A DNA stretch of 59,122 nt, counting the filler. It is 3 parts of 3 records of this genome, joined end to end, with 100 filler letters (N's around TTAATTAATTAA, not from the genome) between each part and the next. Parts side by side here need not be neighbours in the genome. Positions count along the whole stretch, not along the records: positions 43,120 to 59,122 come from DRR723986_9363; 2 more parts are not named here. One strand, given 5' to 3'. Of this stretch, positions 1-59,122 are shown in pieces. A program made the translations under genes and the position numbers. Position 1 is the first letter of the stretch, and the number at the start of each line of letters is the position of its first letter. The notes beneath the pieces are model-generated. The model had not been told where the DNA came from. It did not search any database and worked only from the letters and a program-made list of their open reading frames with translations.

Positions 1-147
1 TAACAAAAAGAAAAAAAGTAAGCCACCGAAGCTGCAGAGGGGGCGAAGCGCTCAAGCAAATCAGGCACAGAATAAGATAACGCCCAGCGGTAAAACAGGG
101 AAGTATGCGGGAATGGAGATGCAAACGACGGGGAATCTTTGACGCGC

Positions 148-825
148 CTAGGAGTTTACGTCCACGAAGATGGAATGTGAGAGTTTTTCGCTTAGAAATA
201 CGTTGAGGCCGTCGAGTTCGATGTGCAAACTGTTGTCGAATGGCACGGCTTCTTTGACGACGACATTTTGATCGAGTTTGATGCCGATTTGGGCCAGGTA
301 TTGCAGGATTTCGGGGCTGTCGTCCGAGACACGTGCGATGCGTGCCGGGGTGTTGAGGGGCAGGTCTGTGAGTGCCGAGAGTTCGCGGACTGCCATTTCG
401 CCGTCGCGTGGAATCGGATCGCCATGTGGGTCCGTGGTTGGGAAACCCAGTTTTTCGTCGATGCGGCGTTCCAGTTCGTGGCTGGTGGCGTGTTCCAGTT
501 TGTCGGCAATTGCGTGGACTTCGTCCCAGGTGAAGTCGAGCGTTTGCACCAGAAACATTTCCCAAAGTCGGTGTCGGCGGGTGACCAGGAGTGCGTTGGA
601 GCGTCCGTCGGGTGTGAGTGCGGCCCCATAATACGGTTTGTAGGTGATCAGTTTTTTGCGCGCCAGTCTTTTGAGCATGTCTGAAGCGGAGGCGGATGAG
701 ACGTTCATAGCCTGCGCCAGTTCGCTTGTCGAAACCGAGCCGGATTCGCTTTGAATTTTATAGATCATCCGCAGGTAGTCTTCAACGACGGCGGACTGCA
801 ATTCCTGATTAGAGCTCACGGACAA
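148..825 (-). CDS. DtxR/MntR/IdeR family metal-dependent transcriptional regulator with C-terminal FeoA-like domain
   Basis: Motifs EDYLRMIY, STSELAQAMNVSSASASDML (HTH), RRHRLWEMFL, ADKLEH, DPHGDPIP; TTG start preceded by GGAG. Confidence 0.93.
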   Translation of the reverse strand: MSVSSNQELQSAVVEDYLRMIYKIQSESGSVSTSELAQAMNVSSASASDMLKRLARKKLITYKPYYGAALTPDGRSNALLVTRRHRLWEMFLVQTLDFTWDEVHAIADKLEHATSHELERRIDEKLGFPTTDPHGDPIPRDGEMAVRELSALTDLPLNTPARIARVSDDSPEILQYLAQIGIKLDQNVVVKEAVPFDNSLHIELDGLNVFLSEKLSHSIFVDVNS

Positions 826-1232
826 ACTCCCTGAGAGAAGAGAAGAAGGCGGCAGTTAGGCGCTAGGACGTGGTTTGCGGCATGGCATTGCCAGACTTTG
901 AGCGCGCAGGCGGCTGGACGGCAAATTTTTTTTGCTACAAAAGTCGGCGGCAGACCGCAGGTGACTGCTGCTGCACTAATGACTTGATTTTGAACCTGTG
1001 ATTATTGTATTTTGTGACTTTTTGCGTAATCACGTGCCCTTTGCACGCTCCAGCAAGCGCAGGCTATTCTGATGGCGGCAGTGTGATTGCGAAACAACAG
1101 TCTGAGATGCGCCGCTCAACCAATGGACAATTGGTCGCTTGTCCGGGCGGCGAGCCGTTCTTCTTTATAATCGAATTTATAATCGAACTAGACGCTACGT
1201 TCAATAAATCATTCACTTGTGCAAGCACCTGA

Positions 1233-2039
1233 ATGGTAGAGGTACATAATATGTCGGTATTACCAAGTAAAACGATGATCGACGCACGCGGGCTCTGTAA
1301 ATACTACAAGAGTTTCGTGGCGATTGAGGACATCAGTTTCGCGATACCGGAGGGACAGATCGTTGCATTCATGGGGCCTAACGGCGCCGGGAAGTCAACA
1401 ACGATGCGGATCCTGACGGGTTATTCAGCGCCTACGAAGGGCACTGTGTCGATCGCTGGAATTGATATTCACCAGGATAGGTTAAGTGCCGCGCGGCACC
1501 TGGGGTATTTGCCGGAAAACGGCCCCCTGTATGATGACATGACGCCGCACGAGCTGCTCAGCTTTTTTGCTGCGGCGCGTGGTCTGGATCAGGCAACAGC
1601 CAAAGCGCGGATTCACACGGTAATCGTGCAGTGTTCACTGCAGGAAGTGCTGGATAAACCCACGGGCAAACTCTCCAAGGGTTTCCGCCAGCGGGTGGGG
1701 TTGGCGCAGGCGCTGCTCCACGATCCTGACGTCCTGATCATGGATGAACCTACGAGCGGTTTGGATCCAAACCAGATCCGCGATTTCCGTAAAAACATTA
1801 TCGAACTCGGCAAAACCAAGACGATCCTGCTTTCGACGCATATTCTGCAGGAAGTGGACGCGGTGGCTGAGCGCGTGATATTTGTGCACTCCGGCAAGCT
1901 GGTGTTTGACGGCAACGTCGATGAACTGCGCCACAAAGGATCGCTGGAGTCATCCTTTTATGAACTGACGAATCATGGGCGTTCCGCGGCAGCAACAGCT
2001 GCGCCGGGCGACTCCGCAGAGGAGGGAACGGCATCATGA
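1233..2039 (+). CDS. ABC transporter ATP-binding protein (GldA-like)
   Basis: Walker A GPNGAGKST, signature LSKGFRQRVG, Walker B LIMDEP, H-loop LSTH; the start could be a later Met. Confidence 0.92.
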   Translation: MVEVHNMSVLPSKTMIDARGLCKYYKSFVAIEDISFAIPEGQIVAFMGPNGAGKSTTMRILTGYSAPTKGTVSIAGIDIHQDRLSAARHLGYLPENGPLYDDMTPHELLSFFAAARGLDQATAKARIHTVIVQCSLQEVLDKPTGKLSKGFRQRVGLAQALLHDPDVLIMDEPTSGLDPNQIRDFRKNIIELGKTKTILLSTHILQEVDAVAERVIFVHSGKLVFDGNVDELRHKGSLESSFYELTNHGRSAAATAAPGDSAEEGTAS

Positions 2040-4735
2040 GTATTAACTGGACGATAGTTTCCGCAATATTCCGCCGGGACATCGGGCGTTACTTTACGAG
2101 CCCGACCGGTTATGTGTTTATCACACTCTTCATTTTTATCAGCGCGATTGGAGCGTTCTGGCAGGCGGACTTTTTCCGCGAAAACCTGGCAAACCTCAAT
2201 CAGCTGAATGCCTGGTTCCCGTACTTGCTGGTGTTGTTTGTGCCGGCGCTGGCGATGGGAATCTGGTCAGACGAAATCAGTCAGGGCACCGATGAGCTGC
2301 TCCTGACACTTCCGGCGACCGACATGGAAGTTTCGCTGGGTAAATACCTGGCGGCGCTGGGCATTTACACGGCGGCAATTGGCCTATCGCTGAGCCACGT
2401 GCTTGTCCTGTTTTGGCTGGGCAGTCCCGATTTGGGGCTGATGCTGGCCAACTATCTGGGTTACTGGCTGTTTGGCGCGGCGCTGATATCAGTAGCGATG
2501 TTGGCTTCGCTGCTTACGCCGAACTCGACGGTTGCATTTATTCTTGGCTCACTCTTTTGTGCCGGACTGATTTTTATGCCGGAAGTCTTCGGCGTTTTTG
2601 GTCAGGACACTGAGCGCCTGCTGCACGAAGTTGGCCTGGTTGGCCAGTTTGAAGAGTTTGCACGTGGGGTGGTTACCTTTTCGGGGCTGCTCTACTTCAC
2701 ACTTGTAGCGCTGCTCTTCCTGTATCTGAGCGTTGCGATTCTTGGGCGTCGCCACTGGCAGGCCAAAAAAGAAGGCTCGGGCATGTTGTTGCACTATCTG
2801 GTGCGTGCTGCAGCGCTGGCATTGGCACTTGTATGTGTTACGACGATCTTTGGCCGGATGGGCATGCGTGCCGATGTGACGGCTGAGGGGCTGCACTCGC
2901 TTTCTGACCAGACGGACAAATTGATTGAACAACTCGACTCTGACCGCCCTGTTTTTGTGCAGGCTTATATCAGTCCGGTTGTACCGGCGGGTTACGTGCA
3001 GACGCGCGAAAATCTGATCAGCTTCCTGCGCGAAATCGATGCGGAAGCCGGCGGCAAGATTCAGGTTGTTATTTACGACACCGAACCATATACGGAAGAA
3101 GCGCGCGAGGCGCGTGAGAAGTTTAACATTCTGCCGCGTGAGCTGGCCGACCCGAGTAATGCGCGCGCAGGTTCGCTGCCGGTATTTTTGGGCCTGGCGT
3201 ACACCTGTGGTGCTGAAGAAGAGGTTGTACCATTCTTTGACCGCGGTTTGCCGGTAGAATATGAGCTGGCGCGCAGTATTCGTGTTGTGGCGCGCACCGA
3301 GCGCAAAAAACTGGGAGTTGTCAAAACAGAAGCCAAAGTCTTTGGCGGCTTTGACTTCCAGGCGATGAGCAGCGATCCGGCCTGGCAAATGGTGGAAGAA
3401 CTGCGCAAACAATACGACGTGGTTGAAATTGACGCTGAGAACCCAATTGTGGAAGAGCTGGACGGACTGTTGGCCGTGCTGCCTTCGTCTCTGAGCCAGC
3501 CGGCGATTGACAACCTGAAGGCTTACGCCGAGCAGGGCAATCCCACCGTCCTGCTGGTAGATCCACTGCCGCTGATCAATCCGGGTTTGGCGCCGCTTGA
3601 AAAAGCCGGTGGCCAGCAGAATCCATTTCAGCAGCAGCAGGGACCGCCGCCGACACCCAAGGGTGACATCCAGACTATGCTGAGTTCGCTTGGCGTTAGC
3701 TGGAACAGCGGACAGATTATCTGGGATGCATACAATCCGCATCCACAGCTGCAGCAAGTTCCACCTGAGTTTGTCTTTGTTGGCCCCGGCAGCGGCAATG
3801 AGACTGCCGTCAATGCCTCGAACATTGCAAGTTCCGGCCTGCAGGAACTGGTTCTGCTTTATCCGGGCTCGGTGTTCCCGGCTCCGGGATCGAGCTACAG
3901 TTTTGAGCCTCTGCTGGAGACCGGCTTCCTTTCGGGCGCACATGCTTACAACCAAGTTATGATGCGCACCTTCTTTGGTTCGCAGATCAATCCGAACCTG
4001 CCGCACAACAATCCGACGGGCACAGCCTTTACCGTGGCGGCACATGTGACGTCCGGCGGCGCGAGTTCTGCTGCTACGGATGATGCCGAAGAAGAATCGG
4101 AAGCAGCAGCTGCGCCGGATCCAGGTATGAATCTGGTCGTGATTGCCGACATTGACTTTGTCTCCGAGCAGCTCTTTCAGCTGCGCCGTGCAGGCATCGA
4201 GGGTCTGAACTTTGACAATGTTTCGTTCTTCCTTAACTGCGTTGACCTGGTGATGGGTGACAACTCCTTCATTGAGCTGCGTAAAAAACGCGTTAAACAC
4301 CGCACTCTGGAACTGGTAGAAGACCAAAAGACGGACTTTGTGAATGCCAGCATCGAGCGCGAGCGCGAGGCGGAAGCTGCGGCACAGACCAAACTGAACA
4401 CGGCGCAGGCCGACCTGGACCGCAAGATTGATGAAGTGCGCATGCGTCAGGACATCGATGAGCAAGCCAAGGCGATCATGGCGCGCAACATTCAGGAAGT
4501 CGAGAACCGCAAGTTTGAAGTCTCCAAGGAACGCATCGATCAGGAGAAAGAAGCGACGATTGCGGCCGCCAAGGAAGACATGGAACGCCAGATTCTAAAC
4601 ATTGAAAGTACCATCAAATATATTGCCATTTTGATCCCTCCGATTCCCGTTCTGCTGATTGGTGTGCGCATATTCATGCGTCGCCAGAAACGCGAACGCG
4701 AAGGAGCCGCAATGGCGCGGAGGTTGAGAGGCTGA
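2036..4735 (+). CDS. Fused ABC-2 permease (GldF-like) and GldG-family auxiliary domain protein
   Basis: N-terminal multi-TM region with YFTSPTGYVFI and GTDELLLTLP; GldG-like DVTAEGLHSLS, LVVIADIDF, NVSFFLNCVD; C-terminal coiled coil plus TM helix; ATGA overlap with the ATPase. Confidence 0.85.
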   Translation: MSINWTIVSAIFRRDIGRYFTSPTGYVFITLFIFISAIGAFWQADFFRENLANLNQLNAWFPYLLVLFVPALAMGIWSDEISQGTDELLLTLPATDMEVSLGKYLAALGIYTAAIGLSLSHVLVLFWLGSPDLGLMLANYLGYWLFGAALISVAMLASLLTPNSTVAFILGSLFCAGLIFMPEVFGVFGQDTERLLHEVGLVGQFEEFARGVVTFSGLLYFTLVALLFLYLSVAILGRRHWQAKKEGSGMLLHYLVRAAALALALVCVTTIFGRMGMRADVTAEGLHSLSDQTDKLIEQLDSDRPVFVQAYISPVVPAGYVQTRENLISFLREIDAEAGGKIQVVIYDTEPYTEEAREAREKFNILPRELADPSNARAGSLPVFLGLAYTCGAEEEVVPFFDRGLPVEYELARSIRVVARTERKKLGVVKTEAKVFGGFDFQAMSSDPAWQMVEELRKQYDVVEIDAENPIVEELDGLLAVLPSSLSQPAIDNLKAYAEQGNPTVLLVDPLPLINPGLAPLEKAGGQQNPFQQQQGPPPTPKGDIQTMLSSLGVSWNSGQIIWDAYNPHPQLQQVPPEFVFVGPGSGNETAVNASNIASSGLQELVLLYPGSVFPAPGSSYSFEPLLETGFLSGAHAYNQVMMRTFFGSQINPNLPHNNPTGTAFTVAAHVTSGGASSAATDDAEEESEAAAAPDPGMNLVVIADIDFVSEQLFQLRRAGIEGLNFDNVSFFLNCVDLVMGDNSFIELRKKRVKHRTLELVEDQKTDFVNASIEREREAEAAAQTKLNTAQADLDRKIDEVRMRQDIDEQAKAIMARNIQEVENRKFEVSKERIDQEKEATIAAAKEDMERQILNIESTIKYIAILIPPIPVLLIGVRIFMRRQKREREGAAMARRLRG

Positions 4736-4736
4736 T

Positions 4737-6095
4737 ATGAACGAACTAAGCAAAACCCTGGCCATGGTGGGCGGCGCCGTTGCGCTGTTCCTACTGGCAT
4801 TTATAACGCAGCCCAAAGCTGCGGCGCCCGAAGCGTTTAACGATGTTGGTGAAATCTTTTTTGCGGACTTCACGGATCCGAACAGCGCCACCTCACTGGA
4901 GGCTGTGCGTTACGACGAGGAGACGGGTGCGCCGATAGCATTTAAGGTGGCCAATAATGGCGGCATCTGGACGATTCCTTCACACAACAATTATCCGGCT
5001 GACGGCAAGGACCGCCTGGCGCAGACGGCTGCGAGCCTGATAGGTTTGACGCGCGACGACTATCGTACGGATAACCCGATTGACTATGAGGCTCTTGGAG
5101 TCTTTGATCCGCTGGATGCGACGGCGCCTAACGCAGGTCGCGGGCAGCGCATCACGATTCGCGGTTCGGGGGATAAGACACTTGCGGATCTGATTATCGG
5201 CAACAAAGTTGAAGAGCGCGAGGACATGTACTTCGTGCGTTTGCCTGAGCAGAAACGCGTCTACGCTGTTAAGATGAACCTGGAACTCTCAACCAATTTT
5301 GCTGACTGGATTGAGACCGACCTGCTGCTGCTTGACAAGGAGATAATTAATCACATTGCAGTTGATGACTATTCGATTGACGAGCAGTCCGGCACAATTG
5401 TTCCTGGTGAAGCCTTTGAACTCTCCAAGGACGGCGGTGCGTGGAAAATTGTGGGGCTTTCGGGCAGCCGCGAACTTAACACAACCAAGGTCGATAATAT
5501 GCTCAAGACGCTCGACGAGTTAAAAATCGTTGGCGTGCGCAAGAAACCTGACGGCCTGACGGCTGGACTGGCAAACTTCGGCCAGGCGGCAATGCAGCTG
5601 GACATGACGGCGCGCCGCAGTCTGCAGGACAAAGGGTTTTACATCACCGGTGGCGGGCAGTTAGTCTCCAATGAAGGTGAACTGCGTCTGCGTGGCGACG
5701 ATGGTATTCTGTATACACTGCGCTTCGGCGAAGTGGCATACGGCACCGGCCTGGATCTTACCGCCGGCGGAGGCCAGGCTGCCGCTACGGGGCCTGCTGA
5801 GAACCGCTACCTGTTTGTGACGGCTAGCTTTAACGAGGCCGACTTTGTAGAGCCGCCCAAGCCGGCCAATCTGGACTACCAAAACAAGCCGGACAGCTTG
5901 CGTACGGAGGCCGACGCGCAGAACCAGAATATGCAGATTGCACATGAGGACTGGCAGCGCAAGATTGAGCAGGGCCGCACACGTGCTAACGAGCTTAACC
6001 GCCGTTTTGCACAGTGGTACTACGTGATTCCCAGCGAGAGCTTTGATGCGCTGGATGTTAAGCGTGCAGACATGTTGCAGGAGCCGTCCAGTTAA
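4737..6095 (+). CDS. DUF4340 domain protein (usual partner of Gld-type ABC operons)
   Basis: N-terminal TM anchor, WTIPSHNNYPAD, LADLIIG, YFVRLPEQKRVY; starts 1 nt after the gldG-like stop. Confidence 0.75.
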   Translation: MNELSKTLAMVGGAVALFLLAFITQPKAAAPEAFNDVGEIFFADFTDPNSATSLEAVRYDEETGAPIAFKVANNGGIWTIPSHNNYPADGKDRLAQTAASLIGLTRDDYRTDNPIDYEALGVFDPLDATAPNAGRGQRITIRGSGDKTLADLIIGNKVEEREDMYFVRLPEQKRVYAVKMNLELSTNFADWIETDLLLLDKEIINHIAVDDYSIDEQSGTIVPGEAFELSKDGGAWKIVGLSGSRELNTTKVDNMLKTLDELKIVGVRKKPDGLTAGLANFGQAAMQLDMTARRSLQDKGFYITGGGQLVSNEGELRLRGDDGILYTLRFGEVAYGTGLDLTAGGGQAAATGPAENRYLFVTASFNEADFVEPPKPANLDYQNKPDSLRTEADAQNQNMQIAHEDWQRKIEQGRTRANELNRRFAQWYYVIPSESFDALDVKRADMLQEPSS

Positions 6096-6154
6096 GGTTT
6101 CTGCTGACTGCTTTCATGCTGGTCTGATGTATCTACGTTAGTCTGTTTAAGTCC

Positions 6155-6190
6155 AAAGCCGCTTTCCCGATTGGGGAAGCGGCTTTTTTT
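6155..6190 (+). terminator. Rho-independent terminator of the Gld-like ABC operon
   Basis: AAAGCCGCTTTCCC-GATT-GGGGAAGCGGCTTT hairpin running into a T-tract. Confidence 0.9.
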
Positions 6191-6381
6191 GTGTGCGGCT
6201 GGATGTTTGACTAAACGCTCGCTGAAATTTCCTTACGGTTCTGCAGCCGCCACGGTACTTAAACATGATTTACTGCCCGTTCACACTATTGTGGTTTGAG
6301 CGCTGCGTATCAGGCAATAGATTGTGCATCACAAAAAGCGGAATGCAATCGAGTGCAAGTTTAAGAGTAGGGAGCAAGAAG

Positions 6382-7131
6382 ATGAGTGAAGAGAAAACCG
6401 CAGCACAAGAGTCCAATGTACCAGCACAGCTCAATGACATCTCAGCGATTGAGCTGCGTCGGCTCAGCGATGCAGAGTTGCTGCAGAGCCTTCTTGCGCG
6501 GCCGGCTGGAACAGCGTTGCCTGACGAAGTTGAAAGTAGCACCGGCGCTGAAGTTGATGCAGGTGCCGGCGCCGGCCCGGCTCTTAAGCAGATGGAAGAC
6601 TATTGGCGTTTCCTGAGTTCAGCACGCGACGGCTATAGTTGACTGCTGGATCTAGGCGAGGATACTGCGCTACCCGGCGCAGAGCCGTCCGCTCGTGAAC
6701 GTAATCTCCTTCGGCGTTTATTTGAACTGGTGCGGCGCCATTCTTATAACGCGCGCCGGATTTCCGGCCCGGGCGATGTGGCGGCGCTGCTGCGCGGTCG
6801 CGGTCGTGAAAACGTTGAAAATTTATGGGTTGTGACGGTTAATGGATCGAATGAAGTCAGCAAGGTGCATCACATTGGTTTGGGCGTAGCCAATTCGGTT
6901 CTGGCTCATCCGCGCGAAATTTTTGCACCGGCAATTTGCGACCGCGCCATCGGAATTTTTCTTGTACATAACCATTGCTCAGGCACTGTGCAGCCCAGCG
7001 CGGCAGACTATGCCATAACACGGCGTGTGCTTGATGTAGCAGAAATTGTTGGCATTCCCCTGATCGACCACGTTATTTTCTCCGACGATTCGTATTATAG
7101 TTTTGCCGAGCACGGAGAAATCTCTAAATAG
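6382..7131 (+). pseudogene. radC: RadC/JAB-domain protein interrupted by an in-frame TGA at 6640-6642 (nonsense mutation or recoding)
   Basis: N-part has LSDAELLQSLL. The same frame continues after the TGA through ELVRRH to AHPREIF, LVHNHCSG, PSAAD, LIDHVI. GGGAG RBS lies before ATG 6382. Confidence 0.8.
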
Positions 7132-7173
7132 GAGAATTATTCTGCGGCCGGACACACAAAAACTGACTGCCAG

Positions 7174-7245
7174 CCCAATTGCCGGCCCAATAGCCAGACC
7201 AATTGCCAAAGCAATTACCTGACCAATTGCTTAACCAGTCGCTTT
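7174..7245. repeat. Intergenic imperfect 12-bp tandem repeat (about 6 units, core CCAATTGC)
   Basis: cccaattgccgg cccaatagccag accaattgccaa agcaattacctg accaattgctta accagtcgcttt. Confidence 0.75.
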
Positions 7246-7263
7246 TAACGGATACACAAGTGC

Positions 7264-8886
7264 ATGCAAACCACTGATAACGATACAAGCCTGCAGGACG
7301 ATGCCCGCGATCAGCGGACCAAATGGACTGTCAGCAACATCATTTCTGACTTCCCGCGCTTTGCCGGGCATTCCATGCCGGTTTCGAACCTGTTTGTGAT
7401 TTTATACGTGCAGGGCCTGGCCGCGCTGGCGGCCTGGAATCTGGTTGGCGACTTCCTTTTGGCCTTATTCTGGCCCGCCGCGATTGGCATGATGGCCGAC
7501 CTTGGCTGGCGTTTGCTGATTGGATTTGGCACTGGCTGGATAATTGTACAGGGCGTCTACTGGGGAGTTGGTGTACTGCTGGCGGCGATAGCCGAATACA
7601 CGAAGATCAACCTCTCGACGCAGTCCTTGCGGCATCTGCTGTTATTTGCGGGATTGCCGGTGTACATCGTCGGAATCGTTGATATTCTGTTTTTTGCCGT
7701 GTTTAACTTTTTACTGCGCTTTTTGACGCTTGCTGGGATTGAGACTTTTGGCTGGGAGCAGTTTTTCTCGGTGTCTTTCGCCGTGCTCTGGATTGCAGGC
7801 ATTTCCCTGAGTGTTGTGCGCTTCTATCAGGGAGTAAGTGTTCTCGCCAGTGGAACGGGCAAACGCGTTTATGTTGGGGTTGTAACACCAGTAATGTTAA
7901 TGATGCTGTTCTGGACACTTGTTTTAGTGCCGACACCAATCTCAACACTGATGGCTGATAATATTGAGGCGCAATACGAAGCCGATGCGGCCCTGTTGGG
8001 AGTGAAGGCTGCAACGCAGCGCTACTTTGCCGTCGGACGGTATGTGATTCCCGAATCCGACCTGCAGAATCACATGCGTTTTAGCATGCACACACCTACG
8101 AAGTACAGCGGTTCATTCAGCTATGGAAGTTCGCATAAAGTGTCCTTAGAACCGCTGATGGCGCTTGCTGAACCGCAGTCCGCAGTGTATTACAAACTGG
8201 CAGCTGCAGATGCCCTGGCAAAAAATGACTACCCGGCCTTGTTGAAGGCCTATGAACAGTTGATCCAACTTGACAGCAACGATTTTTATCACCGCCGTGC
8301 ATTGGTGGAACTACATCTGGACAAGTTTAAGACTGGGCAGGACGCCGCCGCCGCGCGGCCGCATGCATTATATCTTAAACAACATACGGGCCTGAGGCGT
8401 GACATCCGGCTCTGGGGCATGTGCAATTATTATGTGGGCGATTTTCAACGCGCCTATGACATTTTACATCCGCTGATGTTAACAGACCAGTACGATTCGC
8501 CCACGATTTACTATCTGGCGCTGGCAAGTATGCAGCTCAAGCGCTACAAAATGGCGCACCGCTGTTTTGGTATGACGCTCAATCGGGCCGAAGAACAAGA
8601 GACCTGGGTGAAGTACAACAGCAATGGCGTTAAACGCCTGCAGGACAGTGTGCAGCAATTGCTGGATCAGCAGCAGTTAGTCACATGGCAGGCAGCCCGA
8701 GAAGCGGAGGTTGCACTGGCGCAGGTGGACGAAGCAGCAGCAGAAGAAGGCCAGCTAGACGGTAGTCAGCGCGCTGCAAGTTCACTGGGAGCAGCACAAA
8801 CGCAGCTGCATACAGAAACGCGGGCTGCTGACTTATCCGCGCAAGTGCCGGCAAATGCCGATTCACGCAAGCCTGATAGAAAGTGA
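7264..8886 (+). CDS. Membrane protein: multi-TM (Yip1-like) N-domain plus TPR-like C-domain, paralog 1
   Basis: About 5-6 hydrophobic helices, then TPR-like helices (WGMCNYYVGDFQRAYDIL, YYLALASMQLKRYKMA). Confidence 0.7.
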   Translation: MQTTDNDTSLQDDARDQRTKWTVSNIISDFPRFAGHSMPVSNLFVILYVQGLAALAAWNLVGDFLLALFWPAAIGMMADLGWRLLIGFGTGWIIVQGVYWGVGVLLAAIAEYTKINLSTQSLRHLLLFAGLPVYIVGIVDILFFAVFNFLLRFLTLAGIETFGWEQFFSVSFAVLWIAGISLSVVRFYQGVSVLASGTGKRVYVGVVTPVMLMMLFWTLVLVPTPISTLMADNIEAQYEADAALLGVKAATQRYFAVGRYVIPESDLQNHMRFSMHTPTKYSGSFSYGSSHKVSLEPLMALAEPQSAVYYKLAAADALAKNDYPALLKAYEQLIQLDSNDFYHRRALVELHLDKFKTGQDAAAARPHALYLKQHTGLRRDIRLWGMCNYYVGDFQRAYDILHPLMLTDQYDSPTIYYLALASMQLKRYKMAHRCFGMTLNRAEEQETWVKYNSNGVKRLQDSVQQLLDQQQLVTWQAAREAEVALAQVDEAAAEEGQLDGSQRAASSLGAAQTQLHTETRAADLSAQVPANADSRKPDRK

Positions 8887-8997
8887 CTACTATGTACCAC
8901 GCGGCAGCCTGACTTGCCCTGTGTCGCCAAATATTACCGGCAGTGTTGCAAACAATAGCCTTTACTGCCGAATGTTAATTTTCCGGAGCTGAGCAGA

Positions 8998-10443
8998 ATG
9001 AAATTGCGAGATCACGAAGAAGGCGCGCGGGAGTTAAAAACCAGCAGAACGGTTTTTAACAGCTTCTTTGCATTCCGCACTTTTGCTCAGTTCTCGATGC
9101 CTGTTAACAGCCTGGTCTGGCTGCTCGCCGTATTTGCACTTGCCACCCTGGCGGTTTCGGTGCTGGCCGCAGAACGCACCACGACTTTATTGTGGCCGGC
9201 GGCACTCTGGGATTTAAGTTTCGTGGCTGGGCCTCTGCTTGTTAATCTGACCACCTCCGTTTTGCTTACTTGCCTAATTTACTGGCTGGGAGGCGCAATC
9301 TTCGCTTTGCCGGCCACCTTCTCCGATGTTAACATTACGCCGCAAACTGTGCGCCAGCTTTTACTCTTTGCCGGCATTCCTCTGTATATATGTGGCATTG
9401 TTGGCGGATTTTGGATTTCGATCCTGGCGAGTATGTATTCGGATGCTTTGGGGCATAACGCGAATACATTCTCAGTGGAGGGCCCCGTGCATACGCTGGT
9501 GCAAATCTACGGCCCGCTCTACGCCGTTGTCATGTGGCTTAGTCTGGCCGAGTCTGTGCGCCGTTTTTATGTCGGTTACAGGGTCCTGGCGCCTGGCTCA
9601 ATTCATTCCTGGCTGTTCGGCCTGGTGGTTCCGATTGTGCTGCTGTGTATTACGCTGGCGCTGTTTTTGTTGCCGAGTCCACTTACCGAACGCATGGCGA
9701 ATAATCTGGAACGCGAATCCCACCGGGCGACTATGATGGATCTACCCGGCATTGAGACGATTCTGGTTAACAAAGCACTTTATGTGGTTCCGGAGGTGGA
9801 CAGCAAAAACTATCTGCGTTTTTACCCCCGCAGTCAAGAGTTTTTTGTGCGGAGTTTCATGGATAATGGCGAAGCAGGGCTGCGAATGCTGGACTCGCTG
9901 CTGCAGATGGTTCCGCAGGATTCACGTGCGGCAAACCAGATGCGGGCGCAGCTAGGCTGGCGGCGCGGTGACTACGACAGTGTTGCCGCGGCATATGAGA
10001 ATCTGATTGGCATAGACAGCACCGACGACTTTCACAGACGTTCACTTGTGAGCCTGCTGCTGGACCAGTCTTACACTACTTTCGATCCCGAAAAGGCCTT
10101 GCCACATGCGCTTAAACTGCGGCGGCGCACGGATTACCGGACCGATGAGTTACTCTTTGGCGTGTGCCGCTATCACGTGGGCGACTACCGCCAGGCATAT
10201 GCAATTCTACATCCGCTAATGATGCAGGATCAAAGGGACTCGCCAACCTTGTTTTACCTTGCGCTGACCTGCATGGAATTAAAACGCTACAAAATGGCTC
10301 GGCGTCTGCTGGACATGTCGATTAACAACGATCCACGCCATCAGAATTGGATAATCAACTATGGGCGCTCGATCAATGCAATCAAGGACAGTATTCAAAC
10401 GCTGATTGACGCTGATAAGCCGGGGGCTGAGACTGCTGGCTAA
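8998..10443 (+). CDS. Membrane protein: multi-TM N-domain plus TPR-like C-domain, paralog 2
   Basis: Colinear similarity to 7264-8886 (RQLLLFAGIPLY vs RHLLLFAGLPVY; ILHPLMMQDQRDSPT vs ILHPLMLTDQYDSPT). Confidence 0.7.
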   Translation: MKLRDHEEGARELKTSRTVFNSFFAFRTFAQFSMPVNSLVWLLAVFALATLAVSVLAAERTTTLLWPAALWDLSFVAGPLLVNLTTSVLLTCLIYWLGGAIFALPATFSDVNITPQTVRQLLLFAGIPLYICGIVGGFWISILASMYSDALGHNANTFSVEGPVHTLVQIYGPLYAVVMWLSLAESVRRFYVGYRVLAPGSIHSWLFGLVVPIVLLCITLALFLLPSPLTERMANNLERESHRATMMDLPGIETILVNKALYVVPEVDSKNYLRFYPRSQEFFVRSFMDNGEAGLRMLDSLLQMVPQDSRAANQMRAQLGWRRGDYDSVAAAYENLIGIDSTDDFHRRSLVSLLLDQSYTTFDPEKALPHALKLRRRTDYRTDELLFGVCRYHVGDYRQAYAILHPLMMQDQRDSPTLFYLALTCMELKRYKMARRLLDMSINNDPRHQNWIINYGRSINAIKDSIQTLIDADKPGAETAG

Positions 10444-11030
10444 GAATGGTGGCTGGGCCTTGAACGTGTCTCTGGTGACTGAGACTTCTGGCTGGTTCTT
10501 GTTGGCAGGCAATTTCTCAGAGGAAGACGTGCGGCTTGCGTCCAGGCCCGCGCCTTTATGATATTTTTGTTAGTCGCTGTTCCCCAAGTCGCCGGCCTTT
10601 GAGTTCGAAGTGGATGACGCCCTTGCGTCTACGATGTTGAATTCGGCCAACATGCCGGGCGCCAAAGATTTTTGGACTGCAGGCATTGTACACTGAAAAC
10701 AAGCATGCCGGACGGCAAAGACTTTAAACTGCAGGCATACATTCCAGACTAAAAACATGTAATTCTGGGGGCGGAAGTATTTACTGGAAGTTTGGGATTC
10801 AGTGCCAAACAAGAAACTCAAAAAGCAAGCCAACCAGCCGGGGGGCGCTGCAATCTGAAAGCGGACTGCCAAGAGCTTTAACCGGGATTGCCGATCCAAA
10901 TGAACAGGTCCGGGCGCTGCGAGACACAAACCCAAAACCGCTCAGAGAATTTTTATGACTGCGAATCGTTTAGTCAACAGCGGAGTTCTTGAAGATGTGA
11001 TGTCCGGCTGCGAAAGATGCGGAGTGAAGT

Positions 11031-12491
11031 ATGATGGTGTCGAGTCAAAAATTGGATGTGCTGCGGAACTTGCTCCTGGCGGTCCTTTGCCTGCTACTCC
11101 TGTCCGCGCCTGCCGCCTTGGCGCAGATGAAAGGTTATGAGCTGGAAGAAATCGAAGTCGAAGATGTTGAAGATTTGCGCGACTGGCTGGAAGACCCGAT
11201 CGATTTTGTAGATATAGTGCTGCAAGCCGGGGAATATCGCCTGATAGACAGCGAGATTGATGAAGATGCTGAAGCTGTTGAGGGCGCTGTGCCCGTGCTG
11301 CGACTCTCCGGTGAACGTCTCAATATTAGCGCCGCCGAGGATGCTTTGGTGACCCTGATTGTGGATGCGCGGCATGCGCTGGTATTTGAAAATTGCCGCG
11401 ATTGTTCGATCAGGAATGTTGTTATTAGAGTGATTCCAGGCGCATCGGAAAGTGATAGTACCAATCTAATTTCCGTGTTTAACAGCTCCGTATCAATCCT
11501 GGAAACCGAATTGCAGCTGGCCGATCGCCCAAAATCGGCAGATGAGTCGCAGGCAGATACAGCGTCGGAAGACCAGAACCCGGCGAGTCAAAATCCGGAC
11601 CAGGCTGGCACAAACGCCGCAAATGAGAAGTCAGTTCTCGTGCGTGAGGACGGCCCTCCGGGCGACGACGCAGCAAATGGCGTTCCGGAACTTGGCGGAG
11701 AGATGCCCCCGCCCGACTCGCCAAAAACACATGTTAACAGTGAATCGGTTGTTAACGCTATTCATGTGGGCAACGGCAGCCGGGTGACAATTAACGGAAA
11801 TGTGCTGCGCGCGTTTAATGGTGACGGGATTGTGGTAAGTGCTGCGGCACGCGCTAAAATTCGCGATAACGTGATAATTGGATCGCGCCTGGATTCCGGC
11901 GCCGCGCGTGGGCAGGGAACCGGAATGTTGATTCGCGATGAAGCTACGGCGCAGATCAAAAACAACCTGATTAAACACTGCTACAAGGGCATTGGGATTC
12001 GTGATGATGCCGATGCAATTGTTAAAGACAATGTACTTGAGTTTATGACGACCTGGGGAATTGCGCTGTGGCAGAGCGGGCCTAAAGCGCCTGTGGGTAT
12101 GATCCAGCACAATATAGTTTATCACACCGGCGCCTGTGGTGCATTGATTAGTTTAACAAATTTTGAAGATGGCCTGGGTCTGTTTAACGAGAATCTCCTG
12201 GTTAAAACCGGGCAGGATGAGCGGCTGGACGCTGCCGAACTTTTCTGTTATCAGACGGCGCTGGCGGTGCATGCGGCTCCTGAAGAATTTGAGTTTAGGG
12301 GGAACACACTTTTTGCGAATCGCGTGGGGGATGCAACGCTGCCGGATCAGGATTCGGACGGCCTGGAGTTTGAAGCCAGTTTGATGGAGTTTTGTGAGTT
12401 TTTTCAGCGCAAAAAATTGTTCGCTGAGGGCTCGATTTTTCTGAATACCCTCTGTGGGCACGAAGCTGGAATGTTTAATCGCGGCGAATAA
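11031..12491 (+). CDS. Secreted right-handed parallel beta-helix repeat protein
   Basis: Signal peptide (LLAVLCLLLLSAPAALA); repeated GI-x-I...I-x-x-N-x-I units (VTINGNVL, AKIRDNVI, QIKNNLI, IVKDNVL). Confidence 0.8.
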   Translation: MMVSSQKLDVLRNLLLAVLCLLLLSAPAALAQMKGYELEEIEVEDVEDLRDWLEDPIDFVDIVLQAGEYRLIDSEIDEDAEAVEGAVPVLRLSGERLNISAAEDALVTLIVDARHALVFENCRDCSIRNVVIRVIPGASESDSTNLISVFNSSVSILETELQLADRPKSADESQADTASEDQNPASQNPDQAGTNAANEKSVLVREDGPPGDDAANGVPELGGEMPPPDSPKTHVNSESVVNAIHVGNGSRVTINGNVLRAFNGDGIVVSAAARAKIRDNVIIGSRLDSGAARGQGTGMLIRDEATAQIKNNLIKHCYKGIGIRDDADAIVKDNVLEFMTTWGIALWQSGPKAPVGMIQHNIVYHTGACGALISLTNFEDGLGLFNENLLVKTGQDERLDAAELFCYQTALAVHAAPEEFEFRGNTLFANRVGDATLPDQDSDGLEFEASLMEFCEFFQRKKLFAEGSIFLNTLCGHEAGMFNRGE

Positions 12492-12530
12492 ATCACCGGC
12501 CACTCACCGCAGAAATTGGACTGATTTTGC

Positions 12531-13112
12531 ATGCAGACTTCTTTGTGGTTACTGCCGGAGCGGGCTTCCGCTGCCAAATTTCAGGCATTGATTAACGACT
12601 TTGGCAGGCAATTTGGCGGCCCCGGATTTGCGGCGCACCTTACAATTGTTGGGCAGTGCTGCAGGCTGGGCCCTGCTGATATTCGCGCTATTGCTGAGCA
12701 GTTTGTACCGCTGGACCTGGAGACTGCTGTGTTGGAGACCGGCAGCGCGTACTTCCAATCGCTGTACCAGACATTCTATCCGGCTCCCGGGCTGATAGCG
12801 CTGCGCAGCGCAGTCCTTGAATTCTGTGCGCGGCGGCCAGGCTCCGAGGTTCAAACTCCGCCGGATGCTCATGCGGCGCCAGCACCGGATTTAACAAAAC
12901 AGAACACAAAAACTTACGATCCGCATCTCAGTCTGTTTTACGGCAGGCCAGATGCCTCGCAGCATGCTCAAATGCTGTGCAAAAGTGCTGAGCAGTTGAT
13001 CGGTTCACAATCTGGAATGCCGGTCCGTTTTGACGGCCTGGCGCTTGTGGAGACCGCCGACAAGAATGTTAACAATTGGAAAGTTGCGGAGGAATACCGT
13101 CTGCGCCAATAG
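12531..13112 (+). CDS. 2H phosphoesterase (cyclic phosphodiesterase / 2'-5' RNA ligase superfamily)
   Basis: Two H-x-T/S motifs (AHLTI, PHLSLFYG); CPDase-like N-terminus SLWLLP. Confidence 0.85.
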   Translation: MQTSLWLLPERASAAKFQALINDFGRQFGGPGFAAHLTIVGQCCRLGPADIRAIAEQFVPLDLETAVLETGSAYFQSLYQTFYPAPGLIALRSAVLEFCARRPGSEVQTPPDAHAAPAPDLTKQNTKTYDPHLSLFYGRPDASQHAQMLCKSAEQLIGSQSGMPVRFDGLALVETADKNVNNWKVAEEYRLRQ

Positions 13113-13209
13113 CCAAGCATGTAGCCAATAGCTGCATTCAAACGTGAGAACGGTATACGCGATGATGAGTTAAGATCAGTCTGCATGGAAAGCAGACTTT
13201 GAGTCGGGA

Positions 13210-13830
13210 TTAATCAAAGAAGAGATTGAGATCAAGTTCAGCACTGCCGGGGCTGGTGTTTGAAGGCAGCGGAATTCCCAGATCAAACTGGACTTGCACA
13301 CGCAGATGTGATTCGTCGTTTGCAGGGCGCGAAAATGTCAAGTCTGCCGGCACATATTGTGTGACAGTTGCTGAGCCGGGATAGTTTTCAATTGGGCGGA
13401 AGACCACGCGCAGGAAGCTGGAGCCTTCTGGTTGCGCGTTAATTGTTTTGTTGCCGACGGTATTGATTCCACCGAGGCGAAGCTCGATTTCGGTGATTCC
13501 ATAAATCGTGAAAGCGTCCTGGGAGCGCAGGACCATGTCGGTGTGAATATGCCGGTCACCGTTGTCCTGAATCATCAGAAATATCTCGGAACTGCGCGTA
13601 TTGTAGCGCCAGTCACGCCGGGCGTAGGCGTCACCACCGTCACCATATCTGACGCGTGCAATTTCCGTGATGGGAAGTTCGATGCGCGAGGGAAAGACTT
13701 GCGAGGACTCCTGATGATTGAGCGTGCTGTCAATTTCGCTCACAACTTCCTTGCGAGGCGTCTCGATTTCAAGCGAGGAGCCACAGCCGGCGAGCCAAAT
13801 GATTGATATCAGGAATAGTGCTTCTTTCAT
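13210..13830 (-). CDS. Hypothetical lipoprotein
   Basis: Lipobox LAGC at aa 13-16; beta-rich body; co-oriented with the ECF operon. Confidence 0.75.
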   Translation of the reverse strand: MKEALFLISIIWLAGCGSSLEIETPRKEVVSEIDSTLNHQESSQVFPSRIELPITEIARVRYGDGGDAYARRDWRYNTRSSEIFLMIQDNGDRHIHTDMVLRSQDAFTIYGITEIELRLGGINTVGNKTINAQPEGSSFLRVVFRPIENYPGSATVTQYVPADLTFSRPANDESHLRVQVQFDLGIPLPSNTSPGSAELDLNLFFD

Positions 13831-13839
13831 GGGTTAATC

Positions 13840-14496
13840 TCAGAATTTGAGGCTTATCGTTCCCTCTAATTCATAACTCAGGGCCGGCACGGAGCCTTGG
13901 ATGGCTGTGCTGAAAGTAATCTCGACCTGGCGCGAATCACCAAAATCGTCCGGCAGCTCAACTTCTTGCATCTCAATCACAAACTCTTCCAGATGATCTT
14001 TCAGAGTTGCCTGACCGTTCAGGTCGATGTGATATTTGAGATCGATGAATGACGGGTCTTCGGCGGATGCATGCGTTGAAAAACAGCTTTTGACGGTACC
14101 GGTCTGCATGCGCTCCAGGCGCAGGTGCATTTTGCTCAAAGATACCAGCGATGAAGCGCTGCTATTAGCCGGAATGTTAACCAATTGCAAGTCGGCCGTG
14201 CAGATCGTTTCACCGTCGAGCGTATCGATTGTGAATACTTTTCTGGCGGCGTCGTGGTTCCACATCCAATTGTCGGTTTGGTTGCCATGCACAAACTCGG
14301 AGACTAAAACATTTACCTGTGTTTCAATTGGCGAGATAACTGAGGGATTGCGTTTTGAGGGCGTGTCAAGCTCGGTTGCGGATTCACATCCAGCCATCGT
14401 CAGCATTCCCAGCAGCAGCATGGCGCTTGTCAGGAATTTCCCGGCGGAAAAAATCCTGGTAATTGTCGGGACGATATTTGTATTGCTTGGAAACAT
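13840..14496 (-). CDS. Hypothetical lipoprotein (divergent paralog of 13210-13830)
   Basis: Lipobox MAGC; start uncertain. Confidence 0.72.
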   Translation of the reverse strand: MFPSNTNIVPTITRIFSAGKFLTSAMLLLGMLTMAGCESATELDTPSKRNPSVISPIETQVNVLVSEFVHGNQTDNWMWNHDAARKVFTIDTLDGETICTADLQLVNIPANSSASSLVSLSKMHLRLERMQTGTVKSCFSTHASAEDPSFIDLKYHIDLNGQATLKDHLEEFVIEMQEVELPDDFGDSRQVEITFSTAIQGSVPALSYELEGTISLKF

Positions 14497-14535
14497 AAAA
14501 CTCTATATCACACTTTCCGATCTATTGTGATCACG

Positions 14536-15918
14536 TTACAGTCGATACGAGACGCCGTAGTTGAGATTTATTTTGCCTGAGTTAAACATCTGTTGTTCTT
14601 CCCAGAAGAGCAGATGTGAATATTCGGCTCCAACGAAGAGGCTCATACGGCTGTCATCCGGCGTAAAGCGCAAACCCGCCGCCGGTTTAAGTACGCTGCC
14701 AAAGAAGTTAAAACCAAGCGTCATCTGCGCGTAGGGCGCAATGACTGCATCGTTGGCCGTCAGAGGATAGTAACGGCCAGTAATGCCACCCCAGAAGAGG
14801 CGTGGTTTTTGTTCGTACTCCGTGCGGCGTCCGTCGATTTCATTGCGGTAAAACACCTGTGAAAAGACTTCCTGGCCAAAACTAACACCAAACTCAAAAT
14901 TGTCTTCGATTGGCAGCATCATGGATGCCGACATCTCATTAAACCAGGGATCGCCGGTTGAATTAACATCGGCTTCCTGGAAGAATTTGGCGTCACCGTT
15001 TCCGCGCAGTTCAAATTGGAACCTGGGAATACTGGAAGTCTCGATTGCGGTCATTTCAGCAAATGCTGTTGGAATCGATTCCAAATCGTTAAAACTGTTT
15101 CGATCACTGTAATGCCCATTCTGAATCGCATCGGCCAGATGAGTTCCAGAAGCGGCTGATGCCGCTAAAGCATTTGAGAGCGAAATAGTTTCAAGTTCTG
15201 TGGCTGGGCTGCTGGGAGTGTGGTTGTGGGCATCAGAAGCGAGAGCATCCTGCTGACCATTTGAATAGGGGAGTGCCGTACCGGCAATATTTTCTGAATT
15301 GAAGTTTGATTGTTGAAGTTGGGAGTGTGGGTTTCGATTGGCTGGAGCAGTTTTGCCGGCGGAGTTAGCTTGTGCAGCCGTCACCGAAGCAAGTGCTGCA
15401 GAGGCATTAAGTTGCTCAGCCGCAGCTGCTGTGCCGAAGGTGAATCCTGCGGGCACGTTCATGGTGAATTCCACCGCTGCAGGTTCAGCGGACTGCCGAC
15501 TGCCTAGAGTGGCGTCAGCGTCAGGTCGCGCCTGCGGAATCACCAGACCAACAAATACCAGACTTGTCAGGAGCGCTGCTCCTGCAAAAACGCCGATCAT
15601 CTGTGCCAGACCGAAACCGGCGGCACCTGCGGATGCAGTTGTGCCGGTGGCGGAAGTGGCGGCGGCTGCGCCGCCTGCCAGAGCTGCACCACCGGCGGCC
15701 GGTGCTGCAAACCCTAACTGCGAGAAGATGGCATTTGTGCTGGTGGCCGACGGCAGGAAAGCAGCTTTATCAGCTTCCACGGCGCGGCGCATCTCCAGCA
15801 TGTCTTTCATTTCCAAACGGAGGTTCTCATCCCGCTGAAGCGCACCAAAAAGGGTGTCTTCATGCATGGAATCCAACTCACCATCCAGAAAGTCATGAAG
15901 CAGTTCCGAATAGTCCAT
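14536..15918 (-). CDS. Putative anti-sigma factor with TM helix, low-complexity linker and C-terminal outer-membrane beta-barrel-like domain
   Basis: Anti-sigma-type N-terminus LLHDFLDGEL; TM MIGVFAGAALLTSLVFVGLVI; amphipathic strands ending in LNYGVSYRL; directly downstream of the ECF sigma. Confidence 0.75.
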   Translation of the reverse strand: MDYSELLHDFLDGELDSMHEDTLFGALQRDENLRLEMKDMLEMRRAVEADKAAFLPSATSTNAIFSQLGFAAPAAGGAALAGGAAAATSATGTTASAGAAGFGLAQMIGVFAGAALLTSLVFVGLVIPQARPDADATLGSRQSAEPAAVEFTMNVPAGFTFGTAAAAEQLNASAALASVTAAQANSAGKTAPANRNPHSQLQQSNFNSENIAGTALPYSNGQQDALASDAHNHTPSSPATELETISLSNALAASAASGTHLADAIQNGHYSDRNSFNDLESIPTAFAEMTAIETSSIPRFQFELRGNGDAKFFQEADVNSTGDPWFNEMSASMMLPIEDNFEFGVSFGQEVFSQVFYRNEIDGRRTEYEQKPRLFWGGITGRYYPLTANDAVIAPYAQMTLGFNFFGSVLKPAAGLRFTPDDSRMSLFVGAEYSHLLFWEEQQMFNSGKINLNYGVSYRL

Positions 15919-15957
15919 AGCAGAAATACGTGTGTTAGAGGAAGCAGGCGCTCCGGC

Positions 15958-16518
15958 TTAATGCGCCAGGTCCTCGAGATATGGAGTGAGTATGTTCCGA
16001 ATTTTTTGTTTGGCTCGGAACACCCGCGTTTTCACGGCCGAGACGGAGTCTCCGACGATGGCCGAGATTTCTTTATACGACAGACCATCGTATTCACGAA
16101 GGACAAATGCCTCGCGGTATTCAAATTCAAGCAGTTCGAGTGCTGTCGCGATCAGGTCGAGCAGCTCGGCGCGCTCGTGAGAGTGCGGCTTGGTAGAGAA
16201 GTGGAAATTTTCAATCGTGACCGTGTCACGTTTATCGCGTTTGTAGTTGAGGCACAGGTTGCGCGCTATGCGAAGTAGGAAGCCCGGCACGTTGGTCATA
16301 TTCCTATCGACCTGAGCGCTCTTGTAAAAGCGCAGGAAGGTCTCCTGGAAAAGATCCTCAGCCTGTTCCATATTCCCGACTACACGCAGGCAGTAGGCCT
16401 TGATACGTGGGGAATACCTGTTGTACAACTCGCCAAACGCCGCTTCCGATTTTGCCTTGGATCCTCGCAACATTGCAAAGAGCCGTTCGTCCGAATATTG
16501 CTCGATGTTTCCGTTCAT
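15958..16518 (-). CDS. ECF-type RNA polymerase sigma-70 factor
   Basis: AFGELYNRY, AEDLFQETF, LLRIARNLCLN, REAFVLREYDGLSYKEI, VKTRVFRAK; start set at ATG 16518 (MNGNIEQ). Confidence 0.93.
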   Translation of the reverse strand: MNGNIEQYSDERLFAMLRGSKAKSEAAFGELYNRYSPRIKAYCLRVVGNMEQAEDLFQETFLRFYKSAQVDRNMTNVPGFLLRIARNLCLNYKRDKRDTVTIENFHFSTKPHSHERAELLDLIATALELLEFEYREAFVLREYDGLSYKEISAIVGDSVSAVKTRVFRAKQKIRNILTPYLEDLAH

Positions 16519-16574
16519 GGTAATTCCACCCGCACTGTTTCTTCTCCATCCGCTACATTGTCCGATGTAGACAG

Positions 16575-16600
16575 TAACACAAGAGAGCAAAATAGGTGCA
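16575..16600 (-). promoter_or_regulatory. Possible ECF-type autoregulatory promoter TGCAC-N17-GTTA
   Basis: Spacing resembles (G)AAC-N17-GTT ECF promoters; about 60 nt upstream of the sigma start; speculative. Confidence 0.25.
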
Positions 16601-16727
16601 CAATTATTTTTACACACGCTAGTTTTCTGACTCTGTAACGCTTGCAAACAGGCAGTGTTAGTGCTGGCTGCAGTGCCGCGTGTATTTTACGGCGCATTAC
16701 AATTCGACGAGCCCTGAGGTAGTAAGA

Positions 16728-19049
16728 ATGACGCAAGAGCGATTTGGATACATTTTTTGCGTGTTTTTTCTTGTATGTCTTGCCGGAGCCAAGGCTCAGA
16801 TGCAGGACGTGGACGCCGTCGCTAATCTGCAACTGGAATTTAGCCGCGATGGTTCCCGCTGCATTCAAGTCAGTTGGGATGCGGCCTCACAGGCAGTTGA
16901 CCACTACACAGTCTTCACCGGACTCAGCGAACCCGGGCAGCTGCGCTTCCACGCTCTAAGCCACAAAGCCAAGTTCAGCTTTTCCGTGCGTAGCGCGGGC
17001 CGCTACTACGTCATGATCATCGCGCAGCGCGACATGCGCACCAGCGATCCGACGATCGGCTACATCGACATCTCAGCTGCCGACGTGCGCAATCCCGCAC
17101 ATGGCGGTCAAATAGATTTTAAGAGCGAAGCGCCCACAACCGCGATTAGCGGCGAGACCTATCAGTACACTCCGCTTGCTCAAGAACGCGAAAACCAAGA
17201 ACTGAAGTTCGACCTGCTGGACAAACCGGCCGGCATGTACATAAGCCAGGCAACGGGCCAAATTACGTGGACACCTGCGGAAGCCGGTGAATATGAGATT
17301 ACTCTGCGCGCCCGGATTGTGCACGATCCGCAGGTAGAAGCCTTGCAGCACTGGCACGTGCGCGTCGTTGAGGCACATAACAACCCGCTGCACGCCTGTG
17401 TGGATGTTGACGTGCATGTGGCGCTGCCCGGCTCAACGCCAATCTACGCGGCCACTGTGACCGCAATCCGTGCCGATCGTGCCTTTACAACCGATGATGA
17501 CTATGCGGTGCGCAAACTGGATGTTGTCAGTGCTGCGCTTAATTATGGCAAAGCACGCATGCGTCTTGCAGCCGGTGATTACATTTTCAGGGTTGAAGAC
17601 GACCAGATTTACACCACCTGGTCTGGTGGTGTGCGTAGTCCGCAATACGCCAAAAAATACTCTTTCAGCTGTGATGCCTCAGGCCCTGTCCGCGAAGTTC
17701 GGTTTACGGCACATGCGCGCGATACCGATCCGGACTTTCGCATCGTACGCGGCCAGGTTCGTGACGCTGTGGACGGCCAGGGAATTCGATCCATGGTCAT
17801 CTTCCAGCCGGCAGTCAGCCATCCGCGGCCGGATATCCTGGGTAGCGGCAGCCTTAAAGTTGTGTTTACCGATCACGAGGGCAAATTCAATGATGGAATC
17901 CTTGCGGACGTGGCTTATGTGGCTGAGGCGATCTGCCTGCTGGCTGACCCGGTCACCGAGCAGCCGATATATTACAATATGTTCAATGGCCAGACTCTTT
18001 CGCCTCTGGAAGCGCCCATCCTGCGCACGTCCAGCCAGCCGGCCTGGGAGGCTCTAAACTTTGAGCTGCCGCGTTTGCCGGCCCACAACACGAAAATCGG
18101 ATTTAGAATTGGTGATCCCGAAGCGTCGCTGCGTCTGGGGGGAACCGCCGTGTTTTATCTGCTGGACCGCTCCACGGAGCCCTGGGGCATGCAAATCGTG
18201 CGCTCCGAATCGGCTTCGGCCACACGCACTCTGGATGTGCTCAAGCTGCCGGAGGGCGAGTATATAACACAGTATATTCCGTGGAGTAAGGGGCACCCCG
18301 TGCATTTCTTTGGGCCTAATTCGCAGCCGGTAAGCACGCCGCAGGAGGCGCGTATCTTTACTGTTCGCAGCGGACAGAATGGCGTGCACGAAGCCTGGAT
18401 CGCACAACTGGCACCATTGCAGGGCGTCCTGCAAACCAGAGGCAGTGCGGCTGTATGGCCCGTGGGAGTGAGTGCATCACGGCCGGCGCACGGCGCGCTG
18501 GTCTACGCCTTCGATGAAACCGGCGTGCTGGTCGATTTTGCAGTAGCCGATGAAAACGGTGAGTTTTTGATTGATCGCCTTGGCCTTGGAACCTACTCAC
18601 TCTACGTCAACAAAGGGCAATGCGCAGCCGAGGTTTTCGAAATCGAACGCAGCTACGCAGAGTTTGAGAGTACAATCCAACAGTTAGATATCAACTGTGA
18701 TGCCGGCGTCACTTCTATCGAAGACTTTGCGAATGTTCCCGCCAGTCAACAGGAATGCATCAAACTTGCACCACACCCGGCCGATAATACCTTGCACATT
18801 GCCTATCAAGTGCCCGGGCAGTTTTATGGTGTGGACGCAGGATTGGAACTAAGGGTCTTTGATCTCACCGGCCATCCACTGATCCGGCAACACCTGGGCT
18901 CGACTGCAACGAATGTTCAGACCAGCGCAAATGGGATCAATACTGTTGATCTTGAGCTAGATGTTTCAGCGCTGCCCGACGGTATCTACATTCTGGAAAT
19001 GCGCAGCGGAGCAAGCGTAGAGCGGCGCCCGGTTTTGATCAGACACTAA
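16728..19049 (+). CDS. T9SS type-A sorting domain protein with FN3-like, putative Ig and carboxypeptidase-regulatory-like domains
   Basis: Signal peptide; KPAGMYISQATGQITWTP (He_PIG-like Ig); VRGQVRDAVDGQGI; CTD LAPHPADNTL...VFDLTG...LDVSALPDGIYILEM; GAGGT RBS before ATG 16728. Confidence 0.82.
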   Translation: MTQERFGYIFCVFFLVCLAGAKAQMQDVDAVANLQLEFSRDGSRCIQVSWDAASQAVDHYTVFTGLSEPGQLRFHALSHKAKFSFSVRSAGRYYVMIIAQRDMRTSDPTIGYIDISAADVRNPAHGGQIDFKSEAPTTAISGETYQYTPLAQERENQELKFDLLDKPAGMYISQATGQITWTPAEAGEYEITLRARIVHDPQVEALQHWHVRVVEAHNNPLHACVDVDVHVALPGSTPIYAATVTAIRADRAFTTDDDYAVRKLDVVSAALNYGKARMRLAAGDYIFRVEDDQIYTTWSGGVRSPQYAKKYSFSCDASGPVREVRFTAHARDTDPDFRIVRGQVRDAVDGQGIRSMVIFQPAVSHPRPDILGSGSLKVVFTDHEGKFNDGILADVAYVAEAICLLADPVTEQPIYYNMFNGQTLSPLEAPILRTSSQPAWEALNFELPRLPAHNTKIGFRIGDPEASLRLGGTAVFYLLDRSTEPWGMQIVRSESASATRTLDVLKLPEGEYITQYIPWSKGHPVHFFGPNSQPVSTPQEARIFTVRSGQNGVHEAWIAQLAPLQGVLQTRGSAAVWPVGVSASRPAHGALVYAFDETGVLVDFAVADENGEFLIDRLGLGTYSLYVNKGQCAAEVFEIERSYAEFESTIQQLDINCDAGVTSIEDFANVPASQQECIKLAPHPADNTLHIAYQVPGQFYGVDAGLELRVFDLTGHPLIRQHLGSTATNVQTSANGINTVDLELDVSALPDGIYILEMRSGASVERRPVLIRH

Positions 19050-19132
19050 GCCGCATTCTGAATTTGCTCACAAGAGTTCTGCTCAACCGCCATAAACTGA
19101 TCATCGTTCAGAATTATTTGTACCTGAATATT

Positions 19133-19162
19133 TTGCAGTTTATTGATTCTGTCGTATGTTCG
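19133..19162 (+). promoter_or_regulatory. Putative housekeeping promoter TTGCAG-N16-TATGTTCG
   Basis: Resembles the Bacteroidota TAnnTTTG element with an upstream TTG; precedes a ~200-nt structured non-coding stretch. Confidence 0.35.
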
Positions 19163-19166
19163 CACC

Positions 19167-19362
19167 ATGGTTTAGCTAAATGCTCTGTTGAATTATGTAC
19201 GTGAGACGTGGTCCTTTGACTTCCCCCGAAAGAGTTAGAGGCCGCAAATGTTAGAAGGCAAGATCCGAGATACGATAGCTTTGGAGTCTCACGACTAAAC
19301 GATAACTAGTCCGGCAGCGACCTGCACTGTGTTTAATGCCCAAAAGGGCTCTTAGGCTGCAT
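19167..19362 (+). ncRNA. Candidate structured RNA / 5' leader, family not identified
   Basis: CGTGAGAC/GTCTCACG 8-bp stem enclosing two hairpins; further hairpins GACTA/TAGTC and GCCC-AAAA-GGGC; no credible ORF. Confidence 0.35.
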
Positions 19363-19369
19363 TTTAACT

Positions 19370-20962
19370 GTGAAAAACGTAAAATCAACGTGGGGAATCC
19401 CGGCGCTGACGGTACTCTTATGTGCTGTCTGTCTGGGACCAATTATCTTTTTTCCGATTTCTCCGGATCTGGCGGTATTTGCACAGGGCGGGCGTGTATT
19501 GCTGGAAGGCGGAGCGATGTACCGCGACTTCATTGATGTGAAGCCGCCGCTGGTGTTTTATATTCTGGCTTTTGTGCAGTGGCTATTCGGCAGTTCCGAA
19601 GTTGCCTTGCGTCTCTTTGACTTTTCCTGGCAAATGTTAACATGTTTGTCGCTCTATCTTACGGTCAGACGCAGTGGCTTCGGTAAACTCTCCGGGTTAC
19701 TGTCGGCTGGGGTTTATGCAATCATCTACAGCACACACAGCGCCGTTTCTACGATGCAGTGTGAATCGTTTGGCGGCATTGCCCTTATCTGGAGTTTGTA
19801 CTTTTTGCACAGCCGTCCGCGTGACATGCGCGCTACACTTTTTGCAGGGTTGTTAATTGGTTTTGTGATTGCCCTGAAGTACACGATGGTGATTGTTTTG
19901 GCAGCGTTGCTTGTGTATGACTTGACGCTCTGGCGCCAGACCGGGCAAAACTTTATGCAGCGCTGGTGTTGTTTAAGTCTTGGGCTGGTTCTGGCCTTGG
20001 GGCTGTTTCTGGTTTGGCCCCTGACGCCGCCTGGAGTTTGGCAGCCCTTCAGCCTCATGTTGGACTTTCTATTGGATTACAATGCAATTACCGGGTTTGG
20101 CTCGGATGCCGTCCGGCGTGTCCTGGCCGAAGTTCCCTGGTATTTTGCGGATCAACTGTCCATCCTCGTTTCTGCCGGTGTCGCCTGGGCTTTGTTTAAG
20201 TTTATGGCCGGTACGCAGCAGTTCTCTGACGCGCAGCGCAACTACTTGGGGCTGCTCCTGTTAACTGCCTTCTGTTTACTCATTTCCGTAGTCATTGAAC
20301 GCAAGTTGTTTGCATATCATTTTAGTCGGATGTTGGTTGTACTCCTGCCCTTGAGTGGTATTGGCCTGGCAGCGATTGCACCCTTTTTATTGCGTGCCTG
20401 GCGTTCGTCAAACTTGCTGGTTCGCTCTGTAGTTGTGGCCGCATGCCTGGGCCTTGTTGTTTTTAGCCCTTTGCCTCGTTATGTTAATCAGGTGATTCCG
20501 GCTGTACATTTTTTTGTAGATCCTGCCAAATACGACGCGCGATTTGAACAGGCGCACGTGGATGAGTCGATTATGCGTCTGCAGTACAAGCAGGTGACAA
20601 AATATGTTAACAGCCGCAGGGGAACGCAGGAAATGCCTTTGGTGCTGGCGACACATGCCGCCAAAATTCACGCTTTTCTGGATTTGCCGCACACACCCAA
20701 ATTTCCTAGTAGTCAGTTTTATGCTTCGCCGATGGCACCGCGGGAATGGCGCGAGGATTTTTACAGGGATCTGGGAGCTGCCGATTGGTTAATTGTCCAA
20801 AACAATGATCGCTTTGAGATTGTTACTGGAACTGACGTGACCAGTGCTGAGTTTTTGGAACGGGATGTACGTGCACGGCAAATTCTGACGCGGCGATTTG
20901 TACCTGACACGTCTTTTGCGTCATTTACGGTGTATTGTCTGACAGAGCGGGCGCGCCGCTGA
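19370..20962 (+). CDS. GT-C fold membrane glycosyltransferase (ArnT/PMT-like)
   Basis: DLAVFAQGG...YRDFIDVKPPL loop motif; about 11-13 TM helices; soluble C-terminal domain. Confidence 0.8.
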   Translation: MKNVKSTWGIPALTVLLCAVCLGPIIFFPISPDLAVFAQGGRVLLEGGAMYRDFIDVKPPLVFYILAFVQWLFGSSEVALRLFDFSWQMLTCLSLYLTVRRSGFGKLSGLLSAGVYAIIYSTHSAVSTMQCESFGGIALIWSLYFLHSRPRDMRATLFAGLLIGFVIALKYTMVIVLAALLVYDLTLWRQTGQNFMQRWCCLSLGLVLALGLFLVWPLTPPGVWQPFSLMLDFLLDYNAITGFGSDAVRRVLAEVPWYFADQLSILVSAGVAWALFKFMAGTQQFSDAQRNYLGLLLLTAFCLLISVVIERKLFAYHFSRMLVVLLPLSGIGLAAIAPFLLRAWRSSNLLVRSVVVAACLGLVVFSPLPRYVNQVIPAVHFFVDPAKYDARFEQAHVDESIMRLQYKQVTKYVNSRRGTQEMPLVLATHAAKIHAFLDLPHTPKFPSSQFYASPMAPREWREDFYRDLGAADWLIVQNNDRFEIVTGTDVTSAEFLERDVRARQILTRRFVPDTSFASFTVYCLTERARR

Positions 20963-21273
20963 CGGCTACCCTTTTTGAGGTCTTTTGTTCGTTGTTGCGG
21001 CTGGAATGTTAAGTTCTTGAGCCCGGCTTTGAGTTGCACCGCAGTTCAGCATTTGGGCTGAGCCTGCAAGCACCAGCCGCCAATATGCAGCTTGTGTGTT
21101 AAGTGTTTTTTGGCTTGGTGGGTAACGCAGTTAACTGAGTAATCGACAGTTGGCCAGGAAGCTGGCGCAATAGTATGCGGCGCACTTTTCCGTTGGCGAA
21201 CGGTGCGTCTTGCGTCGGAGGCGCGAAAGTTTAACGATTTGCTAATGTTAGTCCCGCTGAATCATTTTGGATT

Positions 21274-21373
21274 NNNNNNNNNNNNNNNNNNNNNNNNNNN
21301 NNNNNNNNNNNNNNNNNTTAATTAATTAANNNNNNNNNNNNNNNNNNNNNNNNNNNNNNNNNNNNNNNNNNNN
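21274..21373. other. Artificial contig linker N44-TTAATTAATTAA-N44
   Basis: Exact 100-nt spacer with stops in all six frames; identical to 43020-43119. Confidence 0.99.
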
Positions 21374-21392
21374 AACGCGGCTTTTTGCCCTC

Positions 21393-21419
21393 AATGTCGG
21401 CAGTGAGCCCAAAGCAGTC
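21393..21419 (+). repeat. Partial copy of the gene-boundary repeat
   Basis: AATGTCGGCAGTGAGCCCA matches the 5' part of the copies at 23020 and 25724. Confidence 0.55.
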
Positions 21420-21507
21420 TTGGCTTTCCCGAAGATGCGCGTGGTTGCCCGCAAGGGCAACGTGTGTAGAGTATGAACGAACCTCACCAACAAGGGAGTT
21501 TCCGATC

Positions 21508-22950
21508 GTGCGACGAATTTTCAAGATGGCACAGGCCCTCGTTGTCGCGACTACCTTGGGGGCATCAAGTTCAGCAATGGCACAGACAGATCGCCCCAAC
21601 ATTGTATATCTGCTGGTGGACAATTGGGGTTGGGGTGACATCGGCCTTCAAGGCAGCACGGTCCCTTCGCCTGAGATCGATGCATTGGCCGCTGAAGGAA
21701 TGCGGTTGCTCAACTTTAATATTGAGAACCAGTGCACACCGACGCGGTCTGCCATTCATACCGGTCGTTTTCCAATCCGCAGTGGCACTCAGAAGGTTGC
21801 CGCACCCGGTGAGCCCGATGGTCTCGCGCCTTGGGAATACACCATCGCCGAACTCTTGTCTGATGCAGGTTACAGGACCGCCCTCTTTGGAAAATGGCAT
21901 ATTGGTTCGCAGGTTGGGCGGCACCCCAGCGATCAGGGGTATGACGAGTGGTGGGGGATCAACGAAGGTTCCAACGCGGCAGCATATACGGCCACGCCCG
22001 AGTTCGACCCGGAGGTCGCGGCCATACCGCGCTTTTGGGAAGGCAAGAAAGGGACGCCGTCCTACGAAACAGAACTCTACGACACGGACGGTAAAACGAC
22101 CTTTGACCGCAACATTACGGATCGCGCCGTTAGCTACATTGAGCAACGCGCTGGTGACGATGAGCCCTTCTTTTTATACGTCGGATTCACGCAATTTCAC
22201 CCGCCTTGGGTGATCCACCCTGATTTCGATGGGGTCTCGGGCGCGGGCATTTACTCGGATATCAAATACGAAGTTGATCACAACATCGGTCTTATCCTCG
22301 ACTCGCTCGACACCTCGGGCATCGCCGACAACACAATCGTCGTGTTGACTGGCGATAATGGACCCGGCACACTTCCGCAGGGGCTCGGTTATGCCACTGG
22401 TGAAGTTGGTGGCTCGACAGGACCGTGGCGCGGTGGCCTCAGCACTGGTTTCGAGGGAGGTTTGCGAACGCCTGCAATGGTCCGCTGGCCCGGACGGGTT
22501 CCTACCGGTGTCGTATCAAACGAAATCGTTTCGGTGCTCGACATCTATCCGACTCTGGCCACTCTTGCGGGAGAAGCGGAACGCGTTCCGTCGGACCGGC
22601 CCATCGACGGCGTGGACCAAAGTGCATTCTTTCTTGGTAAGCAGAAGGCTTCCAATCGAGAACACGTCGTAACGTTCGTCGGTGATGACGTCTTCGCCGT
22701 GAAGTGGCGTGACATCAAGGTGCACTTCTTCACAGCCGAAAGCACATTCTCGGAAATCAAACAGAATACTTTCCCTCAGGTCTACAACATCAAGGAAGAT
22801 CCGGCGGAACAATTTGAGCTTTGGGGCAATGAAGGTTTTTCTCACGCTTGGGTAATGACACCAGTGACGGGCATCCTGAGCGATCTCACGTCGAGCATGG
22901 TTGAGTTCCCAAATATTAAGCCTGGAGAAGACTTCGAGGGCTACGAGTAA
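21508..22950 (+). CDS. Secreted arylsulfatase (Cys-type formylglycine sulfatase)
   Basis: PNIVYLLVDNWG, CTPTRSAIHTGR (CxPxR), GYRTALFGKWHIG, TGDNG; GTG start after AGGGAG; signal peptide. Confidence 0.93.
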   Translation: MRRIFKMAQALVVATTLGASSSAMAQTDRPNIVYLLVDNWGWGDIGLQGSTVPSPEIDALAAEGMRLLNFNIENQCTPTRSAIHTGRFPIRSGTQKVAAPGEPDGLAPWEYTIAELLSDAGYRTALFGKWHIGSQVGRHPSDQGYDEWWGINEGSNAAAYTATPEFDPEVAAIPRFWEGKKGTPSYETELYDTDGKTTFDRNITDRAVSYIEQRAGDDEPFFLYVGFTQFHPPWVIHPDFDGVSGAGIYSDIKYEVDHNIGLILDSLDTSGIADNTIVVLTGDNGPGTLPQGLGYATGEVGGSTGPWRGGLSTGFEGGLRTPAMVRWPGRVPTGVVSNEIVSVLDIYPTLATLAGEAERVPSDRPIDGVDQSAFFLGKQKASNREHVVTFVGDDVFAVKWRDIKVHFFTAESTFSEIKQNTFPQVYNIKEDPAEQFELWGNEGFSHAWVMTPVTGILSDLTSSMVEFPNIKPGEDFEGYE

Positions 22951-23019
22951 TCTGCTGCTTAGTCCGCTGAGCTGACATCCAAGCTAAGAAAGTATCCCTT
23001 TGCCTGACTGAACTTGTCG

Positions 23020-23076
23020 GATGGCGGCTTAGAGCCCATACTTCCAAATGCTGCGGGCTGCATGAGTGGCCGCTTT
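23020..23076 (+). repeat. 57-bp gene-boundary repeat, copy A
   Basis: Ungapped alignment to 25724-25780 gives 37/57 identity by hand count; conserved blocks GAGCCCA, ATGCTGCG, TGCA, AGTGnCnGCTTT. Confidence 0.75.
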
Positions 23077-23103
23077 CGGATGGTGCGATACATTTTACAA
23101 CTG

Positions 23104-23489
23104 GTACAATTTCTATTCTGTGGAGAACAGTTGGACGAAAAAGCATAGCCAGCTACTTTGATCTCGACCAAACCAACATTGAAGCCTTTCTGGACGCGCT
23201 GGATAAGTGGGATGAAGAGGACAAGATCAAAGCCATCATTGCCATCACCGACAGCATTTACATCTTCGATCTGGGGCATGACACACCCGCCGATACCGGG
23301 GTGACCGTAGTGGGCAGTGTTAATTACCAAGACTTGGCAGAAAAGCTTGTACAGTAGGGTGCGGTTCCTGGCCTTTCGCCCGAGACCAGCCCCGACTATA
23401 TCGATTGGGACTGCCTGATCCGCGACATTTCAATAGATCATTTCGAAGCAATCATCGCGGGGCAGCGCGCAATCTATCATGCTGCGTGA
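23104..23489 (+). pseudogene. ardA: Antirestriction protein ArdA remnant (5'-truncated, frameshift near 23140, internal TAG 23355-23357)
   Basis: Manual translation DLDQTNIEAFLDALDKWDEEDKIKAIIA...QDLAEKLVQ*G...DYIDWDCLIRDISIDHFEAIIAGQRAIY matches the acidic ArdA pattern (LAE-x-x-V-E-E-G, YIDY-x-x-I-x-RDL); absent from the ORF track. Confidence 0.75.
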
Positions 23490-24240
23490 AAGTGGTGGCC
23501 TCTGCGATCTGAGGCACCCACAAAGGCAGAAATTGAGCTGCAGCACGCTCTACCAATCAACAAACAGATTCATCTGAAACCCTGCGTAATATACTGAATT
23601 AAGTAAGATAAATGCAGCTTTTGGTTTCTGGGAATCTCTGCTTGATACCATTTAATCCTTAGCACAAACACAGGATCAAAGAAATGAAAGACAGTTCAGC
23701 CTTTCTTGAAGAAATAGGAATGTCGGTCTCTGATTTCGAAGGATTGGTACTGGTTTTTTCCATCCATGACGTTTGGGAGGAATTTGGTGGTTAACGAACA
23801 ATCAGGCGTTCGGCTCGCCCTAGAGAATTTGGGGTTTTAGAAGTATGCAACGCTGATGAAGATTTTGTGCGTTCAGTTCTCCTGCCATTCGACCAGCATG
23901 GCGCTGCAAGGGCAATGTCGTGTCATTCTGTCAAACCGAGAAAGAGAACTTGTTTGCAGAAAAATTGATGCTGCGACAAGCGGCGAAATCCATGCTGAAG
24001 TCGAATGCGAAATCCTTGCCTCTCTCCCCGATCTCCGATGGGAGCTCGCATTGGGTGACTCCCTTTGCACTGGCGACCACATCCATTCGGTGAGGCGGGA
24101 AAACAGCCTTCTTCGGATCTGTCCGAAGACGTATAAATCAGTTGCGTCAAAAGCCGGGAGACCTAACCGCTTTATTGGGCCATCCCTGCTTTCTGGGATC
24201 CCCTCCTTCCCTTATGGCGTGCCAGGTGCCAAAAGTAGGA

Positions 24241-25671
24241 ATGTCGAAAAAGACCCTGAACAAAACTAACCTCGAAGCACTGGGGGCCGACACACTGGCC
24301 ACCTTGCTCATGGAAGTCAGCACGGGCAGTGCCGAGATCAAACGCCGGCTGCGATTGGAGCTGAGCCACAACCTCGGCGCGTCAGAGTTGGCCCGGGAGG
24401 TCCGCAAACGGCTCGTGTCCTTAAGAAAATCAACCAGCTTTGTTGGCTGGCGCAAGCGCAAGGCCCTGATCAAGGATCTCGACACACAAGTGAAGATGAT
24501 CGTTGAAAAGATCGCCCCCGAAGATCCAACCACCGCCTTTGATTTGTTGTGGGACTTCATCGAAATCGCCCCTTCGGTCTATGAGCGGGTTGATGACAGC
24601 AGGGGCGAAGTTGGGGATGTATTTCGTGGGGCCATTCAGCAATTTGAAGAGATTGCACCGCGTACTCTTCTTGATCCAGAGGCGTTGGCAGGGCGTGTGT
24701 GGGCCGTGATACAGGACAATGGGTATGGTGAATGGGACGGGGTCATCGCGCTGATGGCCCCCGCACTTGGGGTTTCGGGCCTCGCGCAATTGAAAACCTA
24801 CGTGCAGGTTTACGCAGATGAACCTCTCGGCAGCGTTCCAGAAGACCACGAGGCAATCCAGTTTTTGCGCCAACTGCGTGGGGGTGACTCCTACGTCGCA
24901 GACAACAAGGCCCGTAATGTTAAATCATACCTGCAAGAAATCGCTGCCGCAGCCGGAGATACTCAAGCCTATATCGCCGAATACTCGGAGGAAGACTTGC
25001 TGAGGAAAGACATCTCGGCTGAGGTCGCCTTGCTTTTGCTTGCAGACGAAAGGGCTGACGACGCTTTGGTTCTGTTGCAGAACGCCGGTCAGGAAGATCG
25101 CGTGTTCGGGCAAGAGGTCTGGGACGTCGCCTATATCACCTGCCTGACGGCGCTTGGTCGGGTTGAGGGCGCTCAAGCCCATCGGTGGAACTGCTTTGCC
25201 AGAACGCTGCACTCGCAGCATCTGCGTGACTATCTCAAGCTTTTAACGGATTTCGACGATGTTGAGGCAGAGGATCGGGCCAAGCAACATGTTCTAGAGT
25301 ACGAAAACCTCTCGACTGCGCTCGAGTTTTGTCTCAGCTGGCCCGATCTGCTGACCGCCGCCCAGTTGATTGAAACCCGCACGGATGAGATTGATGGCGA
25401 CCATTTCATGCTGCTGACGCCCGCAACCGACGCCCTTCGCGTGCGGCATCCGCTTGCTACGGTGCTGCTTTGGCGGGCGATGATCGACTATGCTCTCGGG
25501 AATGGCCGATCCTCTCGATACGGTCACGCCGCCGAGCACCTCGCCGACTGCGCAGCGCTAGATCCCGTGATCACGGATTACGGGATATTTCCCAGTCACG
25601 AGGATTACCTTCAGTCTCTGCAAGCCAGGCATGATCGTAAATCCTCGTTTTGGGCGATGGTGTATCAGTAA
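24241..25671 (+). CDS. DUF6880-like alpha-helical protein
   Basis: N-terminus MSKKTLNKTNLEALGADTLATLL...KRRLRLEL, YERVDDSRG, C-terminal HDRKSSFW; AGGA before ATG 24241. Confidence 0.7.
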   Translation: MSKKTLNKTNLEALGADTLATLLMEVSTGSAEIKRRLRLELSHNLGASELAREVRKRLVSLRKSTSFVGWRKRKALIKDLDTQVKMIVEKIAPEDPTTAFDLLWDFIEIAPSVYERVDDSRGEVGDVFRGAIQQFEEIAPRTLLDPEALAGRVWAVIQDNGYGEWDGVIALMAPALGVSGLAQLKTYVQVYADEPLGSVPEDHEAIQFLRQLRGGDSYVADNKARNVKSYLQEIAAAAGDTQAYIAEYSEEDLLRKDISAEVALLLLADERADDALVLLQNAGQEDRVFGQEVWDVAYITCLTALGRVEGAQAHRWNCFARTLHSQHLRDYLKLLTDFDDVEAEDRAKQHVLEYENLSTALEFCLSWPDLLTAAQLIETRTDEIDGDHFMLLTPATDALRVRHPLATVLLWRAMIDYALGNGRSSRYGHAAEHLADCAALDPVITDYGIFPSHEDYLQSLQARHDRKSSFWAMVYQ

Positions 25672-25723
25672 ATCGATTTTTGTGACCTTGGATGGTTAGC
25701 AGTCAATCGCTCAGAACACGGCG

Positions 25724-25780
25724 AATGACTGCAGAGAGCCCACTTTGAACGATGCTGCGCCGTGCACAAGTGTCGGCTTT
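25724..25780 (+). repeat. 57-bp gene-boundary repeat, copy B
   Basis: See copy A; lies between the convergent ends of the DUF6880 and WYL genes. Confidence 0.75.
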
Positions 25781-25809
25781 GGTGTGGTCAGGCGCTGACT
25801 GGGCCATTA

Positions 25810-26523
25810 TCATCCCTCTCGGGATTGGTTTGCATAGCTCGCCCGTTCTTGATCCATCGCGGAGCGCCAGCGTGCACGTAAAGCAAGTGCATTTTCTGGT
25901 ATCCCTTGCTCCAGAACATCCGCTGATATCATACGATCCGTGCGGAAATAGCGAAAGTCGCTTCGAAGTTCACACCAAGCCGCAAGTATCCGTCCTGCGT
26001 CCCGATAGCCAAGCAGAATTGGCCAGACAACGCGTTCCGTCCGTTCTTCAGAACCACCATCGTAAACCAGAGTCATCTTTCGATGTGCACGAATGGCATT
26101 CCTAAGAAGTGAGGAATTGACTGCTTCACAAGCCGAAACAACAGGTGCGATGCTCGTAGCAGGTTCCAATACGTGTCCCCGCAGGCGCTCTGGAATGACT
26201 ACTTCGATCTTGGCAAGAAAGTTGAGGGCGGCTTTTACCAATTCTGGCTCACCTCTACTTGCAACCCAATGCGCGCCCAAGACCGCGGCGTCCAGTTCAT
26301 CCGAAGTCAGCATCAAAGGCGGCATATCAAAACCTTTTTCAAGGACGTACCCAATGCCAGCTTCTCCCCGGACGGGGACGTTTTGCTCCTTCAGCGCTGC
26401 TATATCGCGATATACAGAACGCTTGGACGATCCCAGTTCAGCCGCGATACGCTGTGCCGAAATCGGCTTTCTCGCGAGGCGAAGAAGCTGAATAATTTCA
26501 AATAGTCGTTCCGCTTTGCGCAA
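25810..26523 (-). CDS. YafY-type HTH-WYL transcriptional regulator
   Basis: MRKAERLFEIIQLLR, RSVYRDIAAL, GEAGIGY, TERVVWP, AWCELRSDFRYFRTDR. Confidence 0.92.
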   Translation of the reverse strand: MRKAERLFEIIQLLRLARKPISAQRIAAELGSSKRSVYRDIAALKEQNVPVRGEAGIGYVLEKGFDMPPLMLTSDELDAAVLGAHWVASRGEPELVKAALNFLAKIEVVIPERLRGHVLEPATSIAPVVSACEAVNSSLLRNAIRAHRKMTLVYDGGSEERTERVVWPILLGYRDAGRILAAWCELRSDFRYFRTDRMISADVLEQGIPENALALRARWRSAMDQERASYANQSREG

Positions 26524-26542
26524 AGAACGCCCCCCGTGTTGG

Positions 26543-26566
26543 ATGCTGCCACAATGCTGTCAGCAT
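26543..26566. promoter_or_regulatory. Palindromic operator between the WYL regulator and the GFA gene
   Basis: ATGCTGCCA-CAATGC-TGTCAGCAT (8/9 inverted repeat, 6-nt spacer). Confidence 0.7.
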
Positions 26567-26628
26567 GGCATATTCCTTTCGTTAAACAAACCTGTAGGTA
26601 GGACCAAACAAACAAAAGGAAGACGAAC

Positions 26629-27021
26629 ATGTTTAAGGGAAGTTGCTGTTGTAAAGCCGTTCAATTCGAAGTGCTCAACGAACCTTCGTTTGTTGGAACC
26701 TGCCACTGTTCAAGGTGTCGCAAGGTTGGCGCAAGCACTATCGCATTTGTAAAAAGGAAGGATCTCAAGTGGATCTCTGGTAAGAAGTTCGTGCAGTTTT
26801 ACAAACCGGCTGCCCCTTACACTTATGAACGGTGCTTTTGCAAAATTTGCGGGACATCGCTCGGCGAGATTCTATCCAGCGAAGACAGCTTTCCAATTGC
26901 CGCAAATGCGTTTGATGGAGATACCAGTTTCAAAAACCAATCCCATGAGTTCGTTAGTGAAAAGCCCTCATGGCATAATATTTGTGATGATGCGCCCCAG
27001 AATGACGGGCATCCAGAATAG
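26629..27021 (+). CDS. GFA/CENP-V family zinc-binding protein
   Basis: GSCCCKAV, CHCSRCRK, RCFCKICGTSL. Confidence 0.9.
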   Translation: MFKGSCCCKAVQFEVLNEPSFVGTCHCSRCRKVGASTIAFVKRKDLKWISGKKFVQFYKPAAPYTYERCFCKICGTSLGEILSSEDSFPIAANAFDGDTSFKNQSHEFVSEKPSWHNICDDAPQNDGHPE

Positions 27022-27051
27022 AAATAGGCGGACACTCAAGCCGTTCTATCA

Positions 27052-27107
27052 AACGGCAACTTTGTCCGCACCTGAGACAATGATGCCACCTGCAGCGAAG
27101 GTCTGGA
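27052..27107 (+). repeat. Degenerate copy of the gene-boundary repeat
   Basis: ATGnTGC-N4-TGCA at the same offset as in copies A and B; 30 nt after the GFA stop. Confidence 0.45.
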
Positions 27108-27227
27108 ATGATCAAAATTTATCATAAGATAGAACTATCTGGCACATTCTAAACTGGGAGATGCGCGCTACACCCAACTGAGACGCCTATTAGAAAACAA
27201 AGGGTTATCTAATGAGGAGAGCTTGGC

Positions 27228-27680
27228 ATGGGCGCCGTATATTCGCAATTGAGCATCGAAGAACGCTGTAGAATAGAGCGTTGGAGGCAGGCAAAGGTTA
27301 TTGTTCGCGAGATGGCACGTGTGCTGAGGCGCTCAAAAGCTACCATCCATCGAGAGATCAAACGAAATTTCTTTTCGGGTCCCTGTCTGCCGAAATGAGA
27401 AGGCAATTATGGTGCGGCCGCGCAGCTGATGACGGTCAGCCGACGCGCCCGGAAACGGAAATTGATCCGCTATCCGGAGTTGTGCAAGCGTGCAATCGAG
27501 CGCCTGAAGAATGGCTGGACACCTGAGGAGATTGACAACCGGATGATCCACGAAGGTGCGAGGCAGCGAGTTTGTCAGAAAACGATCATCGCCACATCTA
27601 CTCCAAAGAAGGCATGGCCGATGAGCTCTGGTGATATCTGCCCGAACACAGAATGTACCGCCGACCGCGTCATCTAACCC
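27228..27680 (+). mobile_element. IS30-family transposase remnant (frameshifted, DDE domain missing)
   Basis: MGAVYSQLSIEER...EMARVLRRSKATIHREIKRN (IS30-type HTH); second frame RKLIRYPEL...LKNGWTPEEI...RVCQKTI. Confidence 0.8.
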
Positions 27681-27767
27681 GTCTAACCGCATGGATTCGT
27701 GATGTGAATCCTTAGAGACCAAAGTTCTGCAACAACGCCGGTGCGCACTACCCTTAAGTGCGCCTTC

Positions 27768-28817
27768 CTAAGAAACAGCCAGTTCTCCTTGATCGGGCAC
27801 TTCCGTCAAAACGAAGCCGAACGCCTTAGTACGGCGCTGCAGATTTCCAAGAACACGGCTGCCGTATCGCAGGGTGTTGTAGAACAGGACGGCGATCTTG
27901 CGGGCCGTTGCAGTTACCGCCTTTGCTTTTCCAGCACCAGCTGCCTGACGTCGATAAAAAGCCCCAAGGGCGGTGTCGCTTCGCCCGATTGTCACGGCCG
28001 CCAATCGCAACAAAGCTGCCGCCCGGCTGGAAGATCGCCTTGTTCGCGATGACAAAACTTTGCCGCCGGATATCTTGTTGTCAGGTGCCAGACAAAGCCA
28101 GGATGTAAAGTGTTTGGCACTCGGCCAGGCTTTCAGATCAGTCCCGCATTCGCCTACCAGCTTGAGTGCGAGCGATGGCCCCAAGCCATGGATTTGTGTC
28201 AGATCTGTTCCCAATACTCCATATCGGGCCGCTCTGATATCGAACGACGGCGTGTTAACCTGCTTTGCCTTTGTGCGGGCCCGGGGAAGCGTCGTTGCAT
28301 CATAAACTTTACCGGCTGCCAGCTCCGCCAAAACGGTCTCAAGCCGACGATCACACTCCAGCATTTTTGTCTGATAGAAGTCGTAGAACTCAAGTGACTG
28401 GGTCAGAGCAAAGATGTGCTCATCTCGATCATTGCCAACCAATTCCGCTCGAATGGTCTCGGTTGAGGAATGGCACAGGACATCCCGTAATGCTGCCAGC
28501 ACATCTGGATCTCGCTCCCCAGCGACGAAGGCGCGAATGATCCGCATACCTGTCGCACCGGTGATATCTGATACCACATGATGCAGTTGCAGGTTCATCT
28601 CCATCATAGCCTTCTGCATGTGCTGTATGTGAGCGGCGGTGTATTCGACCAGCCGTTCGCGCTGACGCAAATAAGCTCGCAACGTAGCGATCTCGGCATC
28701 AGGTCGGAAACTACCGCGTAAAAGCCTATAGGAATGAAGCTGCCGCAACCAGGCGGCATCGTTCACGTCGGTTTTGCGCCCGGGTGGATCAAACTGTGAG
28801 CATGCCACGACCCACAC
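27768..28817 (-). mobile_element. IS110-family transposase, 5'-truncated remnant
   Basis: PGRKTDVNDAAWL, QIHGLGP, FTSWLCLAP-x-NKISGG, ATARKIA; first acidic residues of the RuvC-like DEDD domain absent. Confidence 0.88.
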
Positions 28818-28827
28818 GCGGCTCTCA

Positions 28828-29397
28828 CTATTGCCGAAGATACCATTGTTTTTGATAGGTCTCGAAGGCGTCAGAGAAACCGTCCAACGACCAAATCAGA
28901 TCAAAGCGTCGCAAGTGCTTGTCGACGAAAGAAAACTCCATTTCCGTCCCACTCAGCATCGCTTCCAGGGCGTCTTTCGACTGCTGGTCGGTCAGATCGC
29001 AGTCCGCTAGGAGCAGGCATTTTGTTCCGGTCATGCGCCAGGTCACGTCGTCGCCTCGTTTGACAACAAACCCATTTGGCAGGAACACTGTACCCAGTTC
29101 AGGGCCAAACATGACGACATGCTGTCCGGTTGGTGCTCCGTCTCTAGGGGTGATGAATGTAAACAAAGCCCCGAATTTTGGGCGTTCAGCATAAACATCA
29201 ACCCAGCGGATGTAGCAACGCTGTTTCAGCGCCCCATACTCTTCACGCTCATCGCATATCGAATTCCAGACCCCGTGCGTCGTGTGATGCTTGACGCGCC
29301 AGTTGCTGGCGGTATCACGCCCTTGCAGATCCTGCGCGATCGTCGAGCTTGCCAGATGAAGACAAAGCCCGGTCAACAGCGCGGTGGCCAACCTCAT
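28828..29397 (-). CDS. Invasion-associated locus B (IalB)-like secreted protein
   Basis: Signal peptide; HGVWNSIC...CYI; WSLDGFSDAF C-terminal motif. Confidence 0.65.
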   Translation of the reverse strand: MRLATALLTGLCLHLASSTIAQDLQGRDTASNWRVKHHTTHGVWNSICDEREEYGALKQRCYIRWVDVYAERPKFGALFTFITPRDGAPTGQHVVMFGPELGTVFLPNGFVVKRGDDVTWRMTGTKCLLLADCDLTDQQSKDALEAMLSGTEMEFSFVDKHLRRFDLIWSLDGFSDAFETYQKQWYLRQ

Positions 29398-29789
29398 CAG
29401 GTCAACCCAGCCAGCCGTCGCGCCTCACGCAGAGCGGCGCTCCAGTCATGCCCATGCACGGACAGAATCTCTCCCCCTTGCGAGACAAAGAAGATCGGCG
29501 GATAAACCAGTTCGAGCTGCGGCGCAGCCAGTCGCAAGATCGGGTCACGGTCGCCATAAACACCGACATTTGGCACGTCACGTGTGCGCGGGATCACGTT
29601 TTCTTCAACATTGAACCCATGTTGTTTGCCCAGGGCCTGCACATCCGCCAGATTGTTGCGTTTGAACGCCATGCAGGGCGGGCAATCTTCGGCGCCATAG
29701 AAATGGAACGTTATCGGATCCGAGGCCCGCGCGGGCCCCGCAAACAGCGCCGTGGCGACGGCGGCGGCAATGAACTCTCTGCGTTTCAT
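29397..29789 (-). CDS. Tat-exported thioredoxin-fold protein (SoxS-like)
   Basis: MKRREFI Tat motif; CPPC; YPPIFFV cis-Pro strand. Confidence 0.75.
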   Translation of the reverse strand: MKRREFIAAAVATALFAGPARASDPITFHFYGAEDCPPCMAFKRNNLADVQALGKQHGFNVEENVIPRTRDVPNVGVYGDRDPILRLAAPQLELVYPPIFFVSQGGEILSVHGHDWSAALREARRLAGLT

Positions 29790-29808
29790 AGTCTTCTCCA
29801 GTAAGAAA

Positions 29809-29838
29809 TTCCGGAGCGGATCTGCGCCCGCTCCGGAA
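29809..29838 (-). terminator. Intergenic hairpin / possible terminator
   Basis: TTCCGGAGCGG-N8-CCGCTCCGGAA followed by TTTCTT on the minus strand. Confidence 0.6.
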
Positions 29839-29870
29839 GATGTCGTGAATCCTTAGGCGATTGTGAGGGC

Positions 29871-30866
29871 TTATAGGGAATAGTGATATTCATCCGGCAC
29901 CCAGGCATAGGCATCGCCGCTGCGCGCCACGTGGCCAAAGGACGGGAACGGGCAGTGGGGCGAAGCCACCAGCAATTTGTCATGCGCCGCCATGTCCAGC
30001 AGCTTGGCGCGGGTTTTCTTGCCGGTTTCGCCATCCACGTCGAACACCAGGCCCGCTTCGGGATGCTGGAACTGCACCGCCGCCACGCCGCAGGCGTCGC
30101 CCCAAATCAGCAGTTCTTCACCGCCAAAGCCAAAGTGATAGCCGGTCTGACCCGGAGTGTGGCCCGGTAGTTCCATCGCGGTGACGCCAGTGATAAGTTC
30201 CGGTGCGCCCGAGAAGATGTTGAGCCGGCCGTCATAAGCCGCCTTGACGTCCAGCGCCGCCTGATACCACGTCTTGGCGAAATCGGGGGCCGCAGCCAAA
30301 TTGGTTTCCGAAGCCCAGAATTCGATTTCTTTCTGCGCAACATACACCTGGGCGTTAGCGAATGTCGCCTTGCCATCGGCAGTGATCAGCGCGCCGATGT
30401 GGTCGGGGTGCATGTGGGTAATCAGGATGTCGTCTATCTGATCGGCGCTGTGACCGGCTGCGGCGAGCATTTCAAGGAATTTTCCAGCCGTCGGGCCAAA
30501 TAGATCGGCCGAACCGCTGTCCACCAGGACCAGGCGATCGCCGGTGTTCACTAGGTACGAGGTGATGCCAATGCGGATATTACCGTTGTCGGGCAGGAAG
30601 TTGTCTGCAACGGCCTGCTTTACGCCTGCTTCGTCAATTCCAACCCACAGGTTGTGGGCGATGTCCAGATATCCATCCAGCAGCGCAGTGACTTCGGCAT
30701 TGCCAACCTTGCGACGGTAGAAACCGGGGGCCTGAGCGCCCGCCAGAGGAGCGGCGGCTCGGGCCTGTGTCGGCAACAACGGCGTGGCAATTGCGGCAGA
30801 AGCGACGACAGCGGCGCCGGTCAGGGCCTGACGGCGGGAAATAAGGGTCATGAGAGGGTTCTCCAT
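29871..30866 (-). CDS. Tat-exported MBL-fold metallo-hydrolase (methyl-parathion hydrolase / lactonase-like)
   Basis: SRRQAL Tat motif; THMHPDHIG; PGHTPG; LIWGD; HCPFPSFG. Confidence 0.9.
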   Translation of the reverse strand: MENPLMTLISRRQALTGAAVVASAAIATPLLPTQARAAAPLAGAQAPGFYRRKVGNAEVTALLDGYLDIAHNLWVGIDEAGVKQAVADNFLPDNGNIRIGITSYLVNTGDRLVLVDSGSADLFGPTAGKFLEMLAAAGHSADQIDDILITHMHPDHIGALITADGKATFANAQVYVAQKEIEFWASETNLAAAPDFAKTWYQAALDVKAAYDGRLNIFSGAPELITGVTAMELPGHTPGQTGYHFGFGGEELLIWGDACGVAAVQFQHPEAGLVFDVDGETGKKTRAKLLDMAAHDKLLVASPHCPFPSFGHVARSGDAYAWVPDEYHYSL

Positions 30867-30889
30867 GGTTTAGGTTGAGGAAGAGTTGG

Positions 30890-31588
30890 TTATTTTTCAG
30901 AAGGATACTGGGGCAGAAATTCGGCCACGAAAGGTACCAACGCCCGCCCCAGTTTCTGCTGTGCGGCGGCGGTCAGATGCACCCCATCCGCCCCGTCGGC
31001 GCGGATCACGGAGCCGGCGTCAAACACAGGGATGCCGGTTTTCCGGGACTGACGGGCATAAGCACTGGACAGGGCTTCGGAGCCGGGTTGGGAGCCGCCA
31101 AAGATATCGGAAAGCGCGCCACGTTCCGGGTTGGTCAGCGGGGGTGGAATCACCACCAGAACCTGTCCAATCCCCCCGGCTTGCAGGATCCGCGCCAGAG
31201 AAAAGGCTGACCGCGCAATAGTGGCCGCATCCCGCCCCTGACCGCGTTGCAGGTCATTGGTACCCAGCATCACCACCGCCAGATCCAGCGGCAGGTGTCG
31301 CGCGGCCAGATCGGGCAGCGGCGTGGTCACTGCGCGACCAATATTGTCAAGCGGTCGCCCGGCGCCCAGGTCCGTACGCCGACCGATGCGGCCCTCCTCC
31401 ACCACCACGGCATGAGGGAGAGCCGCATCAAGCACCCGTCCCCACCGCACGGTTTCACCATGCCGCGGACCGGATGCATTGGACCCCCAGGTATTGCTGT
31501 CTCCCAGCACCAGAATCCGCATCGCAGCCCAGGCGGGCAAAGGCGCGGCGCACAGCATCACAACACACAAGAAGACAGCGCGGATCAC
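30890..31588 (-). CDS. Secreted SGNH/GDSL hydrolase
   Basis: Signal peptide; GDSNTWG, LGTNDL, DGVH. Confidence 0.88.
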   Translation of the reverse strand: MIRAVFLCVVMLCAAPLPAWAAMRILVLGDSNTWGSNASGPRHGETVRWGRVLDAALPHAVVVEEGRIGRRTDLGAGRPLDNIGRAVTTPLPDLAARHLPLDLAVVMLGTNDLQRGQGRDAATIARSAFSLARILQAGGIGQVLVVIPPPLTNPERGALSDIFGGSQPGSEALSSAYARQSRKTGIPVFDAGSVIRADGADGVHLTAAAQQKLGRALVPFVAEFLPQYPSEK

Positions 31589-32014
31589 CAGAGGATTCCT
31601 TTTGTTTTCATCTTGATGATCAATCTAACCCCTGCCCCGCCGACACCGAACAGGGCACCTTTTTGTAACCATGGGAGTCTCGATCACGTTCGGGTGAGAA
31701 CGGTGTTACAGACGGCAAATTCGCCAGATCTCTGCCCTGAAACCCGCTGGCAAGAGGCCATCGAGGCCCGTTGTTAGTACCCAACCGGAAAGCTTTCGTC
31801 CTATGACCGTCATTGACCGGATTCGCCGATGGCCCATCGCCTAGTACGGGCGTTGAATCATGGTCGTTCAACAAACGGACATTCGCTTTTTCAGGTGATC
31901 TGTTCAGTTGGCATGGCGATGAAAGCGGAACATTGCATTGCATCCGCTTGCCGATCAGTCGCCCGTTTCATGACGATCTCAGTCGGGACATCCGGTCAAA
32001 CGGGTCCTGGCGGT

Positions 32015-32911
32015 TCACTCCACCGCTTTCTCTGCCAGCCAATCAACGAACTGGCGCACCGCGCGTTTGCGCATCCCGGCGGGAGAGCGCAGGACACGGT
32101 AGTGATAACCGGGGAGTTGCGGGCCTTCGAGCTCGACAAGCCCGTCATCAAATTCCGCCGATCGCACGATGGTCCGGCTTAGCAGTGCCGCACCATGGCC
32201 CCGTTTCAGGGCGTCAAACGCCAGATTGTAAGCGTCGAAACTCATCCGGCGATAGCTATCGTAATCCTCGACCCCAGCGGCAGAGAACCACGCCTTCCAG
32301 GACGGCGCCGTCAGGGAGGAGTTCTCCCATCGCACATCAATCAACCGCTTGCGGGTCAGAAATTCGATCCGTGCCGCCCGGTTCGGGGTCAATAGATCGC
32401 GGCTGGCGGCCGCGACGTAATATTCCTGATAGAGCGGGATTTCATCGCTGCCTTCGGCTGGTTTCGCCCCATAGCGCACCGCCACGTCGACCTCGCTCCC
32501 GTTCATGTCCATCGCGCTTTCGCTGGCGAAAACGTTCAGCGTGAGTTGTGGGAAGGCGTCGTAGAAATCGCCCAGTCGGGGCTGCAGCCAATAGCGCGCG
32601 AATTCCCGCGTGGTCGAAATCGTCACCGTGTTGGTGTCGAGATTGCCATAGGTTTCAGCAAAGGCCGCGGCCAGGCTGTCCATACCCCGTGTGATATCGG
32701 GTAACATCCGTGCGCCCTGATCGGTCAGCGAGATATTGCGCCCGGCCCGTTCGAACAGCTTGATATCCAGCAGATTTTCCAGATGCCGGATCTGATGGCT
32801 GATCGCAGTGGGCGTCACTGACAGCTCCTCGGCGGCTTCAGAAATACTCTCCAGGCGGGCCGCCGCTTCGAATGCGCGGATAGCGTTGAGAGGGGGCAAG
32901 CGACGTTTCAT
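32015..32911 (-). CDS. LysR family regulator (GcvA-like)
   Basis: LPPLNAIRAFEAAAR, AAEELSVTPTAISHQIRHLE. Confidence 0.95.
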   Translation of the reverse strand: MKRRLPPLNAIRAFEAAARLESISEAAEELSVTPTAISHQIRHLENLLDIKLFERAGRNISLTDQGARMLPDITRGMDSLAAAFAETYGNLDTNTVTISTTREFARYWLQPRLGDFYDAFPQLTLNVFASESAMDMNGSEVDVAVRYGAKPAEGSDEIPLYQEYYVAAASRDLLTPNRAARIEFLTRKRLIDVRWENSSLTAPSWKAWFSAAGVEDYDSYRRMSFDAYNLAFDALKRGHGAALLSRTIVRSAEFDDGLVELEGPQLPGYHYRVLRSPAGMRKRAVRQFVDWLAEKAVE

Positions 32912-32980
32912 GTTGTCCTTTCATGGCACGAACCACGGAGGTTGGCAAAGTTGAAATACCTGCATGAAAGGGATTGAAAT

Positions 32981-33007
32981 GACCCGGGCAATCAACAGGC
33001 CCGGGTC
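32981..33007 (-). terminator. Hairpin after the transporter/hydrolase operon
   Basis: GACCCGGGC-N9-GCCCGGGTC. Confidence 0.5.
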
Positions 33008-33014
33008 GATCATG

Positions 33015-33407
33015 TCAGTGGATGTCAGAATAGGTAATGGTGACGCTATCCACATTCACCAGTTCCAGAAATTCCTTGTTCACTGGGTCAGCGACGAATT
33101 TTTCAAGCGCGGCGCGCCCCGCCTCTTCACTTTCCCAGTAGACGACTTCGATCCAGACGCCATCGGCCTGCAGCGCCACATAGCGATCCACAAAACCATC
33201 GTAGTTGGCGGTCAGGTTGGCATTCACCGTGCCTCCGGCGGCAGCTTCGGACATCGCAGCAACGCTGACGCCCTCCTTCGCCTTAAAGGTCACGTATTCG
33301 ATGGTTCCGGCTTTGCTCAGATCTGCGGCCATGGCTGCGGTCATTGTCCCGATGGCCAAGGTGGTCGCAAGTGCTGCGGTCTTAAGGCCTGTTGCAAGTT
33401 TCATCAT
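33015..33407 (-). CDS. Small secreted protein with dimeric alpha-beta barrel (ABM-like) pattern
   Basis: Signal peptide ending AMA; IEYVTFKAKEG, DGFVDR, WIEVVYWESEEA; GGAGG RBS. Confidence 0.65.
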   Translation of the reverse strand: MMKLATGLKTAALATTLAIGTMTAAMAADLSKAGTIEYVTFKAKEGVSVAAMSEAAAGGTVNANLTANYDGFVDRYVALQADGVWIEVVYWESEEAGRAALEKFVADPVNKEFLELVNVDSVTITYSDIH

Positions 33408-33462
33408 GGATAATTCCTCCTGTTGCATGATGGATGGGGTGAGTGGTGGTGGAATTGGTCGG

Positions 33463-34134
33463 TCAGAGGCTGCGTACCTTGTCGGCGATCGCGCGGCCAA
33501 ATTTGGCGTGTTGGTCCTGGCTCATGTGAAGGCCATCGACGCCCGCCGCTTTGCCGGTGACGGCGCCGGCGTCAAAGCTATCGATGCCAGCAACATCGCC
33601 GGCGGATTTGAGGGCGGCGCCAAGCGCCTCGGACTTGGCCTTACCGCCTTCGAACATGGCCGCGAAATCCGGGTGGGGCATGTCGTTGACCGGTGCGGGC
33701 GACACGACCAGCACCTGCGGCGCGTCATAGTGATAGGCGACCCCGCCGCCGCAGCCCTGCGCCACCTGCGCCACTTCGATGATGGCGGCGGCGATGTCTT
33801 CGGCAGACCGGTTGGTGTCGGCCTTAAGGTCATTGGTCCCTAGCGCGATGATCAGCAGATCTACCGGCATTTCCCGCGCAATCGCGGCGGGCAGAGTTTT
33901 CGCGCCATTGAACATGTCGGCCTTGATGGCGTTCCAGTCCATTGCGTCATCCAGATTGGTTGCGCGCACGGTCAGGCCGTCGACGGCGACATCATAGTCG
34001 TCGCCCAGCTCGGCGGCCATGACGCCCGCCCAGCGTTCGTTGTCAGCATAGCGGGTCGAGGGGAAAGCTTCCTCCACCCCGATCCAACCCCAGGTGTTGC
34101 TGTCGCCGTAAACGAGTATTTTCTTTCTGGCCAT
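33463..34134 (-). CDS. Cytoplasmic SGNH/GDSL arylesterase
   Basis: GDSNTWG, LGTNDLK, VDGLH; start MARKKIL after AAGGAG. Confidence 0.9.
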   Translation of the reverse strand: MARKKILVYGDSNTWGWIGVEEAFPSTRYADNERWAGVMAAELGDDYDVAVDGLTVRATNLDDAMDWNAIKADMFNGAKTLPAAIAREMPVDLLIIALGTNDLKADTNRSAEDIAAAIIEVAQVAQGCGGGVAYHYDAPQVLVVSPAPVNDMPHPDFAAMFEGGKAKSEALGAALKSAGDVAGIDSFDAGAVTGKAAGVDGLHMSQDQHAKFGRAIADKVRSL

Positions 34135-34171
34135 GACAGGCTCCTTCATTCGTTTCTCAAATGTTTGTTGA

Positions 34172-35320
34172 TCAGGTTTTGATGATGTGGCCGTCTTCGG
34201 GGTGCCAGCTGGCGGTGACACTGGCGCCGACCTCGATATCCAGAGCCTGCATGTCACGCTGTTGCAGCTGTACGGTGATGGGAGTGCCAGCCGCCGTTTC
34301 CAGCCGCAGATTGACCAGCGCGCCCACGAATTCCTCGCCCATGACGCGGGCCGAAACCTCGTTTTCCGCCCAACCCGCCGCCGCCGTGACCGAGATCTGG
34401 TCGGCGCGCACGATCAGGCTGACCTGTTTGCCTTCGTCCAGCTCGGCCAGTTCGGGACCTGCGCATTTGAAACTGCCATCGTCGCTTTCCAGCGTAAGCT
34501 CCCCGGATTTGCGGCGCCGGGTCTTGCAGTCGAAAATCGACGACCCGCCCAGGAACCGCGCCACAAACGGCGTGGCCGGGCGCAGATAGATGTCCTCGGG
34601 GCTGCCGGCCTGTTCGATCCGGCCCTGGTTCATGATCACCACGGTGTCAGCCATTGAAAACGCCTCGGAATGGCTGTGGGTGACATAGACGAAGGTGATG
34701 CCCAACTCGCGCTGAAGGCGTTTCAGCTCTCCCTGCATCTGTACCGACAGATGTGCATCTAGCGCCGACAGCGGTTCGTCCAGCAACAAGACAGACGGCT
34801 CCGTCACCAGACAGCGCGCCAGCGCCACACGCTGGCGTTGCCCGCCCGACAGCTGGTCGACGCCGCGATTTGCGTAGCCTTCAAGCCCCAGCTTGCTTAG
34901 CCAGTCGAGCGCGCGGGTGCGCCGTTCGGCGCTGGCCACGCCTTTCATCCGCAGGCCGAATTCGACGTTTTCGCGCACGGTGAGGAAGGGAAACAGCGCC
35001 AGCGACTGCCAGACCATGGGCATGTCACGTTCCCAGATCGCCAGATCGTTGATCCGCTGCCCTTCGCGTAGAATGTCGCCGCTGGTCACATCCTCCAGCC
35101 CCGCCAGCATCCGCAGCAAGGTAGATTTACCGCAGCCAGACGGGCCCATAATGGCGATGAATTTGCCCTCTTCGATGTCCAGATCCAGCCGGTCGACCGC
35201 AACCGAGTCACCATAGGTCTTGTGGATGTTTTTGAGCGAGATATGCGCGTGCGACATGTGGTGGTCCCCCGGTTTGGGCGCGACGGGACGCGCGGCTGTG
35301 ATGTCTGTCAGAGTGTTCAT
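34172..35320 (-). CDS. ABC transporter ATP-binding protein (PotA-like, TOBE domain)
   Basis: GPSGCGKST, LSGGQRQRVALAR, LLLDEP. Confidence 0.93.
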   Translation of the reverse strand: MNTLTDITAARPVAPKPGDHHMSHAHISLKNIHKTYGDSVAVDRLDLDIEEGKFIAIMGPSGCGKSTLLRMLAGLEDVTSGDILREGQRINDLAIWERDMPMVWQSLALFPFLTVRENVEFGLRMKGVASAERRTRALDWLSKLGLEGYANRGVDQLSGGQRQRVALARCLVTEPSVLLLDEPLSALDAHLSVQMQGELKRLQRELGITFVYVTHSHSEAFSMADTVVIMNQGRIEQAGSPEDIYLRPATPFVARFLGGSSIFDCKTRRRKSGELTLESDDGSFKCAGPELAELDEGKQVSLIVRADQISVTAAAGWAENEVSARVMGEEFVGALVNLRLETAAGTPITVQLQQRDMQALDIEVGASVTASWHPEDGHIIKT

Positions 35321-35335
35321 GTTGGGTCTCCCGAT

Positions 35336-36127
35336 TCAGGCGCGTGCCAGACGGCGCAGCACCAGAAACTGTGCGCCAAGGATGAGAGTGATTGAGGTGA
35401 TGAAGGTGATGGAGCCGATGGCGTTGATGCGCGGGCTCACCGCTGATTGCAGGAAGCTGAGGATCCGGACCGAGCTTGTCTCCTCCAACCCGCCCACGAA
35501 CCAGGTGACGGCGTATTCATCAAAGCTGACGGCCATGCACAGCAGGAAGGCAGCGAGGATCGAGGTCTTGGTGGACGGGATGATCACCTCGCGAAAGGCG
35601 CGCCAATTGCTGGCGCCCAGGTTCTGCGCAGCAAATTCCAGATCGCCGTCGATTTGGGAAAACCGCAGCCGGATGATCGCCATGGCAAAGGGCGAGGTCA
35701 GGACAATATGACTGACCACGATGGCCGGCAGCGTACCGGACAAGCCGATGCGCGACAGATAGGCCAGCATCGCAAGGCCAATGACGACCAACGGGATCAG
35801 CGGCGGCATCAGGGCAAAGACCAGCACCAGCTTTTTGCCAAAGAAGTCGAAGCGATAATCCGCATATGCGGCGGCGAACCCCATGGCAGTGGCGATCGGC
35901 GCCACGATCAGCGCGATCTTCACCGTGTTGGCAAAGGCGTCGATCACCAACGCATCGGCCAGGATCAACCGGTACCAGTCCAGCGTGAAGCCGCCCAGCG
36001 GGATGGTCGGAAAGCGGTCCGAGTTCAGCGAGAACACAAAATTCGTTAGGATCGGCGCATAGAGGAAGGTCAGCGCAAGACCCAGAAAAATCACGGTCAG
36101 GCGGCGGGTTAGCAGGGAAACGCGCAT
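35336..36127 (-). CDS. ABC permease (PotC-like)
   Basis: FLYAPI, FTLDWY, EAA-type loop EFAAQNLGA, SFDE. Confidence 0.9.
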   Translation of the reverse strand: MRVSLLTRRLTVIFLGLALTFLYAPILTNFVFSLNSDRFPTIPLGGFTLDWYRLILADALVIDAFANTVKIALIVAPIATAMGFAAAYADYRFDFFGKKLVLVFALMPPLIPLVVIGLAMLAYLSRIGLSGTLPAIVVSHIVLTSPFAMAIIRLRFSQIDGDLEFAAQNLGASNWRAFREVIIPSTKTSILAAFLLCMAVSFDEYAVTWFVGGLEETSSVRILSFLQSAVSPRINAIGSITFITSITLILGAQFLVLRRLARA

Positions 36128-36130
36128 GGC

Positions 36131-36991
36131 TCAGGCCCTCCGGTATGCATAAGAGATGGCGCCAAGCGCCGAGACCAGCAGCGTCGCGATCATCACCAGT
36201 GCGACCACGGCGGCGCGGGGCCATTGCTGGCCGGATTTCACGGTGTCAGCGATCAGGATGGACAGGGTCGTGAACTTGCCCCCACCCAGATAGGTTGCGG
36301 TGACAAAATCGCCAAAGCTGAAGATGAAAGCGAACAGCGCGCCCAGCACGATGCCGGGACGCACCGCCGGCAGCACCGTGGCGAACAGCACCCGGCACGG
36401 GCCACAGCCCAGGTTATAGGCGGCGTCGATCAGTGTCTTGTCCAGCGACAGCATTGAAATCGACTGGATCACGATCACCAGCGGAAGGGTCAGCGTCACC
36501 AGCCCAACCATCAGTGCCAGCGGCGTGTTCAGCAGGCTGCCGCTGTCGATGCCGACGGCGGCCAGCGACTTCATGATGATGCCGTTTTCGGTCAGGTAGA
36601 TTTGCCAGGAATAGATCCGCACTAGATACGAGGTGAAGAACGGCACCACGAACAACCCCAGAACCACCATCCGCGCCTTGAGCCCAAGGAAGAAACTGAT
36701 AGCCAGCGCACAAGGCAGCGCAACCAGGCTGGCCAGCGCTGCGGCGCTGAGTGCAATCAGGGTGGTGCGCAGATAGGCGGCCCAGAAGTAATTGGCGCTC
36801 AACATCTTTTGCCAATTTTCCAGCTGGAAATCCGGGGTCAGCAGAAAGTTCCGCACATCCCAGAAGCTGAGCCAGATCAGCAGGATCATCGGCCCCAGAA
36901 AGAACCCGGCTAGCCAAAGCGGCAGCGGCAGGCTCCACAGCCCGCTATAGGCCAGACGCGAAAGGCGCCGGTTGGAAATCAAAGTGGTCAT
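36131..36991 (-). CDS. ABC permease (PotB-like)
   Basis: PFFTSYLVRIYSW, DAAYNLG, FGDFV...LGG. Confidence 0.9.
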   Translation of the reverse strand: MTTLISNRRLSRLAYSGLWSLPLPLWLAGFFLGPMILLIWLSFWDVRNFLLTPDFQLENWQKMLSANYFWAAYLRTTLIALSAAALASLVALPCALAISFFLGLKARMVVLGLFVVPFFTSYLVRIYSWQIYLTENGIIMKSLAAVGIDSGSLLNTPLALMVGLVTLTLPLVIVIQSISMLSLDKTLIDAAYNLGCGPCRVLFATVLPAVRPGIVLGALFAFIFSFGDFVTATYLGGGKFTTLSILIADTVKSGQQWPRAAVVALVMIATLLVSALGAISYAYRRA

Positions 36992-37103
36992 GTCGTGGTC
37001 CGTTCGGCCCCGCACACGGGGCGTTTGATGTCTGTGTGAAAACGCCCCGCCATCGGGGAGAAAGGGTGATGGCGGGGAATAAGAGCGCCTTCAAAGGAGA
37101 GGG

Positions 37104-38216
37104 TCAGGCGCTCTTGTAGGCCGACCAGAAGTCGTTCCAGTCCGCCAGATCCTGCTGCACCGGCAGCTTGCGGATATGGATCCGCCCTTTGCGGATCAAG
37201 TCGATGGCGTTGCCGTCGCCCTTGAACATGCCAAGGTGGCGGGCGTCATCGGACCGTTCGGCGATCATGCGTTCCCAACCGGCTTTCGACGGGATGATCG
37301 CCGGGAAGACGTTCAGGTTCGCCAGCGTGAACTGCCCTTCGGGGCTGGATGTATGCTGGATGAACTTGCGTGCCAGATCGGCCTTGCGCGATCCGCGCCC
37401 GATTGAGAAGCTTTCCGTAAACTGAATGCCGCCCTGTTCGGGGATGGTGGTGGTCACATTAGCGCCGTCACGACGCAGCACACCGGTGATCCATTCGCCG
37501 ATACCCGGCATAACGGTGACTTCGCCCGATTTCAGCGAGGACAGCACGCCGCCATAGTCATAGAAACCGCGCACCTGCGGTTTCAGGCTCAGCGTGGTGT
37601 CCTGCAGCTCGGCCCAGGCATCACCGCCGATGTCATAGGGCGCCGTGTTGCCGTCCCGCAGGGACAGCACGCCAAGGTTGGGCAGGTGCCAGTCGAAATG
37701 GCCGACCTTGTCTTTGTGCTTGCCGTCCCACAACATGTCGTAAGAGGATGCATCCTTGACCGACACAGCGTCCAGGTTGTGTGAAATCCCGAGGAAGCCA
37801 AAACGGCTGATCACTGCGTAAAGTTCATCATTGTGCCAGTGGCCCGGGAACTTGTGGAATTCGGGATAGAAGTCGTCGAAGTGGTAATCCGCAGGATCCA
37901 GCTTTTCGACGAAATTGGCGCGCACCAGCTGCTGTACATATTCAGCGTCCGCGTGGATCAGATCATAGGTACCCGGAGGTGATTGAGCCAGCAGCGCCAG
38001 CATCTGTTCACCGCCCACATAGTATTTCGGCGTGATCTTGACGTTGTGAAGCTCTTCGAACTGGGCGACCGCATCAGGTTCGGCCTGGCCATACCAGGCC
38101 AGCATGGTCATCTCGGTCACCGACTGAGCGCGAGTAATCGACGGCATGGCCAACGTCCCGGCTGCGATAGCGCCGGACTTGAGCAAGGCACGTCTTGTGA
38201 GTGTTGTTTTGGCCAT
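37104..38216 (-). CDS. Tat-exported substrate-binding protein (PotD/PotF-like)
   Basis: TRRALL Tat motif; YDLIH, IPEQG, SSPEGQ. Confidence 0.88.
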   Translation of the reverse strand: MAKTTLTRRALLKSGAIAAGTLAMPSITRAQSVTEMTMLAWYGQAEPDAVAQFEELHNVKITPKYYVGGEQMLALLAQSPPGTYDLIHADAEYVQQLVRANFVEKLDPADYHFDDFYPEFHKFPGHWHNDELYAVISRFGFLGISHNLDAVSVKDASSYDMLWDGKHKDKVGHFDWHLPNLGVLSLRDGNTAPYDIGGDAWAELQDTTLSLKPQVRGFYDYGGVLSSLKSGEVTVMPGIGEWITGVLRRDGANVTTTIPEQGGIQFTESFSIGRGSRKADLARKFIQHTSSPEGQFTLANLNVFPAIIPSKAGWERMIAERSDDARHLGMFKGDGNAIDLIRKGRIHIRKLPVQQDLADWNDFWSAYKSA

Positions 38217-38385
38217 TTTCGGCTCCTCCCTTGGTGGATGAAGGGAGTATTCGGGCTGGTCGCCGCATCAACAATCGAGCAGATTTCAGCAAGTCCACAG
38301 TTTTTCTCAGCCTTTCAGAGGCGTGACATTCAGCCTTAACTTGCATTGAGAGGGCGCCAGAGTCGTATGGCGGGAGATTCGCCGC

Positions 38386-39321
38386 CTAATGATCCCCCTG
38401 TGGGATAAATTTCAACCCATAGGGGCTATCACGGAACAGGTCCGCCTCTTTCAACAACCAGTCCTGAAAGGCGCGCACCTTGGCCGATTGCGCACGCTCC
38501 ATCGGACACACCAGGTAATAGCTACGATCTTTTAACACCTGGGGAATCGGCGCTGCAATACGGCCTCGTTCAATCTCCCGCGAAGCGGCGATGATACTGA
38601 CCAGCGCAGCGGCACGGTTGTCCATCGCAGCCTCGATGCACATGATCTCGTCACTGAAACTGGCGATCGGTCGTAGCCCTGATCCGTCGATCCCGACCGA
38701 AGCGAACCACGCCCGCCAGTTCGGGTCGCCGTCCTGAAAGCCCAGCCACTCATACTCCACCAGATCCCGGCTCAGCAGGTCCTCAGGCGTGCGGATATTC
38801 TTCTCCAAGCGGCGCGAACAGATCGGGGTGACATAGTCATCCAACACCCAGGCTGCATGTTCCGAAGGGTCGGGGCTGTCAGTATAGCGGATCGACACAT
38901 CCACGCTGAAGCGCGCGAAATCCAGCACCGTGTCAGACGCGATCACCTTGACCTCCAGCTGCGGATAAAGCTGGCTGAACTTGGGCAAACGCGGGCTGAG
39001 CCAACTCCAGGCGAAGGAGCGCGTCGTGGTCACGACCAGTTCGCCTTCGACCTCATCCGTGCTCAGCTGCGCGATGCCGAGGTTCAGGTTGCGAAAGGCA
39101 TCGGTCACGAATGGGCGGAGCAATGCACCCTCAGTCGTCAGCTTCAGCGAACGGGTCAGGCGGTGAAACAACCGCGTGTCGAGCTGCGTTTCCAGCGTCT
39201 TCAAACGGTGACTGATCGCGGTGGGGGTCAGCAGCAGCTCTTCGGCGGCCAGTTTGATGCTCATATGGCGGGAGACGGCCTCGAACGCCTGCAGACTGGT
39301 CAGGGGCGGCAATCGTTTCAC
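38386..39321 (-). CDS. LysR family regulator (GcvA-like)
   Basis: LPPLTSLQAFEAVSR, AAEELLLTPTAISHRLKTLE. Confidence 0.95.
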   Translation of the reverse strand: MKRLPPLTSLQAFEAVSRHMSIKLAAEELLLTPTAISHRLKTLETQLDTRLFHRLTRSLKLTTEGALLRPFVTDAFRNLNLGIAQLSTDEVEGELVVTTTRSFAWSWLSPRLPKFSQLYPQLEVKVIASDTVLDFARFSVDVSIRYTDSPDPSEHAAWVLDDYVTPICSRRLEKNIRTPEDLLSRDLVEYEWLGFQDGDPNWRAWFASVGIDGSGLRPIASFSDEIMCIEAAMDNRAAALVSIIAASREIERGRIAAPIPQVLKDRSYYLVCPMERAQSAKVRAFQDWLLKEADLFRDSPYGLKFIPQGDH

Positions 39322-39347
39322 GGGGTCGGTCCTCCTCCAAAAACCAG

Positions 39348-39373
39348 TGGCCCCTCCACTATGGGAGGGGCCA
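39348..39373 (-). terminator. Hairpin after the sugar ABC permease
   Basis: TGGCCCCTCC-N6-GGAGGGGCCA, followed by CTGGTTTTT on the minus strand. Confidence 0.6.
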
Positions 39374-39393
39374 TCCTTTTCCTGATCTTGTGA

Positions 39394-40386
39394 TCAGCTT
39401 CGCCTTGCGCGCAAGACGTCCAACGCAGCTGCCACAATCAGAACGAGACCAGTTGTCATGAGACTCAACTCTGTTGGCACGTTCATCAGAATCAGACCGT
39501 TCGCCAACATGCCCAGCAACCAGACCCCAAGCACCACCCGCAGAATCGATCCTTTGCCGCCCGAAAACGGGATGCCTCCCAGCAGCACGGCGGTCAGAAC
39601 GCTCAGTTCGACCCCGATGCCCAGTGTGCCGGCGGGGGCCGAATTGATGCGCGAGATGCTCATCAATGCAGCCACAGCGACAAAGAAACCGGTTGCAGCA
39701 TAAAGCCCGATGCCGATGGCCTTGACCCGCAGCCCGACCAGAAACGCCGCGCGCTGATTAACGCCCAGAGCGACAATCTGCGGCCCGATGGGCAGCAACG
39801 CCATGACGCCCACCCCCAAAGTGATCACCGCCAGCATGATCCAGGTCAGGATCGGCAGGCCCAGCACACGTTCATAGCCAATCACCAGAAACTCCTCGGG
39901 GAAGCCGAAGACCGGATTGGGCGCCAGCCACTGCGCCAGACCCCGGATCAGGGTCAGCGTACCCAGCGTGATGATGATCGGTGACATGCCTACCGCCGAC
40001 ACCAACACCCCGTTGATCAAGCCGACAACCGTGCCGACAGCCAGCGTCAGCAGGACGGCTCCGGTGATGCCGAGTGGTTCAAAGCACAGCCCTGCGACGA
40101 CACCGCAAAGCGCCAGCGTAGACCCCACAGACAGGTCGATCTTTCCTGCCATCAACAACAGCGCAAAAGGGATCGAAATTGTCATCATCGCCGAAACCTG
40201 TACTGAAATCGCGATCCAATTGTTCGCGGTCATGAAAACCGGCGCCTTGATGTAGAAGAACAGCGCCAACAGCGCGATGGCCACAGGCAGTGCCGCCGCA
40301 ACAGCCAATTCGAACCAGTCCCTGCCCTGCTTGTCGCTAGGCGTGGTGCTGGCGGAGGTTCCGCGTGTCAATCCTGTATCCGTCAT
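39394..40386 (-). CDS. Sugar ABC transporter permease (RbsC-like)
   Basis: IDLSVGS, PIIITLG, ELSVLTAVLLGG...GGKGS. Confidence 0.92.
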   Translation of the reverse strand: MTDTGLTRGTSASTTPSDKQGRDWFELAVAAALPVAIALLALFFYIKAPVFMTANNWIAISVQVSAMMTISIPFALLLMAGKIDLSVGSTLALCGVVAGLCFEPLGITGAVLLTLAVGTVVGLINGVLVSAVGMSPIIITLGTLTLIRGLAQWLAPNPVFGFPEEFLVIGYERVLGLPILTWIMLAVITLGVGVMALLPIGPQIVALGVNQRAAFLVGLRVKAIGIGLYAATGFFVAVAALMSISRINSAPAGTLGIGVELSVLTAVLLGGIPFSGGKGSILRVVLGVWLLGMLANGLILMNVPTELSLMTTGLVLIVAAALDVLRARRS

Positions 40387-41954
40387 TGCATCATTTCCAT
40401 CTGTCGGGCGTCGGCAGCGACCCCTTCTTGCGTTCCGTGTTCGGCCTTGTGGGCCAGTTCGATCAGAAGTTCTTCATCATGGGGGTTGTCGATCAGGGCG
40501 ACCTGCTGGCCGCGCCCCAACACCATTACCTTGTCCGCGAGATGGCAGATCTCGGTTGCGTCCGAACTGGCAACGATGATCGTCGTGCCTTTGCGTTTGA
40601 CGTCGGCCAACGCCTCATACAATTCATGTCGCGCACCGATATCTACACCTTGTGTAGGCTCATCCAACAGCAGCAGTTTCAGTCCTGCTCCTTCGACCAG
40701 CCAACGGCCCACCATGATCTTTTGCGCATTGCCACCGCTGAACCGCTGCCCCTGCAGGCGCGGGTTCGGCGGTTGGATATTCAGGCGTCGCGCGGCACGT
40801 TCGAACTCGATCCCCTCGCGGTTGAAATTCCGCAGCATCCGGGGCAGCGGAGAGCGGCCCAGATGCGGCACCAACAGGTTCTCGATGGCAGCAAAGCTGG
40901 CAAACAAGCTTTGTTCCTTACGGTCGCTGGCAACCAGCGCAATGCCCTGATCCAACGCTGCGCGGGGAGAGGCAAAGCTGCGCCCTTCGCCATCATAAAC
41001 CATCGCTCCACCGCTTTGCGGCGCGGCACCCGACAGGCATTCCAGCAGCTCCGTCCGCCCCGCCCCCATTAACCCATAGATGCCCAGCACCTCACCGGGG
41101 TGCAGCGCCACGTCGATGGGGCCGACAAAGGAGGTCTCAAGCCCCTCAAGCCGCAGCACCTCGGGTCCGTCCGCCTGAAACGGGATCTTTTCGAGCCCCG
41201 TTACCAGAGCATCGGGAGAGATCGCGTCGGTCATATCCGCAATGCTCACCTCCTCCACCGGCCGTGTCCACAGGATACGGCCATCGCGCAGAATGGTGAC
41301 GTCATCGGCGATCTTGGGAATCTCATCGAGGAAGTGCGTGACATAAATCACCCCGATCCCGTCATTGGTCACTGCCTGGCGGATCACCTCGTGCAGGGCC
41401 TTGGCCTCCTTGTCCGACAGGGAGGCTGTGGGTTCATCCAAGATCAGGAACTTCGGCTTCAGCCGCAGTGCGCGGGCGATTTCCACCACTTTGCGCTCCC
41501 CCACCCCCAGCGATCCCAGATCGGCGCGCGGATCGATGTCATCGACCCCCAGCCGTTCCAGCAAGGCGCGGGCCTGATCGTTCTGGGCGCGGCGATCCAC
41601 ACGGCCGCCACTCCGAATTTCATGGCCGAGAAAGATATTCTCGGCCACACTCAGGCCCTCAAAGACCTGAAAGTGCTGATAGATGATCGCCACCCCCTGA
41701 TCCTGAACCTCTCGAGGCCCCAGCCCCCGCAGCGAAGCGGCCCCGACAAGGATGTCGCCGCTATCCGCATCCTGGGCGCCGCTCACACAGTTCAGCAGGG
41801 TGGATTTGCCTGCCCCATTGGCGCCGAGAAAGGCCAGAACCCGCCCTGCCTCCACCGCCAGGTCCACACCTTTGAGCACGGCGACTGGCCCATAGGATTT
41901 GCGCAGATCATTCACCTCAAGACGCATTGGTCCGCTCCTTGTCGGGGATGTCAT
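40383..41954 (-). CDS. Sugar ABC transporter ATP-binding protein (RbsA-like, two NBDs)
   Basis: GANGAGKST, ILDEPT, GLMGAGRTE, FSGGNAQK, LLDEPTQGVDIG. Confidence 0.93.
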   Translation of the reverse strand: MTSPTRSGPMRLEVNDLRKSYGPVAVLKGVDLAVEAGRVLAFLGANGAGKSTLLNCVSGAQDADSGDILVGAASLRGLGPREVQDQGVAIIYQHFQVFEGLSVAENIFLGHEIRSGGRVDRRAQNDQARALLERLGVDDIDPRADLGSLGVGERKVVEIARALRLKPKFLILDEPTASLSDKEAKALHEVIRQAVTNDGIGVIYVTHFLDEIPKIADDVTILRDGRILWTRPVEEVSIADMTDAISPDALVTGLEKIPFQADGPEVLRLEGLETSFVGPIDVALHPGEVLGIYGLMGAGRTELLECLSGAAPQSGGAMVYDGEGRSFASPRAALDQGIALVASDRKEQSLFASFAAIENLLVPHLGRSPLPRMLRNFNREGIEFERAARRLNIQPPNPRLQGQRFSGGNAQKIMVGRWLVEGAGLKLLLLDEPTQGVDIGARHELYEALADVKRKGTTIIVASSDATEICHLADKVMVLGRGQQVALIDNPHDEELLIELAHKAEHGTQEGVAADARQMEMMQ

Positions 41955-42958
41955 CAGTTGGCGTAGTTGGACAGCAACTTGTCCAGCAGCGCCTGATCGG
42001 CCTTGCTGGCCAGAACCGTCGGCGTATAGGCAAAGCTGGGTTCGACGTCGCGCACCGCATTCAGTGCCAGATCGACGATATTGGCGCCCAGCTCGTTAAT
42101 CAGGATCGCAGCCGAGGCGCGATAGGCACCGCCATCATTCACCGCGCTCAACCCTTCGAGCGAGCCGTCCTGACCGCCCACGAACATCGTGTCGGGATTG
42201 GCACCCGCCAGCCGGATCGCGCGCAGCGCACCCACCGCGGCGTCATCCGCCATGCCGATGATGATGTCGAGATCGGGGTGCTGTTGCAGCACGGTTTCAG
42301 CCACGCGCAACCCGTTGGTCTGGTCGGCAGCGTCCTGCTCGGCCACAACCGTGATGCCGTTTTCGGCAAAGATCCGGGTGACTTCGGTCCAGCGCGGGCT
42401 GAGCGACGGCAGCGGTGTCAGCGTGGTCACTAGAGCCTTGGCGTCGTTCACACCATTGGCTTTAACCCAATCTACGGCGGCCTGCGCCACGATCTGACCC
42501 GACTGTGCGTGATCAAAGCCCACGAACCCGTCAGATCCGTCCATCTTGCCCAGATAGGTCAGCCATTTGATGCCCTGCGTCTGTGCCTGACGTTGCAGCG
42601 GCTGCAGCGCGGTGGGTTCAATCGGCAGCACCACGATGGCGTCCACGCCCAGCGTGATCCAGCCCTGGATCGCGTTGATCTGCTGTTCCAGATTGTTGCC
42701 TTGGGTGTTGTCATGCAGCACGGTCACGCAACCCAGCTGGGTCGCGCGCTCATCCGCGAACCGGCGCACTTGTTTGACGATGGCGACTTCGGACACTGAA
42801 TGGCTGTAGGCGACCTGATAGGTCTTGCCGCCTTCGCAGGCATCCGACACGGCGGTACGGATTTGATCGATGGTGACATCTTTGATATCGGCGGCCTGAG
42901 CGCCCGCGCCCATGGCCATCGCCATGGTCAACGCCAGTGATTTGGTAAGTTTCTTCAT
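41954..42958 (-). CDS. Sugar ABC transporter substrate-binding protein (RbsB-like)
   Basis: Signal peptide; GVDAIVVLP, FVGFDH, ADDAAVGA, VGGQDG. Confidence 0.9.
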   Translation of the reverse strand: MKKLTKSLALTMAMAMGAGAQAADIKDVTIDQIRTAVSDACEGGKTYQVAYSHSVSEVAIVKQVRRFADERATQLGCVTVLHDNTQGNNLEQQINAIQGWITLGVDAIVVLPIEPTALQPLQRQAQTQGIKWLTYLGKMDGSDGFVGFDHAQSGQIVAQAAVDWVKANGVNDAKALVTTLTPLPSLSPRWTEVTRIFAENGITVVAEQDAADQTNGLRVAETVLQQHPDLDIIIGMADDAAVGALRAIRLAGANPDTMFVGGQDGSLEGLSAVNDGGAYRASAAILINELGANIVDLALNAVRDVEPSFAYTPTVLASKADQALLDKLLSNYAN

Positions 42959-43019
42959 GGGATTATCCCTGTTGATCTGTTGGAAGAGGTCCGCAATTTT
43001 CGCGGTTGGTATGGGTGGG

Positions 43020-43119
43020 NNNNNNNNNNNNNNNNNNNNNNNNNNNNNNNNNNNNNNNNNNNNTTAATTAATTAANNNNNNNNNNNNNNNNNNNNNNNNN
43101 NNNNNNNNNNNNNNNNNNN
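43020..43119. other. Artificial contig linker N44-TTAATTAATTAA-N44
   Basis: Identical to 21274-21373. Confidence 0.99.
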
Positions 43120-43145
43120 CCGAAGGGCCGAGCGTAAAAACCATG

Positions 43146-43421
43146 TTAGGCGTCCAGGTGCGCCGCTAGACAAGATTGCAGATAGGATACGCCACGTTCA
43201 GTCACGCGCAGCGGTTCGCGTCCACCGCCGCCAACGAATTCAAAGAAGCGTCCAAATGGCCAGTCGAGTTTGGTACCGACCAGCATGTCAATACCGTGGT
43301 CATCACCGCGGTAATCGTGCCAGAAGCGAGCAATCAACCGATCACCGTCATAAATGCGGTATGTGTATGGACCAAAGGATTCGCGTCCATCGCTGTCATC
43401 TTGTTCGATGCGAAAAGCCAA
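43146..43421 (-). CDS. Hypothetical protein (91 aa)
   Basis: Protein-like composition (YTYRIY, FWHDYRGDDHG); no family recognised. Confidence 0.5.
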   Translation of the reverse strand: MAFRIEQDDSDGRESFGPYTYRIYDGDRLIARFWHDYRGDDHGIDMLVGTKLDWPFGRFFEFVGGGGREPLRVTERGVSYLQSCLAAHLDA

Positions 43422-43665
43422 AAGTCAAGGGACGCCTAACATACTTTTATCGGACAGCCTGTCTGATAAACAGGCGGAGTTCGGTATTCTCCGAAAATTT
43501 GAAGTGACGAGCAATGGTCCTTCTAGGGGGAAGAACAAAAGCTCCCGCTTGGCCGTAAACGCACTTTATGACGCTGGAGAAAAGACTCTCCTGGAGAAAA
43601 CGCTGGCTCGGGGCCTGCCGACTTGTTCGCAATAATGGTCTACCAGCTACCAGGCATCGGTATCG

Positions 43666-44988
43666 CTAGGCGGCTCGCTTCTGGGCTTGAGGCGAGATGA
43701 GACTAAGGATGCGATCGAACTCATTGGCGTTGGAGAAGTTAATCACAATCTTGCCGCGGCCCTTGGCGGACTGCTTAATCTCGGCCTTCGTGCCAAGAGC
43801 AAGTCGCAACTGCTGCTCGATCGAAGCAATCTGTGCGTTCTTCGGCTTCCGGCCACCACCCTGACCACTGGGGAGAATTCCGTCTTCTTGAGCAAGACGG
43901 TCGGAAACACGACGTTCGGTCTCGCGGACACTCCAATGCTCGGACTTGATCTGATCAGCAAACGCTATCTGCTGCTCATCGTCGCCCAACGGCAGAAGCG
44001 CTCGGGCGTGTCCGGCTGTGATGCCGCCCGACTGCACAGCAGCCTGCACCTTCTCAGGAAGCTCCATCAGACGCATCAAGTTGGCGATGGTACTGCGGTC
44101 AATCTTCAATCGCTTTGCCAAATCATCCTGCGTGCATTTATGCTGATCAATGTATCGCCGGAACGAAAGCGCTTTTTCGATCGGGTCGAGGTCTTTACGC
44201 TGCAAGTTTTCAACAATTGCCAACTCAGCAACCAAACGATCGTCGGCCTGGCGAACCTCAGCTCGGATCGTTTTCAGTCCGGCGTGGATCGTCGCTCGCA
44301 AACGACGTTCACCTGAGATCAATTGGTAGCGATCACCGACCTTGCGGACTAGGACAGGCTGAAGCTGCTTGTGCTCACGAATGCTTTCCGCGAGTGCCGC
44401 AATTTCCTCTTCGTTGAATTTCCGCCTTGGCTGAAACGGATTGTTATCGATCTCGTAAACGCTCAACTGAAGCGCTTCACCGGCTACGGCGCTCGAGGTG
44501 TCGCTCTTGGGCTGTTTTGCACTGTGCTGTTTTACACTGGGCTGTTTTGCACTGGGCTTCTCTGGGCGAGTCGAAGATGAATCGGCTGAGCTGCCTTTGG
44601 CGCTAGCAGATCGATCAAGGGGCACTGAACCAGTCACCTGCTTGGCTGAAGCGGTTTCGCTGCGCCCAGTGGTGGTGCTACGGCCGCTGGCGGTTGATGC
44701 ACCTGAGCTACTCAATGTGGGCTTGGATGCTACCGGCTTGGATGTATTTGAAGTCGCTGCACTGGAAGGTTTTGCACTCGAGCTTCCTGCGCTCGAACGC
44801 CCTGCACCGGTTTTTGTTGAAGCCGCAGCAGGTTTCGCGGAAACTGATGACACGGCAGCAGTGCTAGCTTTGGCAGCGGAAGCACCGACAGCGGGAGTTT
44901 CAACCGCGCCGTCGACGATCTCATCTTCTTCGAGCGGCGTTCCCAACAGTGCAGCAAGGCCGCGTCCAAGGCGTCGATCTTTAGTCAC
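43666..44988 (-). CDS. parB: ParB/Spo0J chromosome-partitioning protein with long low-complexity N-terminal linker
   Basis: LGRGLAALL, NPFQPRR, LISGERRLRA (arginine patch), VENLQRKDL, HTH RSTIANLMRL. Confidence 0.96.
   Translation of the reverse strand: MTKDRRLGRGLAALLGTPLEEDEIVDGAVETPAVGASAAKASTAAVSSVSAKPAAASTKTGAGRSSAGSSSAKPSSAATSNTSKPVASKPTLSSSGASTASGRSTTTGRSETASAKQVTGSVPLDRSASAKGSSADSSSTRPEKPSAKQPSVKQHSAKQPKSDTSSAVAGEALQLSVYEIDNNPFQPRRKFNEEEIAALAESIREHKQLQPVLVRKVGDRYQLISGERRLRATIHAGLKTIRAEVRQADDRLVAELAIVENLQRKDLDPIEKALSFRRYIDQHKCTQDDLAKRLKIDRSTIANLMRLMELPEKVQAAVQSGGITAGHARALLPLGDDEQQIAFADQIKSEHWSVRETERRVSDRLAQEDGILPSGQGGGRKPKNAQIASIEQQLRLALGTKAEIKQSAKGRGKIVINFSNANEFDRILSLISPQAQKRAA
44509..44558. 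repeat. 15-bp coding tandem repeat in the parB linker (KPSAKQPSVKQHSAKQP)
   Basis: gggctgttttgcact gtgctgttttacact gggctgttttgcact gggct. Confidence 0.85.
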
Positions 44989-45727
44989 GTTCCAGTACCT
45001 CCATGCATAGTTCTACGTAGGCTCGCGAGCCTCGGGAACGCGGCGCGTAGTCCATTACGCTTGTTCCATGGCTAGGAGCTTCAGAGACGGCGACATCGCG
45101 AGGTATGACGGTATCGAAAACGATATCGCCAAAGAACTCTCGGACCTCTTCGTCTACTTCGTGGGTCAGCTCCAGTGACGGATCATACATGGTGAGTAGG
45201 ATTCCGCCAAAGGTCAATCTGCCGTCACCGTGTTGCATTACCTTACGAATTACATGAATCATCTGCGTGAGCCCTTCCATCGCGTAGAACTCGCACTGAA
45301 TTGGCATCAACACTTCCGTACTAGCCGCAAGAGCAGCTTGCGTCAGTTGCCCAAGTGAAGGTGGGCAGTCGATGATCACGAAGTCGTAGGAGGCCATGCC
45401 TGCGTCGAGATTCTGTCGCAAGATGGCCGAGTCGCTTTGTTCGCCGCGTTCGATCCGGTCCACATCCACAAAGGATCGGCTGCCGGGAAGGAGCGTTAGA
45501 TTTGGCCAAGAAGTTTCGACAAGACTGTCTTTCAGTGCAGTTGATAGCAAAAGCGGGTGGCTGGCCGACGGCTGCGCGCCAACTCCACTGGTTGCATTGC
45601 ACTGCGGATCAAGGTCAACGAGCAGCGTTTGTTGTCCCGCGCGAGCGAGCCCGACGGCCAAGTTGACCGCTGTGGTCGTTTTTCCGACGCCGCCTTTTTG
45701 ATTTGCTACACAGATGATCCTTGCCAT
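44981..45727 (-). CDS. parA: ParA/Soj partitioning ATPase
   Basis: NQKGGVGKTTT, DLDPQCNAT, IIDCPPSLG, EAPSHG; overlaps the parB start. Confidence 0.96.
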   Translation of the reverse strand: MARIICVANQKGGVGKTTTAVNLAVGLARAGQQTLLVDLDPQCNATSGVGAQPSASHPLLLSTALKDSLVETSWPNLTLLPGSRSFVDVDRIERGEQSDSAILRQNLDAGMASYDFVIIDCPPSLGQLTQAALAASTEVLMPIQCEFYAMEGLTQMIHVIRKVMQHGDGRLTFGGILLTMYDPSLELTHEVDEEVREFFGDIVFDTVIPRDVAVSEAPSHGTSVMDYAPRSRGSRAYVELCMEVLERD

Positions 45728-45929
45728 CGCCCCATTGTCGTCAAAATCAAGTTTTTGCGGAACGGCAATCTTTCCACTTCCGCCAGCCAACGGAAATCAT
45801 TGCGGTAATTTTTTGCGCGGCATGAGCGTGTCAAAATTGCACGTTGGCTGCAGAACACGATGGTGGAAGGAATTCGTATACTGCCAATTCAAGCATTTCG
45901 TTTCCCACTCGTTGCCCATGTGAAGATCG

Positions 45930-46820
45930 ATGACTACCGAAGACGCAGTTGCCTGGCTTCCCGCCGAGAAGGATTACTCACTCGGCCTGCTCGATGGAAA
46001 GCTGGTTTGCCAAAACCCGAAAGGCAAGAAACTTGCCTCGGTGCCCAAGTGGCTCAAAGAGACCGACGGTGCCGAAACACTACTGGCCCTAGCTGATTGG
46101 CTCGACGAACACAGACTTGAATGCCTGCATACCGTTCAGCGGTGGATGCTTGGCTCGCTGACTGTTCCCCGCGATGTTCTCACCAGTGTTTGGCAAGACG
46201 ACCAATGGCGTGCCGCACTAGAGAATATGGTTGTCGTGCCAGCCGATGCTAAATTGAAAGCGGATTTCGAGAACACCGGAATTCTGCGAAGCGTCGACGC
46301 TCGACGAGGCCTCGGGGTGGTTGATTTGGACGGCGAAACGCAGTGGTTCAAGTCGCCCTGTGCGATGATTCCCCATCCAATCTTGATCGGTGACCGTGAG
46401 GAGCTTCGCGAACTAGCCAATGAACTAGAGCTCAAGCAGGCGGTCGACCAACTTTATCGCGATGTTTTTGAAGCAACCAAGCAGCAGCAGGAACTCTGGC
46501 AGATCTCTGAGTTCTCTGGAGGCCATTTCGAACAACTTGCCTTTGCTTTGTCGCTCTGCCGAAGGCTCGGCTACCCTGTGCGAGGCGGTTACGCGACGTG
46601 TCGAGTGCACGAAAACGGCCAGGATTTCCAAGCACGCTATTACGTCGGAGACGACGCTCCCGATTACCCCGCTTACACAGGGGCTCTAATCTTCGTCGAC
46701 TCGAAAGAACGCCCAGTGAAGATCTCTGAACTAGGGCAAGTAGCATTCAGCGAAGGGATGAGAATGGCTTCGGCGATCTACGCCAAGCGCAAGGTCGAGG
46801 AATCGGAGCAAGACTCATGA
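45930..46820 (+). CDS. Stand-alone DUF4132 domain protein
   Basis: GKKLASVP, IPHPIL, LKQAVDQLYRDVF, VAFSEGMR motifs typical of DUF4132 (MolR/YehI-type). Confidence 0.78.
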   Translation: MTTEDAVAWLPAEKDYSLGLLDGKLVCQNPKGKKLASVPKWLKETDGAETLLALADWLDEHRLECLHTVQRWMLGSLTVPRDVLTSVWQDDQWRAALENMVVVPADAKLKADFENTGILRSVDARRGLGVVDLDGETQWFKSPCAMIPHPILIGDREELRELANELELKQAVDQLYRDVFEATKQQQELWQISEFSGGHFEQLAFALSLCRRLGYPVRGGYATCRVHENGQDFQARYYVGDDAPDYPAYTGALIFVDSKERPVKISELGQVAFSEGMRMASAIYAKRKVEESEQDS

Positions 46821-49800
46821 ACAAACAACTACTCGAGGGCACTCTGGCCGCTGGTGGCATGTTGCCCGCAAAGGCAAAAGTTGACGAATCAATCAGTGAG
46901 TTTGTTGTCGCCCGAACCTACTCCGGTCCAGCACTTGGGAACCGCAAAATCGTCCGCCTGGGTGCAGAGCGTCTCGGTCCTGCAGAAGATCTAGCGCTCG
47001 AATTCTTGGGGCTCACCAGCGAGGGTGAAAGCCAGCCAATCGCCAGACAGGGCCGTCGAGCGTTGGGGTTCGCAAGCTGGGCGCTCATCAATCACCCCAA
47101 GACCGCCCGCTACGCCCTTGGCCTGGTAAAACGAATGAAGGCTGCCGCTCGCAAGGCAAAATCCAAACCCGGACACGCTTGGGATGCGTTCGTGGAGATG
47201 GCATCCGAATTGAATGTGTCCGTTCGGGAATTCTTGCCACCATACTGGGAGGAAGTTGCGCGGACGTACCGAGATGTCGGCAGTTCGACCTATGCGGGCA
47301 GAGCGATCGGAAAGGCACTGGACGCGGAACGAGTTCATGCACTGGATGTCGATCCAGCGCGTCGACGTGACGCGATTCTGGAGTTCGCACTCAGCGGCTG
47401 CTTGTCCGCAAAAGCCCTTGGCGAATACATCCGAGACTTACCCAATCACTTCGAGCCCGACGAAGCCTTTTCAACGTTACGCGACCTCTTAGTTCGTCGC
47501 ACGCTCGGCGGCATGCCACCACTGCCAACGACGATCAAGGAGATCACAAAATTTGCCAAGGCTGCCGGGCTGTCTGCTGACGACGAGGTCGAGTCACTGC
47601 TGTGGGACATTATCAAATCACCAGCGATGAGCCGTGCGCCGAAGCAGTTTTGGACCTCCGCAAGCAAACACGTCAAGAAACTGGTGCAGGAGAGTGATGA
47701 ATTCGGCTTGTGGTTGATTGTTCACACAAGTCTTGATTCTAGCTATTACGATGTCAGCCCTGCCTGGAGTTGGTTCGAGTTTCTTGAACAGTGGGACGTT
47801 CTCCCTTTGCTGTCAAAGCCGTCCAGCGAGTATCCCGACGGCGTCGAACTACCCGGTGGTCATGCGGGATGGCTGTCGAAGCTCATCTGTGTCGACTCTC
47901 CAAGTCCTCCTCGTGTCTTCGAGATCATCGACCTGTGCACAGATCAGATACTTGCATCCGGCAAAACGGTAACACTCGGCAAGAGCGGGTATAGAAACGA
48001 CATCGATGTTGATGTTGTCGAGCGTTTACTGGCATTAAAAATTCCTGTCGAATGTACCGACGGGCTAAACCTGGACTTCGCCGATTGGACGTTGGCTGAA
48101 ACCGATCATCCCCTTCGCAACTCTTCGCTGGAAAATCTCCTGCAGCATGATGAACTTCGTGAGATGTTCAAGGCGCAACTTCCTGTACTGTTGCCTTGGG
48201 GCGTCCGTGGCGTCAAACGTGGGATGTATGGCCGTCCCGACACCGCCGCAAAACGCTCCTTCGACGATGCCGCCGAAGCTCATGAACCGATTCATGCGAT
48301 TTGGAAGGAGTTCTTGGATCAACACCTCGACAAGGTTGAGAATGGAGCACTCGTCGATTTTGCGGAATCTGCAGCGACTCTTTCGAGCTGCGTTCGGGCG
48401 GCAACGATTCGACGATTTCCAGATGTGCTGAAACGTCTCAAAAAAGTGGATCCGGCCGCAGCCCTTCAGCGGTCCCTTTCTATTGGAGTCATCGATGAAT
48501 ACGGCTGGAAAGAACTAGACGATGCGGCTGACCAAGAGCCGATGCCGCCGCTGCATCGCCGAATGCCACGAATTGCATTGGTGTTCCCATATGTAATGGC
48601 ATTTAGCGATACGGGGGTGCGACAAATTGGCCCCGACGGCCTTGCTGCCATTTCCGACTGGACAATGCGTAGCGATTCGGAGCTGGCGGCGTGCTATCCA
48701 ATTGGAGGTGACGCGCTGGTCGTCTATCAAGATTCAAATACTTACCAACGAAAAGTACTTTGGCTGAATACCGCGACACAACCGGTAGACTCCAACCAAT
48801 ATTTCTGGCACGATCGCCCACCAAAAATCGCGGAATTCGACCAAGGATTATTCGCCGGAAATCGCATCCTCGAAGTAGGCCAGACCAAAGTCCCGTCAAC
48901 ATGCCATTGGCTGACCGACGGTGACAGATACTGGGCCGCATTGGCGGAGCAGTGGGAATGGGATTACGCGACTCAATCCTCCCAATTCAGCACGCCAGAA
49001 AAGCTGGTAGAAGTTGACCCACTCACCGGCAAACGCGGGCGAAACTCAGTCCCGCCCATCTTGGAATCGAATTTACCAGCAGGGGCGGTCGTCCGCTGGA
49101 AGCACAGCGATCTTTGCGTTGCACCAGACTGCGTGCAGAATTCACCGCTCGGAATGTCAAAAAACCTAATTGGTGGTCGCGTCGCGGCACTACGTGATAA
49201 GAGCCACCAATTTGTCGGCGTGGATGGTCGTGAGTGTCGCTTGGAGAAGAGCACTGGGTTCATACCGGTAGCGATGGTTGATCAGCCAGCGGGAAAGAGC
49301 AGTTGGATCATCTGCCAATCCGGACAAATCATCGAAGCCGAATCCGGGCTCGCTTTCGCCACAACGGACTATAAATACGCGAGCGGACAACCAACAGAAT
49401 TGCCCCTGATCTTTTGGAACTATTTCACGGTTCGCTGTCCGAAGAGTTCGCAGCGACTCAGAAAAACGAAACTTGCGGATGCAAAGAAGCTGCTAGAGGC
49501 GGGCAAAATTACGCATCAAGCCGAAAAGGTGCGCGAAGATAAACGGAAGCGTGATCCAAAACGTCGGGCTTCCTTGGAAGCTGCCAAGAAGTTGTTGCCC
49601 AATGCGCCCGAACGACTGATAAAGGGAGTCGCTCGAATCGGCAAGGTCGCGGCCATTGAAGCTGGAACCATTGAGAGAATTATCGAGCGTGCAGAAGCCA
49701 AACCAAGGCTAGAATCGGTCACCCCCGGGAAGGCCGCCGCAGATTCGAAATCAGATATTCAGTCCGATTCCGAGACGCTCGCCACGTATGCGGAGGGTTT

Positions 49801-51898
49801 TTCAGAATTGCAAATCCCGCTGCGTGACCAAACCGATCCAACCCACAGCTACCGGTCAACGGGTTTTGATGGCTACCACCTTGTCGCCCTGGTGAAATTC
49901 CTCAAAGGCGATGCGTATGACCATTTGCCTGGCGGTGGAGCCGACATTCTGGCGATGCTCGACGACATGCCGTCGGCCGCATGGACAGCATTTTGGAACA
50001 GCACAGCAAGTCTGAACAAAAGCGATATTGAACTTAAGAAACGAGTTCGCGGGCAGTGGCTCGTTGCGCTGAAATTCTGGGCCGCCAGCGGTATTGCCGA
50101 TATCGGCGGGTCAATGAACGTGTACGTTTCCGAACTGCTGGATGAGTCTGAGCAAAAGCGGCTATCCAAGATTGGACGTTACCCTACATCGGAAAACACG
50201 ATCGTGTTCCGTGAATCAGGAATTAGCTATGTCGTTTATGCGATCGAGAACTACGGCGAAAACAGAGTCCTGGTCCTAGCCCACACCGACAAGAAATCAG
50301 GTTGCAAACCGCCTCGCAAGTACTCCATTGCTGAGGAAATTGAACTAGAACGCCGCTGGGACAGCAAAGCGATCCGCAAGTTTGTTGGTGCAGTTGAGCA
50401 GATCGATACGCTGCCCTTACCCAGCCCGGAAATGCTGGCCGCAACTAGCAAAAAACTGGGTATGGCACCGGTGGAAGTAGGTTTGCTGTGGCTGGCGAAC
50501 ATGCGTACCGTTCGCTACGGCCAAGAGAAACTCACCAAGGAAATCCGGACGCACTTTAAGTGGAAACTTGTCGAAATAAAACAAGCCATTGCAGCCTTAG
50601 ATGCTAGCCCTCCGGTCCCCAGCTACATGAGTGAGCATTTAGTTGCCGACCCTGCAGCTTGGGCCAAAATGCCGGAGGGTCCCGCTTTCGACCGCTTTGT
50701 TGAATCAATCGCAACGAGCCGCGAAGATCGGCTTGCGATTCCGGTGGAAATCATCGCAAAACTACAGCGGCTGTTCTCTAACTACTACGGCTATGGAAAA
50801 CTCGACCTCGATTCCGTCGAGGAACTGCTCGTGTCGCCTGCAGATAGCGAACTTCTTACACCCAGCAAGGCAACGTTTCACCAGTCCAAGGAACGCTACG
50901 AAACCTTGACGGCCAAGGGTGGAGTTCCCGCTGGAGAGCTGAGCTTCCTACAGAAGCTGTTTCGAGCTGCCTGCCTAATCAACTACGAATTGCCCGTGGG
51001 TGATCCTATCCGTCAGAAGCTACCGGATCTTCTCGCGGCGATGCAGAACTTTGTTCAATCCCCTAAAACGAGTCTTCCGTTTGGCGGCCCGTATGCAGCC
51101 AAGGACTGGGGGGAAGACTTTGACGCCGACGAAGCCCTAGCACGTTATGAAAAGCTGATTGGCCCGAGCAAGAAAAGCAAAGACGGGCTGCGGACCTTTG
51201 ACGATGGTCTGATCTACGGAGTGCTGTTGGCACCAGCGGTCATGTTACACTTTCGTCCTTCGGCCCTCGACAAGTCTCCCGACGCATATGACCGACTGCG
51301 TGCAATCGCGGCGGCAACATTCTCGTGGGAGGGCAGCGCCGAGGATGAACTGGACTTCGTCGACTTCGTTCGCGACGTCAACAGCGATGAATGTTCACAA
51401 CTACAGGAGTCCAATCGATCTCCGACCTCACCAGAGGGCAGTTGGGAACAGAATCCGCTGACATCTTGTCCAAAGCTGGTCGCTTCGGCCGCGAAGAAAT
51501 TGAAGACTAGTGACAACGCCGCCTGCCTGTATCTCCAAGTCTTGGCATTGCACGATCCAACTACTGCGAATATCAAACGGTGGAACGAATGGTCGGCGAA
51601 GCAGATCAAGACTGCTACCGAGGAATTGCTTGAGAAGCAATTACTCGTCGAAGCAAAACGTAGTCGAGCTGGACGGACTTTCTTCCTTCCCGGCGGATGG
51701 GAAGAACTCAAGCTGCCCAATCTGCCGCTTGAGTCATGGAAACTGACCATGTTTGGTTACGAGAATACAGATACCCTCCGCGGTGCGAGTGCCGAAGTCA
51801 TCGTTTGCCCTCGCACCGTTACTAGTCAGTTTGAACTAGCTTGGCAGCGTGTCCAAGATGGCGATGCACCGCGTTACAAAGAAGCGGGCAAGAAGTAG
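46817..51898 (+). CDS. Large hypothetical protein (1693 aa) of the Yeh-like operon
   Basis: Long uninterrupted ORF with ATGA overlap to DUF4132; conserved-looking termini (VVARTYSGPALGNRKIVRL; LYLQVLALHDPT...KRSRAGRTFFLPGGW). Confidence 0.85.
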   Translation: MNKQLLEGTLAAGGMLPAKAKVDESISEFVVARTYSGPALGNRKIVRLGAERLGPAEDLALEFLGLTSEGESQPIARQGRRALGFASWALINHPKTARYALGLVKRMKAAARKAKSKPGHAWDAFVEMASELNVSVREFLPPYWEEVARTYRDVGSSTYAGRAIGKALDAERVHALDVDPARRRDAILEFALSGCLSAKALGEYIRDLPNHFEPDEAFSTLRDLLVRRTLGGMPPLPTTIKEITKFAKAAGLSADDEVESLLWDIIKSPAMSRAPKQFWTSASKHVKKLVQESDEFGLWLIVHTSLDSSYYDVSPAWSWFEFLEQWDVLPLLSKPSSEYPDGVELPGGHAGWLSKLICVDSPSPPRVFEIIDLCTDQILASGKTVTLGKSGYRNDIDVDVVERLLALKIPVECTDGLNLDFADWTLAETDHPLRNSSLENLLQHDELREMFKAQLPVLLPWGVRGVKRGMYGRPDTAAKRSFDDAAEAHEPIHAIWKEFLDQHLDKVENGALVDFAESAATLSSCVRAATIRRFPDVLKRLKKVDPAAALQRSLSIGVIDEYGWKELDDAADQEPMPPLHRRMPRIALVFPYVMAFSDTGVRQIGPDGLAAISDWTMRSDSELAACYPIGGDALVVYQDSNTYQRKVLWLNTATQPVDSNQYFWHDRPPKIAEFDQGLFAGNRILEVGQTKVPSTCHWLTDGDRYWAALAEQWEWDYATQSSQFSTPEKLVEVDPLTGKRGRNSVPPILESNLPAGAVVRWKHSDLCVAPDCVQNSPLGMSKNLIGGRVAALRDKSHQFVGVDGRECRLEKSTGFIPVAMVDQPAGKSSWIICQSGQIIEAESGLAFATTDYKYASGQPTELPLIFWNYFTVRCPKSSQRLRKTKLADAKKLLEAGKITHQAEKVREDKRKRDPKRRASLEAAKKLLPNAPERLIKGVARIGKVAAIEAGTIERIIERAEAKPRLESVTPGKAAADSKSDIQSDSETLATYAEGFSELQIPLRDQTDPTHSYRSTGFDGYHLVALVKFLKGDAYDHLPGGGADILAMLDDMPSAAWTAFWNSTASLNKSDIELKKRVRGQWLVALKFWAASGIADIGGSMNVYVSELLDESEQKRLSKIGRYPTSENTIVFRESGISYVVYAIENYGENRVLVLAHTDKKSGCKPPRKYSIAEEIELERRWDSKAIRKFVGAVEQIDTLPLPSPEMLAATSKKLGMAPVEVGLLWLANMRTVRYGQEKLTKEIRTHFKWKLVEIKQAIAALDASPPVPSYMSEHLVADPAAWAKMPEGPAFDRFVESIATSREDRLAIPVEIIAKLQRLFSNYYGYGKLDLDSVEELLVSPADSELLTPSKATFHQSKERYETLTAKGGVPAGELSFLQKLFRAACLINYELPVGDPIRQKLPDLLAAMQNFVQSPKTSLPFGGPYAAKDWGEDFDADEALARYEKLIGPSKKSKDGLRTFDDGLIYGVLLAPAVMLHFRPSALDKSPDAYDRLRAIAAATFSWEGSAEDELDFVDFVRDVNSDECSQLQESNRSPTSPEGSWEQNPLTSCPKLVASAAKKLKTSDNAACLYLQVLALHDPTTANIKRWNEWSAKQIKTATEELLEKQLLVEAKRSRAGRTFFLPGGWEELKLPNLPLESWKLTMFGYENTDTLRGASAEVIVCPRTVTSQFELAWQRVQDGDAPRYKEAGKK

Positions 51899-52026
51899 TT
51901 ATCGTGGCACCTGACCGTTCGACCTGGCGTTGTTTCACCGAGACAGCTTGGTTTTTTGGCTGGTCGGACAAAGAGAGCCGCTTGGCTGCGTAGCCCTAGA
52001 ATCCAATTGTTACTGAGGAAGAATTG

Positions 52027-53238
52027 ATGGCCAAGAAGAAGGCGGTAGCCAAACCTGCCACGGCTAAATCGGGCAACGCGCAAGTCAGGCCTGTTGCTGA
52101 CTCAGGTGGGGTGGATTCTGAGAAGTTGCAAGCACCGCCGGCGGAAGTTCGCTACGCTGCCGAACTCCAAGTCCTGTCAGGGGCTGACAACAATCCTCGC
52201 CCAGACGGTTGGTCTTTGTCTCCTCAGGCTGTTGTCGACTTCATTTGTGGCACCGACGGTGTAAAGATCGGGAGAACCAAAAGTGAAGCGATGGTGATCC
52301 CAGAGAAATTTGTCGGCCCGCGCGAAATCGTGCAGCGGTGCGTCGTCACACTGGCTGGCGAACGAGGCCTGATGTTGGTCGGAGAACCAGGCACAGCGAA
52401 ATCAATGTTGGGAGAACTGCTGGCTGTAGCTATCAGCGGCACCGGAGCCCTTGCCGTCCAGGGAACAGCAGGGACTACTGAAGACCAGATCCGATACGGC
52501 TGGAACTACGCGATGCTTCTGGACAAGGGGCCGTCTCCAGAAGCCATGGTGCCGTCGCCCGTCATGCAAGCGATGAAGACAGGCAAGATCGTCCGCTTTG
52601 AAGAAATCACTCGCTGTCTGCCAGAAGTGCAGGACGCCGTTATCTCCATCCTTAGCGAACGACGCCTGATGGTGCCCGAGCTGGGAGAAACAGGAACAAG
52701 CGTTTTCGCGGCTCCTGGATTCGCAATCGTTGCTACCGCCAATCTGCGAGACCGCGGAGTATCGGAAATGTCAGCCGCATTGAAGCGCCGTTTCAACTTT
52801 GAAACAATTGCCCCGATTGCAGACGCCGATCGCGAGAAGCAGCTCGTTTCTCTTCGTGCGGCCGCAATGCTTGCACCGGCGGAGACGAAGATGGAAGTCG
52901 ACAGCGCTCTGGTTGACCTGCTTGTGCGAGTCTTTCGCGATCTACGCGAGGGGCGTACCGAAGAGGGCTGGCAGGTTGGGCGACCGAGCACGGTAATGAG
53001 CACCGCTGAAGCCGTTGCGGTGGCGACCGCCATTACTCGCGAGGGAGCATTCTTTCCGTCGGGTTACGATCCTATCTCCCGAATTCCCGGTCATATCCTG
53101 GGTGTCGTCGTAAAAGATGATGCAAAGGACCGCGAACGCTTGCTTGCCTACTGGGATGGTCCTGTTCGACGCAGGAGTCAAGAAGGTGATCCGCTTTGGA
53201 AACGCCTCAATGACCTGCGTGATCAGCTTGAAGAATAG
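52027..53238 (+). CDS. yehL: MoxR-family AAA+ ATPase, YehL subfamily
   Basis: LQAPPAEVRYAAEL, GLMLVGEPGTAKS (Walker A), TTEDQIRYGWNYA, KIVRFEEITR (Walker B), TANLRDRGVSEMSAALKRRFNF. Confidence 0.9.
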   Translation: MAKKKAVAKPATAKSGNAQVRPVADSGGVDSEKLQAPPAEVRYAAELQVLSGADNNPRPDGWSLSPQAVVDFICGTDGVKIGRTKSEAMVIPEKFVGPREIVQRCVVTLAGERGLMLVGEPGTAKSMLGELLAVAISGTGALAVQGTAGTTEDQIRYGWNYAMLLDKGPSPEAMVPSPVMQAMKTGKIVRFEEITRCLPEVQDAVISILSERRLMVPELGETGTSVFAAPGFAIVATANLRDRGVSEMSAALKRRFNFETIAPIADADREKQLVSLRAAAMLAPAETKMEVDSALVDLLVRVFRDLREGRTEEGWQVGRPSTVMSTAEAVAVATAITREGAFFPSGYDPISRIPGHILGVVVKDDAKDRERLLAYWDGPVRRRSQEGDPLWKRLNDLRDQLEE

Positions 53239-53269
53239 TACACCTAAGTGAAGAGCGAGCGGATCGCCC

Positions 53270-56200
53270 ATGGTGCGACCAAGGCCAAACAATCAGGATG
53301 AGCTTCGAGCCCAGGCGGCCAGCGGCGCGAAACAGGCCATCGAGTCGACATCGCCACTGCTGATCGGCGTCCGTCATCATTCCGCTGTCTTGGCCAGATC
53401 AATCGACAAACTGCTAGACGATTTTCAGCCGAAGTCGCTGCTTGTCGAATTGCCAAGTGATTTGCAAGACTGGATCGAGTTCATCGGCGATCCATCCACG
53501 ACTGCCCCAATCGCGCTTTCAATCGTTACCTTGCGCGGTGATTCGTATTTTTATCCTCTCGCGGACTTTTCGCCTGAGCTGGTGGCGATTCGCTGGGCCC
53601 AACGCAATGCCGTGCCCGTCGTAGCCTGCGACTTGGCCATCTCAGCCATCGATCCAACTGAAGACGATAGCGAGACGGAAGAATCCCAAAGGCCGAGCGC
53701 AGACTCCGCGCCCGAACAACCGAAATCGTTGCGCCTGGACGACATTCTTCGGACGGCGGGGGACGAAGAAAGTGGAGCGCTCTGGCAACGTATGGTCGAA
53801 TCGCCTGGGCTTCATGAATCGGCAGAAAAATTGCGGCGGGCGGCACTATTATTTGGTTGGGTCGTCCGGGAGACTGCAGGCCCTGTTTCGCGTCGTGATT
53901 TGATTCGCGAAGCGACCATGCGACAAGCGATCCGCGCCGCCGACAAACGAAGCTGTGCCATCGTTGGCAGCTTCCATTCACCGGCCCTGACGCCCGAGTT
54001 GGTTGCTAGCCAGCGGGATTTAGACACGGAACTACTCAGCAGGATCACCACCGATGAAGCAGGTGTTTCGCTGATCCCGTACAGCTTTGAGCAGTTTGAT
54101 CAACGCAGCGGATACCCAGCCGGTATTTTGGATCCGCACTGGCATCAACGTGCGGTTCAGTCAGAGAGCAGAGAACAATTTGACGCTTCGATAGTCGACC
54201 TAGCGACTGAGATTTGCCGCAACATGCGTCGCGATGGACATGTCGCGGGAACGCCGGACGCTACCGAGATCATTCGCATGACTCGCGATTTGGCTCGCCT
54301 GCGAGGGTTGAAGGCTCCTGGACGAGGCGAGTTCGTAGAAGCCGTGCAATCATGTCTTGTCCAAGGCGACTTGCATGGTCGCGGACGAGCCGTCTCTGCA
54401 GCTTCGTTTCCTGTATTGGTTGGACAACGGCAAGGCACGATCACTGATCGAGCTCCGCGATGTGGCTTGGTTGTGAGCCTGGAACGTGACCTCCAGCACC
54501 TAGGGCTACCCGGAGAAGACTCGTTAACGTCATCTCATCGCCCAGCTAGCAAGAATCGTGGTTTTGCACGACGAAACGCCGGGAACTTTGTACTGGATCA
54601 TGAAAAGGAACTGCGACTCGACGTACTTCGCAATCCGCGTGACCGGGCAAAGAGTGTCGTTCTGGAACGGCTGTGCACGGCGGGCATTCCCTATGCAAGA
54701 CGCCTGGATGAAGGCGGTACGAAGAACCGAGAGAATTTGATCGAGCGTTGGGCGGTTGCGTGGCAACAATCAACGTCGGCCACCGTAAACTCACTTGCTC
54801 GCTACGGCACCACGCTGGAACAAGTTGTTGCAGCTATCATGCGACGCTCTGAAGATGCAAAGAGCGATCACGCCGCGACGGATGCAATCGAACTACCGCG
54901 AGTCATTCTGCGACGGTTGGCTGTCGCCAGTAAATGTGGGCTTGCGGAAACCCTGCAAGCCAACGTAGCACGCATTGATTCAGAGTTTCGCACTTCGGCT
55001 AGTCTCACCGAATTGGTGGACGCCGCCTCGCAATTGCGACGCATTGCAACTGGACATAGCCCAGGTGCCCCGCTGTCGGCCGAGGATGCTTACCCGCCAA
55101 TCTTGCGGCACCTCAAACTGCCTGGACTACAGTTGACGGTGGACAAGCTATTCCGTGATTGCTTCGAACGACTTGCCGATATTAGTGGATCCAACAAAAC
55201 AGAAGACGTGTACGCCCTGCGAGACCTGCTAGCTCTCGTTGGCGGCAAGGGCCAAGAAGACAGCGGGCAACCAGCGGGCGTCCCGCAGCTTGCATCTTGG
55301 TGCCGCCGGACGGTTCGCGACGGAAGCAATCTCATGGCAGGAGCTTGCACAGCCGCGCTGCGTTTACTGGAAATTGCACCTGAGGAGCAATTCCTGGCGT
55401 CGACCAGTGGTTGGGTTACGGCGGCTGCAGGAACCGTGGAGCGGAAGATGCTGCGTCATCGCCTTGCCGGAGCGACCCACATACTTTTGTCACATATGCA
55501 AAATGATCCGCAACTGCTTGGTGGAGTAAGCAACGCGATTGCGGATTTGGACGACGATCGCTTTCTACAGCGTCTGCCATCCCTTCGCGGAGCCTTCACC
55601 CAGCTTGCTCCATCAGATCGTCAACGGCTACTCGAGACGCAGCTCTCGGTGCTCGAAATCGAGGACTCACAACTCTCCGATGCACTGCCAGCAGAACAAA
55701 TTGCGCTCCTTCGCACGGCTGACTTGGCCGGATTGCATGCGGTCCATCAGGTGCAGGAGTTTGCAAACCTCCTTTCCGACAACCTAGATTCGGGCCTCTC
55801 CCATGATGGAACCTCACAGGTTTCCGAACGGGTCGCCGATACTCACGCGGGAAAGCCTCAAGACACTGCCACTCAGGCGCCCATCCGAACTCGCACCACG
55901 GACGCGCATACTCGGTTCTCACTTGCCGATCGCTGGCGACTGATTCTAGGCACAGAACCGGAGAGCCAAGACGATCGAGTCGTTGCATCGGCTCGTTCGC
56001 TGGACGACCTGTTTACGCGAGGCAAAGGCGAAGGGGCTCGAGGGGACTTAGGCGGCGGTTCATCGAGGGGTGGTCGGGAACGCCCTCGGCCGACAACACT
56101 GCAGTGGGCCGATGAGCTTGAAGAACTATTCGGAAGCGATGTGTGCCAAGAGGTCCTCGGAGAATCGGCTGCAAGCGGAAATGCGGCTGCGGTCTCATTG

Positions 56201-57025
56201 CTTGATCCCGATTCCGTCACGCCTTCGGTCGATCTGCTGCAGCAAGTACTGCAGTTGGCCGGAGCGGTTCCGGAGGCCAAGACGGAACAACTGCGGCGAA
56301 TCGCTCGGCGAATCACCGAGCAACTTGCTGAAGAGCTATCCGTTCGACTGAAGCCCGCAACGCACGGACTGGCAACTCCTCGTCCGACGCGAAGACGTAG
56401 CAGACGCCTCAACTTGCGACGCACGGTGACTGAAAATTTGAGTCGCTGCCGCCGCGATCCCCAGGGAAGGCCTAGATTAATCGCAGAAGACTTGATCTTT
56501 GATTCTCAAGCCCACCGCAGTATGGATTGGCACCTGACTTTCGTCGTCGATGTCTCTACGTCGATGTCGGCGTCGGTGATTTACAGCGCGCTGACTGCCG
56601 CGATTTTCGATTCACTTCCAGCAGTGTCTGTGCGGTTTCTTGCATTTAGCACTGAGGTCATCGACTTGAGCGGCCAAGTCGGAGATCCACTCTCACTGCT
56701 GCTGGGCGTGCAGATTGGCGGTGGAACAGACATCGGACTTGGACTGCGAGCGGCAAGAGCTGGCATCAGTGTCCCGACGCGTTCACTTGTTGTGGTGGTC
56801 TCTGATTTTGAAGAGGGCGTGTCGGTTGGCCGCATGTTGGCTGAAGTCAGGGAGTTGGTCGATTGTGGTGTCAAGTGTCTCGGCCTGGCCGCACTCGACG
56901 ACGGCGGTAACGCTCGCTTCCACGGCGGTCTTGCACAAATGGTCGCCAGCGCCGGAATGCCAGTGGCCGCTGTTAGCCCCGACCGACTTGCCAAGTGGGT
57001 GGGAGACCAGATTCGCAATGCCTAA
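53270..57025 (+). CDS. Fusion of YehM-like (DUF5682) and YehP-like VWA domain protein
   Basis: IGVRHHS, LLVELP, FSPELVA, SGYPAG in the N-part; RWRLILG from about 55931; MIDAS DVSTS, GGGTDIG, VVSDFEEG. Confidence 0.85.
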   Translation: MVRPRPNNQDELRAQAASGAKQAIESTSPLLIGVRHHSAVLARSIDKLLDDFQPKSLLVELPSDLQDWIEFIGDPSTTAPIALSIVTLRGDSYFYPLADFSPELVAIRWAQRNAVPVVACDLAISAIDPTEDDSETEESQRPSADSAPEQPKSLRLDDILRTAGDEESGALWQRMVESPGLHESAEKLRRAALLFGWVVRETAGPVSRRDLIREATMRQAIRAADKRSCAIVGSFHSPALTPELVASQRDLDTELLSRITTDEAGVSLIPYSFEQFDQRSGYPAGILDPHWHQRAVQSESREQFDASIVDLATEICRNMRRDGHVAGTPDATEIIRMTRDLARLRGLKAPGRGEFVEAVQSCLVQGDLHGRGRAVSAASFPVLVGQRQGTITDRAPRCGLVVSLERDLQHLGLPGEDSLTSSHRPASKNRGFARRNAGNFVLDHEKELRLDVLRNPRDRAKSVVLERLCTAGIPYARRLDEGGTKNRENLIERWAVAWQQSTSATVNSLARYGTTLEQVVAAIMRRSEDAKSDHAATDAIELPRVILRRLAVASKCGLAETLQANVARIDSEFRTSASLTELVDAASQLRRIATGHSPGAPLSAEDAYPPILRHLKLPGLQLTVDKLFRDCFERLADISGSNKTEDVYALRDLLALVGGKGQEDSGQPAGVPQLASWCRRTVRDGSNLMAGACTAALRLLEIAPEEQFLASTSGWVTAAAGTVERKMLRHRLAGATHILLSHMQNDPQLLGGVSNAIADLDDDRFLQRLPSLRGAFTQLAPSDRQRLLETQLSVLEIEDSQLSDALPAEQIALLRTADLAGLHAVHQVQEFANLLSDNLDSGLSHDGTSQVSERVADTHAGKPQDTATQAPIRTRTTDAHTRFSLADRWRLILGTEPESQDDRVVASARSLDDLFTRGKGEGARGDLGGGSSRGGRERPRPTTLQWADELEELFGSDVCQEVLGESAASGNAAAVSLLDPDSVTPSVDLLQQVLQLAGAVPEAKTEQLRRIARRITEQLAEELSVRLKPATHGLATPRPTRRRSRRLNLRRTVTENLSRCRRDPQGRPRLIAEDLIFDSQAHRSMDWHLTFVVDVSTSMSASVIYSALTAAIFDSLPAVSVRFLAFSTEVIDLSGQVGDPLSLLLGVQIGGGTDIGLGLRAARAGISVPTRSLVVVVSDFEEGVSVGRMLAEVRELVDCGVKCLGLAALDDGGNARFHGGLAQMVASAGMPVAAVSPDRLAKWVGDQIRNA

Positions 57026-58907
57026 CTCAAGATTCTCACCCTCCGACCTTCCCTCCATTGCGGCGGATGTTTTGGCAAGTTTTGCAGAACAAGCCCCCTC
57101 GCGCGTGAAGAAACGCCTCGACAAGAACCCTCAAGCGGCAGAAGAATGGTCAATTCAAACTGGCGATGGACAATTCACAATCGCGGCTGGAGAAGAGTCG
57201 GTTACCCTTCGACCGAACGCGCAAGGCTGTCTCGATGCTCCGGACACGCTTGAGTGCACTTGCCTGTTATCGCCGAAGTGCTTTCATATCCTAGCCATAG
57301 TTTCGCTGTTGAAGGCTTCCGTTGGCGATACGCCGAAGGAGGCCGCTGAGGATCCAGGCGACCAAGAATCCACTGCGCAGAATGATCAAAATCACAGCCA
57401 CTCATCTGAAGCCGAAGTTGCTTTGTCTGGCCAGCAACGGCGCATAGCAGAACGCGTTCTGGTGAATCTTGAAAGCGTCTTGGCAGGCGGCGTTCGCTCC
57501 GCTGGCATTGTCCAGCAATCGGACATCATCAGAACAGCCCATGATTGCCGCTGCGAAAAACTGATCAATTTGTCGAATAGTCTGATGCGCGTTGCCGAGG
57601 GGATCCACCGTATTCGCTCACGCGACGATCATGCCAACAGCAACGAACTGCTGGGCGATTTTTGCCGTGCTCTTCATCAGGCGAAGACCACGATGCGCCG
57701 GGAGACGGCAGCGCCGGATTTTTTAGGCTTTACTCGCCGTCCATTTCATCCGGTAAAGCTCTCTCGTCTCGATGCACTATGCTGTCAACCAATCCTCACG
57801 CTCAGCGGCTATGCCGGCATCTGTATCTATTTTGTCGGCAACGATGGTCAAGTGTATACCGTTGTTCAATCACGTCCTGGCGACAGTTCGCATGCACACG
57901 AAGCGTATCAAGGTGGCGTCGATCTAGGCGGACTTACGATTGCAGCAAGAGAGTTATGTCGAGCGAGCTTGGATGTGCAGAACCTGACTGCATCGCCCGA
58001 CGGCCGACTTGGCAAGGGGCAAAGGACGCGATGGGCGGTACGCAAGACTTCCGCAACTCCGGCTGAGCATGGTTGGCTCAGTGCGCCTTTTCCGCAACAG
58101 CTCAAACGCGTCGTCGATGCTGCAAACTTAGGGATGTCGTCGGAAATTGGTAGCTCTCCGCTCGCGACGGCTGACTCGCTATCCATGCGCCCCGGCTGGG
58201 ATCTCGTTTGTGTCCGCGGCAGACTAGTTGGCAGCCACGGTACGTCGCTCCTTCTTGAGCTTGACCAGCAATCGGATGATCCGCCCGCCACGTTGAAACT
58301 CGTGCTCCCCAGCGACAGTGAACACCTGCGTGCATTCGCCAATTTTCAGCTTCTGGCCACCAAGCTTGGTTTGAGGTTGTCTGTCGTTGGGCGTATGCAA
58401 CTAGACGCGGCCGGTTCGATAAACGCCCTTTGCATTTGGCCGGACACTGACGACCACTTCGCGGTTTCCGTACCTGAAAAACTGGAGGATTGCTACCAAT
58501 TGGCGTTTGACACAATCGAACCGCACGAAATCCGACAGCTCGACACAGCGCACACCGCTGCTCCCGAGCAGGTGTTCACCGCCTCCCGTCAGCTATCTAC
58601 AGCCGCTCAAACGTCGACACTCGGCACAGGTCTGCCTGCCGATGGCTTAAGAAATCGCATGCTTGGTCTCCTGCTGGGTGGTCGGCGAGCGTTTAATTCT
58701 GTGGCTGACCGGACTCTAGCCAAGGAACGGCAAGCCTTAACGCAATTCAACCTACCAACTGCGGCCTCGCTCCACCGTTGTTTGCAATCGGCCTCTGAGT
58801 CGGGCAATGATCTGCTGACGGTCTTCGCAGCCTGCGACTTATTTCTTTCTGCAGCCACAACCAGCCGGAATTCCACGCTTTGGTCAAACCTATTCGCATC
58901 TGAGTAG
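57018..58907 (+). CDS. SWIM zinc-finger protein (YehQ-like)
   Basis: CTCLLSPKCFH (CxC-x5-CxH); ATG 57018 overlaps the upstream stop. Confidence 0.8.
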   Translation: MPNSRFSPSDLPSIAADVLASFAEQAPSRVKKRLDKNPQAAEEWSIQTGDGQFTIAAGEESVTLRPNAQGCLDAPDTLECTCLLSPKCFHILAIVSLLKASVGDTPKEAAEDPGDQESTAQNDQNHSHSSEAEVALSGQQRRIAERVLVNLESVLAGGVRSAGIVQQSDIIRTAHDCRCEKLINLSNSLMRVAEGIHRIRSRDDHANSNELLGDFCRALHQAKTTMRRETAAPDFLGFTRRPFHPVKLSRLDALCCQPILTLSGYAGICIYFVGNDGQVYTVVQSRPGDSSHAHEAYQGGVDLGGLTIAARELCRASLDVQNLTASPDGRLGKGQRTRWAVRKTSATPAEHGWLSAPFPQQLKRVVDAANLGMSSEIGSSPLATADSLSMRPGWDLVCVRGRLVGSHGTSLLLELDQQSDDPPATLKLVLPSDSEHLRAFANFQLLATKLGLRLSVVGRMQLDAAGSINALCIWPDTDDHFAVSVPEKLEDCYQLAFDTIEPHEIRQLDTAHTAAPEQVFTASRQLSTAAQTSTLGTGLPADGLRNRMLGLLLGGRRAFNSVADRTLAKERQALTQFNLPTAASLHRCLQSASESGNDLLTVFAACDLFLSAATTSRNSTLWSNLFASE

Positions 58908-59122
58908 CCCCGTCTCGCCGCCGCAATTGGCGCGTCATTTTTCCAAACATCGCTTCGTGTCGAGCGGAAACGGCTGTGCAACCGGACGATTCTCAGCAAT
59001 CCACCGCAGTTCTCCGTAAGCCGGAACAAACAGCCCAGCAACGCGCAACTACAAACTAGTGCGTCTGACTCCGCCCCCATGTGGAACTCGCCTCGCGTGA
59101 TCCGGACTGCATAGGTTCTGTG

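Follow-up and report, generated by a model that had tools for sequence, protein, structure and literature searches.

Organization of the operon

What is the function of an intact operon in which the gene for a YehL-type MoxR AAA+ ATPase lies among genes for a DUF4132 protein, a giant protein of 1693 amino acids (aa), a DUF5682-VWA fusion and a SWIM-finger protein? The question is raised by a stretch of DNA of 59,122 nucleotides (nt), hereinafter the window, which consists of 3 parts joined with 100-N fillers; positions 43,120-59,122 of the window correspond to the record DRR723986_9363. The listing of open reading frames (ORFs) in the window places all five genes, in the order DUF4132, giant protein, ATPase, DUF5682-VWA fusion and SWIM protein, on the plus strand at 45930-58907. 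An earlier note on this DNA had described an intact, co-oriented operon with overlapping genes and a function that had not been characterized. The ORF coordinates and Pfam matches agree with the former statement and, in line with the latter, literature searches found no functional study of YehL-type systems or of the variant with the giant protein. The features of the locus are the following.

45791..45929, + strand: upstream intergenic region, presumed promoter, between the divergent parA and the DUF4132 gene
45930..46820, + strand: DUF4132 protein, 296 aa (Pfam DUF4132)
46817..51898, + strand: giant scaffold protein, 1693 aa (ORF, homologues, models)
51929..51957, + strand: weak terminator-like hairpin with a T-run (8 pairs, 3 of them G-C)
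52027..53238, + strand: YehL-type MoxR AAA+ ATPase, 403 aa from ATG (AAA_5, identity to YehL)
53270..57025, + strand: DUF5682 (YehM-like)-VWA CoxE-type (YehP-like) fusion, 1251 aa (Pfam)
57018..58907, + strand: SWIM-finger protein, 629 aa from ATG (CxCx5CxH pattern)
58916..58942, + strand: terminator-like hairpin with a T-run directly 3' of the SWIM gene (consensus match only)

The ATPase ORF (52024-53238) comprises 404 aa when counted from the TTG at 52024, but translation more likely begins at the ATG at 52027, which follows a GAGGAAG box. The ORF of the SWIM protein (56715-58907) extends to 730 aa from a TTG, whereas the ATG at 57018 yields 629 aa, in agreement with the starts of the homologues. 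Given these coordinates, the DUF4132 and giant genes overlap by 4 nt (46817-46820), and the fusion and SWIM genes overlap by 8 nt (57018-57025, with the ATG at 57018). A gap of 128 nt separates the giant gene from the ATPase gene, and the hairpin at 51929-51957 is possibly an attenuator that separates two sub-modules; we treat it as a lead only because such sites in this region do not exceed those in shuffled sequences. Divergent parB (43666-44988) and parA (44981-45790) genes, identified by Pfam, lie upstream of the operon. The genes around the operon are ordinary ones, and the GC content of the operon equals that of the adjoining genes, with no step. A search of the whole window against Rfam yielded no match, and a search for repeats in the operon detected only short, chance-like pairs.

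Subunits of the cassette

The ATPase matches Pfam AAA_5 (E 5.3e-35) and shares 47% identity with E. coli YehL over 371 residues (BLAST E 6e-105), with the Walker A motif GEPGTAKS, the Walker B motif IVRFEEI and the ALKRRF motif identical in the two proteins. By these sequence features, it belongs to the YehL subfamily of the MoxR AAA+ ATPases. The 1251-aa protein encoded next to the ATPase combines DUF5682 (residues 46-994, E 2e-131) with a CoxE-type VWA domain (residues 1025-1244, E 1e-46), and is similar to YehM (24%, E 5e-21) and to YehP (34%, E 4e-49); the fusion is a single ORF in 61 of 62 loci. These matches bear out the multi-subunit YehL-type MoxR/VWA system that the earlier note had proposed. 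The MIDAS of the VWA domain is intact, with DxSxS, GGGT and SDFEEG kept in each of the 60 rows of the alignment, and the N-terminal GVRHH[SA] motif of the fusion is likewise invariant (60/60), as are E60 and H236 of the DUF5682 domain. Because the Walker A and B, MIDAS and GVRHH motifs are conserved, the motor and its adaptor are judged to be intact. No sequence match was found in the PDB with the DUF5682 profile. Four of 28 members of the fusion family weakly match TraB_PrgY_gumN (PF01963; best E 0.0098) and, given these matches and the invariant His pair, DUF5682 may be a metal-dependent hydrolase of the TraB/PrgY/GumN (Tiki-like) type.

The fifth protein carries the SWIM finger that had been noticed previously: CTCLLSPKCFH (CxCx5CxH) at residues 80-90 (nt 57255-57287), a pattern kept in 58 of 58 homologues, 12 of 33 of which weakly match Pfam SWIM (best E 0.0038). 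The window's own SWIM protein shows no Pfam match even at E 5, its family profile retrieved nothing useful from the PDB, and no family match was found outside the finger.

The DUF4132 protein covers the full Pfam model (residues 32-215, E 5.5e-22) and is second only to the ATPase in conservation, with a mean column identity of 59% in an alignment of 35 sequences (A6). In all 9 Myxococcota loci, in the locus L028 and in the planctomycete locus L026, the DUF4132 proteins bear Lys/Ala/Pro-rich, histone H1-like N-terminal tails, one such tail having 28 K among its 76 residues. A basic tail is lacking in the DUF4132 protein of the window.

The giant protein has 67 full-length homologues and showed no match in searches against Pfam, NCBIfam and PADLOC; in NCBI, homologues are labelled 'DNA-binding protein'. 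Its profile produced only a chance match in the PDB (E 0.67), and the ESM Atlas contained only its own family. AlphaFold models of two pieces (900 aa and 814 aa; pLDDT 88.0 and 87.3) predict a small alpha/beta domain (residues ~15-79), a TPR/HEAT-like solenoid (~85-575), a beta-propeller (~586-850), a variable, helical and alpha/beta middle part, and a conserved, winged-helix-like C-terminal domain (~1543-1684). Foldseek matched the model to VPS15, Raptor, BamB and WD40 proteins, and residues 101-298 resemble Get4/TPR (Z 10.5 in VIA). For the C-terminal half, Foldseek returned nothing at E up to 0.001, and the C-terminal domain (model residues 664-805) resembles MarR-type regulators, TrmBL2, RPA32C and the LexA DNA-binding domain with VIA Z of 5-6.4, a range that VIA labels a common arrangement, and winged helices bind proteins too. 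Three arginines in the wing of this domain (R1615, R1617 and R1620) are invariant. The models suggest that the giant protein is a modular scaffold with a winged-helix-like C-terminal domain that may bind DNA, and this domain layout guides the choice of mutants and fragments.

The earlier note further envisaged an effector that is assembled or activated by the ATPase/VWA pair. This part of the proposal found no support: searches of the five subunits with Pfam, NCBIfam and homologues detected neither a nuclease or toxin domain nor any other kind of effector domain.

Conservation, distribution and descent

Among the 80 giant-bearing loci that were fetched, 51 contain the full set of five genes, ordered as in the window, with the DUF4132 gene found by tblastn directly 5' of the giant gene. 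The SWIM gene is divergent and upstream in five loci, and one locus has another order; 19 loci (L013 and L024 included) end at a contig edge, and only four lack a part despite sufficient room. All five genes are thus present in 57 of the 61 related loci with sufficient flank, and this co-occurrence in other genomes places the five-gene arrangement far beyond chance. There is no sixth recurrent gene: no further family occurs in more than 7 of the 80 loci. The cassette is found in Planctomycetota, Actinomycetota and Myxococcota, so that the actinobacterial loci of the same architecture mentioned in the earlier note do exist. Among culturable planctomycetes, its carriers include Rhodopirellula, Stieleria, Neorhodopirellula pilleata and Gimesia maris. 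The giant-scaffold variant is common: of the approximately 1200 stretches estimated to match the pattern in a collection with one genome per species, 601 were scanned, and 545 of these encode the giant protein; the cassette was detected in 98 of 201 sampled Streptomyces genomes (about half). In the window's phylum and family, the giant protein was found in 4 of 301 and 16 of 201 sampled genomes, respectively. The possibility of a vertically conserved core, which had been named as an alternative, was checked against these counts: the system is patchy across genomes and does not belong to the core.

In a phylogenetic tree of the YehL-type ATPases (68 rows, of which 66 come from loci, one from the window and one from E. 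coli YehL; quick LG+G4 search, leaving out two loci with ORFs shorter than 330 aa), a single clade is formed by each phylum: Planctomycetota (98*), Actinomycetota (95*) and Myxococcota (100*, with a MAG that bears the label Proteobacteria nested among them). The window's ATPase nests within Pirellulaceae, and sequence identities drop with taxonomic distance. Given the one clade per phylum, the nesting within Pirellulaceae and the lack of a GC step, the suggested transfer into a planctomycete-like host is not supported, and a recent one from actinobacteria is rejected.

The parAB neighborhood, to which the earlier note had also drawn attention, turned out to be local only: neither ParA nor ParB was detected in any of the 80 related loci at E up to 1e-8, so we attach no meaning to it. 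Two further candidates were rejected. Streptomyces proteins that match only positions 83-888 of the profile of the giant protein are paralogues that stand alone, with neither DUF4132 nor MoxR genes beside them. P0077 (702 aa), considered as a Rosetta stone fusion of DUF4132 with the N-terminus of the giant protein, looks by its sequence like a frameshifted call, its DUF4132 part stopping at residue 197.

A predicted DNA damage promoter in actinobacterial orthologues

Upstream of the DUF4132 gene, 36 of the 39 actinobacterial loci, many of which are close relatives, contain the motif TGTC[AG]N3-N7-9-TAN3T, mostly near position -72, against a background of 45 in 6558 windows of 280 nt. The carriers are Streptomyces, Kitasatospora, Dactylosporangium, Kineosporia and one MAG; the three loci without the motif come from Nocardiopsis. 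Between the giant and ATPase genes the motif is absent (0/37 loci), and therefore a single promoter appears to head the operon. According to excerpts of the respective papers, the RecA-NDp consensus is tTGTCRgtg-8nt-TAnnnT (PMC5656591), the motif is bound and activated by PafBC (PMC6789036, PMC8223512), and it precedes DNA damage genes in Actinomycetales (PMC5087735). The motif thus predicts that the actinobacterial orthologous operons sit behind a PafBC/RecA-NDp DNA damage promoter, a link to this regulon that is regulatory and does not involve a shared protein family. Such a near-universal promoter in the actinobacterial copies makes the function testable in the tractable Streptomyces.

The RecA-NDp motif is absent from the window, from the 23 planctomycete loci and from the 9 myxococcal loci. 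Searches with patterns that we take to represent SOS boxes (CTGT-N8-ACAG, GAAC-N4-GTTC, GTTC-N7-GTTC and a GAACA-N2-6-TGTTC variant) found none in the window and 0 to 1 over 76 upstream regions, the one being a chance GAAC-N4-GTTC in L020. A planctomycete operator was sought as well, and rejected: among 21 planctomycete upstream regions, the window's included (but not L008, L011 and L026, whose regions are near-copies or coding extensions), no dyad was shared by more than 4, which is the usual maximum in shuffled sequences (4 in 19 of 20 shuffles and 5 in one). As there is no damage motif in planctomycete loci, the damage link of the window's copy is an extrapolation. Even so extrapolated from the promoter motif of the actinobacterial orthologues, a DNA damage setting appears the likeliest one for the planctomycete operon. 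A hint at the level of the family comes from Deinococcus, where, in the excerpt of PMC8533742, depletion of DdrO strongly up-regulates the DUF4132 gene drA0166, which need not be part of a Yeh-type system, and the WGR gene dr2173.

In the presumed promoter region of the window, a scan of 45791-45929 for the sigma-70 consensus gave no match; a TATACT box resembling a -10 element is seen by eye at 45877-45882, and TATGAT/CATAAT-like boxes are seen, also by eye, upstream of planctomycete homologues.

The cassette could also be imagined as a constitutive factor of chromosome organization or the cell cycle, serving bacteria whose genomes are large and whose life cycles are complex. Its occurrence in Streptomyces, Kitasatospora, Dactylosporangium, Myxococcota and planctomycetes with large genomes (7.7 to 10.2 Mb where the size is given) would fit this explanation, as would the DNA-binding features (the predicted winged helix and the H1-like tails) and the adjoining parAB genes in the window. 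However, parAB does not accompany the related loci, the actinobacterial promoter is of the damage-response type, and the cassette was not found in 185 of the 201 sampled genomes of the family and therefore cannot be essential to this life style. We consider a constitutive chromosome factor very unlikely.

A putative DNA-associated remodelling machine

Our preferred, although tentative, reading, to which we would give somewhat less than an even chance, is that the five-gene cassette encodes a DNA-associated, probably damage-responsive, ATP-driven remodelling machine of the YehL type. The DUF4132 and giant proteins would form a sub-complex that senses or recruits and is seated on DNA or a DNA-bound target. 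The DUF5682-VWA protein would dock via its VWA domain onto the YehL hexamer, by analogy with NorQ-NorD, CbbQ-CbbO and RavA-ViaA, and ATP hydrolysis would then remodel or extract the bound target, with DUF5682 possibly contributing its putative hydrolase activity and the SWIM protein perhaps acting as an additional adaptor that binds DNA or protein. If the damage role is true, the cassette would be a new ATP-driven component of bacterial genome maintenance.

A bolder version would make the cassette a bacterial counterpart of the eukaryotic Cdc48/p97-adaptor-protease machines, which remove proteins trapped on damaged DNA. A damage-induced motor, with a VWA adaptor fused to a Tiki/TraB-like hydrolase, would be brought to DNA by the winged-helix giant, the DUF4132 protein and the SWIM protein, and DNA-protein crosslinks or stalled complexes would there be extracted or cut. 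This version appears to us highly improbable; if true, it would assign a function also to E. coli yehLMPQ.

Relationship to known systems

The remodelling action proposed above is the one expected by analogy with the characterized pairs NorQ-NorD, CoxD-CoxE, CbbQ-CbbO, RavA-ViaA and BchI-BchD/CobS-CobT, which share with the cassette a MoxR-class AAA+ ATPase encoded beside a MIDAS-bearing VWA adaptor. In an excerpt of PMC3893208, YehL constitutes one of seven MoxR subfamilies, separate from those of the characterized pairs. Unlike these pairs, the cassette adds the DUF4132, giant and SWIM proteins, has DUF5682 fused to the VWA domain, and lacks a neighboring client enzyme. The pairs also suggest a different function, namely, a maturation chaperone dedicated to one client complex, which it would assemble or supply with metal, the client being either the giant protein itself or an enzyme encoded elsewhere. 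NorQ-NorD, CoxD-CoxE, CbbQ-CbbO, RavA-ViaA and the chelatases act in this manner in excerpts of PMC9976466, PMC13036017 and PMC3893208, and the CoxE type of the VWA domain and the weak NCBIfam similarities to GvpN and MadB are consistent with such an activity. Yet no enzyme or client gene recurs beside the cassette in the 80 loci, and a chaperone would leave the promoter, the H1-like tails, the winged helix and the SWIM finger without a role, so that we regard it as quite unlikely.

Another comparison is with the ternary systems of MoxR, vWA and beta-propeller proteins (bpMoxR, PF20030; Aravind group), in which the three proteins are likewise encoded in one operon. In the window, the ATPase scores below the bpMoxR cut-off (20.9 vs 27 bits), the propeller is embedded in the 1693-aa scaffold, and no effector domains, PADLOC match or defence neighborhood were found. 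Nevertheless, this sub-threshold match is among the points that argue for an anti-phage or conflict system, in which an invader would be sensed by the TPR/propeller giant and a response, either abortive or restrictive, would be licensed by the MoxR/VWA pair. The patchy distribution and the differing flanks of the loci fit such a system, a large repeat-containing sensor with an NTPase recalls the conflict systems in the excerpt of PMC7159879, and a system that responds to damage caused by phages could likewise make use of a damage-inducible promoter. However, PADLOC-DB 2.0.0 matches none of the five proteins at E up to 0.01, and, of the 128 flanking ORFs in 25 loci, no more than 5, all with generic kinase, HEAT, HerA or CARF-like domains; in place of the enrichment in defence islands that had been envisaged, the window's neighbors are ordinary genes. 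The absence of a detectable effector, the presence of the cassette in about half of the sampled Streptomyces and the single clade formed by each phylum in the ATPase tree, unlike typical defence genes, point in the same direction. We deem a conflict role unlikely; if true, it would add a large new defence family. Of the stress or conflict machine proposed in the earlier note, the stress part is thus favored by the actinobacterial damage promoter, and the conflict part is not borne out.

The cassette has its closest known relative in the E. coli cluster yehF-yehH(molR)-yehI-yehK-yehL-yehM-yehP-yehQ, which has been annotated for decades, with no YehL function found reported in literature searches. 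The giant protein was considered as a split part or relative of YehI, MolR or YehF and rejected, as this cluster contains no detectable relative of it (BLAST E 0.3 or worse; hhalign probability 0.3 against YehI and, for the N-terminal domain, 0.1 against YehF, a weak test because the templates were single sequences). No WGR domain was matched in the five proteins, with none in the giant or SWIM protein at E up to 5, and the order of strands and helices in the modelled N-terminal domain of the giant presumably differs from that of the WGR fold. The window's SWIM protein matches YehQ at the finger only (E 2.6), and its DUF4132 protein has no BLAST match to YehI or YehH. In E. coli, YehM and YehP are separate and DUF4132 lies within the 1210-aa YehI, whereas the window's type has the fusion and a stand-alone DUF4132 protein of 296 aa; Pfam and BLAST thus uphold the minimal DUF4132, the extra giant subunit and the fused YehM-YehP that had been singled out at the start. 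Common to both are the YehL-type ATPase, DUF5682 and the CoxE-type VWA domain, as well as a SWIM protein encoded by the last gene and a DUF4132 protein encoded upstream, with all genes on one strand. By sequence comparison, the giant-scaffold cassette is a variant related to E. coli yehLMPQ that is built around a 1693-residue protein.

A distinct variant of the Yeh-type system

The window encodes five intact, tightly spaced ORFs on the plus strand (45930-58907), and the 4-nt and 8-nt overlaps between genes reported in the earlier note are borne out by the ORF coordinates.

Genes of the cassette, with domains assigned by Pfam where indicated
45930-46820, plus strand, DUF4132 protein, 296 aa (Pfam)
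46817-51898, plus strand, giant protein, 1693 aa
52024/52027-53238, plus strand, AAA_5 ATPase, ~403 aa (Pfam)
53270-57025, plus strand, DUF5682 and VWA_CoxE in a single chain, 1251 aa (Pfam)
57018-58907, plus strand, SWIM protein, 629 aa from the ATG start supported by homologues

The GC content of the operon shows no step relative to its surroundings. The giant has no counterpart among Pfam, NCBIfam or PADLOC models, and the Pfam search remains empty even at E 5. The last protein has no Pfam match of its own; it carries CTCLLSPKCFH at residues 80-90, with the CxCx5CxH pattern kept in 58/58 homologues, and 12 of 33 homologues weakly match the Pfam SWIM model.

We compared the window proteins with those of the yeh cluster of E. 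coli K-12. YehL and the window ATPase share 47% identity (E 6e-105) and have the same Walker A (GEPGTAKS), Walker B (IVRFEEI) and ALKRRF motifs. The N-terminal part of the DUF5682-VWA fusion matches YehM (24%, E 5e-21), and its C-terminal part matches the entire length of YehP (34%, E 4e-49), whereas the SWIM protein can be aligned with YehQ at the finger only (E 2.6). No protein of the E. coli cluster matches the DUF4132 protein or the giant, and hhalign found no link between the giant and either YehI or the WGR protein YehF. In all 60 aligned fusions, both the VWA MIDAS residues (DxSxS, GGGT, SDFEEG) and the N-terminal GVRHH[SA] motif of DUF5682 are present. Within the uncharacterised YehL-type MoxR/VWA/SWIM/DUF4132 systems, the cassette stands out as a separate, widespread variant marked by two features, the DUF5682-VWA fusion and a 1693-aa scaffold family that has no Pfam model. 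Searches of the open-access literature turned up no functional work on Yeh-type systems. One idea is that DUF5682 could be a TraB/Tiki-like hydrolase, given weak Pfam matches (4/28, best E 0.0098) and an invariant His pair; a PDB sequence search with DUF5682 gave no match. A Pirellulales genome that has the cassette (G005) contains a second DUF5682 gene (C7:105705-107942); this 793-aa ORF is too short for the fused form, so that the genome may harbor two Yeh-type systems.

Predicted structure of the giant protein

Two AlphaFold models of the giant, both confident, were built with 39-sequence alignments, one for residues 1-900 (pLDDT 88.0, pTM 0.78) and one for residues 880-1693 (pLDDT 87.3, pTM 0.82). 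The N-terminal half is modelled as three parts, namely, a small a/b domain (strands 15-17, 27-36 and 45-50, helix 51-63, strands 67-71 and 76-79), a helical solenoid (about 85 to 575) and a beta-propeller (about 586-850). Foldseek matched the whole of this half to VPS15 and Raptor, which combine HEAT and WD40 (E 1.8e-5 to 1e-4), and also to BamB and WD40 propellers. The most conserved part of the solenoid (101-298) resembles Get4 and TPR proteins (Z 10.5, rmsd 5.3, 176 aligned), a range that, according to the comparison tool, is common among helical repeats. Foldseek, with a cut-off of E 0.001, found no counterpart of the C-terminal half. The conserved end of this half (model residues 664-805, protein residues about 1543-1684) gives modest alignment scores (Z 5-6.4) against MarR-type regulators, TrmBL2, RPA32C and the LexA DNA-binding domain, and R1615, R1617 and R1620, invariant in the giant alignment A1, are located on the predicted wing of this domain.

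Conservation and spread of the cassette

Searching the protein collection with the giant gave 67 full-length relatives, some named 'DNA-binding protein' by NCBI, with identities of 37-44% in Pirellulaceae, 32% in Gimesia and ~27% in Streptomyces. A one-genome-per-species scan listed 601 pattern-matching stretches of an estimated ~1200, and 545 of those listed encode a giant relative. From these stretches, we kept 80 loci (L-numbers) and searched them by tblastn with the five window proteins. The five-gene layout recurs in this survey, of the kind that the earlier note had proposed: all five genes follow the window's order in 51 of the 80 loci, the SWIM gene is divergent and upstream in five Pirellula-like loci, and the trio precedes the pair in one (L044). 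Contig ends cut 19 loci: the script's rule identified 17, and L013 and L024 were added to these, their flanks being <700 bases upstream and about 2 kb or less downstream. The ATPase trio is absent from L025 and L032 despite 9-10 kb of downstream flank, and two Kitasatospora loci (L054, L060) show no SWIM match at E 1e-5. DUF5682 and VWA share a single ORF in 61/62 loci. The cassette is real and intact, and DUF4132 and the giant form its tightest pair. Among 605 flanking ORFs, the most recurrent family appears in at most 7 loci, all actinobacterial, so the five genes are the entire unit. The parA and parB genes lie upstream of the operon in divergent orientation; because ParA/ParB occur near the cassette in 0/80 loci, this neighbourhood is an accident of this genome. 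The 440-aa parB ORF (43666-44988) has a ParB_N domain beginning only at residue 174, indicating either a long N-terminal extension or a true start further downstream.

The cassette is not core. The giant profile was detected in 4/301 sampled genomes of the phylum, 16/201 of the family and 98/201 Streptomyces genomes (E up to 1e-10); in 82 of these 98 the best E is below 1e-180, and among the others are fragments as well as stand-alone paralogues with neither the N-terminal domain nor any Yeh neighbours. Two such paralogues (L082 8316-12992, L083 7945-12546; 1533-1558 aa) match profile positions about 83-888 only and are without Pfam domains, and neither DUF4132 nor MoxR genes adjoin them. In four Streptomyces genomes (G647, G620, G684, G583), the homologous ORF is just about 1235-1263 aa long yet covers profile positions 12-888, pointing to a shortened form whose C-terminal half is reduced.

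This patchy distribution keeps alive the possibility that the cassette is a defence system, for which the earlier note had proposed a PADLOC check. However, PADLOC models match 0/5 cassette proteins and only 5 of 128 flanking ORFs from 25 of the 80 loci (a Ser/Thr kinase, a HEAT repeat protein and weak PDC-M43B, HerA/mad8 and CARF matches), and the other window genes are ordinary, for example, those for a sulfatase, an ECF sigma factor, ABC transporters and LysR regulators.

The YehL tree (68 rows, quick search, LG+G4; two loci with ORFs <330 aa excluded) places Planctomycetota, Actinomycetota and Myxococcota each on one side of a branch (98*, 95* and 100*, respectively), with one MAG labelled Proteobacteria nested inside the Myxococcota group. 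The window ATPase groups with Neorhodopirellula and Stieleria inside Pirellulaceae. This placement speaks against a recent transfer from actinobacteria, the origin that had been suggested for the operon; older inter-phylum transfers are beyond the resolution of the tree because its root rests on the long E. coli branch.

A DNA-damage promoter motif in actinobacterial loci and other possible links to DNA

Upstream of the DUF4132 gene, 36/39 actinobacterial loci contain the motif TGTC[AG]N3-N7-9-TAN3T, mostly near -72, against a background of 45/6558 280-nt windows of the same loci. The typical form in Streptomyces and Kitasatospora is TGTCAGTG-N8-TAGAGT; variants occur in Dactylosporangium, Kineosporia and one MAG, and three Nocardiopsis loci lack the motif. 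The RecA-NDp consensus is printed as tTGTCRgtg-8nt-TAnnnT in PMC5656591; PMC6789036 and PMC8223512 name PafBC as its activator, and PMC5087735 states that numerous DNA-damage-response genes of Actinomycetales have a promoter of this type. The motif is absent between the giant and ATPase genes (0/37), which fits a single promoter for the entire operon in actinobacterial loci. Neither the window nor 23 planctomycete loci contain a RecA-NDp motif or an SOS box of the patterns scanned, barring a chance GAAC-N4-GTTC in L020. The window and the planctomycete upstream regions share no dyad beyond shuffles, a sigma-70 scan found no match at the operon head in the window, and -10-like boxes in these regions were seen by eye only. 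For this genome, damage control is thus extrapolated.

Among the DUF4132 proteins, those from all nine Myxococcota loci (L029, L033, L034, L035, L038, L041, L047, L049, L064), from L028 and from the planctomycete L026 have Lys/Ala/Pro-rich, histone H1-like N-terminal tails of 60 aa to over 200 aa (28 K/76 residues in L026, 22 K/83 in L033); the window's copy lacks any basic tail. A hint at the DUF4132 family level comes from PMC8533742, which describes how drA0166, a DUF4132 gene, and dr2173, a WGR gene, are strongly induced in Deinococcus depleted of the damage repressor DdrO; the same source says that E. coli MolR had been described as a LexA regulon member. We tentatively favour, as the most likely role of the cassette, a DNA-associated, damage-responsive remodelling machine, with the specific mechanism much less certain.

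About 20 kb from the operon, the minus strand encodes an HTH_11-WYL regulator (25810-26523) that has the HTH-plus-WYL domain make-up of PafB/PafC and is adjoined by a DUF6880 gene (24142-25671, E 3.9e-164). In the region 27768-42000, an IS110-family transposase gene (27768-28817) is followed by a block of higher GC content (0.60 vs 0.51-0.56 elsewhere) with ABC transporter, LysR and GDSL-lipase genes; this block may be an acquired island. A gene for a RadC-like JAB domain (6730-7131, E 2.1e-32) lies amid genes of unknown function.
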